Shown: positions 1 through 64,000 of the stretch, in pieces
Layout: each line of letters opens with the position of its first letter
Position numbering within the stretch: the first letter of the stretch is position 1
Source: Octopus vulgaris
Lineage: Eukaryota
Assembly (NCBI GenBank): GCA_951406725.2
Contig: CATOCA020000001.1
Location: 1,302,001 to 1,366,000 of the forward strand
Reading direction: 5' to 3'
Length of the DNA stretch: 64,000 nucleotides
The notes under the pieces: model-generated
Seen by the model: only the letters and a program-made list of their open reading frames with translations
Database searches by the model: none
Told to the model about the DNA's origin: nothing
Position numbers and translations under genes: made by a program

Positions 1-115
1 AATTGTCACCATTACCTGTTTAATTTCGCGCATGCGCATTCTTTGTTTTTGACTTTTGTCGACCACTCAGTATAGTATGATCAGTTGGGTACCGTCTGTG
101 AGAAAAACAGCACCA

Positions 116-740
116 TGGCGTAATTCACTCAGCCAGAAATTTTGGAAACGACATGCTGTACTGCTTGGCATTCGTGCCGAAATATCTAATATGAACATTT
201 CAGAGTGTTTGGGTGTCAGTCTGAGGAATGTGCAATCCAAGGACATGTACTGAGACTGATAAAAATCAAACATCCAGTCAACATCATGGTGTTTGGAGTG
301 ATCACTAGTGATGGTGACATTATGCTTTCATTCACAGTTTCATACTCAATACGGAGGCCTACATCAAGTGCCTGGAGAAGGTAGTGCTTCCCTGGAGCAA
401 AGGGGTGGCTGATGGAAGATCCTATCTCTGGTAGCAGGAATCTGTACCATGCCATACAACCAGGAGAACCCAGCCATGGCTGTCAGAAAAATTCTGCGAC
501 CACATCACCCCTAAAATCATGCCATCTAACTCCCCAGACTGGAACCCCCTTGATTATTATGCGTGGGGCGCAGTTGACTGAGAGGTCAGCAAAACCAATT
601 GTAACATCAAAAATAAACTAAATGCAAGGATTATGGCAGTATTCACAAAATTAAACAAGGTGACCGTCGAGAGGAGTTGCAGGAGATTCCAAAGCTGACC
701 GGAAGACGTGGTTGAAGCCAATAGCGAATTTATTGAATAC
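116..740 (+). mobile_element. Decayed, internally deleted Tc1/mariner-superfamily (maT/DD37D-like) transposase
   Basis: N-terminal WKRHAVLLGIRA..ISECLGVSLRNVQ, then KHPVNIMVFGVITSDG, W*QESVPCH, SPDWNPLDYYAWG and VVEANSEFIE across stops and frameshifts. Confidence 0.8.
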
Positions 741-835
741 ATTTACTTTCAAGATATTTTTCTGTTATTTTGTGTGCGTGTGTGTGTGTGTGTGTGCGTG
801 TGTGTGTATGTGTGTGTGTTTTGTGTGAGGATCCT

Positions 836-2900
836 CCTATAGATGATACACAAGATAGCAATCCCTCCACACTATCTATCAAAAACCGCATTATCCACAT
901 ATGGAATGAAAAATTTAGAGCCAGAAAATCTTCTTTCTGGAATGCGATTAAAAACAACCACAAGGCAGAAATCTACGAACGCTGGTTAAACTCTACACCA
1001 ATAATTTTGCCTCATAAATTCCAATTTAAACATATTCCAAAGAAGCCGACATAGGAAGTGCGATAGTAGTGATGAATACAGAATACTACAAAAATTTAAT
1101 ACTTTCCATGTTGGAAAATAATACTTACTATGAGAAATTAATACATAACCCACGGAAAACACTGAAAAACCTGCCCTCCTTTTCTCCAAAATTAATGGAG
1201 GGGGTCTCACTAAACTTGAAATAGACTTTTTACCCAATTTTAAATACGGTCCTAGTCTAATCTACGGATTACCCAAAATACATAAAAATCCACACATTTG
1301 TGAAGCCTGCAAAGTCTCTACAAGCCTATGCATTAATGTCCCTCCCCCTACTGACCTCAAACTGAGACCCATCATAGCTGGCCCTTCTTGTGAAACCCAC
1401 CGTTTCATAACTTCCTCCACACCTTACTCAAAATGTTTTTTAAAAATATGTCAAAAAAATCATGTGAAAAGCTTTATCAGGGATGACCTAGACATGCCGA
1501 ACCACCTCTCGAATACATTGAAGGAAGGAACCCTGCTGGTATCTTTCGATGTGGTGAATCTGTACACCAATATCCCACACGACTATGGTATAGAAGCAAT
1601 CACATTCTGGTTAGAAAAATAACCAGAAGAGATCTCAGGACACATTTTCCACAGATTCATAATCGAAGCACTCAAATTCATCTTGCTGAACAACTATTTC
1701 ATATTCGATACAACTTACTATCGACAAAAATGTGGAATTGCAATGGGAACCAGAGCTGCTGCAGTGATTGCAAACCTTGTAATGGGTTACCTAGAACTTA
1801 ATTTATACCAATCATTAATACAAAAATATGGGGCCTCTTTTGATTGCTATTTAAAGGAGAACTGGATGAGGTATTTGGATGATTGCTTCATAATTTAGAA
1901 AGACAGCATGGACAAACTCCTTGATTTGAAAGTAATGTTAACAACATACATAGCAATATTTGATTCACTATGGAACACAATAGTAAACAACTTCCTTTTC
2001 TAGACATCTTAATTAAAATAGTTAAAAACCACATAGAAACAGACATCTTTTGTAAACCCACAGATTCTAAACAATACCTATTATTTAACTCTTGTCACTC
2101 CAAACACATAAAAATTAATATACCTTTTAATCTGGCGAAAAGAATCTGTACTATATTTTCGGATACATATACTCGTGATCAAAGACTTCTTGAACTTAGA
2201 TCAACACTATCTAAAAGACATTTCCCAATGTCATTAATAAATGATGGCACTAAAAGAGCTAAGGAAATAGATATACAAATATTAAGGCAAGCCTGCCGAA
2301 ATACTAAACCCGACTTAAAAATACTCCCGTACATTTCCACACATAACCCTAGAAACAACGAAGCCTTCAATATTATCACCCATAATCTTCCCATCCTCAC
2401 AGGAGACAAAACAACGAACAAAATTTTAAGCTCATACAAAATTATATAAAGCAAAATGCAACCGAAGTCACAGAAAAAATATTAACCAGCGCAAGAGTAT
2501 ATCCACTAACAACAGAGCCAAAAGTGAAAAAATGTGGTCCTCCTAACTGTGGGTTCATAATTCCAATTCAAACAAGGTGAAATATTTAAATATCAAATCA
2601 AATTTCACCTGGGCCTCGGAAAATCTAATCTCTGCCATGACATGGTAACCACTATAATGGACAAACAGGAATAAAACTCCCTTGAAGAACCACCATCCAC
2701 AAAGAGCAAATCCGCCACCCACAATACAGACAGTTACAGGTTAGTGAACACATAGAAAGGTGTGCTAGGAATATTAATCCTAATTTCCAAATCTCCCCCC
2801 TCTATCAATGTTCACAGAACACCTAAATGCAACAAAGGTTGAATAAAGAGGCAATTTTCATCAAGAAATATCTTCCACAACTGAATAAAAACACACGACT
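836..2900 (+). mobile_element. Decayed Penelope-like retroelement (RT + GIY-YIG)
   Basis: KEADIGSAIVVMN (~1040), IYGLPKIHK, LRPIIAGPSCETH, SFDVVNLYTNIPHD, GIAMGT, RYLDD (ORF 1683-1898), LPFLD/KPTD..YL..SCH (ORF 1970-2449); endonuclease relics near 2600-2880. Confidence 0.9.
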
Positions 2901-3320
2901 TAATACAGAACACTACTAACCCTTCAATTAACACCGCTAGCCACTGTACATTCCTTACACCATCCACACTACAATTCTATATCTAACCTTACTGCACAAA
3001 ATCCAGAACTACTTACCTCCCTTACAAATAATCTTTTTACTCAGGAACTATTTGACCTGACACCGCTCATTAGCCGGCGTTCATTCAAAGCAATGAATAG
3101 CTTATGCCGAAAGCATGGTATGTTTTCTGACTCTTTAATTATCTCATAATAATGACTTTTATGACTCTCATTACTTCCTCAGTCAATCTAAACGTATATA
3201 TCTGTCGTTACCTTTCATAAAAAAGCTTTTTCTTGTTTTATTTACAATGTGCATTTTCGTAAATTTTTCATATTATCCCCTTTCATTTCCACTTGTATTT
3301 TCTATTTTCTTCTGATAACA

Positions 3321-3379
<59 letters not shown>

Positions 3380-3482
3380 GTTCGGGGTGAGTACTTGATA
3401 AATGTAAGCACCTGTATATACCGTTAGGTGGTGTAGGTGGTGGAGTAAATTGATCAAAATAAAATATGATGCCAAGGATTCA

Positions 3483-3560
3483 GCGGTACATATGTTTCGG
3501 GCCTTTATTAGACAGATTTATAACAATGCATAATGTATGTCTGTGGCTTTCTTCAGCCGC
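3483..3560 (-). ncRNA. Type I hammerhead ribozyme-like motif (inverted twin of 5867-5944)
   Basis: Reverse complement reads GCGG-CTGAAGA-AAGCC..GGCCC-GAAA-CATATG-TA-CCGC. Confidence 0.65.
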
Positions 3561-5391
3561 GCACAACAACTTCTTCCACAAGGACATGTGTTACATCAAA
3601 AATTCTTGGTTGGGGATGCAAATCCTCTCATTCGCGTACGACATAATGCGGCAACAGCATAGAATTGAAGCGTCCATCTCGTTCTTCTCTCAATGTAGAA
3701 TGAGGAAATTTGGATGTTGAAGTAATGTAAATAAATTAATAAATAAATATATACATATATAGGTATATAAATGCAGATAGACGTGAAGTGACCTGGTAAT
3801 AAGAGTAAATAGGGGTAAAGATGGAGGGGCGAGAATTCAGGACGAAGGATAAAAAATATATAAAAAAGTGTAAGTATAGAAAAATATAAAAGTGTAGAGT
3901 ATGAAGATATAAAGAGATATAAGGAGATATTAAGGGGATATAAAGAATATAAAAAAATATACATGAATATAAAGGTATAAAGTTATAAAAGTAAAAATAG
4001 AAATAGAAATAAAAGTAAAACTAGAAGTAAAAATAGAAATAAAGAATAGAAATAAAAATAAAAATGGGAATAAAAATAATAAAAAATGTAAAAGAATATA
4101 AGGATAAGGGATTATAGTGGATACGGACCAGACATGGTGGTCAGGAAAATGACAAAATCTAGTTGTAGCAGTTTTGGGTGTCAATAAATCAACAGTGGTG
4201 TCTGGGGACTTAGTGTATTGTAAATCAGAGTTGTTGATCAGCTAATCTAGTTTCTCGAATTAAGTGGTCATCATGTACATACATACCCGCATGGGTACAT
4301 ACACCCATATACACGCGCACATATACGCACGCATACACAGCTCCAAGCATATAAGCATACATACTTACTCACGTGTGAACATATACAGAAACACATATAG
4401 ACACCCGCACACATGCGCATATATACATACATACAACAGAATATGCGTATATATACACGGACATTATACGCGTACATATACATATATACATATATACGCA
4501 CACACGCACATACACGCATACATGTACACATACACATATGTATACATATATGCACATGTATACATATACATACATACACCCATGCACACACCTATATATA
4601 CATACGTACGTCCATCTTTACATACACATACACAGATGCCCACACATACAGGTTTAGATATAAGATATTAAAAGATGTATATAAGAACGCATGTAAAGAA
4701 CCACGCACTCGCGTCTACATGTACACGCACACACAACTGTGTGTCTATATGTGCGTGTACACATACACTTACATACACATACAGAGACAAACGCGCGTAT
4801 AGGTATAGCTATAAGATATTAAAAGATGTATACAAATATGTGCATATAAGAAATCTGCGAAAACATGTAAAACAACATGTAAAAAATTTTTTTAAATTAT
4901 TAAAGAAAATTCTTAAAGAAAATTCTTAAAGAAGAGTAACGGGGTATGCACATCCAGACGTAGATGTTTACTCGTACATACGTACACATATGTATACGTA
5001 TACACATGTACACGGACGCACGTATGATCATAAAGCGGATCCATAGATATGTAAATAGGGGAAAATCAAAAAATAGACGTATATAGAGATATAAAGTGAT
5101 AAGTTAGGGGTAAAAATAGGGGTAAGAATGAGGGTAAGAATAAAAATTAGAAATAAAAGTAAGAAATACAATATAAAAAAGAAATACAATATAAAAGTTA
5201 GAAATAAAGTATAAAAATTATAAGAACTATAAGAATTAAAATAAGGAATGAAAATAAAAATAAGAATAAAGGTAAAGCGAAATAGAATAGGATAAAGTAA
5301 AAAAACAACATAATCGGGTAAAGCTTAACATGAGATGGAGGAAAAAAAATAAAAGGTGGTTGAATATATACGTACACACACACACACATAT

Positions 5392-5428
<37 letters not shown>

Positions 5429-5866
5429 TATATACACATACATACGGGCACATATAGGAAAGCGGGATGCGCTGGAGCCGACAGGTTGCACCGTGTGGGA
5501 GGAAATTGCATGGGGGAGTTGGTATAATAGCCTAAGCTTTGTAGTATTTGAAAGTATTAATAAGTTTGTGTATACAGGATAGTTTGAACTCCGACCTTTT
5601 GTTAATAAGGTTGTGTTTGTCTTTGAATTTCAAGATATTCAGGAGTTCTACACAACATAGTTGGCATCCTGCTCTATTATATATGTATATATTTATTTAC
5701 ATTACTTCAACATCCAAATTTCCTCATTCTACATTGAGAGAAGAACGAGATGGACGCTTCACTTCTATGCTGTTGCCGCATTATGTCGTACGCGAATGAG
5801 AGGATTTGCATCCCCAACCAAGAATTTTTGATGTAACACATGTCCTTGTGGAAGAAGTTGTTGTGC

Positions 5867-5944
5867 GCGGCTGAAGAAGGCCACAGACATACATTATGCA
5901 TTGTTATAAATCTGTCTAATAAAGGCCCGAAACATATGTACCGC
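5867..5944 (+). ncRNA. Type I hammerhead ribozyme-like motif
   Basis: Stem I GCGG/CCGC, core CTGAAGA, stem II GGCC/GGCC with long insert (ACAGA/TCTGT), GAAA, palindromic CATATG, GUA cleavage triplet. A-C mismatch at the base of stem II. Confidence 0.75.
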
Positions 5945-6007
5945 TGAATCCTTGGCATCATATTTTATTTTGATCAATTTATATATATATATATATATAT
6001 ATATGTG

Positions 6008-6195
6008 CATACATACAGACATACATACATGCATACATGCATGCATACATACATACATACATACATACATACATACATACATACATACATACATGTATAC
6101 ATACATACATACTTACATATATACATACATATATACATACATACATACATACATACATACATACATACATACATACATACATACATACATACATA
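6008..6195. repeat. (CATA)n microsatellite
   Basis: Direct reading. Confidence 0.95.
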
Positions 6196-6452
6196 CGTGT
6201 GTATGTGGTTTTTTATGCGATTTTAGATCTGCGAGCCTTTGAAACTTTGCGTCCTCGAGTAAAACGAATTTGACTTTTGAAATCCGATTTCCAAGGTAAA
6301 CATCGTCCATAAAATAGAATAAATGTCATAATCCTCCACGTGAAATAACCCAACTTTAAGATCTCAACCTCCCTCACTATATCTTTCACTACCCATGTAT
6401 CTTATATTTGCCATACTATTTGATGCTCTCTCTCTCTCTCACTCTCTCTCTC

Positions 6453-6485
<33 letters not shown>

Positions 6486-6945
6486 GTGAATTAAAAACCA
6501 ATCATTGCTTTCATTTTGTTTAAAATCTCTCCTACTTCTACTTTATGATACAAGTGTTCACACACAAACAGCTTAGCTTCCAAATCTTGTTTTCTGGGTA
6601 AAAATGATAAAACTTCGAACCTCTGATGTGTTTTCTAAACTTTTTCTCGAATAAACGAATAAATTTCAAAATTTCCACATACTTTTCAAATTTCAAATTC
6701 TGTGACACGAATCGAAAAGTTCGCTCTCTAATTGCTTATTTCTTTTCATTTCTCATAGTAAACCTTCTCACACATTATGAAAGTTTACCGCTCACACTAA
6801 GTGCATGTCGTGTTCCCAATGTGTGTCGTGTTCCTAATATATATATATAGGTGTGTCTGCGTGTGTGGATGTAAGAATGAGTGCGTATTTTTGTGCGTTA
6901 TTGTGTGTATACGTATGTGCAGAAGAATTATATTCATATACTTAA

Positions 6946-6991
<46 letters not shown>

Positions 6992-7857
6992 GTGGAATTA
7001 AGAGTTTAATTATAATGTCTTCACTTACCTGAAGAGTAGCTATATATCATTAGATCGAAGAAATATTAATTTTTCAGATTATCGATTTTGATAATGTCGA
7101 TTTAAATATATCGTCACGAAACGCATCTCGTTGATTTAATGTGCGAAATTTAGTATAGTATGTTTCAGTATATTATTAATAATATATTTATATTTATATT
7201 TTATTATAGATAATATTTTTCAATATTAATTGAATTACTTTATGGAGGGTCTGTCTCTTAATTATACATATATATATATATATGTGTGTGTGTGTAAATA
7301 CACCTATATATATATATATATATATATACATGCATACGTATATCCATGCATACCAGTATATATCATATATACACATTCACACACATGCACTCACACATAC
7401 ATATATATATAGTGAATATTATCTTCCAATTCTTCAAGTCATTAATCAGCAACCATGCTGGCAACCCTCCTAGAAGGTATTTTATTCGAATATATTCTCC
7501 ACGGTATTTAAAGTTTGAAAGTCTGTTACTTATTATATCGTTCTCTTTTGAGGAACTGTTAAGTTATGGGGGCGGAATATCTCAAGAGACTAATACAACC
7601 ACAATGATTAAAGCTCACACACATACACATACACCCATGTATATATGTATATACATAAGACAGGCCTCTTTCAGTTTCTGACAACAAAATCTACTCCTGA
7701 CACGAGTATATAGAATTGGACACTTGGTGAATGCATCACGTATTAACACTGACCCCTACTCCTTGTGGTTGCAAATCAAGCTTCTTATTATGCAGACACG
7801 CCATTGATTTTATACACACATACATTTATATAGATATACATATATATATTTATAATG

Positions 7858-7930
<73 letters not shown>

Positions 7931-8329
7931 GTATATATATATGTATATATATATATATATATATAAAAATATATATAAATATATATTATCCTGCTTTAAA
8001 CACCTACACATTGGACTTACACTTACTACTGCCTGAACTTTCTGCATCTCTCCGTTTCTACACTTCTGCACTCTACCCGATTGCCACTGGATATAATTAT
8101 GGATTTCACGGGACTCATCTGTTAATGAAAAATCCCTCCAATACACTACAACTTTTAATCCTTTTTGAACTTCTGTTTTTTTCCTCATTTTCTTTATTTT
8201 GACGATCGTAAGCTCGAAACGTAAAGCCCTTTCTCACTTTTCGGAGTTTCAAACTAATACACACATTGTTCATATATCTGTGTTCGTCTTTTGTTTTTCT
8301 GTAAATTTCAACCTTGTTTATATATGTAT

Positions 8330-8409
<80 letters not shown>

Positions 8410-8552
8410 TTAGATACATTTGTGTACATTTAAACACATAAGAGGTATCCGTCATAGGATTCCTGCACGCTAGAAGGAACAGCTAAAATCAAAATCGCTA
8501 TTAGGGATAATCATTGCAGGGAATGAATATTATAAAACATTTACCTCTATCT

Positions 8553-8622
8553 CCTAGACAACGGATTCAGACATATTTTTAGCAAATAAAATGATTTGCT
8601 TGTCGAACTCTTCATCAGCAGG
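8553..8622 (-). ncRNA. Decayed hammerhead-like motif
   Basis: Reverse complement reads CCTG-CTGATGA-AGAGTTC..TGAATC-[GAAA missing]-CGTTG-TC-TAGG. Confidence 0.35.
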
Positions 8623-8855
8623 TACAACTAGATTAAAACATATAAGCGTGAGGCAATTCAACATTGCCTCTTATGTGATAACTCTTATGTGTTTAAATAT
8701 GTTTAAATGTGTTTAAACACATAAGACGGATACCTCTTATGTGTTTAAATGTACACTGCATTTATATGAATAATATATAGTCTATTGACAATTTCTTTAC
8801 ACGTTAGGCCATTTTTATTACCCTGTTATTGTTAATTATAGATTGATAGATAGAC

Positions 8856-8904
<49 letters not shown>

Positions 8905-8909
8905 TAGAC

Positions 8910-11640
8910 ATATTTCTCTATTAGCCATGCAAGGCTGCACACAGACGGGAGAGATTACAATGTAGAGCTTTTCTTTTTTAGGAAATTAAAGATGGGTTAG
9001 ATTTTCGATCAAAAGGGATCGTAAAAGGGAAAGAAGAAGAAAAAAGGAAAAGAAACAAAAGAAAACAAACGATCAATAGGGATCGTGTATCACAGTGTCA
9101 TGATGTAAGGTGTAAAGGGGGAAGAAGATAAGGTTTATCCATGGGAAGAAAAGCCTACGGAAAAGACCACGGTAACCTCGGTCAATATTGTTACATATTA
9201 CCACATTTGTTTGCAAGTAACCCTATGTTTTAAATTTCCGGTTTCATAGGATTATGCTCAAGCTGGCTTCGTCATTCATACGAGCCATCCTTGTTACATT
9301 CACCCATCTTTTTTAAAACATTCGCTAGACAAAACTTGCCTCTCTACTCTCACTTTCCTTTTCAAATGATACTTGAAGATGTTGATGACCAGAGAGGAAA
9401 GTGTTTGTCTCCAATCCTTTCAGACGCGTCCACCAGATACATTCTTTCGCCATATGATAAAAAATAGCTCTTCATTCCTGTTTAAAAGAAGGAGGCGTGA
9501 CCATATTGACGATAGACTCGGCTGATAAACCGACTCGTCCCACACGTGACAGCAGTTGTTCGACATAGGCCCACAAGTCAGAAATGGTTGGACAGTGCAC
9601 GAGTGCGTGCAGAACGGTTTCGTCGCTCTGACTGCATCTCGGGTAGGTCGGCCCCGTGTTCCTCGAGCCGTGTCAGTAGAACTTATCCCGAAGGAGTAGC
9701 GCTTCTCGGTAGCACTGCCAGGCCAGGGATCTCTGGATGTTGTCAATGGGCCCTTGCCCGAAAGTCGTCCTGAACAGGCGGCTTAGGTATTCCTCGTCGA
9801 GGTCCAGGTTCGCCCCGAGCTCGTCGTCGCACCGCCCCTCCACTATAGAATGCTTGGGTTGTGTTGAAGTCACTCATTGTCGACCCGGGACGGCATAGTT
9901 GCTTAACAGCAACGCGACACTCGCGGTAACATTCGTCCTTTCTCGGCCTCTTTTTGATCCACGACTGCAGTTTTGTCATGGAGACGAGTTGCGGGAAACG
10001 TGCCTCACAAACAGCGACTATATCTGTTCACCGTCGTCTACGTAAAGCCCGAGATGTCGCAGTCTCAGCGCGTGTGTGTGCATCATCAAACACGGCATGC
10101 CCAGTCCTCCCCTTTAACGGGTGCTGACAGCAAGTGGATCGCCTGACCATCGGGACGCATCATTTCCGCAAAACGCAACAGAAAATGCGTTCTAGTTTGG
10201 TAATGTTAGGGTCTGGACAAGGCACGACGGTCAGGCGGTAGTAGATGACGGACGCGATGTACGAGTTGGCCACCTCCACCCAACCATTTAGGGACAGTTT
10301 CCTCTCGGCCTATTGCCGGGCGAGAGTGACCACCCCACTCATTATCTCGTTCCAGTTCTTCTCCATCTGGAGGTCCGGTCCAAACCAGACCCCGAGAAAC
10401 TCCACCGGACCGTCGGTCCAGCGTCCCATGACGGAGGCTCTGATGGACGGCCTGGGCTTGCTTCTCCAGGTGCCGAGTCGCAAGCCCACTGATTTTTCCC
10501 GGTTGATTTTCGCTCCTGTCACCACTTCGTAGTCTTGCAGTGTCACTCCGACCTGCTCGATATGCTCGTGTCTAGACACTATGACGGTGTCATCGTCAGC
10601 GTATGCAGACACGCTCGTCACGCATTCCAATTCTCGTGGGATGCCCCTCAGAGTTGCCAGCTTCCGCAATAATGGTTCGAGAATCAATGCGTACAGAAGC
10701 GACGTGCAATGTCGAAAAATCTCTATAGATGCTCATTTACACAAATTACCGTACGGATGCCTGTGTACAAAGCGGCTATCCAGCCACGGAAGACGGCACC
10801 GAAACCAGCCGCTCTGAGAACAGCCTCCAAGTATCGAAAGATTTCGATTGATCCAAATTGATCAGCGCCCCACCCATGCCAGGTTCCTTAACTACCCTGT
10901 CTATGATGTAGCACATCAGGTGGAGGTTGTCATTGATGCTCCGGCCCGGCACGGCGCACGTTTGCGCCTTGTCGACCAGTTTCTCGATGAAAAGCGACAA
11001 CATCTTGGCTAACAACTTGGCCAAAATTTGCAAGTCTGCATTGAGCAGTGATGGGCCTAAAGTTATCTATAACATTCCCCTTGTTTAGATCTTTCTTCAG
11101 GAGTGTTACGGCTCCTCAGATCACAAAACCAGGAATGCTCCCGTATTGCTGCCAGTTGTAGTACACCGCTGCCAAGACGTCTCCAAACAAGTCTGGCATA
11201 CAACTGTAAAGCTCGTAGGGTAGACCATCCAAACCTGGCAACTTGTCACTCGAGCATTCTGCCATCGCGTCCCGCACTTCCGCCGCCGTGATGTCACCTT
11301 CGCAGCGCCCTGCCTCTCTTGTCGAGAGTCGTGGTATGCTGTGTAGGTAGGCACTGAAGTCCACCCTACGCTCTTGCCCGCCACTCGTCCCGAACAGTCG
11401 GGCAAAATGCTGTTGGAAGGCCTCACACATTTTACTTGGCTCGAGCAATTCGCGCCCCTGTTCATCTACGAGAGAATGAATTGTGGCTTTGTTGCCCTGT
11501 TGCGCTTCTGCCACCCGGGTTTCTCTCGCGGCTCTAACACCTTCGTTCCTTAGAGCACGCATCCTAGCTGTGACAACACACCCTTCGTGTTTTGCGTTGA
11601 AGTGTTGGTCGAGGGCGAACCTCGCCGCCAAAATGTCGGA
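8910..11640 (-). mobile_element. Decayed, 5'-truncated Tx1/L1-clade LINE (ORF2 relic + 3' UTR)
   Basis: Fragments KLPGLDGLPYELY, AQTCAVPGRSINDNLHL, LDQSKSFD, SAYADD, VTGAKINREKS and SLAWQCYR are homologous to the intact ORF2 at 46055-49450. Confidence 0.92.
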
Positions 11641-12154
11641 TAGATAGCTAGATGGAACGAGACAGAGAGAGACATACATACATACATACATATATACATA
11701 CATACATACATACATACATACATACATACATACTTTTATATACATACATACGTAGATAAAAAGAATAATTTTAAAAATTGGTATGCAAATCACGTAGCCT
11801 CCTTCCGACATAAGGACACAAGCAAAGCTACTAAGTTCGCTACATATTCTTTATTAACATTTTGCAAACTTTCCAGCCCTTTAATTTAAGAGCTAAAAAG
11901 GATTACACTTTCACCATTTCTACTTTTTAATTTTTAGATTTTTGTGTTTTCATTTTCTTTTGTTTTAACTTTCTACATTTTCTATATGCTATATTCTCAG
12001 TTTTCTCAAGTTTCTTCTCTTATTCATTTTTCTTTAGTTCGTAATGATATGTTGTTTGTGCCTGGTGTATATGTTTGAGATATCTCTCAACATATGAAAC
12101 TGAACTTAAAGTCATAGACTGTGTCCATTAAATTAATAAATAGTATATATATTG

Positions 12155-12413
12155 TTGTTTGTTTATTCTCGAGCCATGCCTGGCTCATAAGCGACGAGAC
12201 ACCGGACCATTGCCGGTGAGCTGCTAGAAGCAAGAGGAAAGAGTGAGAGAATGTGGTGGAGAAAGAGTCAGCAGAGGTTCACCATTACCTTAGGCCGGAG
12301 CTGCGTGGAGCTGAGGTGTTCCGCTCATAAACAGACATCGCATAATCTGAGATTCGAACCCGCAATCCCTCGAGCGCGAGTCTGCTGCTCTAACCACTAG
12401 AACTTGTGCCTCC
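12155..12413 (-). mobile_element. tRNA-derived SINE
   Basis: Minus-strand head has an A box (TAGTGGTTAGAGC) and a B box (GGTTCGAATC); body resembles the copy at 20880-21169. Confidence 0.8.
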
Positions 12414-12427
12414 TTATATATATATAC

Positions 12428-12487
<60 letters not shown>

Positions 12488-12493
<6 letters not shown>

Positions 12494-12713
12494 GGAATAA
12501 AAATGGAGTTAACGCAGGTTTAAACAAGTATTTTTACTTTCTACATATGTTTCAAAATTCCACTGATACTTATTCAAAAGAATAAAAGGTATAAACAATG
12601 CATTGTTTATACCTTTTATTCTTTTGAATAAGTATCAGTGGAATTTTGAAACATATGTAGAAAGTAAAAATACTTGTTTAAACCTGCGTTAACTCCATTT
12701 TTTATTCCTATTA
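12488..12713. repeat. Near-perfect zero-spacer palindrome (~113-bp arms)
   Basis: 12541-12600 is the exact reverse complement of 12601-12660; the outer arms differ by one T. Confidence 0.95.
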
Positions 12714-12852
12714 TTCAAATATTCAACGTAAACACGAAGTTTCAACCTTTATAAACAAGGAGTTACAACATCTTTACTTGTGAGATTTTTGCTGTCCTGG
12801 TAACTATTCATTCATTTATCCGTGTTAAATGTTAACAAGGTAAAATACACTC

Positions 12853-12936
<84 letters not shown>

Positions 12937-13399
12937 CAAAATAAAAACACGACGCAAAGGATTTTGTGGTACATATGTTTCGGGCTTTATTGAACAACTT
13001 ATATCAATGCAGATAGACCTCTGGCCTTGTATTGAAATCTTCTACATTCACTCTGCCAACTGTTACCAATTAAGATGTTATATCTGATTCGGCAGGCATT
13101 TTACTCGCTTAACGCTTTTGACATACTCCTCCATACTGGACCGTCTGAAATCGCAGTGAATTGTTTGGATGTACTTCGACACATTGAAAGTGACGTCTGT
13201 TTATTTCTCCCCCCCTTAATGTCACTCTTGGTACAAAATTGATCAGTGTGTCCAATCGCAGCAAAGTCTAAAGAAAAGTGGTAAGGTTATGTCGTAAAAT
13301 AGAATCCATTTGACCATTTACATGAAAATATTCCATTGACATTTAAATCTCAATACATTATATAAATAACCGACGTTTTATATGTCGAAGTGCTTAATT

Positions 13400-14045
13400 T
13401 TACTCACTGTTCAATTTTCTTCAAAATCAGTTCATTATTTTATTGTGAATGATTTTGACGATTTCTGCCTTTCATCATTTTATTTTAATTCTACTACATG
13501 ACTCCGACCACAAACTTTCCCAAGAAGTCAAAGTTAATCAAAATCGGATGAATTATGTGAAAGTTACAACAGAAAATACTAATACTAAGGGTGATTGAAT
13601 ACAAAAAGCGTATTGATTTCTTAAAATCCAACGCTCACTTTGAAATTTACGGCCAAAAATAAATTCTCTGTGGATATTTGTACGCAAAACGCTTATTCAT
13701 TTTATGAAACCACTTCTCAGGCGCATTTGCCGATTCTTTCCTTAACGTCATATACTGACATCAACTCACTCCCATGAGCCTCGTTCACTCATCGATTTTC
13801 ATCAAAATTGGATAGAAACTGCAAAAACTGCAGGTAAATAACATCGTCATGGGAATATCCGATGTTACTGAACAAAATTTTTTAAATGTCGCCATTAAAA
13901 CAATTTTTAAAGAGCTTCCTGCCATCATTTTCAACACTGAAGTGAAACGTAGGAAAAAGATATCTTGTGTGGGAGTGCTATACTAAAAGTCTTCAAAAAT
14001 ATTCTGTTTTGTGAATTTCTCGGCAACGAAGGGATATTCAGCTAG
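13400..14045 (+). mobile_element. Non-autonomous Helitron 3' part
   Basis: Ends CTCGGCAACGAAGGG-ATATTCAG-CTAG|T (14019-14046), an imperfect hairpin plus CTAG terminus. Left boundary uncertain. Confidence 0.5.
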
Positions 14046-14249
14046 TGTATATACATATATGCATAAGTGTGTGTGTGTTTATGTTATTGTGTGTGTGTGC
14101 GTGTGTGTGTTCAATAATTAGGGAGTGGCATAGATAAAATCCAAGCTACATAAGCTTCATGTCTAACAGAACCACGGAGGTAGCAACTATCCTAAAATGG
14201 GGTGCAAGATTGTTTATGGAAGACCAGCAGTCACCCATGCATACCGGCC

Positions 14250-17200
14250 TGTTCAAACGCAGAAGGTATCCAACGGTGCAACAGAAATTCAGATTTTGAT
14301 GCAGCAATTGTTGCTGAACTACAAGATATGCTTCATGCAACACACCCTTATGTCTACGAATTCAAGAATGCGTTGCAGATTTTGGAAGCCCAACCTGAGC
14401 TAAAATTGATAATTAAAGCCTAGAGGCGACCTGCTGGTGAGCACCCGCGACGTTTCAATGCTCCAACCACCAACAAGGTTGCAGCAATCATAGTCGGCGA
14501 AGAAAATGGGAAGCGTGATATTGTCTTCCAGCACCGCGATAGCCGTCTGTCCTTTGTTTCGGAAATCCATCGGTCATACGACTGCCTGCAGTACCCCCTA
14601 CTGTTTCCCCTTTGGAGAGGATGGCTACAGCTTTCACCAATGCCATGTTGATCCAATCACGGGTGCTGAATTAACCAATGCTGTTTCCTGCAAGGAATTC
14701 TATGCCTTCCGTCTTATGGTCAGAGAAGGTCAGTTCAACCAACTACTACGGTACAAGGAAGTCACAAATCAATTCTTGGTTGAGATGTTTACCAAGGTTG
14801 AAGGTGAAATGTTTCTTTATAGTCGTCAAAATCAAAAGATCGATATCTTACCTTTCATGTCTAGCTGTATGGTAATGCAAGAAACATTGGCCTTCCGGTG
14901 ATACTTCCTTCCAGCTATACCGGGTCTCCACGGTACATGCATCAGCGGACACAGGATGCCATGGCATATGTCCGTAAATTTGGCGGACCTGACCTCTTCA
15001 TCACATTTACATGCAACTCAACTTGGCGAGAGACAAAGGAAAACTTATTCGAGGGCCAGGCTGCATGCGACAGACACGACTTAGTGGCCAGAGTTTTCCA
15101 TGGAAAATTGCATAAATTAATGTGGCTATTGAAACATGATGCTGTCTACGGAAAACTTTACGCGTGGAAGTACGTTGTAGAATGGCAAAAGCGGGGTCTT
15201 TCACACGCCCATATACTGATTTGGTGCCAAGAAATAATAAGACCTGCGGACATCGATCAGATTATATGTGCAGAGCTGCCTGACCCTAATGTCGACTTGC
15301 AGCTATTCTAAATAGTGTCGGCGCATGTGAAACACGGGCCCTGTGGTGTCTTGAATCCTAATTCTCCATGTATGGAAAAAAATAGATGTTCAAAGCACTA
15401 TCCCAGAGCTTTCAACAGGGTTACATGTACTGGTATTTACGGCTACCCAATTTACTGACGACGTGCCCCTGACTTTGGAGGAATTTCGGCGAAAAAAAAG
15501 GATAAAGGGCAAAGACATTGCCATCAACAACAGTATGGTTGTTCCCTACAGTCCTTTCTCCCATAAAAACTTCAACGCCCACATCAACGTTGAATCTTGT
15601 ACCTCGATTAAACATGTAAACAAGGGCAGCGACATGGCTGTTTTGGGTGAGCAGGATGAAGAGACAGCCAACGATGAAATCCTTCAATACGTTATGGGCA
15701 GGTATATTTCGTGCAATATGGCGGCATGGCGCAATCTAGGTTTTGATATTCACCATTCCTCTGCAGCTGTTTTTGGCCTAGATGTACACTTAGAAAATAG
15801 GCAACGTGTTTACTTCACTGAGGACACCGCCGCAAATGTACTCAAACAGCCACCGGAAACAACGCTTACAGGATTCTTTAAGTCGTGTACTTCCGATTCT
15901 TTGCGCAAACTCTACTTTATGACGATGTACCGTCCTACATCACTTGGACTAACAAAAAATGTCAAAGGCGGCGGCAGGGCGTGCGAATCGACAATGAGGT
16001 CGGTTAGGTAATCTACAAAGGAAACATGATCGGTCGTGTCCACATTCTACACCCAAAGGATCAGGAGTGCTTTCTTGTGGATGATTCTGTTTCATATGAA
16101 AGGCCCAACATCATTTGCCCACGTCAGATCATTCGAAGGACAAATGTGTTGCACTTACAGGGAAGCTTGCTTGCGACGGGGACTACTCGAGGATGAGGGT
16201 CTCTGGAACACGGCATTGCAAGAGGCCTCTGAATGCAAGACACCAGAAGTTATGCGCCGAATATTTTGTCTCATCTATTCAGTAATGTGTCTAACCCTCT
16301 TCATTTCTGGGACACATTTAAAGATAGATTTTTCCGAAGACCATCTCCGACGACCTCAAGCCGAAGATCCAACGGCTGGATTCGACTTCAATAATGTCAC
16401 CTACAACACAGCACTCCTCGATTTGCAATCGCAACTGTAAGTTATGGGAGGAGTTGGCGTCCTCAGATTTCAGTCTGCCGTCTCCGCGGGACATTCCAAA
16501 TGCTTTAGCTGCTGAGTATATGCGAGAGTTGAGCTACAACACGCGGGAAATGGTGGCGCAGGTTACTCAGGATGAGCCTAGACTTTTGGAAGTACAGAGA
16601 ATTGAATACGATAGGTTCCTCACCAGTGGTAATTCCAACGAAGGACAACTTTATTTCTTGGATGCTCCCGGCAGAACCGCCAAAATTCTCCAGGAAAATG
16701 GGATTGCCATAGCGGTTGCATCCAACAGCATCGCAGAAACTCTACTGCAAGGCGGTCGTACGGCACACTCTGCATTCAAATTACCACTAGACTTGACGAA
16801 ACAGAGAAATCCAACTTGCAATGTTAGTCGTGGCTCAGCCATGGGGAATCTTCTCACTGAGTGCAGCCTTATCATTTGGGATGAGGCAGCCATTTGTCAT
16901 AAGGCAGCATTCGAGGCGCTCGAGCGGTTTCTTCAAGACCTGAGACGCAATATGAGAGTGATGGGTGGAGTGATTGTTCTGCTTGCTGGCAACTTCCGAC
17001 AAACTCTACCTGTCATTCCACGGGGGACACGAGCTGACGAGGTAAATGCTTCCAAAAAATCATCCTAGTTATGGCACCACAGAGAGAAAATTCGCCTGAC
17101 TACGAACATGAGAGTTCACATGTTTGGCGACGAAAATGCGGCCACATTCTCGGTGCAGCTTCTCGATGTTAGTAATGGAACTGTAGCAGGCCATAGTGAT

Positions 17201-18647
17201 GGTTTCATCCATTTACCATTTGGTAACTTCGTACCTACCATAGATAATTTGATTTCTGCAGTTTTTCTTGACATTGCAAGCCAAAGCCTTCACAAAACTT
17301 GCCTACAAGGAATAGCAATTTTGGCGCCTCACAATAAAACAGTCGACGCTATTAATAAGAAACTTTTTGATCTGCTTCCTGGAGAAAAACTCTCCTTCAA
17401 GTCCATTGGCACGTATGAAAACCCGGAGGATATGACCATTTTCACAACAGAATTTCTTAATTCCCAAACGCCCCCAGAACTTCCGCCTCAACGAACTCCA
17501 TCTCAAGGATGTCGCGCCCATCATGCTGCTGCGGAATTTGGATGCTCCAATGTGTAACGGCACCCGGATGAGAATAAAAAATATATACTCCCGAGTTCTG
17601 CAGGAAACAATCTTGAATGGACCAGCCAATGTTCACGATGTTCTTATAACCCCAATGTCCCTCACTCCCTCCGATACGATCTACAAATTTAAGCGGCTGC
17701 AATTTCCTATCAAACTCTCCTTTGCAATGACATTAATCCCTATTTTTGTAAGCAGTTGTATCCATAAAAGTTTTCTTTGCAGAGAGCAGAAAGTGAAAGA
17801 TATGTGAAATGGACATGTGTGTGTGTGTGTGTGTGTGTGCGTACTTACGGATGTGTATGTGAGAGAGAAAAAGGGTGAGAAAGAGAGATAGTGTGAGTGA
17901 GTGAAGGCACAGGGTCAATCATTGCAAATGGTTGGTTTAAATCTCACAGAGCAAGTGTTCTCCCACGGTCAACTCTTCCTTGGATGCTCCCATGTTGGCA
18001 GCACACAAAGTCTAGACATTTGTACATCAGAAGGGAAAACGAGAAATGTGGCCTACAAGGAAGCGCTCCTCTGAAAAGATGGCATTTCTTCACATCTTTC
18101 AAATCACCCCAGGCATGTGCCGCCTCAAGAGCTTCGTAGTCGCCGTGCCAGCCAATGTAACTCAATGACACACACCTTTACTCACTCACACTATCTCTCT
18201 TTCTCACCCTCTTTCTCTCTCACATAGAAATGCCCAAGTATGCACACACACACACACACACACATGTCCATTTCACAAATCTTTCAATTTCTGCTCTCTG
18301 AAAAGAAACTTTTTATGGATACAACTGCTTACAAAAATAGGGATTAATGTATAATTTCTTTCTATCTTCATAATTAAATAAATGTTTTAATGATTAGACA
18401 GTGGTCCAATGCAATAGCTCTCAGAAACAGACTACGTACGAATTCTTTCTTCACAACTTCTGAAGCTGTTTTCTGACAGCGGGAGGGGTGGTGATTGAAA
18501 GAAATTTTCATATAGCTGGAGGCTCCAATTGAAACAGGGTACCCGAAATGATAAGGTTGAGAAACGCTGTTATAGATTATGCCTAACCGAAAACGATCAC
18601 ACCCACATCATCAAAACAAACCGGGTGAAACCAGGCTTAGGTGCTAA
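14250..18647 (+). mobile_element. Decayed autonomous Helitron (Rep + PIF1 helicase), copy 1
   Basis: YDCLQYPLLFP, ILPSSYTGSPRYM, DLFITFTCN, VEWQKRGLSHAH, AHINVESC, LIIWDEA, GNFRQTLPV, LLRNLD..CNGTR, QFPIKLSFAMT, KAQGQ..FSHGQL..YKEALL* (stop 18072-18074). 3' hairpin CCGGGTGAAACCAGG + CTAA|T at 18621-18648. Walker A is deleted. Confidence 0.93.
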
Positions 18648-18871
18648 TATACCTATATTTACATATGTATGTATATGCAAACATCCTGTTAACAAAGGTC
18701 GGGATGCGTGACGTTCAGTTATTCCATAAATGTAAAATGTATTAAATACTACAAAACATACAAAAGAAACTTGCCCAAGGTGCCATGCAGTGGGGCTTAA
18801 CCTGGATCGATGTGGTTCGGTGGCATACTTCTTAGCGCACATCTACTCCTGCACCTACACACACACGCACT

Positions 18872-18933
<62 letters not shown>

Positions 18934-18936
<3 letters not shown>

Positions 18937-20510
18937 TGGCGGCCAAAATTTTCAGAACGGCATTGTTTTCGTCAGAAAAGTAGATATAATTTTTTATCAA
19001 AGTTGTTTTATATTCTATAATTTTCACAGACAATAAATACGATATTATTTTTGTTATTGCCTGAGATTTTAGTGTAATTTGAGAGGATAATACAAAAGTT
19101 ATGTATGATTTAGTTATTTACTGCAAAACCCATAGAGGCCAAAATTATGAGAACGGTTGTTTTAGTATATTTAACCGGCGACCTCTAATGTTTTGAATTT
19201 GCTTACGTGATGGTTCGTTTACTAAAAATTAGTAAGAATATTTGCAGTTTACTTTGTTAATATAATGCCACTTACTCCGTTACCAATTCGTCAGCAGATT
19301 ATTAAGCTTCGAAGGAAGGATAATTTAAGTATTGGATCTATTGCAAAGATTGTTAACAAGTCAAAATGTGTTGTACACAGTATTCTTAAGGTCTACGATG
19401 ATTGTGGTTCGTGTGAAGCAAGAAGGTTTACAGGGAGGTCAAGAAAAACGACCAAGAGAGAAGATCGTGCTATGGTAAAGTTGGTTAAAAAGGACAGATT
19501 TAAAACTGCTGCTGCTGTTTCTCGGAAAATGAGCATTGTACTGAAGAAAACTTTATCTCGAAAAACTGTGTCTCGTCGTTTAGTTGAACAAGCAAGAGCA
19601 CCTGCAGTGAAGCCACTGATCAGCTCCAAGAATAAAAAGTGTCGTCTTAACTTTGCAACCGAACATGTGTTGTGGTCTCAAGAAAAATGGCAAACGGTGC
19701 ATTTCCGTGATGAATCTAAGTTTATGTTATTTGGCTTAGATGGGAAAAGGTACGTTCGTAGAAATGTAGGTGAAAAATTGTCGCCTAAATGCCTTAAGAC
19801 TAGTGTTAAATTCGGTGGAGGAAGTGTCATGGTTTGGGGGATGATATCTGGAGATGGTGTGGGCCCTTTGGTGCGATTACATGGAAAGGTAAATGCAGGA
19901 GTTTATAAACAATTTGTAAAAGATCATGTCTTGCCTGTGCTGAGAAATTCAACTAAGCGACCACCCATATTCATGCAGGACAATGCCCCATGTCACAAGG
20001 CTAAGGTGGTCATGAACTTCCTCAAGGCTGGGAAGGTTATTGTTATGGATTGGCCTGCTCAAAGCCCAGATCTCAATCCTATTGAAAACGTATGGAATAT
20101 TCTAGAAGAACCTTCGAAAGCCAGAAATCCTAAAACAACTGAGCAAATATGGAATGCCCTTCAGGAAGAATGGAATAAGATCACCCAGCAAGAAATTGAA
20201 AATTTAATTTCCTCATGCAGTCGAAGATGTCAGAGTGTGATTTAAGCTAAAGGGCTTCACACTAAATATTAAATAATTCCAGTATTCTGTCATTTTTGAT
20301 TATTTTGTTATTTTTTCAACCGTTCTGATCCTTTTGGCCGCCATGGGTTTTGCAGTAAATCACTAAATCATCCATAACTTTTGTATTATCCTCTCAAATT
20401 ACACCGAAATAACAATTAATATTGCATTTATTGTCTGTGAAAATTATAGAATATAAAACTTATACTTACTTTTCTGACGAAAACAATGCCGTTCTGAAAA
20501 TTTTGGCAGC

Positions 20511-20515
<5 letters not shown>
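18934..20515 (+). mobile_element. Tc1 transposon with long IR/DR-type terminal inverted repeats
   Basis: TA|CAGTGGCGGCCAAAATTTTCAGAACGG at left matches ..CCGTTCTGAAAATTTTGGCAGCAACTA at right. TIRs ~200-225 bp, with an inner repeat GGCCAAAATTATGAGAACGG. Confidence 0.95.
19265..20245 (+). CDS. Tc1 DD34E transposase, near-intact (premature stop 8 codons early)
   Basis: FRDES, VKFGGGSVMVWG, QDNAPCH, WPAQSPDLNPIE with 34 residues between D and E; AKGLHTKY* continues after the TAA. Confidence 0.93.
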   Translation: MPLTPLPIRQQIIKLRRKDNLSIGSIAKIVNKSKCVVHSILKVYDDCGSCEARRFTGRSRKTTKREDRAMVKLVKKDRFKTAAAVSRKMSIVLKKTLSRKTVSRRLVEQARAPAVKPLISSKNKKCRLNFATEHVLWSQEKWQTVHFRDESKFMLFGLDGKRYVRRNVGEKLSPKCLKTSVKFGGGSVMVWGMISGDGVGPLVRLHGKVNAGVYKQFVKDHVLPVLRNSTKRPPIFMQDNAPCHKAKVVMNFLKAGKVIVMDWPAQSPDLNPIENVWNILEEPSKARNPKTTEQIWNALQEEWNKITQQEIENLISSCSRRCQSVI

Positions 20516-20548
<33 letters not shown>

Positions 20549-20610
20549 TGTATATATAATACAGTCTACATCTTAGTTATTTCGCTGTTCACCACCAGAA
20601 AGTAAACATT

Positions 20611-20714
20611 GCCACTGATGATATCCGGACATATAATGCGGGGTTATTTTACATCTATCATCACTGAAACGGTGATGATCGAAACCTAACACCACGATTG
20701 AAACAATTGTAGGA
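20611..20714 (+). ncRNA. Hammerhead-like motif with long stem II
   Basis: CTGATGA at 20615-20621; GAAA-CAATTG-TA at 20700-20711; internal hairpin ATCATCAC/GTGATGAT. Stems I and II pair poorly. Confidence 0.45.
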
Positions 20715-20849
20715 TTGCTTTATGTTTATGTCATTTGTTGATTCGGTTCCTTTACATCTTAAGTATTGTACGTATTACTTTTTTCATCGAGATAAAAAAA
20801 AATAGCCAAGTATCCTCTATTTCCTTTTATTAACTATATATACACACAT

Positions 20850-20879
<30 letters not shown>

Positions 20880-20881
<2 letters not shown>

Positions 20882-21169
20882 CACGTGACCGACCAGACAA
20901 TCAGATGTTGCTACACATCGCTGGTCACAATGCGCTTCGCATTGTTTTAGCCGTCGATAAACGCCACCTCGCTGGCTAAGCGAGAAGGCCAACAGAAGAA
21001 ACAGTGAGAGAAACTTGTGGTGAAAGAGTACAGCAGGGATCGCCACCACCTGCCGGAGCCTCGTGGAGCTTTTAGGTGTTTTCGCTCAATAAACACTCAC
21101 AACGCCCGGTCTGGGAATCGAAACCGCGATCCTACGACCGCGAGTCCACTGCCCTAACCACTGGGCCAT
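20880..21169 (-). mobile_element. tRNA-derived SINE
   Basis: Minus-strand head TGGCCCAGTGGTTAGGGC...GGTTTCGATTCCC (A and B boxes). Confidence 0.85.
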
Positions 21170-21689
21170 ATATATATATATAATTAGGTAGATACATGAT
21201 TAAAAAATCGGATTCATTATGAAAGAATTCATCAATATACCAAATTTCAAAATCTGTGAGAGAAACAAAGTAGATTTCTCTCTCTCTCTCTCTCTCTCTC
21301 GGCCCATATCTTTCATTTCCTCAACGCAAAATTTTCCACTCTATGAATTTATCGCTTAGTTTGAGTGTGTGTGTTTGTGTTCGTCAGTGTGTGTGTATGC
21401 ATGTGTGTGAGGCATTTCATTAAGGAGACACGGTAATGTAAAAAGTGTATGCAATATAATAGGTTTTAATAGCATACATTTCCGTCACTAAATATGATTT
21501 TTTTTCCACACACACACGCACGCGCGCACACACACAAACCCACACACAAGAAAGCATTACAAACACACGCACACACATGCACACACAGACATATATGTAT
21601 GTAACTATAGGTTTGTGTTTATGTGTAATTTGATGTGTATAATGTATTAATACATACATGCCTATATACATGCATATATATATATTTTT

Positions 21690-21831
21690 TCTCTTTTTCT
21701 CTTTTACTTGTTTCAGTCATTTGACTGCGGCCATGCTGGAGCACCGCCTTTAGTCGAGCAAATCGACCCCGGGACTTATTCTTTGTAAGCCCAGTACTTA
21801 TTCTATCGGCCTCTTTTGCCGAACCGCTAAG

Positions 21832-21833
<2 letters not shown>
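21690..21833 (-). mobile_element. SINE 3' fragment
   Basis: Nearly identical to the 3' part of the SINE at 21871-22233. Confidence 0.8.
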
Positions 21834-21870
<37 letters not shown>

Positions 21871-21871
<1 letters not shown>

Positions 21872-22233
21872 TCTCTCTTTTACTCTTTTACTTGTTTCAG
21901 TCATTTGACTGCGGCCATGCTGGAGCACCACCTTTAGTACTTATTCTATCAGTCTCTTTTTGCCGAACCGCTAAGTGACGGGGACCTAAACACACCAGCA
22001 TCGGTTGTCAAGCAATGCTAGGGGGACAAACACAAACACACACACATATACATATATATATACATATATACGACAGGATTCTTTCAGTTTCCGTCTACCA
22101 AATCCACTCACAAGGCATTGGTCGGCCCGGGGCTATAGCAGAAGACACTTGCCCAAGATGCCACGCAGTGGGACTGAACCCGCAACCGTGTGGTTGGTTA
22201 GCAAGCTACTTACCACACAGCCACTCCTGCGCC
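21871..22233 (-). mobile_element. Full-length tRNA-derived SINE (CORE-like)
   Basis: Head GGCGCAGGAGTGGCTGTGTGGTAAG..GGTTCAGTCCC, CORE-like GTGGCATCTTGGGCAAGT, internal (TG)n, and tail GGTGCTCCAGCATGGCCGCAGTCAAATGACTGAAAC. Confidence 0.88.
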
Positions 22234-22741
22234 TATATATATATATATATATATCACATATATTTAGCCACTGTAAAGTGATCATAGGCAATATTTTTTG
22301 CTTCTTATACAGCTTCTTTCACGAACAGAGATCTTCTAAAATTTTAGTTTCCTAGTCATACAATCAGTGACAGTATTCTCTATGTATTGCAATCGAAGTA
22401 AACTCCTGACATGCCTGGCCACGACTACCCACCTCCGAGGACATCAAATACAGATCGAGACCTGTGGGGTAGAGTCTTGACGCTAGGGAAGCAGTTGTTA
22501 TGTCCCGATTGCACTAAATATCGAGTGTGAGAAGCGAACTGAATAAACCAACTGATGTGTTCCTCTGGTTAAATGGCAGCGTTGTCGTCTCGTAGACGAC
22601 ATATAGATAGATAAATAGAGAGAGAGAGGGGGAGAGAGAGAGAGATAATATAGATATATATTTACATATATATATAAATACACAACTACAAGCAGATATA
22701 TGTATATGAGATAGATGTATGCATGTATGAATATTTATTTA

Positions 22742-22798
<57 letters not shown>

Positions 22799-22816
22799 CA
22801 TATATATATATGCATG

Positions 22817-23365
22817 TACGAGGTCGTTTCAAATTTCACGAACGAGTTCTATAGCGCGCCAAGAGATGGCTGCATACGATTGTATGCGCGGTTGTCGCTA
22901 GCAGTGACGATCATGAGGCAGCCTGCTGAGTGACATCGCTCTATATACTTCGCAAGATGTGGAATTTGCAATTTTGTGATACTGTAATCTGCGATTTCTG
23001 TCATGAACAGGAAATAGGAAGAAATGAAGAAAGTGTAATTTTGCGTTAAAATTTGGAAGTCTGCTACAGAGAGATTGAGCATGCTTTGGCAAACTTATAG
23101 CGGCGAGATAGGGGATTGTACTTAATGTTTCGAGTGCACGGGCCAGATTTACCACCAGCTGAATTGCATCTGTCCCTCAAGATGAAATCCAGCTCAGAGG
23201 TCGAGATCAAGAGCGAATTTAACACCGTCGTCGAGATCAAAATGTCCTCGACTCGCCTATGGAAATCTACGTCCAGGCCGGATTCCAAAAGTGTCAGAAA
23301 AGCTGGGTTTATTGCTCAGATAACGTAAGTTACTTTTATCAAACATAGCTCGTTCAGGAACTTTA
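22817..23365 (+). mobile_element. Internally deleted mariner relic
   Basis: TA|CGAGGTCGTTTCAAA start; FCVKIWKSATE (HTH) joined to PDLPPAELHLSLKMK..FNTVVEI (mariner C-terminus). Confidence 0.65.
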
Positions 23366-23770
23366 TATATACGGCGGGTTTCCTTCAGTTACCGTGTACC
23401 CAATTAATTAACATACACGGGTTTGTTCGGTTGGAGACCAGATTACACGCAGAAGGACTGAATACAGAAGCAAAATTCTTATCACACAGCCATGCCAACG
23501 CCTACGCGTATAAACACACACACACACACACACGTACACACACACAATACACACACACATATATGACGGAAATGGAAAATGGATTTTACGAGATTCGTTA
23601 ATCACTACTGCCGTTTCAACCCGTCTTCAATCGGCCCCTCACGGATGAGATAATGGTCGAGTGGCCGCGGTGCATCTTTCTTTGCAGATGTTTCTCATCA
23701 GTTGACATTTCAAAAAGTTATCTGCTAAATAAACTCAGCTTCACTTGGTTCGATTATAATGTATTTCGTT

Positions 23771-23774
<4 letters not shown>

Positions 23775-23818
<44 letters not shown>

Positions 23819-23939
23819 TAATAATAATAATAATGATAATAATAATAATAATTGTAATAAAGGAGAAGAAGAAGTAGAAGAGCAAAAGAAGAAGAAAAAG
23901 AAGAAGAAGAAGAAGAAGAAGAAGAAGAAGAAGAAGAAG

Positions 23940-23972
<33 letters not shown>

Positions 23973-23975
23973 AAC
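23775..23975. repeat. Compound (AAT)n-(GAA)n-(CAA)n microsatellite
   Basis: Direct reading; paralogue of the tracts flanking the Dong-like element. Confidence 0.95.
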
Positions 23976-24619
23976 AACGAAGAAATCGGTGATGAAGCAA
24001 AAGTAATATAAGTTGGAAGAATACAGACAAGATGGACAAGCAAAACAATAACAAGAAAATTTCGGAATGAGGATAGAAATGATAATAAAAATATATCAAC
24101 ATAATTTTAGCAACTTACATTTTTTCTAAACTTAGAAGATTTTGAAAGGATCCTTGTGGGATGGTTCTGATCTGATTCCTATTGAGATTTCTGAAAAATA
24201 AAGCACAGTTCAAAAGAAAGAGAATTAAAAAGATTTCTTATAAAATATTAAATCTTGTATCTTTAGAATCTAATAAATAAAAAGAGGACGATGATGAAGA
24301 AAATGGCCGCGATGAATTTGATGATGATGATGAGGAGGATTGCGATGTTGATTGTAAATGTTGTAATAATGACGGTGAGAAGGAAAAATGATGATGATTA
24401 TTATCGAAAACGATGACAAACGCTACCGATTAATTGGTGATGACGACGTTGATTATTATGATGTTCATAACGAAGGTGATGATGATTCTGCATGCTAGAA
24501 ATAGCAGAGTAAATGGTGGAAGGAAATAGTTATGATGACATGATAAATCATAACGATTAGTGAATATGAAAATATGATTAGCAGAAGGACTATGAAAATG
24601 ATAGCGCTGAAGATGATAC

Positions 24620-24644
24620 TGATGATGATGATGATGATGATGAC

Positions 24645-24724
<80 letters not shown>

Positions 24725-24940
24725 CGATGATGATGACGATGATGATGATAATGATGATGACGATGAAAGTTGTGATGAAAAAGTAAAAATTGATAAGATT
24801 AACGAAAAAGGTGAAGGAAAATAAATCATAGAACGAATAAATATAGAGAAGTAGTAGAAGAAGAAGAAGAAGAAAAAGAAGAAGAAGAAGAAGAAGAAGA
24901 AGAAGAAGAAGAAGAAGAAGAAGAAGAAGAAGAAGAAGAA
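24620..24940. repeat. (GAT)n and (GAA)n microsatellites
   Basis: Direct reading; paralogous tracts at 62720-63050. Confidence 0.95.
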
Positions 24941-25185
24941 GCGAAAATGATTCATGAAAAGAGGAGAAAGAAGTTGAAAAACTTAAAAGCAGAAGAACCA
25001 GAAAATGATGAACAAGATGAATGTAGAGAAAAAGTTGTGAAGAAGACGATAAATGCAGGAAAAGAAGATATATTAAGACAAGAAAAATGACGTGGAATAT
25101 CAGAATGGGGAAACAAGTGGGAATAAAAGAATATTAATACAAATACTGTACTCACACATCAAACAAACGCAAACATATATATATA

Positions 25186-25287
<102 letters not shown>

Positions 25288-25448
25288 CGTATGTATATAT
25301 ATATATATGTATGTATATATATATGTATATATATATATATATGTATGTATATATATATATGTATGTATGTATGTATATAATTATATATAAACACGCTTAT
25401 GCATTTGATTTGCAAGAATTTTTATGTGAAATCGTGTGTTGAAACATA

Positions 25449-25907
25449 TATTTGTTGTATTTAGGAATGGTCATTTTGTCAGTTTAGCCAATAAAAACAC
25501 ACGCAGTATGTATTTGGTGTTACTTTGCTTCAGCGTTATTTAATTTTACATTAATCTTATTTCGACCAAAGTTCCTTCGTCACACTCCTGTGACCTCATC
25601 AGTGGTCCTCTGCTTTCTTCTTTCATATTTGTGTGTCTCTCCTTACTAACGGTCAGCCATTTTGTATTTTGTATTCCTACTGTATGTGTCTTCATTTGCG
25701 CATGGGTATACCTCTATATGGGTCTATGTGTGTGTGGGGGGAGTGCCTGTAATATTTGTATCTCCTGTTTATATACGTTCGAAAGAACTCTAGCCGAAAT
25801 AAGATTAAGCTTAATGTAAAAAATAAATAACGCTGAGGCATAATAACACCAAATACATAGTGCGTGTGTTTTTATTGGCTAAACTAGCAAAATAGCCATT
25901 CCTAAAT

Positions 25908-25920
<13 letters not shown>
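25449..25920. mobile_element. Non-coding element with ~130-bp inverted repeats (probable PLE-type remnant)
   Basis: 25449-25580 is an imperfect reverse complement of 25779-25920; an atypical hammerhead-like motif lies at 25564-25607 (-). Confidence 0.55.
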
Positions 25921-25968
<48 letters not shown>

Positions 25969-26199
25969 CAATTAAGAAATATACACTATAATTAAAATAT
26001 ATATATTTCAATTAAAATAAAGTTGGACACAGTAAATTCCATCTCTACAAGAGCCCGTTTGATGTTGTTACTGCTTCTCATACATGCCGCCGTTGATTGT
26101 GCATCTTACGGCGAGATAGAAATTCGCAATTTACGGTTATTTGATCCTTTTTCCAAAGCTGTGCTTATGAAATAAGTAAATTACAAAATTTGACTGAAC

Positions 26200-26964
26200 A
26201 ATGAAGATTAGAAGCTACTCGCGAGAGGGTTAGCAACTATAGGCAGCGAATAAGAGAAGAACAGCGGTAAGAAACCAGAGAAAGGGACAAATGGTACCAA
26301 CAGATGAGGCGATCTGCAATAGATGAAGAGCAACTCAAGGCACCATTGTAGTGAGAGAGAATGCGAGACCAAGGTAGAAGACAGGATGCGGAAGAACAAA
26401 CACAGTACAAGGAACAACAAAGATTGATATTTCAGCGGAGAATGGAAATCATGAATGATATGCAGCGTCCGCAGAATCAGGACCAACAGAAAAGCGTAAT
26501 GTAACAGAGAAGGGAGAATATGGATGATTTGGAAAGGGCTGCTTGTCTCCAAGGTCAAACAGAGAGAGACATCAAGATGGAGTTGCAAGTATGAATGCTG
26601 AACAGGCGTTACGTTTGCGAGATGAACTGGTGCAACGAAAGCGTGAAGGAAGACATGGACTACCACTGAACAGACACAATAATCCTAAACGAACCTATCG
26701 TATTGGTGATATGTACTTATATTGCGAGTATTGTGGAGCACTGAACTTTAAATATGAAAACTTCATGTTCTGTCACAATAATAAAGTGAATTTTCCACCA
26801 CTGCAACTAAATCCTCAGACATTGAAGCGTTTGTCTGAGAAAATTACCAAGAGTCTGCTTCATTTCGAAATAAACATCAGCAATTACAACTGCATATCTT
26901 CCTTTACGTCATTTGGTGTGAAACTCTCTGTGCCGCAAGGAAGAGGTCTACATTGTTTCTGTAT
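26200..26964 (+). mobile_element. Helitron 5' coding relic (Zn-finger region), interrupted by Gypsy
   Basis: IGDM...CEYCGALNFKYE..FCHNNKVNFPPL, NISNYN...SFTSFG, GRGLHCF(R)I. Confidence 0.8.
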
Positions 26965-29900
26965 TGTTGTGGAAGGATTTCGACCACCTTCCAATTGTCT
27001 AAACGCGGACTGACACATTCCTATTAAATAGACAACTGTCGAGTCTTCAGCAATTAACTGGAAAATAGTTCACTGTGAGCCATTGACAGAGAGCGTTGGG
27101 TAATAGATTCGCGTCGTGTAAACACTTTCTTTCCCCCTGATTCCTGAAATCATACGTTCCAAACCAAGTTTGCGTTGGACGTTTTGAATTTGTTTGGGAT
27201 GGGTATGAAACCAAAGAAAAATCGTTTAAGATAGAAGGCTTATTGGCGTCTGTGGTGCAGTTGCAACAGCAACAATAGTAACAACAACAAGAGTTGCTGG
27301 AAGCAATGTTAACGAAGTCTGAAAATACTTCAGGTGCGAACTTGCCAGACAGCGTAGCAATCTCTATTGAAGAATTCAGTTATAATCCAGAAGATGGGAT
27401 TACCTTCTCTGCATATTTTCTAAGATACGAATAAATTTTCAAAGAAGAATTTATAAATTGATCTGAGGGGAAAAATAGTACGACTACTTTGTAAGACAGG
27501 TATCCCTTGCCGAATACAAAAAATGTAGTAATTATATTCTACCCATGAAGTCAGGTGAGATTTGTTTCAATAAAAACTATTAACATTTTATCAAATGATT
27601 TAGAACTGGACGAAAATTAACTCTTCAGACAGAAGCAGAAGAATGCCAGGAAATACGACGCAGAAAAAGAAATGAAGAAAAAATTCCCCTCATATTCCAG
27701 TGTCTCCACCGAAACATGAAGCTGTCGTCACCTTTGCCGAGGCTGTTAACGGAAAGTGTAAAAATTCAAATTATATGAATTAAGATGATGCATATTTTTG
27801 GTTTAAGGCCTAACTGCAAGCAAAGATGGAGATATATGTTCACGGATGTCACCAAAATTAGAACTGGACAAAAAGTAACTCTACAGGCAGAAGCAGGAGA
27901 ATGCCAGGAAAGACGACGCAGAAAAAAATGAAGAAAGCGATGCCCAAAACGAAATTGAAGAAAAAGATTGCTCTCATATTCCAGTGTCTCCACCGTCACG
28001 GATAAGAAATAAGAGAAACAAATGTGAAGATCGAATCCATGTTGTGGGTGCGGTGGTCAACATTTTAAAAGTAATTGCCCGTTTAAAAATATAAAAGGCG
28101 TCAAATGTGGCAAGAGAGAGATCATAAAAAAATCTCACTGTAGAACAAACCTGGAAAACAGTTCAACAGAAAGAAAACACGAAAACAGGTTATCGGTGAC
28201 CAAAAAACGAACAGCCTCAAAGGAAATTTGTGGACGTAAAGTTGCAACTAGATAAGGGCAGTGATAATTAACACAGATACATAGAAAAAAAAAAACAGAA
28301 GACCTAGATTAAAAGACATTTCGAAAATTGCAGGTGGTATTTCAGGAAAATAATAACATTTTAATGGCGTAATGATAAATCACGTTCCATTTCGTGGGAA
28401 AACCTTAAAAACCAAAGATTTTGTGTTGAATAATATCCCAAATTTATTCGGAACACTGAATAGAATTGTTTAACTTATGGGAACTCCCCATAAATCTTTT
28501 CAGTAAAAATGTGAATGGTTTTCTTGCCAATACAAATGAATCGTCGGACGATTTGTAAAAATAATTTTGAAAGATTTTTCCTGAAGTTCTCTCTGATAAA
28601 TTAGATCTCAGCATCACAACGAAAACGAAGTTCCAAGTAAAAGTAAATGCCAAACCGGTATTTAAATATAAACGAACTGTAACTTTTGCATCGTTGGAAC
28701 AGAAACTTTTGCAGCGTTAGAAACAAATAAACAAAATCAGAGTGTATGCTGATTTTCTCCACTGGTTTAAATGAGTGTCTTAAAACGTTCCACTATCCGC
28801 TACCTACCCTGGGGGATATATTTGCAAAATTAGACGGTGGCAAGGTATTTTCTTAATTGGATCTCTCTGACGCGTACCTACATATTAGCGTAGACGATGA
28901 ATGCTATAAATACCTAAAAAATTAACGCACATATATATATACAACAGGTTACTGTATGCCTTTATGTCACACCGGCGATTTTTCAAAATATTATGGATGC
29001 AGTGTTAGCGGATAGTGAATATGCATTTCCATATCTGGATGATATACTCATTGAAAGCGAATCACAGGATCAACATGTAGATCACATAATATATATGTTC
29101 GAAAAAATTAGGGATTACAGTGAAAAAGAAAGCGTGAATCTTCTTCTTAACGAAAATAAAATTGGACAAACAATTGAAAGAAATGGACGAGGACCAGATC
29201 CGTTGAGGGCAGACGCAATTAAATACATGCCCCCCTCCGACAAATATAAGGACCTTACATGATTGCTTTGGAGACAGGCAAATTATTACCAAAATTATAT
29301 TCTAAATATTCAGAGGGTAAGTGTTACAGTAGATTATGTATTTAAAAAATGTCAATTGAAATTGCTCTGAAAATTGACAAAGGGAATTCGACGAAATTTT
29401 AAAATATTAACATCTGATTTGTTGTTAGCACGCTTCGATTCTGTAGCGGAGAAAGTTGTAACTTCGGATGCCTCTGAATACTGAATCGGCGCAGTAATGC
29501 TACATAAATGAAAAAGATGGTAACATGAAGGCGGTGGTTTACGATATCAGCAGAAAATATTACAGCCAAATCTAAAAAGAGGCTCTTGTTATTATTTTTG
29601 CCGTAAAAAATTGCATAGATTTTTACACGGCAGAAGTTTTTGAATACAGACAGATCATCGTCCGTTATTATCAGTATATGAGTAAAAGAAATAAATATCT
29701 AGCCGTACTGCTAATAGGCTGCAGCGCTGGGGTACTGTATTATTAAACTATGAATTTAAGATAGAGTATATACCATCTAAAAAATTAGGACACGCTAATT
29801 GTTTATCAAGACCGATTTCAGAAAATACTGAACCATTTGAAGATACCATGATTGCTACTTTGCGAGCGGAAAATGAAATTAAAAGCAAACTGTATAACTC

Positions 29901-31055
29901 CATGCGTGGACTGCTATTTACGTTACAGAACATAAAATTACAATTGGGAAACGATATATTTATTAAGAAATGAAAGAAATGCAGAAGGGTAAAAGAGATA
30001 AAAGATATTCGAGCCTATCACAAGGTGTGACAATGTGCTGATGTATGCACAAAGAGTCGTAGTGCCAGCCACACTACAAAAGCAATTACTAAAGGAATTT
30101 CATATTGCGTCAAAGGGATTTCGATAATGAAATCGTTAATGAGAAGGTAGGTATACTGGCCAACAACGGACTGTAACATTGAAGATATAGTGATAGTATG
30201 CAATACGCTGTTCTCTAGCTCCAAATACACCCGTCACGAAATGGCACCCGTGGCCAAAATCCCTTATGGTTTCATATCACTTTGTTGTGGGGAAGTATTT
30301 TTCAACGTGGTCTGAAGTGCATAAATGTAGAAAGCCGACATCTCTGGTTACAGAGATATTTGATGTTTGTTAGAAAGATCAGATCCATCTTTGATCAGCC
30401 GATACCGAGTGAAAATATTAAAAAAGGAACAATATTTCAAAATTCTTCAAGTTAGGTGACAAAGTTTTTTAGAAAACCTATACATAGAGTAAAGAAGGCT
30501 GGGAGGATGGTACAATTATTAAATAAATTGCAAGAATGATATTCCTGGTAAAAGGTGAAATAAATTTCGAACATAAAAGACTTATTAACCAACTTAAAAC
30601 CTGATTCAAGGAAAAATCAGTCAAAAGAAGTGAATTTCTCATGAAAGTATTGCACGACACGTTTGAGGTACCAACACAGAAACAATTTGTAATTACACGT
30701 TCTAGCACCAGAAAACGAAACGAATGGAAACACAAGAATTGAGCCCTAAGCATAAGAGATATTAAAACTCTGAGCGACTTTAATTCTCAAGTGGAGAATT
30801 TAGGGGAGACTAATTCTATGAAGGGGAGATGATGTGGAAAGATTCTGACAAACTTCCAAGTGACTAAAAGTGGTCTGACACATTTCCATTACATGGAGAA
30901 CTGTCTAGTCGCAAGGAATTGATTGTGAACAATTGATTGGTAAGCATTTCCCTATGATCCGTTGGCAGAGAGCGTCGAGTCTCATGTAATAGTAATGGTA
31001 TTGCGTCGTGTAAGTAGCTTCGTTAAATTATATATCCAACACCAGGATATAGAAC
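26965..31055 (+). mobile_element. Decayed Gypsy/Ty3 LTR retrotransposon
   Basis: Diverged LTRs at 26965-~27175 and 30830-31055; PPT GAAGGGGAGA; GTAT TSD; gag EFSYNPEDGITF and CCGCGGQH; protease QLDKGS; RT LDLSDAY and YLDD; RNase H SDASEY and TDHRPL; integrase relic VYWP. Confidence 0.9.
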
Positions 31056-32870
31056 GTATTCATGGCCAAACTTAGCACAACACTACGAACTTGAATATGT
31101 CAATGGTCGCCTGCAGTACAGTCAGTTGTATATTATTAATGCATCACGGAGTGGAAGCAAGTCAGAGCTCCCAAAGCTCTTCTGAAAGAATGGGTGTCAT
31201 GTACAACAAGTAAATCCTAAGGCTGAGTTATATGGGAACATGCACTTAATTGAACAACAAGAGATTGGAAGTGCCAGGAGTGAAAATGTACAATTACGAA
31301 AGTGTGAAATACGTTTCAAAAGAACGGTTTATATAAGGCGCTACAATTTTTCCCATTGCAATGAAATAACTGCACCCTGAAAACCCTGAAAATAATCTGC
31401 AGCGATATAAGGCTTTTGAAAACCGATCAGATTTCGTTGCAAGAGTGCGCAAGTTGTATCTCACTGAATTTCTGAAGGATATGGTGGACAGACATGCATT
31501 TGGTGTAAGAGTAACTATTGTCCGTGTTATCGAGTTTCAAAAGAGAGGGCTCCACACTGCCATATGCTCGTAGACAAAGTGAAGATCAGAGATGATATAG
31601 ACAGAATGGCATCAGCAGAAATTTCTGATTCTTGCATGATTTAGTTAAAGAAATTCATGATACTTAGACCTTGTGGTGTTGATAACCCCACTCGCAATAC
31701 ATGCGGAATGGCTCTTGCCAAACAAAGTTTCCCAAGAACAACAGAAATGAGACACTACTAAATATTAATGGATATCCAGAGTACAGGAGGCACAATAAAT
31801 GGATCACAGAATAAGTTGGATGCCATTCTGTTGACAACTGGTATGTCGTTCCATTCTATGCTTACCTATTAAAGAAATTCCGAGCTCATATTAATGTAGA
31901 AGTTTGCTCCTCTGTAGTAAAAATGTCAACTACATATGCAAGTACGTCTACAACGGTCGCGATAGCGCTTCAGTTGAAGTAAGGAATGATGCAGTTGCAG
32001 AAGGTGGACAGACTCAGCAACCCCAAGGTTAAATCAGAAATTATTTTGCGTGTTGATATGTTTCACCTTCTGAAGCCTTATGGAGAATATCTAAGTACAA
32101 GCTGCATGACTCGTCCCACACTGTCTACAGATTAGCTGTTCACTTTGAAGACCAGCGGAGACTGAGCTTTCACGGAGGTAGCAATTAGCAACCTGCTCAA
32201 GAACAGAGAGCTCGTGACAATACTCTCACTGCATGGTTCAAACTGAATGAGCACGATTAACGGAAGTACTTGTACCCTAACATTCCTAAAAGTTATATAT
32301 TTAATGAACTAAAAGAAACCATGAACACTCATGAGAAGAAACAATAACATCGGCTGCAGAATGAACACAGTGAGTCCTAAGGACGTAGAAAAATTTCATT
32401 TACGATTGCTATTTTGGATGTTCCAGGTGCTAAGCACTTTGAAGAAGTGAGCACTGTAGGAGGTGAAATCTATGCAACATTTAAAGATGCGCACATATGA
32501 TTTGGTCTCCTCCAAAATGATGAGGGTTTGGAGCATACTATACTTGAAGCTGCTGCGTATCGGATGCCATTTCAGTTGTGTATTACGTTTGCTGTCCTCT
32601 GAAACTATGCAAATCCTTCCAATGTCTTCGCCTGTGGAATACTGACGAGAATTCTATGATGGAAGATTATGCTCAGCGAGGGCTGAATGCAGACTCTACA
32701 CTCCATAAATTCTTTGTTAACTGAAAATTGCACCAGCTTGTTTAATATTAGCTTGCTTGTACCAATTGGAATGTAACGGGTTGAGCAGAAAGATGACATG
32801 AAACACCCACGCATTGCAACCCTTACCAACGAGCAGAAAGGGATCGCTGATGCAGTCATTAAAGACAGTT
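31056..32870 (+). mobile_element. Helitron Rep relic (continuation of 26200-26964)
   Basis: IHGQ..YSQLYI, VIEFQKRG..HCH, PCGVDNP, GYPEYRR, DNWYVVP, AHINVEVC, CKYVYNGRD, VYRLAVHFEDQ. Confidence 0.88.
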
Positions 32871-33344
32871 GGTAAGAAAAGGTTGAGGTGAGATGCTGGA
32901 ATCTTTCTATTCCTCTGAAGACTTTCCCGGAGGCTGTAACTTCATAAATTCCAATTCAATCTGTTCACTTCGGTAAATTTCTTATTTAATTTTGCAACGT
33001 TTTGTGTTTTCTTTTTGTTGTTGTTGAAGGAATTACTGATAAATGTAAGTTCATAATTTACTGTTAGAGTGACGATAAGTAGTTGTCAATGAGGTATTGC
33101 TATTCTTATTTACTGTCTTGTATGGTAACGGATCCTTGAAATAGCTCTCGGTACCACTGTAACCTTCAACCAATTCAAAAGAAATATATTTATTTTATAT
33201 ACAAATATGACTTGAAAACTTTCTTTTAATATTTCACTTAACGTCTATGCTCCATTTTGGCATAGGCTGGAGATTTATTAATATAGAAAGTTGGTATCTC
33301 AGCTATTAGCAGTTGAGAACTGCGTGATCTAGACGGCGTTGAGA

Positions 33345-33405
<61 letters not shown>

Positions 33406-33422
33406 TATAAGTTCAGCGAAAA

Positions 33423-33508
33423 TTGGCTGATGAGTACACAGCATCTTAAATCTGTTGTAATACTTACAACATTTAATAAAATAATGTAGTACGGAACGAT
33501 CGTACCAA
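33423..33508 (+). ncRNA. Type I hammerhead-like motif (GAAA mutated to GGAA)
   Basis: TTGG-CTGATGA-GTAC...GTAC-GGAA-CGATCG-TA-CCAA. Confidence 0.7.
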
Positions 33509-33838
33509 ATTACTGGATTCATTCTTGGTGCTTATTTTTAGTATATATAATTATATATATTTTATAATTATATTTATTTTTGCATGAGTAATCATTTGCC
33601 TCTCCTCCCTGTTTTCTTCTTTCTTTTCTCCTACTTTCTTTTCCCTCTAAGCAGTTATGAAAGCGAAAGCTCATTAGGTCACTTTATCTAAAGAGGAACG
33701 CAAGACTTCCACGTTCATATTTGAATCTTTTGCATATCTGCAGTCTTATTTGTATTTTATTCGTTCCCCAACTAGATGGCAATATAACAACATGCCAGAT
33801 GACACTCGAAATCTTTAGTCACACACAACTTTATCGAT

Positions 33839-33938
33839 GTGCCTGATGGGATCCAGACTGATCGATGCAGCACAACACGTTGAACAGAGTCCCACACATA
33901 AAGGACAATAGCAAGACGGGTCGAAACGATCGTTGTAC
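33839..33938 (+). ncRNA. Type I hammerhead-like motif
   Basis: GTGC-CTGATGG-GATCC...GGGTC-GAAA-CGATCG-TT-GTAC. Confidence 0.7.
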
Positions 33939-34033
33939 AGAATAAAATTTAATACCAGATCCATCATTTCGTTACTAAATATTATTATGTATACACAAAT
34001 ACACACACACAGATACATACATACATATATATT

Positions 34034-34122
<89 letters not shown>

Positions 34123-34126
34123 TTGT

Positions 34127-36080
34127 GTAGCTGGGCCGGCCTGTGAAACGCACCGACTAAGCAATTTTCTAGACACCCTACTGAAACCCTTGCTGAAATA
34201 CATCAAAAGTTTCATTAGGGAAAAACTATTAATGAAGAAGCAATATTGATTAACCTTGATGTTATCAATCTTTACTGCTACATTCTTCCATGGCTTTGGA
34301 ATAAAAGCAATTAAATTCAGGTTCGAAAAGTACTCCCGAAATGCATAAACTAGATTTTTATAATTGAATCCTTAACATTTATACTTCATAAAAATTATTT
34401 CCTATTTGATGACACATACTATCGTCAGAAATGCAGAAGTGCGATGGGAACGAAAGAACCTCCTGTTCTTGCGAACCTAATAATGGGTTATTTTAAATTC
34501 ACCTTATATGAAGTATCACTTCAGAAATATGGTTACCCATTTTACCTCTACATACGAGAAAATTGGAAGAGATACCTAGATGACTGCTTTATCATGTGGA
34601 AGGAGAACATCGACAAACTATTGGATTTCAAATCAACACTAGATGACATAAATAGTAACATTCAATTCACAATGGATTGCAACAGAGAATATCTCCCATT
34701 TTTAGACATCATGATAAAAAAGTTAACAATGAAATCATAACTGACATTTATTATAAACCAACTGATTCAAAACAATATCTTCTCTTTAACTCATGCCACC
34801 CGAAACACATCAAAATAAACTTCCCTTTCAATTTAGCAAAAAGGATCTGCACAATAGTGTCTCATAGAACAGCTCGGGACCTTAGTCTTTTAGATCTCAA
34901 AACAACATTTATTGAAAGACAATATCCAACCTCACTTATCGACGAAAGAATTAAACGTGCCAAACAATTAGACACAAAAACACTGAGAACAACAAAACAT
35001 AACACCACACCTCAACTCAAAGCATTACTCTTTATATCAACACACAACCACAGAAACAGTGAGGCATTCAGCACTATTGTGCAGACTCATCCTTTGCTAA
35101 ATAGAGATCCAAAATTGAACGACATCCTGAAAACGCCCAAACTCATCAAATGCAAAAGACAAGACAAATCTCTAAAGAGATTGCTAACGAATGCGAAGCT
35201 TTACAAAACAACCACGAAACGAACGGTTGAAAAATGTGACGCCCAAACTGTGGAACCTGCCCCAACCTGCTTGAAGGCTCGGATTTCCTTTTCAAACAAT
35301 GACAGAGGTTCACATTCAAGACTAGTTTCATTTGTGCCTCTGAGAACCTAATTTATGTAATAATATGCTCGGGTTGCGGACACAACTATTTTGGACAAAC
35401 GAGTATGACATTGAGAAAGAGAACCACTCTACATAAAGAGCAAATCCGTTTCCCGGAATACTGAAAATTCCTCTCAGTGAACATATAGAAAAATGTGCTG
35501 GTAACATCAAACCAAATTTCACTGTCTTACCTTTTTACCAGTGAAAAGACGCAATCTCTCAACTAGAGCGTTTAGATAAAGAAACTTTTTTCATTGAAAA
35601 ATACAAAACTCATCTTAATATCCACGCATAACCAACGTGTATCTTTTTACACATTTCAATTTATGATAACATTACAGTACATAAATCCCCTACTAAACAA
35701 GGTTTTTGAAACTTGTGTCTGTCAGTACGCATATATAAATCCCCACCTATTACCTAAAGCTGAACTGTTATCTCCCTTACCTACAACAATAACTATAATA
35801 ACGGCAACCAATTACCGCCCTTTATTTATCTTCTTGTGAAGTAATTCTCTCGTGAATTTCATCACACACAATATTACAAAATTTCTCCTTAAAAAAATAT
35901 ATATTCAAATCAGTAAAACATGATATCATGAATAGCGATATCGAAACCGGTCGAAATATTAAAAATTATATTAAAACTATGTTAGTGTTCGTATTTTCCT
36001 TTTTTAATTTCTCAAATAAATTACAACTCACAACGTGGGGATAATCGGTATTCCTCTTTTCTGTTTCTACAACTACTAAT
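34127..36080 (+). mobile_element. Decayed 5'-truncated Penelope-like element
   Basis: [65 protein letters not shown]; hammerhead 3' half GATATC..GATATC-GAAA-CCGG-TC near 35923-35952. Same family as 836-2900. Confidence 0.9.
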
Positions 36081-36095
36081 ATAAATATACATTTC

Positions 36096-36180
36096 TCTCT
36101 ATATATAAAACTGAGAATGCGTGTCTATCTGTCTGTGTGTTTCCCTAAACTTGAGAACTACACAACCAATTTCATTCAAA
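36096..36180 (+). mobile_element. Non-autonomous Helitron 5' fragment
   Basis: TCTCTATATATAAAACTGAGAATG..CCCTAAACTTGAGAACTAC matches the minus-strand end at 53340-53428. Confidence 0.6.
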
Positions 36181-36215
36181 CGTGGGGATAATCGAAATCC
36201 TTCTTTTCTGTTACA

Positions 36216-36255
<40 letters not shown>

Positions 36256-36424
36256 ACTTATTTATATAGGTTATGAGAGGTAATGGTGTCAAGGAGACCC
36301 AAATGTGTCAGGTAATTCTGAGTAAGTGCTATGGACAGACTATAGTTAAGCTCCAGGTTCGGTGATTATGCAAATGAGGAGTCAAACGTAGGTCATATAT
36401 TAACATGCATATATATAAAATTAA

Positions 36425-36695
36425 CAGAATGAAATAAAGATCCAAGGCTGTGAAAGATTTAAGAACATTTCTAAAGAGAAGACGTTACAGCTGTTTCCGG
36501 GATATTTATGTCTCTCTTCATCGGAGACGGTGCGAGAAAATGATTAAGCAATAGATATTCTAGAATAACTATTGCTTAGCCATTTCGTCGCACCATCTCC
36601 CATGAAAGAATATATAAAATATCCCTGGAACAGCTGAAAGGCCTCTCTATAAATGTTCTCAAATCTTTCACAGCCTTGGACTTTTATTTCATTCA
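36425..36695. repeat. Diverged palindrome (centre ~36561) with a decayed hammerhead motif in each arm
   Basis: TCCAAGGCTGTGAAAGATTT/AAATCTTTCACAGCCTTGGA and similar pairs; both arms carry G(A/G)AA-CAGCTG. Confidence 0.8.
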
Positions 36696-37227
36696 GATAT
36701 ATATATGTATATATATATATAACAATTAAGGATAACTTCTTAATAAGGGATCTTAACAAGAAAAGAAAAAAATTATTTTCGAATTCTTTTCTTTTATGAG
36801 GTTTTCACGCTAACTACCTGATAATTTCTTGTTAAGATCCCTTATTAAGAATTTATCCTTAATTGTTAAATATTTATTCCGAAATACTTTTCCTACCCGA
36901 CATGCAGTTTGAAAAAAGCCCGCCATTTACCGAATATATGATTTATAAACATTCCATGTGCTTGGCCGGAGTGAATAGATGTCTGTTCGTCTTCGCGAGG
37001 TAAGGTTGGTGGTTTATTTATGATGTGTTCAGAATCAGTTCTGCTGAGGATCACAAGACGTAAGTTAAATCTGAAATCACGGTGATACAGAACTAAATTC
37101 ATTTTTTAAATGTCTTGCTTTGAAGAACTGTATTTAGGTATGTTTAGTGTAATTTTGGTAGTAATGACTTTGTCCCTCTTAGTGTGAGGCATTTATGTGT
37201 ATTATTGCCCTCTATACAATATAGATA

Positions 37228-41796
<4,569 letters not shown>

Positions 41797-41823
41797 TAAT
41801 TTTATTGTATCGCATTTAACTTT

Positions 41824-41925
<102 letters not shown>

Positions 41926-41968
41926 TGTTATATTTCGGAATGGTCATATTGCCAGTTTAGCCAATAAA

Positions 41969-42246
<278 letters not shown>

Positions 42247-42280
42247 AAAGTTAAATGCGATACAATAAAATTAATTATAT

Positions 42281-45200
42281 ATATAAAGATCCCGTTCCTG
42301 AGAGACTTTGTTGCATGCAATCAAGCCTTATGCATGGCACTTACAGAAACGCACCTGAAACCGGACATAGCAGATGCGGAGTTACACATACCACAGTATG
42401 CTGTACTACGGACCGACAGGAAAGAAAGGAGTCATGGAGGTGTTGCTATGTACATCCGTGAGGACCTCACACCCCAGGTCCTCTTGTCATACTCAAACTC
42501 GGTGTGTGACACACTAATTGTACATATTAGGCAACTTGATGTAGTTGTGTGTGCTACATATCGCCCTCCAGATGCCCCAAGCCATGTGGGCAAGTTTGAA
42601 GACTGCCTTATAAAAATAGAAGAAATTCTAACCACATTAGAACAACACATAGGTGTGCTTCTTATGGGAGACTTCAATCTGCCCAATGTCAGATGGCCCG
42701 AGGGCCTTTCTCTCCCAGGAATGACAAGATGTGAACGAGGACAGGCGAGGTCCCTCCTGAACCTCATCAACACACTGTACATGGAGCAGGTAATACTCCA
42801 ACCAACCAGGGCAGGTAACACACTGGATCTCTGCTTCACAAATGACATGGATCTCATCCATAATGTGAAAGTGACACCGACACTACTCTCGGATCACAAC
42901 ATGATAGAGCTGACCATGTACGGGCCAAAAGAGAGCACGGACATGCAGCCTACAAGAAACCCTCAAAATCTTTCCAGCTTGAACTACCATAAGGCAAACT
43001 GGAAACAAATTGAGAAAGAGATCCTCAAACAAAACTGGCCTAAATGTCTCTCCTCGCCAGACATCGACGTGAAACTTCAACAATTCATGTCTGTAATGCA
43101 AGCCATATGCTACAAATGTGTCCCAGAGAGAAAGGCCACTGTACACAAGAACAAAATCCCCAGAGAGAGGAAAATTTTAATGAGACGGCGTACGAAATTT
43201 TCAAATCGCCTAAACAAACAGATTGAAAGCAGTGAAAAGTCCCGCCTAAAAATAAAACTGTTGGAAATCGAAAAATGTCTGCAACTCTCCCATGAAAAAG
43301 AAAGAGCAGACAAAGAAGCCTGGGCTATAGAAAACATAAAATCTAACCCCAGAGCTTTCTACAGGTATGCCAAAGAAACAGCTACAGTGCACTGTAGAAT
43401 AGGGCCACTCCTCGAAAAGGATGGCACACTTACAGGAAAACCAATGAGGGTAAGTGAAATACTGAATGAGCAATTCAAGAGTGTTTTCACTCCACCCCTT
43501 GGGCATCTCCAAATCACCAATCCAACTGACTTTTTTACCACTGCAGATATAAAATCAGAGGCGGCGACGATAGATTACATCGATATAAAGGAAGACGATG
43601 TAACCAAGGCTATAGATGAAATGAAAACAGACTCAGCTACTGGCCCCGATGGATTCCCGGCAATCCTCCTAAAAGCATGTAAGAGAGTCCTAGCAAGACC
43701 ACTGCAGTTCCTCTTTCAGAGCTTCCTTGCAGCTGGCAAACTTCCAGGAAAACTGAAGGAAGGTAAAATATGCCCCATTCATAAAGGAGGTAGCAGAGCG
43801 GAAGCCAAGAACTATAGACCTATCTCTCTGACCTCACACATCAGCAAGGTCATGGAACGAATAGTCAGAAGGAAGCTGATCACCTTCCTTGAAGAGAATG
43901 ACTTGCTGCCCGACACCCAACATGGTTTCCGACCAGGGAGAAGCTGTTTAACTCAGCTCCTACAACACTATGACTGGGTGCTGAAACGGCTGCTCAACCA
44001 CTCAAATGTGGAAGTGATATATCTCGACTTTGCAAAGGCCTTTGATAAAGTCGATCATGGAATGATATGTCACAAACTGCGTGATCTCAACATAGTTGGA
44101 AAACTGGGAGAATGGCTTCATGACTTTCTGAAGGATAGAAGTCAGGTGGTAGTAGCCAATGGGGCCACCTCCATTAACACACAAATAGTGAGCGGTGTTC
44201 CGCAGGGCACTGTTCTGGGACCACTACTGTTCATAATGGCCCTCTCAGACATGCCCTCAGCCACGCAGAGAGCCACGATCACAAGTTATGCAGATGATAC
44301 AAAAGTTTCACAGGCAATACAGAACCCTGAGGACACTAAACACCTGCAATGTGAGCTGGACGAAATATACAAGTGGGCTGAAAAGAATAGCATGCAGTTC
44401 AATGCTGGAAAGTTTCAAGCTTTATACTATCAGCATGCAAAACTGAATGCAATACCCAATGAATACACTGGACCCGGAGGGATTGCAATCCCAGAGGCAC
44501 AATCAGTGCGTGACCTGGGTATTCACATGAGTGATGACGCGACCTTTCATGTACATGTTGCTAAACTGACAATGAAATGTAGACGGCTGGCTGGCTGGAT
44601 TCTTAGAACCTTTAGAACAAGAGAACAAGAAACCATGATGGTCCTCTGGAAGACACTTGTCCTAAGCCACTTTGACTATTGCTCTCAGCTATGGTCACCA
44701 TCCAGTGTCAAGTTGATCACAGAACTTGAGGCGATCCAACGTAGCTACACAAAGAAGATAGCCTCTATGCAGAATGTAAGCTACTGGGAAAGACTCAAGA
44801 GATTAAAATTATATTCCCTGGAGCGTAGGCGGGAAAGATATGCCATAATATACATCTGGAAGATCCTGGAGGGAAGTGTCCTGAACTTTGGCATCGAGAG
44901 TTACGCAAATGCCAGAACTGGGCGCCACTGCGTGGTGCCTAGGACTCCAAACCTGCCATCAAGATGTAGGACAAGATTCTGTGATAGCCTGGGCTTCCGA
45001 GGCCCACAGCTCTTCAATATCCTCCCGAATAACCTGAGAGACCTGCATGGGGTGGATACAGATGTCTTTAAAATGAAGCTGGATCTCTTCCTGTCAGGTG
45101 TCCCAGATGAACCAACTTCACGGCAGGAGGGGCAGATGAGGGCAGCTGCATCGAACTCTCTCATGCACCAAATAGCAGTTGCTAGAAAGCCTCCATGAAG

Positions 45201-45288
45201 TGAAACCAAATAGCAACACCAAATGGCGGTGCCCCAGCATGGCCACAGCTCATAAGCTGAAACTAGAATCAATCAATCAATCAATCAA
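42281..45288 (+). mobile_element. CR1-type LINE, 5'-truncated at the start of ORF2, with (AATC)n tail
   Basis: Homologous to 37260-40592; (TA)n on both flanks; tail AATCAATCAATC. Confidence 0.95.
42334..45198 (+). CDS. CR1 ORF2 (APE endonuclease + RT), open for 954 codons; extreme N-terminus truncated
   Basis: LTETH, YRPP, MGDFN, LDL, SDH; [40 protein letters not shown]. Confidence 0.93.
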
Positions 45289-45321
<33 letters not shown>

Positions 45322-45323
45322 AA

Positions 45324-45364
45324 TTAGCATTAAAGACCCGTCGTTGCCGGGTCATAGTGCTAGT
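45324..45364. other. Helitron-type 3' terminus readable on both strands
   Basis: Hairpin GACCCG/CGGGTC followed by CTAG|T on + and by CTAA|T on -. Confidence 0.55.
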
Positions 45365-45447
45365 GCATGTATATATGTGTATATATGTGTACATATTACA
45401 TGTACATTTATATATATACATCTAAACATAAAATACAAAATACGAAG

Positions 45448-45810
45448 TTATATCTTGATATCGCTAGTGATAACAATACTCATAATATATAACCGACTGG
45501 AATTGTTAGCCCGTCTCTTGTAATTTCGATCAATTGTATCTTGTCCTTCCTCTTGTATAGAAGTGTGGCTATAATCCAGCCTACCTCTACTACTTGTGGG
45601 GGGAGGCATATTAAATATTTTCCGGGACGTTCTACGTCCCAGATTCAAAGGTGAAATTAAAATATTTCCACTTTGCATGTTCGAGTCGAGTACTCCCTTG
45701 CACGCTCCGTTGACTCGAATCTTGCTTCTATTGTGGCGAATTTACCACCTCTGATTAGAAACCTTTCATAGTCGCCCCAAGACACTTTCGAAGGTGCTTT
45801 CCTCCATGTT
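45448..45810 (-). pseudogene. Old Tx1-family ORF1 relic, downstream half (insertion host)
   Basis: NMEESTFESV..FLIRGGKFATIEARFESTERAREYST..GNILISPLNLGRRTSRKIFNMPP aligns to YINRGRRYGTVEVRFKTEEIAKKLST..GNIVLLPLYRGRRTSKIVMKNIPP of ORF 49746-50555. Confidence 0.8.
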
Positions 45811-46054
45811 GTTTTATTATTACCCACAAGGGGCGAACATAGATGGGACAATACAATCTGATGTGGGGTCAGACACACGAATGGGTTTTTACAATAAAAC
45901 GAATTTAAAAATTTACATGAAATTACAAAATAGACACAAAATCGAATGATGTAACAGACCGGAAGACATTACGGGTGGAGTGGGTGCGGGTTTAGCTCGG
46001 ACCCCACGAGCCCCGCCTCCCCACTGATACTTTTGGTTGCGCTTGGTATTACAT

Positions 46055-49000
46055 TTATGTTGTATCTTTCACTCGCAACTTTCGTGCTACATCTTTCCAT
46101 CGTTCTTCATACACTCTCCTAGTCAGGCATATTCTCTCCAGCCCTATCTTCCTTTTCAGGTGAAAGATGAAATAATTCATCAAACCAGGGCCGGAGATGA
46201 ACTTGCCTGACTGTAAACCTTTCATTCTCGTCTTCCATATCACCTCTTTCGCAATTGCTACTACAACGAGAAAACGAAACTTACCTTCATTCACGAGGAA
46301 ATCCGGTGGGTCAATTTTTGTAATCGACTCAGTCGACAGCTGTACTCTTCGTGTACTTGACAACAGCTGTTCGGCATAAACCCACACCTCAGACACGTCC
46401 GGACAATGAACAATAGCGTGCGAGACGGTTTCCCTATCCCGCCCGCATCTTGGACATATCGGACTGTCTTGGCCACCGTGCCTTGCGAGTTTATCCCGAA
46501 CAGGTAGAGCTCCTCTGTAGCATTGCCATGCCAGAGACTTCTGGAAGTTGTCCAGTGTCTTCGGCTTGAACGTACGTCGGAACAGACTGGCCAGCTGATT
46601 ATCGTCGAGACCTAGGGCTTCTCCCAAGGTATCTTCACATTCCGCCTCTACCAACCCTCTATAGAAGAATGTGGTGGAACACCCACCGCAGGCGTTGCCC
46701 GAGCGACGGAATAGCAGGAGAGCCTTGCGACACTCCGTGTACCAAGTACCAAGTTTCGATCTACGATTCAGCCAGGTTTCCCATCCACCGAAACTAGTGA
46801 ACTTGGGAAACATCAGTTTTGCTAGCGAAGACCACACCCGTTCACCATCCAGGTAGAGCCACAGATGTCTTAACCTCAGCGCATGTCTGCGCATCATCAG
46901 CCAAGGCATCCCTAGCCCACCCTTTAACGGTTGTTGACAGCAAGTAGAGCGCTTCACAAGTGGTTTCCCGCCCTTCCACAAGAAGTAGAAGAGCTGTCTT
47001 TCCAACTTGATCAACCACGAATCAAGGCAAGGAACGACGGAAAGGCGGTAGGTGATAACCGATGCGATAAACACATTGGCCACCTCCGCCCTCCCTTTCA
47101 GGGATAGCCACCGCCAAGACCAGGTCTTGGCTACTGCAGCCACCTTGCTCGTTACCTCGCCCCAATTCTTCTCTATTTGGAGGTCTGGACTGAACCAGAC
47201 CCCTAGCAGTTTAATAGGACCCTCCGTCCAACGTCCCACGATGCTGTCAGGAGGCATCGACTTGCCTCTCCAGGTGCCGAGTTGCAAGCCGACTGACTTT
47301 TCGCGATTAACTTTTGCACCTGTCACCGTCTCGTAAACCTCTATGGCCTTGCCTACTTTACATAGGTGGTCCATTTCGGTTACGATAATGGTGATGTCAT
47401 CCGCGTACGCTGACACTGATTTTCCATTACCTGGCTGTCTCGGGATGCCGCTCAGTTTTCGCAGTAATGGCTCAAGAGCCATCACGTACAAAAGCGGGGA
47501 GAGCGGACACCCTTGACGAACCGAGCGTTTGATTTTGAACGGCTTCGACAAGAAGCCGTTCACCCGAACTACCGAGTCGATGTTATCATAAATTTGGATA
47601 ATCCACCTGAGGAAGCCAAGGCTCAGCCCGAACTGTGCCAGGGCAGATACCAGGTAATGATGGTCGACCCTATCAAAAGCTTTAGATTGGTCTAAATGGA
47701 CCAGTGCCCCACCCTTGCCAGAATCACTATTAAACCCCTCTATAGTGTACCGCATTAGATGGAGATTATCCTGAATGGATCTGCCCGGAACGGCACATGT
47801 CTGTGCCTCTCCGATCAGACCATCCGCGACACGCGCCAATCTTTTCGATAACACTTTGGCCAAAATCTTCAACTCTGTGTTTAGCAGAGTGATGGGCCTG
47901 AAATTATCAATGCACTCCCCCTTGCTCGGGTCCTTTCTGACGAGAGTCACTACTCCCCGGCGCACAAATCTGGGTATAAGCCCGTTCTGCTGCCAGTTCG
48001 CATAGACCTCCGCCAGTAGGTGCCCGAACAAGTCTGGCATACTCTTATATAACTCATAGGGTAGACCATCCAAACCCGGCGCCTTGCCCGCGCCGCAGTC
48101 CGCCATTGCCTCAACCACCTCCTCAGGCGTGATTGGCCCTTCACAGCCCTCCGCATCTCGCCCCGATAAGCGCGGCAGCCCGTCAAGTAGGTCCGTAAAG
48201 GCCCTCCTCCTATCCAGTCCGCCGCACTCACCGAAAAGCTGAGCGAAGTGCTCCTGAAAGGCCTCACACATCTCCTCGGGTTCGTTTATCAACTCACCTT
48301 GTTGGTTCGTCAAAGATCGAATCGTGGCATCGTTACCATGCTGAGCTTCCACCACTCGGGCCCATCTCACGGCGTTGATTCCTTCACATCCCATATGGCG
48401 GATTCTAGCCCTGACAATGCAGCCCATGTGTTTGGCCTCGAGGTGCTGGTTTAACACCAGTCTCTTGGACGCCACCTGAGCCGCAGAGCCAGTTTTCATG
48501 GCTTCCTCTAATTCCTTAACTAGAGTAGTTTCCCTTCTAGCCTCTCTAGCCACTACTCCTATGCTATATCTAATAGACTCAAACTTGATGGCTCGTTTGA
48601 GGGCGTACCACCATTTGTTATTAATGATGGTACTAGATAGTGCCCTCTGAATTATATTCCTAATCCGGTCTTTGTACTCCTTAATCGCCAAAAGGGACGT
48701 ATTAAGTTTCCAGTAACCGGATCCTCTATTTTTAACCTTATCTATGTCAAGCTTACAAGTGACCATTTTATGATCACTGTAGCTGATCGGGTAAAACTGT
48801 GGACACTTAGCTATTTTACTGTCTACTTTTCTAATTAGTATTCTATCTAAATATGACCTGGAAGATCCGTCGCTGTTTGACCATGTCCACAATGGAGCGT
48901 TCGGAAATTCCAGCCTATAAGGATCTGCTAGCTCAAAGCGGCTTAGCAGTTCCATGAAGCCACTGTTACCTTTTCTATCTGGACGCGAGCCAACACAATC

Positions 49001-49450
49001 TACATCCGCTTTGCAAATTGTGTTAAAGTCTCCTAGCACCACTAATGAATGCGAAGTACCAAGAAAGTTTTCTAGTTCACGAAAATAATCACTTTGCCCT
49101 GTATGGTTGGGTGCGTAAATTGCAACCAGTCTGATAACTTTACCATTACTGAACGTCAAATCCATGATGACCAGCCTACCTTCTGGATCTGCAAAAATTA
49201 ACTTTTTCTCAGAAACCCGGTTTCTTTTTAATAGGACCAACACCCCACTCCCGCCTGTAGGACTGCCAGGAGAGACAAAACTCTCGTAGCCGTCAAACAG
49301 CGAGAGTAGACCTCTTGGCCCCTCTAACCGGGTTTCTGTAGCAACAATAACATCTAAATTACGCGACCTGATATCATGCAGGAAGCGACCTTGCTTCCAG
49401 CCTGCTCCCAGGCCGCGCACATTCAAACAACCAACATAAATGTAATCCAT
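46055..49450 (-). CDS. Tx1-like ORF2, intact 1131 aa (APE EN + RT + C-terminal CCHC)
   Basis: LNVRGL, TET, IYAPN, GDFN, SYLDR, SDH, YWKLN, KAPGLDGLP, FRPITLLN, DQSKAFD, RQGCPLSP, YADD, CPRC..ETVSH...C. Confidence 0.97.
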   Translation of the reverse strand: MDYIYVGCLNVRGLGAGWKQGRFLHDIRSRNLDVIVATETRLEGPRGLLSLFDGYESFVSPGSPTGGSGVLVLLKRNRVSEKKLIFADPEGRLVIMDLTFSNGKVIRLVAIYAPNHTGQSDYFRELENFLGTSHSLVVLGDFNTICKADVDCVGSRPDRKGNSGFMELLSRFELADPYRLEFPNAPLWTWSNSDGSSRSYLDRILIRKVDSKIAKCPQFYPISYSDHKMVTCKLDIDKVKNRGSGYWKLNTSLLAIKEYKDRIRNIIQRALSSTIINNKWWYALKRAIKFESIRYSIGVVAREARRETTLVKELEEAMKTGSAAQVASKRLVLNQHLEAKHMGCIVRARIRHMGCEGINAVRWARVVEAQHGNDATIRSLTNQQGELINEPEEMCEAFQEHFAQLFGECGGLDRRRAFTDLLDGLPRLSGRDAEGCEGPITPEEVVEAMADCGAGKAPGLDGLPYELYKSMPDLFGHLLAEVYANWQQNGLIPRFVRRGVVTLVRKDPSKGECIDNFRPITLLNTELKILAKVLSKRLARVADGLIGEAQTCAVPGRSIQDNLHLMRYTIEGFNSDSGKGGALVHLDQSKAFDRVDHHYLVSALAQFGLSLGFLRWIIQIYDNIDSVVRVNGFLSKPFKIKRSVRQGCPLSPLLYVMALEPLLRKLSGIPRQPGNGKSVSAYADDITIIVTEMDHLCKVGKAIEVYETVTGAKVNREKSVGLQLGTWRGKSMPPDSIVGRWTEGPIKLLGVWFSPDLQIEKNWGEVTSKVAAVAKTWSWRWLSLKGRAEVANVFIASVITYRLSVVPCLDSWLIKLERQLFYFLWKGGKPLVKRSTCCQQPLKGGLGMPWLMMRRHALRLRHLWLYLDGERVWSSLAKLMFPKFTSFGGWETWLNRRSKLGTWYTECRKALLLFRRSGNACGGCSTTFFYRGLVEAECEDTLGEALGLDDNQLASLFRRTFKPKTLDNFQKSLAWQCYRGALPVRDKLARHGGQDSPICPRCGRDRETVSHAIVHCPDVSEVWVYAEQLLSSTRRVQLSTESITKIDPPDFLVNEGKFRFLVVVAIAKEVIWKTRMKGLQSGKFISGPGLMNYFIFHLKRKIGLERICLTRRVYEERWKDVARKLRVKDTT

Positions 49451-49459
49451 TACTTACCC

Positions 49460-50810
49460 CTATATCAGTGGTTCGACTTGTTCGACTTGTTTTTCGTCGT
49501 CTTCACTTTTATTTTTTTCCTTGGCTCGTGGGGGAGTCCGACGCAGGCCCTCGTATAGATATGGAGACATGTCCAATCTCAGAGGGCCCACGTCGTGGAA
49601 GAATTCGGATTTTATCCGTCTGTAATCCTTCCGGCCTATTTTATAAACAATGCAGTCTTTTGTTTTTCTCACTCTTTCCACTTTTGCCATGGCTGCCAAA
49701 ACATTAACTAGTCTGTTATTGGTGGCCTTAATGGCCATAAATGAATTAGTTGCTTCCTTTCTCTTCTTCTGGTTCTCTTCCTGAGGGGTGGTTTCTGTTT
49801 TCCGTTTTTTTTTTGGTAACTTTTGACCACCCCTCCTCTTTTTCCTTTTCTACGCCACTTGTTGTTTCTACTACCTCTTTGGTTTCATGTGTTTTTTCTT
49901 CTGTTTTCTTTTCTGTTTTTTCCTTTTCCGGCGGTGCTTCTACCTGCGGTTTAGGTTGGCACTCTGCTCTTACGTGCCCCTTTTTACCGCAGCCGAAGCA
50001 CCTCGGCTTTCTTCCCTCCACGAACACTAGCACCCTCTCCTCCTCGCTGAGCCTCAATATCTCCGGTATTTCTTCTAGTGTTTGGACTTCGGCTTGGATC
50101 GCCATTGTGATGCATTGTCCTTGCCAAAATCCTTCCTCCTCTACTGTAGCCTGGAGGATAGTGATCTTGTCCTCCAGGCCTAGCATCACTGCCGCCACCA
50201 GGCATGTGGCGTCCGCTTCTGGCGGAATATTTTTCATTACTATTTTTGAGGTCCTTCTGCCTCTGTACAGGGGTAGAAGGACTATATTCCCTACTTTTTG
50301 AGGTTCGGTTGATAGCTTCTTTGCTATCTCCTCGGTCTTAAACCTCACCTCAACTGTTCCATACCTTCTGCCTCGGTTTATGTACGTTATATCTTTTCTT
50401 ATTGCCTTCAGACAATCCTCTATTTTTTTTTCCTCCACTTTTTGGATGCTTTTCGTCGTTATATTGTAGGTCTTGTAGATAATCCTTTTTCTTTCTATTT
50501 CTTCTTTCTTTCCGACGTCTGCTTCCACTGCTATTTCATTTCCTTCCTTTTTCAAAAGTACTTCATACTTTTCTAGGTTGCTCCTATCTGTGTTGATCCT
50601 TTTTTGTTTTCGACCTGCGACTTCCGCGAACTACTTCGCTGGGGCCTTTTCTGTTTCTGGCGTCACCGCCGGTTCTTTTTCCGGCGTCACCGCCGGTGAA
50701 CTTTCTTCACCTGAAGTTGGTGAACTTTCTTCACCTGAAATCGGTGAATATGAGATAGGAGTCTCCATCTCAAGCCTTTTCAATTGGCTTTCACAGCCTT
50801 CAAAAGACAT
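49460..50810 (-). pseudogene. Tx1-like ORF1 (gag-like, zinc knuckle) with one TAG and one +1 frameshift
   Basis: ATG at 50810 is in frame with ORF 49746-50555; TAG at 50631-50633 (K*FAEV); CFGCGKKGHVRAEC. Removing one A from the A10 run (49805-49814) joins it to ORF 49460-49738. Confidence 0.85.
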
Positions 50811-51087
50811 TTTGGCTTTGCAAGCCTTTTGTGTAGATTTTTAAATGTGTTCCACACAAAATGTCCCACAATTAATTCCCCCGCAGGGGGGGAACTAAAT
50901 ACGCAGCCTTCGCGCGAAGGCCACTGACAGTCTTATACAAAAGACACAATATATCAAAGCAACAGTAATTAAATCAACGAATCGGTATTAACAAAGTAGC
51001 AGCAAATGACAAACCAGACAGGCACTCGAATAAGTATTCCGTTGGTGACAATCTCAAAAATTGATTTCCTCCACCTGTTCAAATCTT

Positions 51088-52748
51088 GATTCTTTATTAC
51101 CCACAAGGGGCCAACGAAGAGGGGGACATTACAAGACATGGGGACATGGAACATCACAATTACATATATATGAGCAAAATGGAATATGAAAAATGATATA
51201 TGAGAGTGATACCGACGGCCCCATCCGCCAGCATCACTTATCTGTCCTTCTTCACCCATTTCCAATTAGTATTCCTGTTTTATCTATCACAACCTTCGTT
51301 TTTCTTTTAGCCCTCTCTATCCATTCCTCTTTCATTTCCACTGACTTCCAACACACACCCTCTTCCTCCAACCTTGTCGCCAATATACCCGTATCATCAC
51401 TATCCACAGCCGTGTAGCTCCAATCTTCGTGTTCGTACCACTTGGTTAACACCAGTTTTTTAACGTTTTGTATATCTTTCCCATGTATAACACATAAAAA
51501 ATGGGTCTTGGGACTTTCTTTGCTCTGTGTGTCTGTTTTTATTTTTCTTGTAGGCGGGGAGTGGGTGGAATTACTGTTTGCAGGGGAAGGATGGGACTCA
51601 AGGGTATGGGTGGTGTCGGGGTGGGTTGGGGCTTCGCACAGTTTTTCTTTTTCCTTCTTTTTCTCTTTGTTCCCCCTTCTTTCCACTCTTGTTGCATCTC
51701 CTCTTCTTCTGTCGTTTCCTTCTCTGTTTGTTTCTGTTTATTTTCTTCCTCTCCTGAGGCTTCCTCAACGCTTTCCTTTTCTTTTTTCCTTTGGTGGGGG
51801 AGGGCAGTAGGCTCTTATGTGACCCCTTTGGCCACACTTGTAGCACCTGGGCGCCCTACCCTCCACCCACACTCTCATAATAATATTTCCAGTTTTTATG
51901 CTGTCCGTAATCCTCTCTATAACATCCGCCTCCGTTTGAATGTTCATAACTAGTGTGGCACCTCTCACGCCTTCATACTTCATAATGGCGTGGAGGATGT
52001 CCACTTTATCTTCATTTCCTTTTATAACCGCAGCCGTTATTATTTCGCCCTCTAGGTGTGGAGGTATTCCCTCCACCCTAATTCTGGTTGTCCGCCTATT
52101 CAGATACGAGGGTAACAAGTAAAACTTTTCTGTACTCACCACCTTGGCTGCTACATTCCTGGCTGCTTTTTCACTTTTAAATTGCACCGTTACGGTTCCG
52201 TATTGTAATCCTTTTGTCATGTACACAATTTCCTCTCCTGTCTGCTTGAGAGCCTCTTCAATTGCTTCCATGTTAATTACTTCCATCTTTCTACCTCCAT
52301 TCATAAATACTTTATATTTAATGGTTCTACGATGGAACCAGTCTCCGCACCCTACTGGATGCAGCAGCTCAACTTCACCGTTCTCGTCCTCCTTCACAAA
52401 CTCCTGGAGGCCCGCCAACTTCGCCAGGTCTATCTCTCTTTCCGTTGACTTCTTCGTTACACCTGCGTAGGTGCCTTCCATCTTTTTCACCACCAACTCC
52501 TCCTCAGATGTCGATACTTCCGTCGAAATTTCAGAGTAAATTCTCCCTTCCATCTCCTCCGCTTGATGGAGGCGGCTCATAGTCGCCTCCGGCCGAAAAA
52601 CGGCCTCCCGAACCGAAAAAGTGTAACGCGCAGAACCAGTGAGACTCGAAACCGCATCAACTATGTTCAAAATTTTACAACAACAACCATTCACCTTTTG
52701 TTCTTTTTTCTTTTTACCGAATTTCACAGAGAGCAAAAAAACACGACC
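51088..52748 (-). mobile_element. ORF1-only non-autonomous Tx1-like element (element B)
   Basis: ORF1 homologue (TYAGV, YGTVTVQF, EGRAPRCYKCGQRGHIRAYC) with a frameshifted tail to 51252, then a ~165-nt UTR ending CCCCTTGTGGGTAATAAAG; no ORF2. Flanked by AAGATTGAAC and AAGATTTGAAC. Confidence 0.85.
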
Positions 52749-52900
52749 GTTCAATCTTCTTTTTCTCTACATTGTATACTTTATAGACAATAGTCTTATC
52801 TTTAATTTAATTTTCTGTTATCCATTTGGACTATTCCATTTCTGCACGCTAATTTTATTTTTATTTTATTCCCATTCATGTGAAACCACTTATTCAAGTT
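52749..52900 (-). pseudogene. Old Tx1-family ORF1 relic, upstream half (insertion host)
   Basis: 52800 to 52750 reads DKTIVYKVYNVEKKKIE, compared with RKRIIYKTYNITTKSIQ (A) and RRTIKYKVFMNGGRKME (B). Confidence 0.7.
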
Positions 52901-52919
52901 CAAGTCATTGATGCAATTT

Positions 52920-53428
52920 TATACCAATTGCTATTCTTATTTTTGTTATGTTACTTTAGTTTGATTTTCATTATTACTTACAACATATGATTCAATTGTT
53001 ATTATTATTTTTATTGTTAAAGTGAAAGTATCTGATATAAAATAGAGAAACGTTTTTGTTTCACTTTTAACACGTAATACTGAAATTGTGGAGAAGATAT
53101 GATATTGCTATGGGCTCGCTCTAGGCAAGAAGTTGAACATTTTCTTGCCCATGAAACTACGTGGACCCTAAGTAAGGCATGTGTAAAATTTGAAAGGAAT
53201 TGGTTGTGTAGTTCTCAAGTTTTAGGGAATCGTAGTGGAGAAGATATGATATTGCTATGGGCTCGCTCTAGGCAAGAAGTTGAACAATGTTTTTGCCGAT
53301 GACACTCCCCGGACCCTAAGTAAGACATGTGTAAAATTTGAATGAAATTGGTTACGTAGTTCTCAAGTTTTAGGGAAACGCACAGACAGACAGAGAGACA
53401 CACATTGTCAGTTTTATATATATAAAGA
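52920..53428 (-). mobile_element. Non-autonomous Helitron 5' part with internal ~147-bp tandem duplication
   Basis: Minus-strand A|TCTTTATATATATAAAACTGACAATGTGTG start; repeat units begin at 53088 and 53235. Confidence 0.65.
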
Positions 53429-53482
53429 TATATACCTTTCCGATGGGTATGAGTAAGTATTTCACTTATATCTCAAGTATTT

Positions 53483-53530
53483 GCCGCTGAAGAGGGGGAA
53501 ATTCAATGAATTAACCCCCAAATCGGACCA
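53483..53530 (+). ncRNA. Decayed hammerhead-like motif
   Basis: CTGAAGA-GGGG(GAAATTC/GAATTAA)CCCC-CAAA-TCGG; GAAA and stem I are mutated. Confidence 0.35.
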
Positions 53531-53699
53531 ATACGGTGATAATGAATTTTTTTTGAAATTTCTATCGGTTTGTTTCGAGACGCATAAATTATAATGGTTA
53601 TTTGACACTTTTTGTCTTTCTTACGGTATATTTGGCATTAGAATTTTTCTTTTGCCCTTATTTTGTAAATATAAAGATATATATATATATAATTCCTCT

Positions 53700-56600
53700 A
53701 CAAAATGAAGGAGAAGCATTACACCTTCAAGATTCAAGGTCAGTGTTATCACCGCATGGGAAGTCTTTACCCTCAGCCTACCAAGGAACCCAAGTTCTTT
53801 CAGATTTTCTTCATGGGTTGTTCAAACGCAGAAGGTATCCAACGGTGCAACAGAAATTCAGATGCTGACGCAGCAATTGTTGCTGAACTCCAACATATGC
53901 TTCATGCAACACACCCTCATGTCAACGAATTGAAGAATGCGTTGCAGCTTTTGGAAGCCCAACCTGAGCTAAAATTGATAATTAAAGCTGACAGGCGATC
54001 TGCTGGTGAGCACCCGCGACGTTTCAAGGCTCCAACCACCAACAAGGTTACAGCAATCATAGTCGGCGAAGAAAATGGCAAGAAAAGGGCTTTCAACAGG
54101 GTTACATGTACTGGTATTTACGGCTACCCAATTTACTGACGACGTGCCCCTGACTTTGGAGAAATTTCGGCGAAAAAAAAGGATAAAGGGCAAAGACATT
54201 GCCATCAACAACAGTATGGTTGTTCCCTACAGTCCTTTCTCCCTTAAAAACTTCAACACCCACATCAACGTTGAATCTTGTACCTCGATTAAAGGCATCA
54301 AGTACATATCCAAACATGTAAACAAGGGCAGCGACATGGCTGTTTTGGGTGAGCAGGATGAAGACACAGCCAACGATGAAATCCTTCAATACGTTATGGG
54401 CAGGTATATTTCGTGCAATATGGCGGCATGGCGCAATCTAGGTTTTGATATTCACCATTCCTCTGCAGCTGTTTTTGGCCTAGATGTACACTTAGAAAAT
54501 AGGCAACGTGTTTACTTCACTGAGGACACCGCCGCAAATGTACTCAAACAGCCACCGGAAACAACGCTTACAGGATTCTTTAAGTCGTGTACTTCCGATT
54601 CTTTGCGCAAACTCTACTTTATGACGATGTACCGTCCTACATCACTTGGACTAACAAAAAATGTCAAAGGCGGCGGCAGGGCGTGCGAATCGACAATGAG
54701 GTCGGTTAGGTAATCTACAAAGGAAACATGATCGGTCGTGTACACATTCTACACCCAAAGGATCAGGAGTGCTTTTTTGTGGATGATTCTGTTTCATATG
54801 AAAGGCCCAACATCATTTGCCCACGTCAGACCATTCGAAGGACAAATGTGTTGCACTTACAGGGAAGCTTGCTTGCGACGGGGACTACTCGAGGATGAGG
54901 GTCTCTGGAACACGGCATTGCAAGAGGCCTCTGAATGCAAGACACCAGAAGTAATGCGCCGAATATTTTGTCTCATCTATTCAGTAATGTGTCTAACCCT
55001 CTTCATTTCTGGGACACATTTAAAGATAGATTTTTCCGAAGACCATCTCCGACGACCTCAAGCCGAAGATCCAACGGCTGGATTCGACTTCAATAATGTC
55101 ACCTACAACACAGCACTCCTCGATTTGCAATCGCAACTGTAAGTTATGGGAGGAGTTGGCGTCCTCAGATTTCAGTCTGCCGTCTCCGCGGGACATTCCA
55201 AATGCTTTAGCTGCTGAGTATATGCGAGAGTTGAGCTACAACACGCAGGAAATGGTGGCGCAGGTTACTCAGGATGAGCCTAGACTTTTGGAAGTACAGA
55301 GAATTGAATACGATAGGTTCCTCACCAGTGGTAATTCCAACGAAGGACAACTTTATTTCTTGGATGCTCCCGGCAGAACCGCCAAAATTCTCCAGGAAAA
55401 TGGGATTGCCATAGCGGTTGCATCCAACGGCATCGCAGAAACTCTACTGCAAGGCGGTCGTACGGCACACTCTGCATTCAAATTACCACTAGACTTGACG
55501 AAACAGAGAAATCCAACTTGCAATGTTAGTCGTGGCTCAGCCATGGGGAATCTTCTCACTGAGTGCAGCCTTATCATTTGGGATGAGGCAGCCATTTGTC
55601 ATAAGGCAGCATTCGAGGCGCTCGAGCGGTTTCTTCAAGACCTGAGACGCAATATGAGAGTGATGGGTGGAGTGATTGTTCTGCTTGCTGGCAACTTCCG
55701 ACAAACTCTACCTGTCATTCCACGGGGGACACGAGCTGACGAGGTAAATGCTTCCAAAAAATCATCCTAGTTATGGCACCACAGAGAGAAAATTCGCCTG
55801 ACTACGAACATGAGAGTTCACGTGTTTGGCGACGAACATGCGGCCACATTCTCGGCGCAGCTTCTCAATGTTAGTAATGGAACTGTAGCTGGCGATACTG
55901 ATAGTTTCATCCATTTACCATTTGGTAACTTCGTGCCTAACGTAGATGATTTGATTTCTCCAGTTTTTCCTGACATTGCAAGCCAAAGCCTTCACACAAT
56001 TTGCCTACAAGGAATAGCAATGTTGGCGCCTCACAATAAAACAGTCGACGCTTTCAATAATAAACTTTTTGATCTGCTTCCTGGAGAAAAACTCTCCTTC
56101 AAGTCCCTTGACACGCATGAAAACCCGGAGGATATGACCGTTTTCACAACAGAATTTCTTAATTCCCAAACGCCCCCAGGACTTCCGCCTCACGAACTCC
56201 ATCTCAAGGATGTCGCGCCCATCATGCTGCTGCGGAATTTGGATGCTCCAATGTGTAACGGCACCCGGATGAGAATAAAAAATATATACTCCCGAGTTCT
56301 GCAGGAAACAATCTTGAATGGACCAGCCAATGTTCACGATGTTCTTATAACCCCAATGTCCCTCACTCCCTCCGATACGATCTACAAATTTAAGCGGCTG
56401 CAATTTCCTATCAAACTCTCCTTTGCAATGACATTAATCCCTATTTTTGTAAGCAGTTGTATCCATAAAAGTTTTCTTTGCAGAGAGCAGAAAGTGAAAG
56501 ATATGTGAAATGGACATGTGTGTGTGTGTGTGTGTGTGCGTACTTACGGATGTGTATGTGAGAGAGAAAAAGGGTGAGAAAGAGAGATAGTGTGAGTGAG

Positions 56601-57001
56601 TGAAGGCACAGGGTCAATCATTGCAAATGGTTGGTTTAAATCTCACAGAGCAAGTGTTCTCCCACGGTCAACTCTTCCTTGGATGCTCCCATGTTGGCAG
56701 CACACAAAGTCTAGACATTTGTACATCAGAAGGGAAAACGAGAAATGTGGCCTACAAGGAAGCGCTCCTCTGAAAAGATGGCATTTCTTCACATCTTTCA
56801 AATCACCCCAGGCATGTGCCGCCTCAAGAGCTTCGTAGTCGCCGTGCCAGCCAATGTAACTCAATGACACACACCTTTACTCACTCACACTATCTCTCTT
56901 TCTCACCCTCTTTCTCTCTCACATAGAAATGCCCAAGTATGCACACACACACACACATGTGCATTTCACATATCTTTCACTTTCTTCTCTCTGCAAAGAA
57001 A
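53700..57001 (+). mobile_element. Decayed Helitron Rep/helicase, copy 2 (duplicate of 14250-18310 lacking ~14511-15407)
   Basis: FKIQGQCYHRMGSL..PKFFQIFF; the same ORF fragments and frameshifts as copy 1 (e.g. 55096-55770 = 16394-17068). Confidence 0.93.
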
Positions 57002-57096
57002 ATTTCTTTGCAGATGTTTCTCATCAGTTGATATTTCAAAAAGCACCTCGCCCAATGAACTCGGTTCCACTCGGTTCGATTATAACGTATTTCGTT

Positions 57097-57153
<57 letters not shown>

Positions 57154-57156
<3 letters not shown>

Positions 57157-60100
57157 GGAGGAGGGGGAGAACACCGGGGACGTTTAACATGTGGGAACGA
57201 TAAAACCTCGTTCCGAAATCTATCCACAAACATCGAAAACAAAGACATCATATGGAGCCAAAAATTAACTGACAAAGGATTGGACTATATCCGAATAAGT
57301 AATGCTCATTGAAATTTATTACTATTTTCCAAACGAAATAATGTATTTTTACTCGATATCATCTCCACCTCTAACACAACACATGTAAACATGCTCGATA
57401 CATTACGATCCATCAACACCAGATCATCTCCGGCCCCAAACACCATGTACAAAAAAACTACAAAGAAATTTAATAACACCGATATTATTCAACCCAAGAA
57501 TAACAATCGGGAAGTACGTACTTTAAACTTACAACATAAAGTGTACGAAAAACTACGCGTGCAAAACAATGTGACAAGAGAAATGAACGGACAGGTACCC
57601 TACGAAAATGACGACCGTCAAAATAATGGGCCGGACGTTGTTCCTCAAGTCCCGCAAGTAAAACCCAAAAGACATAAATGGACATGTGAGGGATACATTT
57701 CTATCCTACACGCTTACTTTACAGCAGTGCTCTACCCAAAGAATGAAAACACAACACATACTTATAAAATATGGAAGGAAAATAACATAAATATAGACTT
57801 GGATACAGCAATGAACCCTAATAAATTAGCTAACGTACGAAGATATATTCTCAATACAAAAAAAATATCAGAAATAGAAATAGAACATTTAAAAGAAAAA
57901 ATGCATCAGGGAAATGTAGATAGAAGCCACACAACAATGCCCAATAATATAAACACTAAAACAGTAAAACACGAAGACAAACGTAACATTTCCAACAAAA
58001 ATGATGTAAACAAAAAAAAAACAACAAACCCAGACCGTAAGGATGCATAATAATACACGACAAACAGCAAGCCAAAACACAACAGACAAACATACGAAAG
58101 TGAAAAAAAGCGACACAAATCTAAAACCTGTAAACAACAAAGAGGAGCCTAATGATTATGATACTATAAAATTAGAATAATCAAAGAACTGAAAACCACA
58201 GATCTCAAAATGGACCACCGACCATACCTCCCAAAAGTCAAAATAGACAAAACAACAACATCAATTATAAACAGCATATACCTAGCCATCACATAACTAA
58301 TAGCCACTGAAACAAATAGCGATATCACTGAGCTAAATGACTTAGTATATGCAGCAGCCACTGCAGCCACAAAAGAAGCTGGATACTCACTCAAACCCAT
58401 CCAAACAGAAGTAACACCACCCAAACAAACCCTGTGGATAAATAACATCCAAAAGAAAATACAAAAAATAGAAAAGATCTGTCGATTCTTAACGAAATCA
58501 GTAGACAATCAACGCTACTAAGCAACAAAAAGAAAACAAAAATATTGTGCAAATACAACATCACAGAAAAAGATTTACCTGAGATAAAAGAAAAACTAAG
58601 GCAAGATATCCTTGCGAAAGCACAAAGGATCCGCCGGTAAGAGAAACGCCAACGTTTCTTTGAACAAAACTAACAGTTCAACTCCAACCCGAAAAAGTTC
58701 TACCAAGAACTTGGCAAGAATAAAATAGACATCACTGCAGCACCAACGGCAGAAGAAGTGGAAGAATTCTGGAAAGGAATATGGTCGGCGAATGAACAAC
58801 CAAAAAAAAGGTGTATTAAAACAACAAACATAGCATCTGAGAAACTTTGGACCCCCATAACAAGTGAAGAGGTCAGCCAGGCACTGCAGAGACTAAGCAA
58901 CTGGAAGGCACCTGGGCATGACAAGATCCCCAACTTCTGGTTGAAATATCTACCAGGAATACACAAAACGCTGGCTGAAAGCTTTAACAACATACTGGCA
59001 GAGCCAGAGACAATGCTTGAATTGCTCACGAAGGGGAAAACCATCTTAATTCCCAAATGCAATGGGACAGCAAAACCAGAAAACTACAGACCTATAACCT
59101 CTCTCCCTACAATGTACAAAGCATTTACTGCAGTAATATCACAAGGATTAAACAAGCACCTGGACGAAAACAACCTGTTCCCAGAAGAGGAGAAGGAATG
59201 TCTCAAAGGCGTTTGATAGCATCCCCCACACATGGATCCTCAAAACACTAGCCATTAACAAAGTAGCACCAACAATTATAAAATTCATAGGACACTCTAT
59301 GTATAAATGGCAAACAGTGCTACAGCTCCAAACAAAAGAGGGACTCATGAAAACCAAAGCCATCCCCATTAGAAGAAAAATATTCCAGGGAGACACGCTC
59401 TCTCCACTCCTTTTCTGGTTAGCACTGTCACCTCTATCTGATATGCTAAATATACCTGGATGCGGATATAAATGCTACGGCAAAACGATCAGCCACCTTT
59501 TATATATGGATGACCTAAAACTATGCCCTGCAAATGACAAACAGCTGGAAAAACTATGAAAGACAGTTCATGGATTTACCAAAGAAATAGATATGAAATT
59601 TGGATTAGAGAAATGCGCCAAAGTAACCATGAAAAGAGGAAAACTAGTTAAGAGTAGCAACATCACACTAGATGAAGCAAATGAAATAAAAGAATTAGAC
59701 AAAACCAAACTTACAAATACTTAGGAATCCATGAACTAGATAAGACACAACACACACAAATGAAAGAGAAAATAAAAAAAGAATATTATAGACGAGATAG
59801 ATCAATACTAAAAACAGAGCTTAATGCTAAAAACAAGATAATAGGTATTAACACTTTAGCCGTTCCAGTAATAATTTACAGCTACAACATCCTTAACTGG
59901 ACACTAAATGAACTGACCAAAATAGATAGGAAAACAAGAAAAATAATGTCAGGATCTAGGATGTATCACCCAAACTCTGACACACAAAGACTATGTATAC
60001 AACGTATAGAAGGTGGTAGAGGCCTTATACAGCTGGAAAACTACTATAAAATAAATACAATAGGACTGCAAAAATATCTACTTCAGAAGGAAGGAAAACT

Positions 60101-61258
60101 GATACAAATAGCGGCAAAACACGAGCAAAACAAAAAACTGTTCTCAGTATTTAAGGATGTTGACAAATACAAACAAGAAATCATACCACCTAACAAATAT
60201 GAAAAAGAAGAAGAAGGAGAGGAAGAAGAAGAAGAAGAAGAAGAAGAAGAAGAAGAAGAAGAAGAAGAAGAAGAAGAAGAAGAAGAAGAAGAAGAAGAAG
60301 AAGAAGAAGATGAAGAAACAACAAAAGGTATAAAACAAATGAAATCCAAACTAAAACTAGAACAGCAAAGAACCATGATAGGCGATGGAAAGAAAAGCCC
60401 CTTCATGGTAAATACTGCACTAAACTAAACGCAAAAGAAATAGACAAAGAAAAATCCCAGCAATGGTTGAGAAGCTCAGGACTCAAAGCAGAGACAGAGG
60501 GAATTTTAATTGCAGCACAAGAGCAAACCTCCCACCACCACCACCAGAAATTACCAAAGACATGTAATGAAAAGAAATATAACAAGTAACTGCACAATAT
60601 GTGGAGATGGACAAGAAACTATAAATCATATTATCTCTGGCTGCCCAGTCCTGGCTATGAAGGAATATATTCACAGACACGACAGTGTTGGGACCTACAT
60701 ACACTGGAAGCTATGCCAACATTATGGAATAACAACAGAAAAAAGATGGTATAAGCACACGCCAGAAAAGATGACAGAAGACGAGAAAGCAACCATACTC
60801 TGGGATATGCCGATACACACAGATAGAGAAATTAAAGCCAACAGACCAGATATAGTTGTCAGAGATCATGAAGAAAAAAAAAAACTTTCTAATTGATGTA
60901 TCAATACCAGCAGATGACAACGTGAATCTAAAAGAAATGGAGAAACTTTCAAAATACAAAACCTGGGAATAGAGGTAACTAGAATGTGGAATCTAAAAAC
61001 AGAAACAATTCCTATCATAGTAGTTGCATTAGGCATGATAAAAAAATATTCAGACAAATACGTAACAAAAACACCAGGACTTACAAACACATATAACATA
61101 CAGAAAATTGCACTACTAGGCACTGCACACATCCTACGCAGAACACTTTCCATACAATAACCATCAGAGCATCACAACAAATCACAGCACATACCCAAGG
61201 CACACAGAGCTGCGCTCGGTAGTGAAGTGAAAGCACGCTATAAAAAATAAAACTACTG
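57154..61258 (+). mobile_element. R4/Dong-clade non-LTR retrotransposon (RT + restriction-like endonuclease), decayed
   Basis: RHKWT..NKLANVRRYI; NWKAPGHD, YRPITSL, IFQGDTLSPL, HLLYMDDLK; CTICG..ETINHIISGC, RHDSV, NRPDIV, IDVSIP, KY; (AAT)n on both sides; internal RT deletion near 59215. Confidence 0.93.
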
Positions 61259-61259
61259 A

Positions 61260-61345
<86 letters not shown>

Positions 61346-62730
61346 TATAATAATAATTATAATTATAATTATAATTATAATAATAATAATAATAATAATT
61401 TTAGAACGAAGAAGATGAAGAAGAAGAAAAACAAGAAGAAGAAGGAAAATAATAATAATAATAATAAGAAGAAGAAGAAGAAAACGACAACAACAACAAC
61501 AACAATAACATCGAAGAAGTCGATGATGAAGAAAAAGTAATATAAGTAGCAAGAAAACAGAAAAGTTGGACAAGCAAAACAATAACAAGAAAATTTGGGA
61601 ATGAGGATAGAAATGATAATAAAAATATATCAACATAAGTAAAATTATCAGACATACACACAGACACAAACGTACGAGGGACACAGCAGACGTTGTTTTA
61701 TGTTGTGGACGACTAGTTACATTAACATCCTTCCTAAAGGAATTGAAACGGTATATACAGCCATCACACTGGACAGGTTGACCAAATTGCCCCAGCTGTA
61801 GCTCACTGTACAAATAGAAAATGACGACTACCAACTTCAGCACGTCATGTAATTGTAGAGTTTAAAATAAATCATATTATTGAATCAGTATCTCAAAAGA
61901 GTGAGGATGAATATATTTCTATACGTTCTTTTCTTGAAGTGAGTATAACTCTGCATAAATATATATTTCATAATATACCCACCTATAGACACAAATGCAA
62001 ACATAGATATTCACGTGCAATCGTACACTCATACACACAATGTTAGACATTAATGCAGGCACATAGAGACACAAACAATCATAGACACCTTCATACACAC
62101 TGTAGCATGAAGATAGTAGCAGAACATTAGTTAGAGATAGAGAGAGAAAAAGGAAGATGAGAAGACATTAAGTTTCTAGAAAAAATTAATAAATAAAATA
62201 ATATCAAAAAACTTAACCAACTTACAAGAGGCTTAAACTTGGAAGATCTTGAAAGGATCCTTGTAGGATTGTTGTGATCATATTCCCATCTAGATGTCTG
62301 AAAAATAAAACACAGTTCAAAAGAAAGAGTGTTAAAAAGATTTCTTATAAAATATTAAATCTTGTATCTTTAGAATGATATTAATAAAAAGAGGATGGTG
62401 AAGGAGAAAATGGCCGCGATGAAGTTGTTGATGATATGGAGGATGAGGATTGCGATGTTGATTGTACATGTAATAATGACGGTGAGAAGGAAAAATGATG
62501 ATGATTATTATCGAAAACGATGACAAACGCTACCGATTAATTGGTGATGAAGACGTTGATTATTATGACGTTCATAACGAAGGTGATGATGATTCTGCAT
62601 GCTAGAAATAGCAGAGTAAATGAGGGAAGGAAATAGTTATGATGACATGATAAATCATAACGATTAGTGAATATGAAAATATGATTAGCAGAAGGACAAT
62701 CATGGCGTTGAAGATTATAATGATGATGAC

Positions 62731-62762
<32 letters not shown>

Positions 62763-63295
62763 CGACGACGACGACGATGAGGATGATGATGACGATGATG
62801 ATGGTGACGATCGTGACGATGATGATGATGAAAGATGTGATGAAAAATTAGAAACTAATAAGAATAACGAAGAAGGTGAAGGAAAATAAATCATAGGACG
62901 GATAAATATAGAGAAGAAGAAGAAGAAGAAGAAGAAGAAGAAGAAGAAGAAGAAGAAGAAGAAGAAGAAGAAGAAGAAGAAGAAGAAGAAGAAGAAGAAG
63001 AAGAAGAAGAAGAAGAAGAAGAAGAAGAAGAAGAAGAAGAAGAAGAAGAAGCGAAAATGATTCATGAAAAGAGGAGAAATCAGTTGAAAAAATTAAAAGC
63101 AGAAGAACCAGAAAATGATGAACAAGATGAATGTAGAGAAAAAGTTGTGAAGAAGACGATAAATGCAGGAAAAGAAGATATATTAAGACAAGAAAAATGA
63201 CGTGGAATATCAGAATGGGGAAACAAGTGGGAATAAAAGAATATTAATACAAATACTGTACTCACACATCAAACAAACGCAAACATATATATATA

Positions 63296-63363
<68 letters not shown>

Positions 63364-63372
63364 TATATATAT

Positions 63373-64000
63373 ACACCAACCTTTCCATCCCCTATTCCCA
63401 ATTCCTCCGTCGACGTAGGCTCTGTAGTGACGACCATGACATTGAGACTCAGTCTCAACTCATGGCTCGCCACTTCATCCTACGTGGATACCCCCTCATC
63501 ACTATCCACACCGCCCTTGCCAGAGCACGTTCCGTAGACCGTGCATGTGCTCTCTCCCCCCGAACCCGCCCTGAAATCTCCCTCCTCCCTTTCCCCTCAC
63601 TTACCACCCCACCAGCCTACCTCTCCAACGCACCATTCTTCGAGCTTCCCGGCATCTCCAGTCCGACCCGTCCACTTCACACCACTTTCCAAACCGACCC
63701 CTCCCCTCCTTCAAACGAGCGCATAACCTACGAGTTCTCTTGGCCCACAGCTTTTTTCCAGACCCTCCCTCCCAACCTGGCTCGTTCCCCTGCTCCTGCC
63801 TACGCTGCTGCACTTGTCCTTACCTCTCCAACACCACCCTCTTCACCGGTACCCATCATCGACCCTATCGCATCATCGACTCCTTCATCTGCACCTCCAG
63901 CAATATCATCTATTGCATCTCCTGCTCTCTCTGCCATTCCCTGTACATCGGACAAACGGGACGCCCCTTGGTTGACCGGTTCGTGGAACACCTCCGAGAC
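63373..64000 (+). mobile_element. Penelope-like element 3' coding region (RT thumb, Zn linker, GIY-YIG), running off the window
   Basis: SIPYSQFLRRRRLCS, RGYP, LTYHP, FKRAHNL, PCSCLRCCTC, CTSSNIIYCISCSLC..LYIGQTGRPL..RF.EH. Confidence 0.9.

Follow-up and report, generated by a model that had tools for sequence, protein, structure and literature searches.

The 64,000-nt stretch of Octopus vulgaris DNA analysed here (the window) carries, in head-to-tail order on its minus strand, element B, a target-like spacer and element A, all lodged within one decayed ORF1 (Table 1). An earlier note had described an old ORF1 broken by B and then by A, and the translations and motifs that it quoted were found where it placed them; we corrected the start of B to 52748. 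Within the window, tblastn matched the 5′ half of the old ORF1 (52806-52749) to residues 105-124 of A ORF1 and the 3′ half to residues 143-222 (E 0.002). Joining 52749 to 45809 gave a single open frame, KKIE-HMEESTF, which matched A ORF1 with an E value of 7.6e-10. The B-spacer-A anatomy inside the decayed ORF1 is real. Mis-assembly could have fused unrelated repeat copies into such a stack, and no listed contig in the four sequencing runs spanned the whole stretch. We consider this highly improbable: the spacer is unique sequence and a copy of neither flank, the two parts of the host, once joined, are in frame with each other and agree with empty sites in 3/4 runs, and similar tail-to-head joints occur in independent runs.

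Table 1. Features of the nested locus, in minus-strand order (positions are those of the window)
Feature	Position	Strand	Remarks
Helitron host, 5′ part	52749..53428	-	A|TC start at 53428; CTGT run 53393-53382
Captured ORF1 piece, 5′ half (IKDKTIVYKVYNVEKKKIE)	52749..52806	-	weak homology reaches ~52827
Putative target site, upstream half (AAGATTGAAC), retained at 5′ junction	52749..52758	-	
Element B, ORF1-only (HAL1-like)	51088..52748	-	
Spacer, ~54 nt	51034..51087	-	first 41 nt a diverged target-site paralogue, then 13 nt
Element A, Tx1/L1-type LINE	45810..51033	-	head motif, ORF1, ORF2, 3′ UTR, tail
Captured ORF1 piece, 3′ half (HMEESTFESV..RGGKFATIEARF..ITRD)	45480..45809	-	three frame changes; a third ORF1 lineage
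Helitron host, 3′ end	45324..45479	-	AT/CA microsatellite, hairpin, CTAA then T

The earlier note had overlooked the host of the old ORF1, which carries three frameshifts and makes up ~430 nt of a non-autonomous Helitron 1.17 kb long. The 5′ part of this host contains a 146-bp tandem duplication (53088-53232 and 53235-53380) and an AT-rich stretch, followed by the captured first half of ORF1; its 3′ end forms a 19-nt hairpin (45353-45335, 6-bp stem) and closes with CTAA (45327-45324) followed by T. With its A|TC start, 3′ hairpin, CTAA|T end and absence of a TSD, it has the hallmarks described for Helitrons, namely 5′ TC, 3′ CTRR, a 16-20 nt hairpin and insertion between A and T without TSD (PMC4038834). 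A similar Helitron 5′ end is found elsewhere in the window (~36082-36180, plus strand), and the ORF1 piece is presumably joined to Helitron ends in other copies too, the depth data covering the interior only.

The ORF1 piece is 53% identical to P0097 and 34% to A ORF1, and in a quick tree built on 126 columns from 85 of the 158 sequences it grouped with P0061, P0092, P0097 and P0118 (SH-aLRT 98), separately from the clade of A (97) and from B. The interrupted ORF1 thus belongs to a third lineage, neither A's nor B's. Protein searches with the piece found nothing (24 candidates; 2 candidates). We rejected its being a live gene or a gene of the inserted elements' own family, since it has three frameshifts, is Helitron-borne and falls in a third lineage. 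The own-family target proposed in the earlier note is accordingly dropped, and so is the idea of disabling competitors, which finds no support at a locus where the ORF1 was already non-coding and rode in a high-copy Helitron.

Element A opens with a head motif (51033-51024), followed by ORF1 (50810-49460), which has one frameshift and a stop at 50633 that is not present in other copies. Its ORF2 (49450-46055) is intact and encodes 1,131 aa with APE endonuclease, RT and zinc-binding domains (Pfam PF03372, E 3e-13; PF00078, E 1e-31; PF13966, E 6e-9); the top PDB match was human L1 ORF2p (E 1e-64). A CCHC knuckle, CX2CX4HX4C, is visible in the ORF1s of both A and B, for which Pfam zf-CCHC gave, respectively, no match and an E value of 0.001, just below the curated cut-off. 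The ORF2 domains and the ORF1 knuckle mark A as a Tx1/L1-type LINE, its placement in the Tx1 or the L1 clade being putative; 80 L1-Tx1 families, 13 of them recently active, are reported for O. vulgaris (PMC13282606). A is young, its ORF2 differing between contigs at 2/310, 2/396 and 6/682 nt. By alignment its endonuclease loop has the length of human L1's, which we do not take as a predictor of specificity. A more distant relative in the window (9271-11640; ORF2 43-46% identical) ends beside a (TA)n run and not at the target site.

Element B consists of an ORF1 (52580-51252), with one frameshift near 51782 that is absent from most other copies, and a 165-nt 3′ UTR; tblastn of A ORF2 found no ORF2 remnant within 51088-52748. 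About 120 nt of the 3′ end are common to B and A. Because its ORF1 is only 35% identical to that of A, B comes from another lineage despite the shared tail. The TSD-like flanks of B reported in the earlier note are both present, as copies of 10 and 11 nt, but they differ by one T and a TSD is not required: the right-hand copy may be imported, and its three-T form, as in the spacer, occurs in 9/10 listed empty-site rows.

The spacer between B and A (51087-51034) includes the 41-nt diverged paralogue of the site that had been noted there, and is longer than this since the head motif of A begins at 51033. The 41-nt part, which translates as FEQVEE.., agrees with the rebuilt empty site at 31/41 columns, and the match runs exactly over the junction; its score was equalled by 0/2000 shuffles and 0/117 other window segments. 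When the 30 nt past the possible TSD were placed anywhere, 136/2000 shuffles and 7/117 segments scored as well, which is not significant; the position-specific match of the same 30 nt was reached by 21 of 63,892 window 30-mers, which is. Two origins of the spacer were rejected. Since A is young and its contigs are nearly identical (~1% diverged), the spacer, at 70% similarity to the local flank, is too different to be a TSD made here by A. Nor is 51047-51087 a constant piece of the A 5′ UTR, a reading that the earlier note had itself raised against its proposal, as other A-type heads lack the spacer (joint 51023 to 45812).

At the homologous site there are two independent 3′ junctions, separated by 11 nt, the tail of B on the spacer paralogue and the tail of A on the host, and both readable 3′ junctions (2/2, n=2) are at the target site. 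With the copy range assumed from depth, a 30-nt window in 2,000-20,000 target copies would make up 2e-5 to 2e-4 of the genome, whose size is taken as 2.7 Gb, a value near the 2.8 Gb that PMC13282606 implies. It is nevertheless conceivable, if unlikely, that there is no fixed target: the endonuclease would only loosely favour purine-rich DNA, reverse-transcriptase template jumping or read-through would produce the stacks, and the spacer match would be a rare coincidence. ORF1 DNA is indeed highly purine-rich, the target sequence is very abundant, the window's distant relative lies off the site, R2 proteins yield longer and head-to-tail products via template jumping (PMC11371274), and the spacer beyond the possible TSD, taken by itself, loses significance without the position constraint. 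Against this, the full spacer match spans the exact junction and was never equalled by shuffling, its independent part passes the position-specific comparison, and long GAA runs in the window are purine-rich sites left unused here.

Sequencing runs (n=4, X1, X3 and X9 among them) provided further views of the site through summed contig depth, which is not copy number. In X1, host bins reached 523k and 353k and the captured ORF1 519k at 52798 and, at listed places in its 3′ half, 75k to 1.06M, as against 1.1-1.8k for the A ORF1 5′ bins and 55-80 for long single contigs; B bins gave 9k-24k, knuckle bin excluded. By this measure the captured ORF1 is far commoner than the ORF1 of A or B, and B is multicopy with a tail common to an autonomous partner, as expected of a HAL1-like element. 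Empty sites were detected: 3 of the 15 listed joints (of 623) bypass the entire insert, and such sites are present in 3/4 runs. None of the same 15 joints led from the B tail to the host 3′ half, a weak negative because the X1 empty-site joints sum to ~0.8k depth against ~500k beside them. Depth in X1 was 346k in the tail (45834) and 44k in the A UTR just upstream (45863), which implies many tail-bearing elements with flanks beyond the two junctions read.

The head-to-tail arrays predicted in the earlier note were borne out in that further tail-to-head joints exist elsewhere. In X3 (depth 286 of ~502 at that point) and X9 (25.8 of 50-74), joints without spacer lead into an A-type head, and in X1 (depth 130) into a B head; A-type and B heads open with a motif matching in 8/11 letters. 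A single contig stands behind each joint, which may go back to one event that was amplified afterwards. Tail-to-head joints would also be expected from template jumping alone.

Taken together, the two 3′ junctions 11 nt apart and the tail-to-head joints elsewhere make a site preference of some kind, whether for the Helitron fragment or for sister LINEs, quite probable. What survives of the fixed ORF1 target first proposed is an ORF1-derived site bearing two independent 3′ junctions. Our preferred reading, to which we give a probability of roughly 0.55 on sequence grounds, is that A and B insert preferentially at one Helitron-captured ORF1 site, the enzyme of A mobilising B. An ORF1 fragment would have been captured by a non-autonomous Helitron, whose probable multiplication of it into thousands of copies would offer A and B a harmless, renewable landing pad. 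The A endonuclease may nick at, or within ~11 nt of, AAGATTTGAAC|ACATGG and prime reverse transcription there, starting from the common tail; B, which has that tail too, is likely mobilised by A's enzyme. The upstream half-site would outlive insertion, so that newcomers land just ahead of earlier copies and build stacks. Being too diverged for a duplication made here, the spacer was most likely acquired at a donor locus in which B had earlier settled in a paralogous target, and B-spacer-A would have moved into the present Helitron copy as one long RNA or by a template jump.

The same site could instead mark cross-targeting of sister LINEs, in which A and B hit P0097-type ORF1s, full-length copies included, and inactivate them, Helitron copies being hit for carrying the site. 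The site is ORF1-derived, the spacer resembles the P0097-type lineage (FEQVEE; P0092 has LEQFEEST) and could stem from a real LINE copy, and A's own ORF1 likewise has the core TGGAGGAAA at its homologous position (50437-50429). We nonetheless find this reading doubtful. The sole interrupted copy observed is a dead Helitron-borne piece, and the ORF1s of A, B, P0001 and P0002 are unbroken at the homologous position. In two weak tests, protein starts among the ORF1 homologues did not clearly pile up at the site (aa 120-129 bin, 12; the bins on either side, 8 each), and a tail or head translation fused to an ORF1 piece was found in 0/155 proteins. A more speculative history, which we would not favour, is that the LINE pair evolved to cut a rival LINE's ORF1 and that the Helitron then captured the site and scattered thousands of decoys. 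If so, one transposon would have built a niche, or decoy sink, for a second from a piece of a third, and ORF1-only and full elements would travel as pre-assembled stacks.

Transposon-homing Tx1-type LINEs are already known, and the general behaviour is not new. Tx1 families are described whose targets are piggyBac, Mariner, Harbinger and LTR elements, a family being called target-specific when one repeat type makes up >20% of its flanks, and for SINEU-3 there are reports of insertions in tandem around a TSD (PMC4494074). The octopus case would operate like Tx1L in Tx1D of Xenopus laevis, crocodilian Tx1-Mar with SINEU-3, and Tx1-9_AMi in Harbinger (PMC4494074, PMC1950540, PMC6719617), as described there: an L1/Tx1-group APE-type LINE occupies a fixed site of a DNA transposon that is non-autonomous and abundant, it has a non-autonomous partner, and insertions in tandem occur there. 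Unlike in those systems, the host is a Helitron, the site is the captured ORF1 of a sister LINE lineage, and specificity is read here from sequence alone; unlike SINEU-3, partner B is ORF1-only and not a SINE. B resembles HAL1 (half-L1), a non-autonomous LINE derivative encoding ORF1 alone (PMC5753468), but occurs in a mollusc rather than a mammal and combines an ORF1 of another lineage with A's tail.

Other nested or acquired arrangements are likewise only partly similar. Zepp of Coccomyxa/Chlorella also forms clustered nested LINE copies, but Zepp nests in Zepp, in one 1.5-42 kb cluster per chromosome (PMC3446292), whereas the octopus stack has two members and sits in a dead fragment of a third lineage, carried by a Helitron that is dispersed; Zepp-type insertion into own-family copies is not what we found. 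R1 arrays in Drosophila 28S rDNA are head-to-tail, new copies entering target left at earlier 5′ junctions, but the R1 copies are split by a 14-bp TSD (PMC2718515), whereas at the octopus joints the copies are parted by 54 nt of foreign spacer or have no target sequence between them. Compared by description, Lep1-type non-autonomous Helitrons share the 5′ TC, 3′ CTRR, hairpin, A/T insertion and acquired internal sequence of the host (PMC4038834), whose acquired part differs in being a LINE ORF1 and seemingly a LINE target.

Searches outside the octopus returned 0 loci for the target and tail motifs in viral, metagenome and prokaryote collections, 60 candidates but 0 confirmed for A ORF2 in metagenomes, and 19 candidates but 0 confirmed for P0097 in viral contigs. 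The accessible part of the O. vulgaris repeat annotation that lists L1-Tx1 families (PMC13282606) held no mention of target sites or nesting, and no Tx1 family in a Helitron-borne ORF1 was found in the literature searched, outside which lie Repbase reports and most subscription papers. New here are a HAL1-like partner and, in all likelihood, a target of LINE origin that has been multiplied by a Helitron. If confirmed, the targeting would extend the known systems to a cephalopod family, to a Helitron as host and to a target that itself comes from a LINE, and would give a multicopy, harmless target of a site-specific LINE a traceable origin. With an intact 1,131-aa ORF2 and a defined ~25-nt site, A offers a candidate sequence-specific APE endonuclease that is directly testable.

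Deleting 52748-45810 in silico restored an uninterrupted ORF1 frame (KKIE-HMEESTF) that matched the ORF1 of element A with an E value of 7.6e-10. Together with empty sites in three of four sequencing runs, this confirmed the proposal of the earlier note that an ORF1 had been interrupted by elements B and A. Joints skipping the entire insert were 3 of the 15 listed among 623, coming from runs X1, X3 and X9, with none listed for X11. Empty sites made up 10 of the 12 between-letter rows listed (102 further rows lay beyond these), and 9 of these 10 carried three T's, as does the spacer between B and A, differing from the left flank in the window. Mis-assembly of the region is very improbable.

Main features of the interrupted locus
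Feature	Position	Strand	Remarks
Helitron host (putative)	53428 to 45324	minus	1,166 nt without insert; holds captured ORF1 piece
Element B	52748-51088	minus	one ORF1, CCHC knuckle
B ORF1	52580-51252	minus	frameshift near 51782
Element A	51033-45810	minus	putative Tx1-like LINE, by domain layout
A ORF1	50810-49460	minus	one stop and one frameshift

The host opens with A|TC at 53428, includes a CTGT run together with a 146-bp duplication, and closes with a 19-nt hairpin followed by CTAA|T at 45324. PMC4038834 names such features as characteristic of Helitrons, and the host is accordingly identified from its ends as a Helitron. In X1, summed contig depth, which does not equal copy number and covers the host interior (the Helitron ends lie outside the compared stretch), reached 523k and 353k in two host bins, against 1.1-1.8k over the 5′ ORF1 of A and 9-24k over most of B; over ORF2 it was 82-257k at 80% likeness, and 55-80 in long single contigs. 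This several hundred-fold contrast makes thousands of host copies likely. At 52858, X9 and X11 contigs departed from the host into other sequence; this probably belongs to a sister subfamily of Helitrons lacking the ORF1 piece, and the point of departure would mark the capture boundary. Elsewhere in the window, 36082-36180 (+) holds a lone ~100-nt 5′ end from the Helitron family of the host. A Helitron helicase region with PIF1 matches occurs twice (14250-18312 and 53819-57005, 97.5% identical across 2,929 nt), the second copy ~400 nt from the host 5′ end, with further common blocks at 23677-25263 and 57003-63373 (86-90%). A Tc1/mariner transposase ORF (19226-20245, 339 aa) is flanked by ~250-nt inverted repeats at 18892-20558.

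With 449 representatives at E ≤0.001, the ORF1 family is a large one; among 10 members checked, six were named records, all Octopus. Two O. bimaculoides proteins could be gene models across interrupted or stacked copies: the ORF1 match of P0056 breaks off at the target position (residue 122) and, judged by eye, seems to resume ~90 residues on, and P0007 has two ORF1-like segments. With an X placed at each of its three frame changes, the captured piece shared 53% identity with P0097, 44% with P0061, 42% with P0092 and 34% with A; B was not in the best 12 of its 93 matches. In a quick tree on 126 columns, built from the 85 of 158 sequences with a coverage of 80 residues or more, the piece clustered with P0061, P0092, P0097 and P0118 (SH-aLRT 98), outside the A clade (97) and B. 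By these comparisons the captured piece belongs to neither A's nor B's own lineage. The original self-targeting idea is partly supported: a LINE-derived site bearing two 3′ junctions stands, and the own-family target is not supported. That A and B instead hit live sister LINEs is unlikely.

By its domain layout, A is most likely a Tx1-like LINE: its intact ORF2 (1,131 aa) contains APE endonuclease, RT and zinc-binding domains in a domain search, and the nearest solved structure is human L1 ORF2p. All 8 matches to A ORF1 came from Octopus, among them an O. sinensis protein at 87% identity and an O. vulgaris protein at 86%. A is young, as ORF2 contigs differ at 2/310, 2/396 and 6/682 nt. The stop at 50633 in A was missing from all contig depth in 4/4 runs and the extra base behind the B frameshift from 66-100%, so both are private to the window copies. 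A translated search with A ORF2 within the window found no ORF2 remnant in B (HAL1 elements are defined in PMC5753468). The two ORF1s are 35% identical, and the final ~120 nt of A and B are alike, the B 3′ UTR being 165 nt. At 45811-45863, the last ~40 nt of the tail had ~8x the depth of the adjacent upstream UTR (346k vs 44k, X1), and further families or SINEs probably carry this tail. Other LINEs with APE and RT lie at 37369-40499, 41968-45198 and about 58850-59660 (all +), 24-32% identical to A.

The spacer proved, as first suggested, to resemble a diverged paralogue of the target site: its first 41 nt matched the empty site in 31 columns, spanning the junction, a score reached by 0/2000 shuffles and 0/117 window segments. 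The 30 nt past the possible TSD scored 24, which 136/2000 shuffles and 7/117 segments reached with any position allowed; against the exact downstream flank, 21 of 63,892 window 30-mers reached the score, 5 of them from the same locus on the opposite strand. A-type heads directly followed the family tail, without spacer, in X3 (depth 286 of about 502) and X9 (25.8 of 50-74), in one contig each and in none listed from X1 or X11, ruling out the spacer as a constant part of the A 5′ UTR. A B head directly followed the tail in X1 (depth 130). Duplication by A at this locus was also rejected, since 70% likeness is too low for an element ~1% diverged; the spacer therefore appears imported from elsewhere. 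A-type and B heads at these joints open with a motif alike at 8/11 letters and resembling an initiator element, found in worn form at 51033-51024.

Just two reverse-transcription priming events were readable, the B tail on the spacer paralogue and the A tail on the host, and their 3′ junctions, both at the homologous position, are separated by 11 nt. The 24 rows of loose contig ends listed (5,192 further rows lay beyond these) included none at the element termini. Assuming 2,000-20,000 targets in 2.7 Gb, the chance of a given junction falling there is about 2e-5 to 2e-4, from which we infer a preferred nick site. The nick would be guided by an upstream half-site that survives insertion, and later copies would land ahead of earlier ones, giving the tail-to-head joints seen, much as R1 copies stack in their 5′ TSD (PMC2718515). 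Template jumping, demonstrated for R2 proteins (PMC11371274), yields the same joints with no fixed target, an explanation we consider improbable. Counting against targeting, a decayed, 5′-truncated A relative at 9271-11640 (-), with 43-46% ORF2 identity and a loosely similar tail, ends beside a (TA)n run away from the ORF1 site. The high tail depth also implies many tail-bearing elements, whose flanks may differ. The B flanks, described earlier as TSD-like, are indeed nearly alike and differ by one T, most simply a private change in this old host copy, in which B-spacer-A would have arrived as a single unit. Sequential insertion, of A with a 5′ extension and then B with an 11-bp TSD, may also apply, and would imply targeting as well. 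Overall, we give a probability of roughly 0.55 to a site-preferring Tx1-like LINE and its ORF1-only partner using a Helitron-borne, LINE-derived target.

Viral, metagenome and prokaryote collections yielded no octopus loci with these sequences, and the papers listed in literature searches, with Repbase outside their scope, gave no account of a LINE pair in a Helitron-borne ORF1 target. L1-Tx1 and Helitron families have been counted in O. vulgaris (PMC13282606), the main text and one supplement of which lack the terms 'nested' and 'target site'. According to the papers cited, Zepp forms nested clusters (PMC3446292), the Tx1L endonuclease is site-specific in vitro (PMC1950540), and Tx1 targets include piggyBac, Mariner, Harbinger and LTR elements, snRNA genes and microsatellites, with tandem insertions of SINEU-3 and 20% of flanks as the targeting criterion (PMC4494074); landing in other transposons is a known harm-limiting strategy (PMC6719617). 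Targeting of other transposons by Tx1 is thus already known, and the variant suggested here is a Helitron-borne, LINE-derived target.
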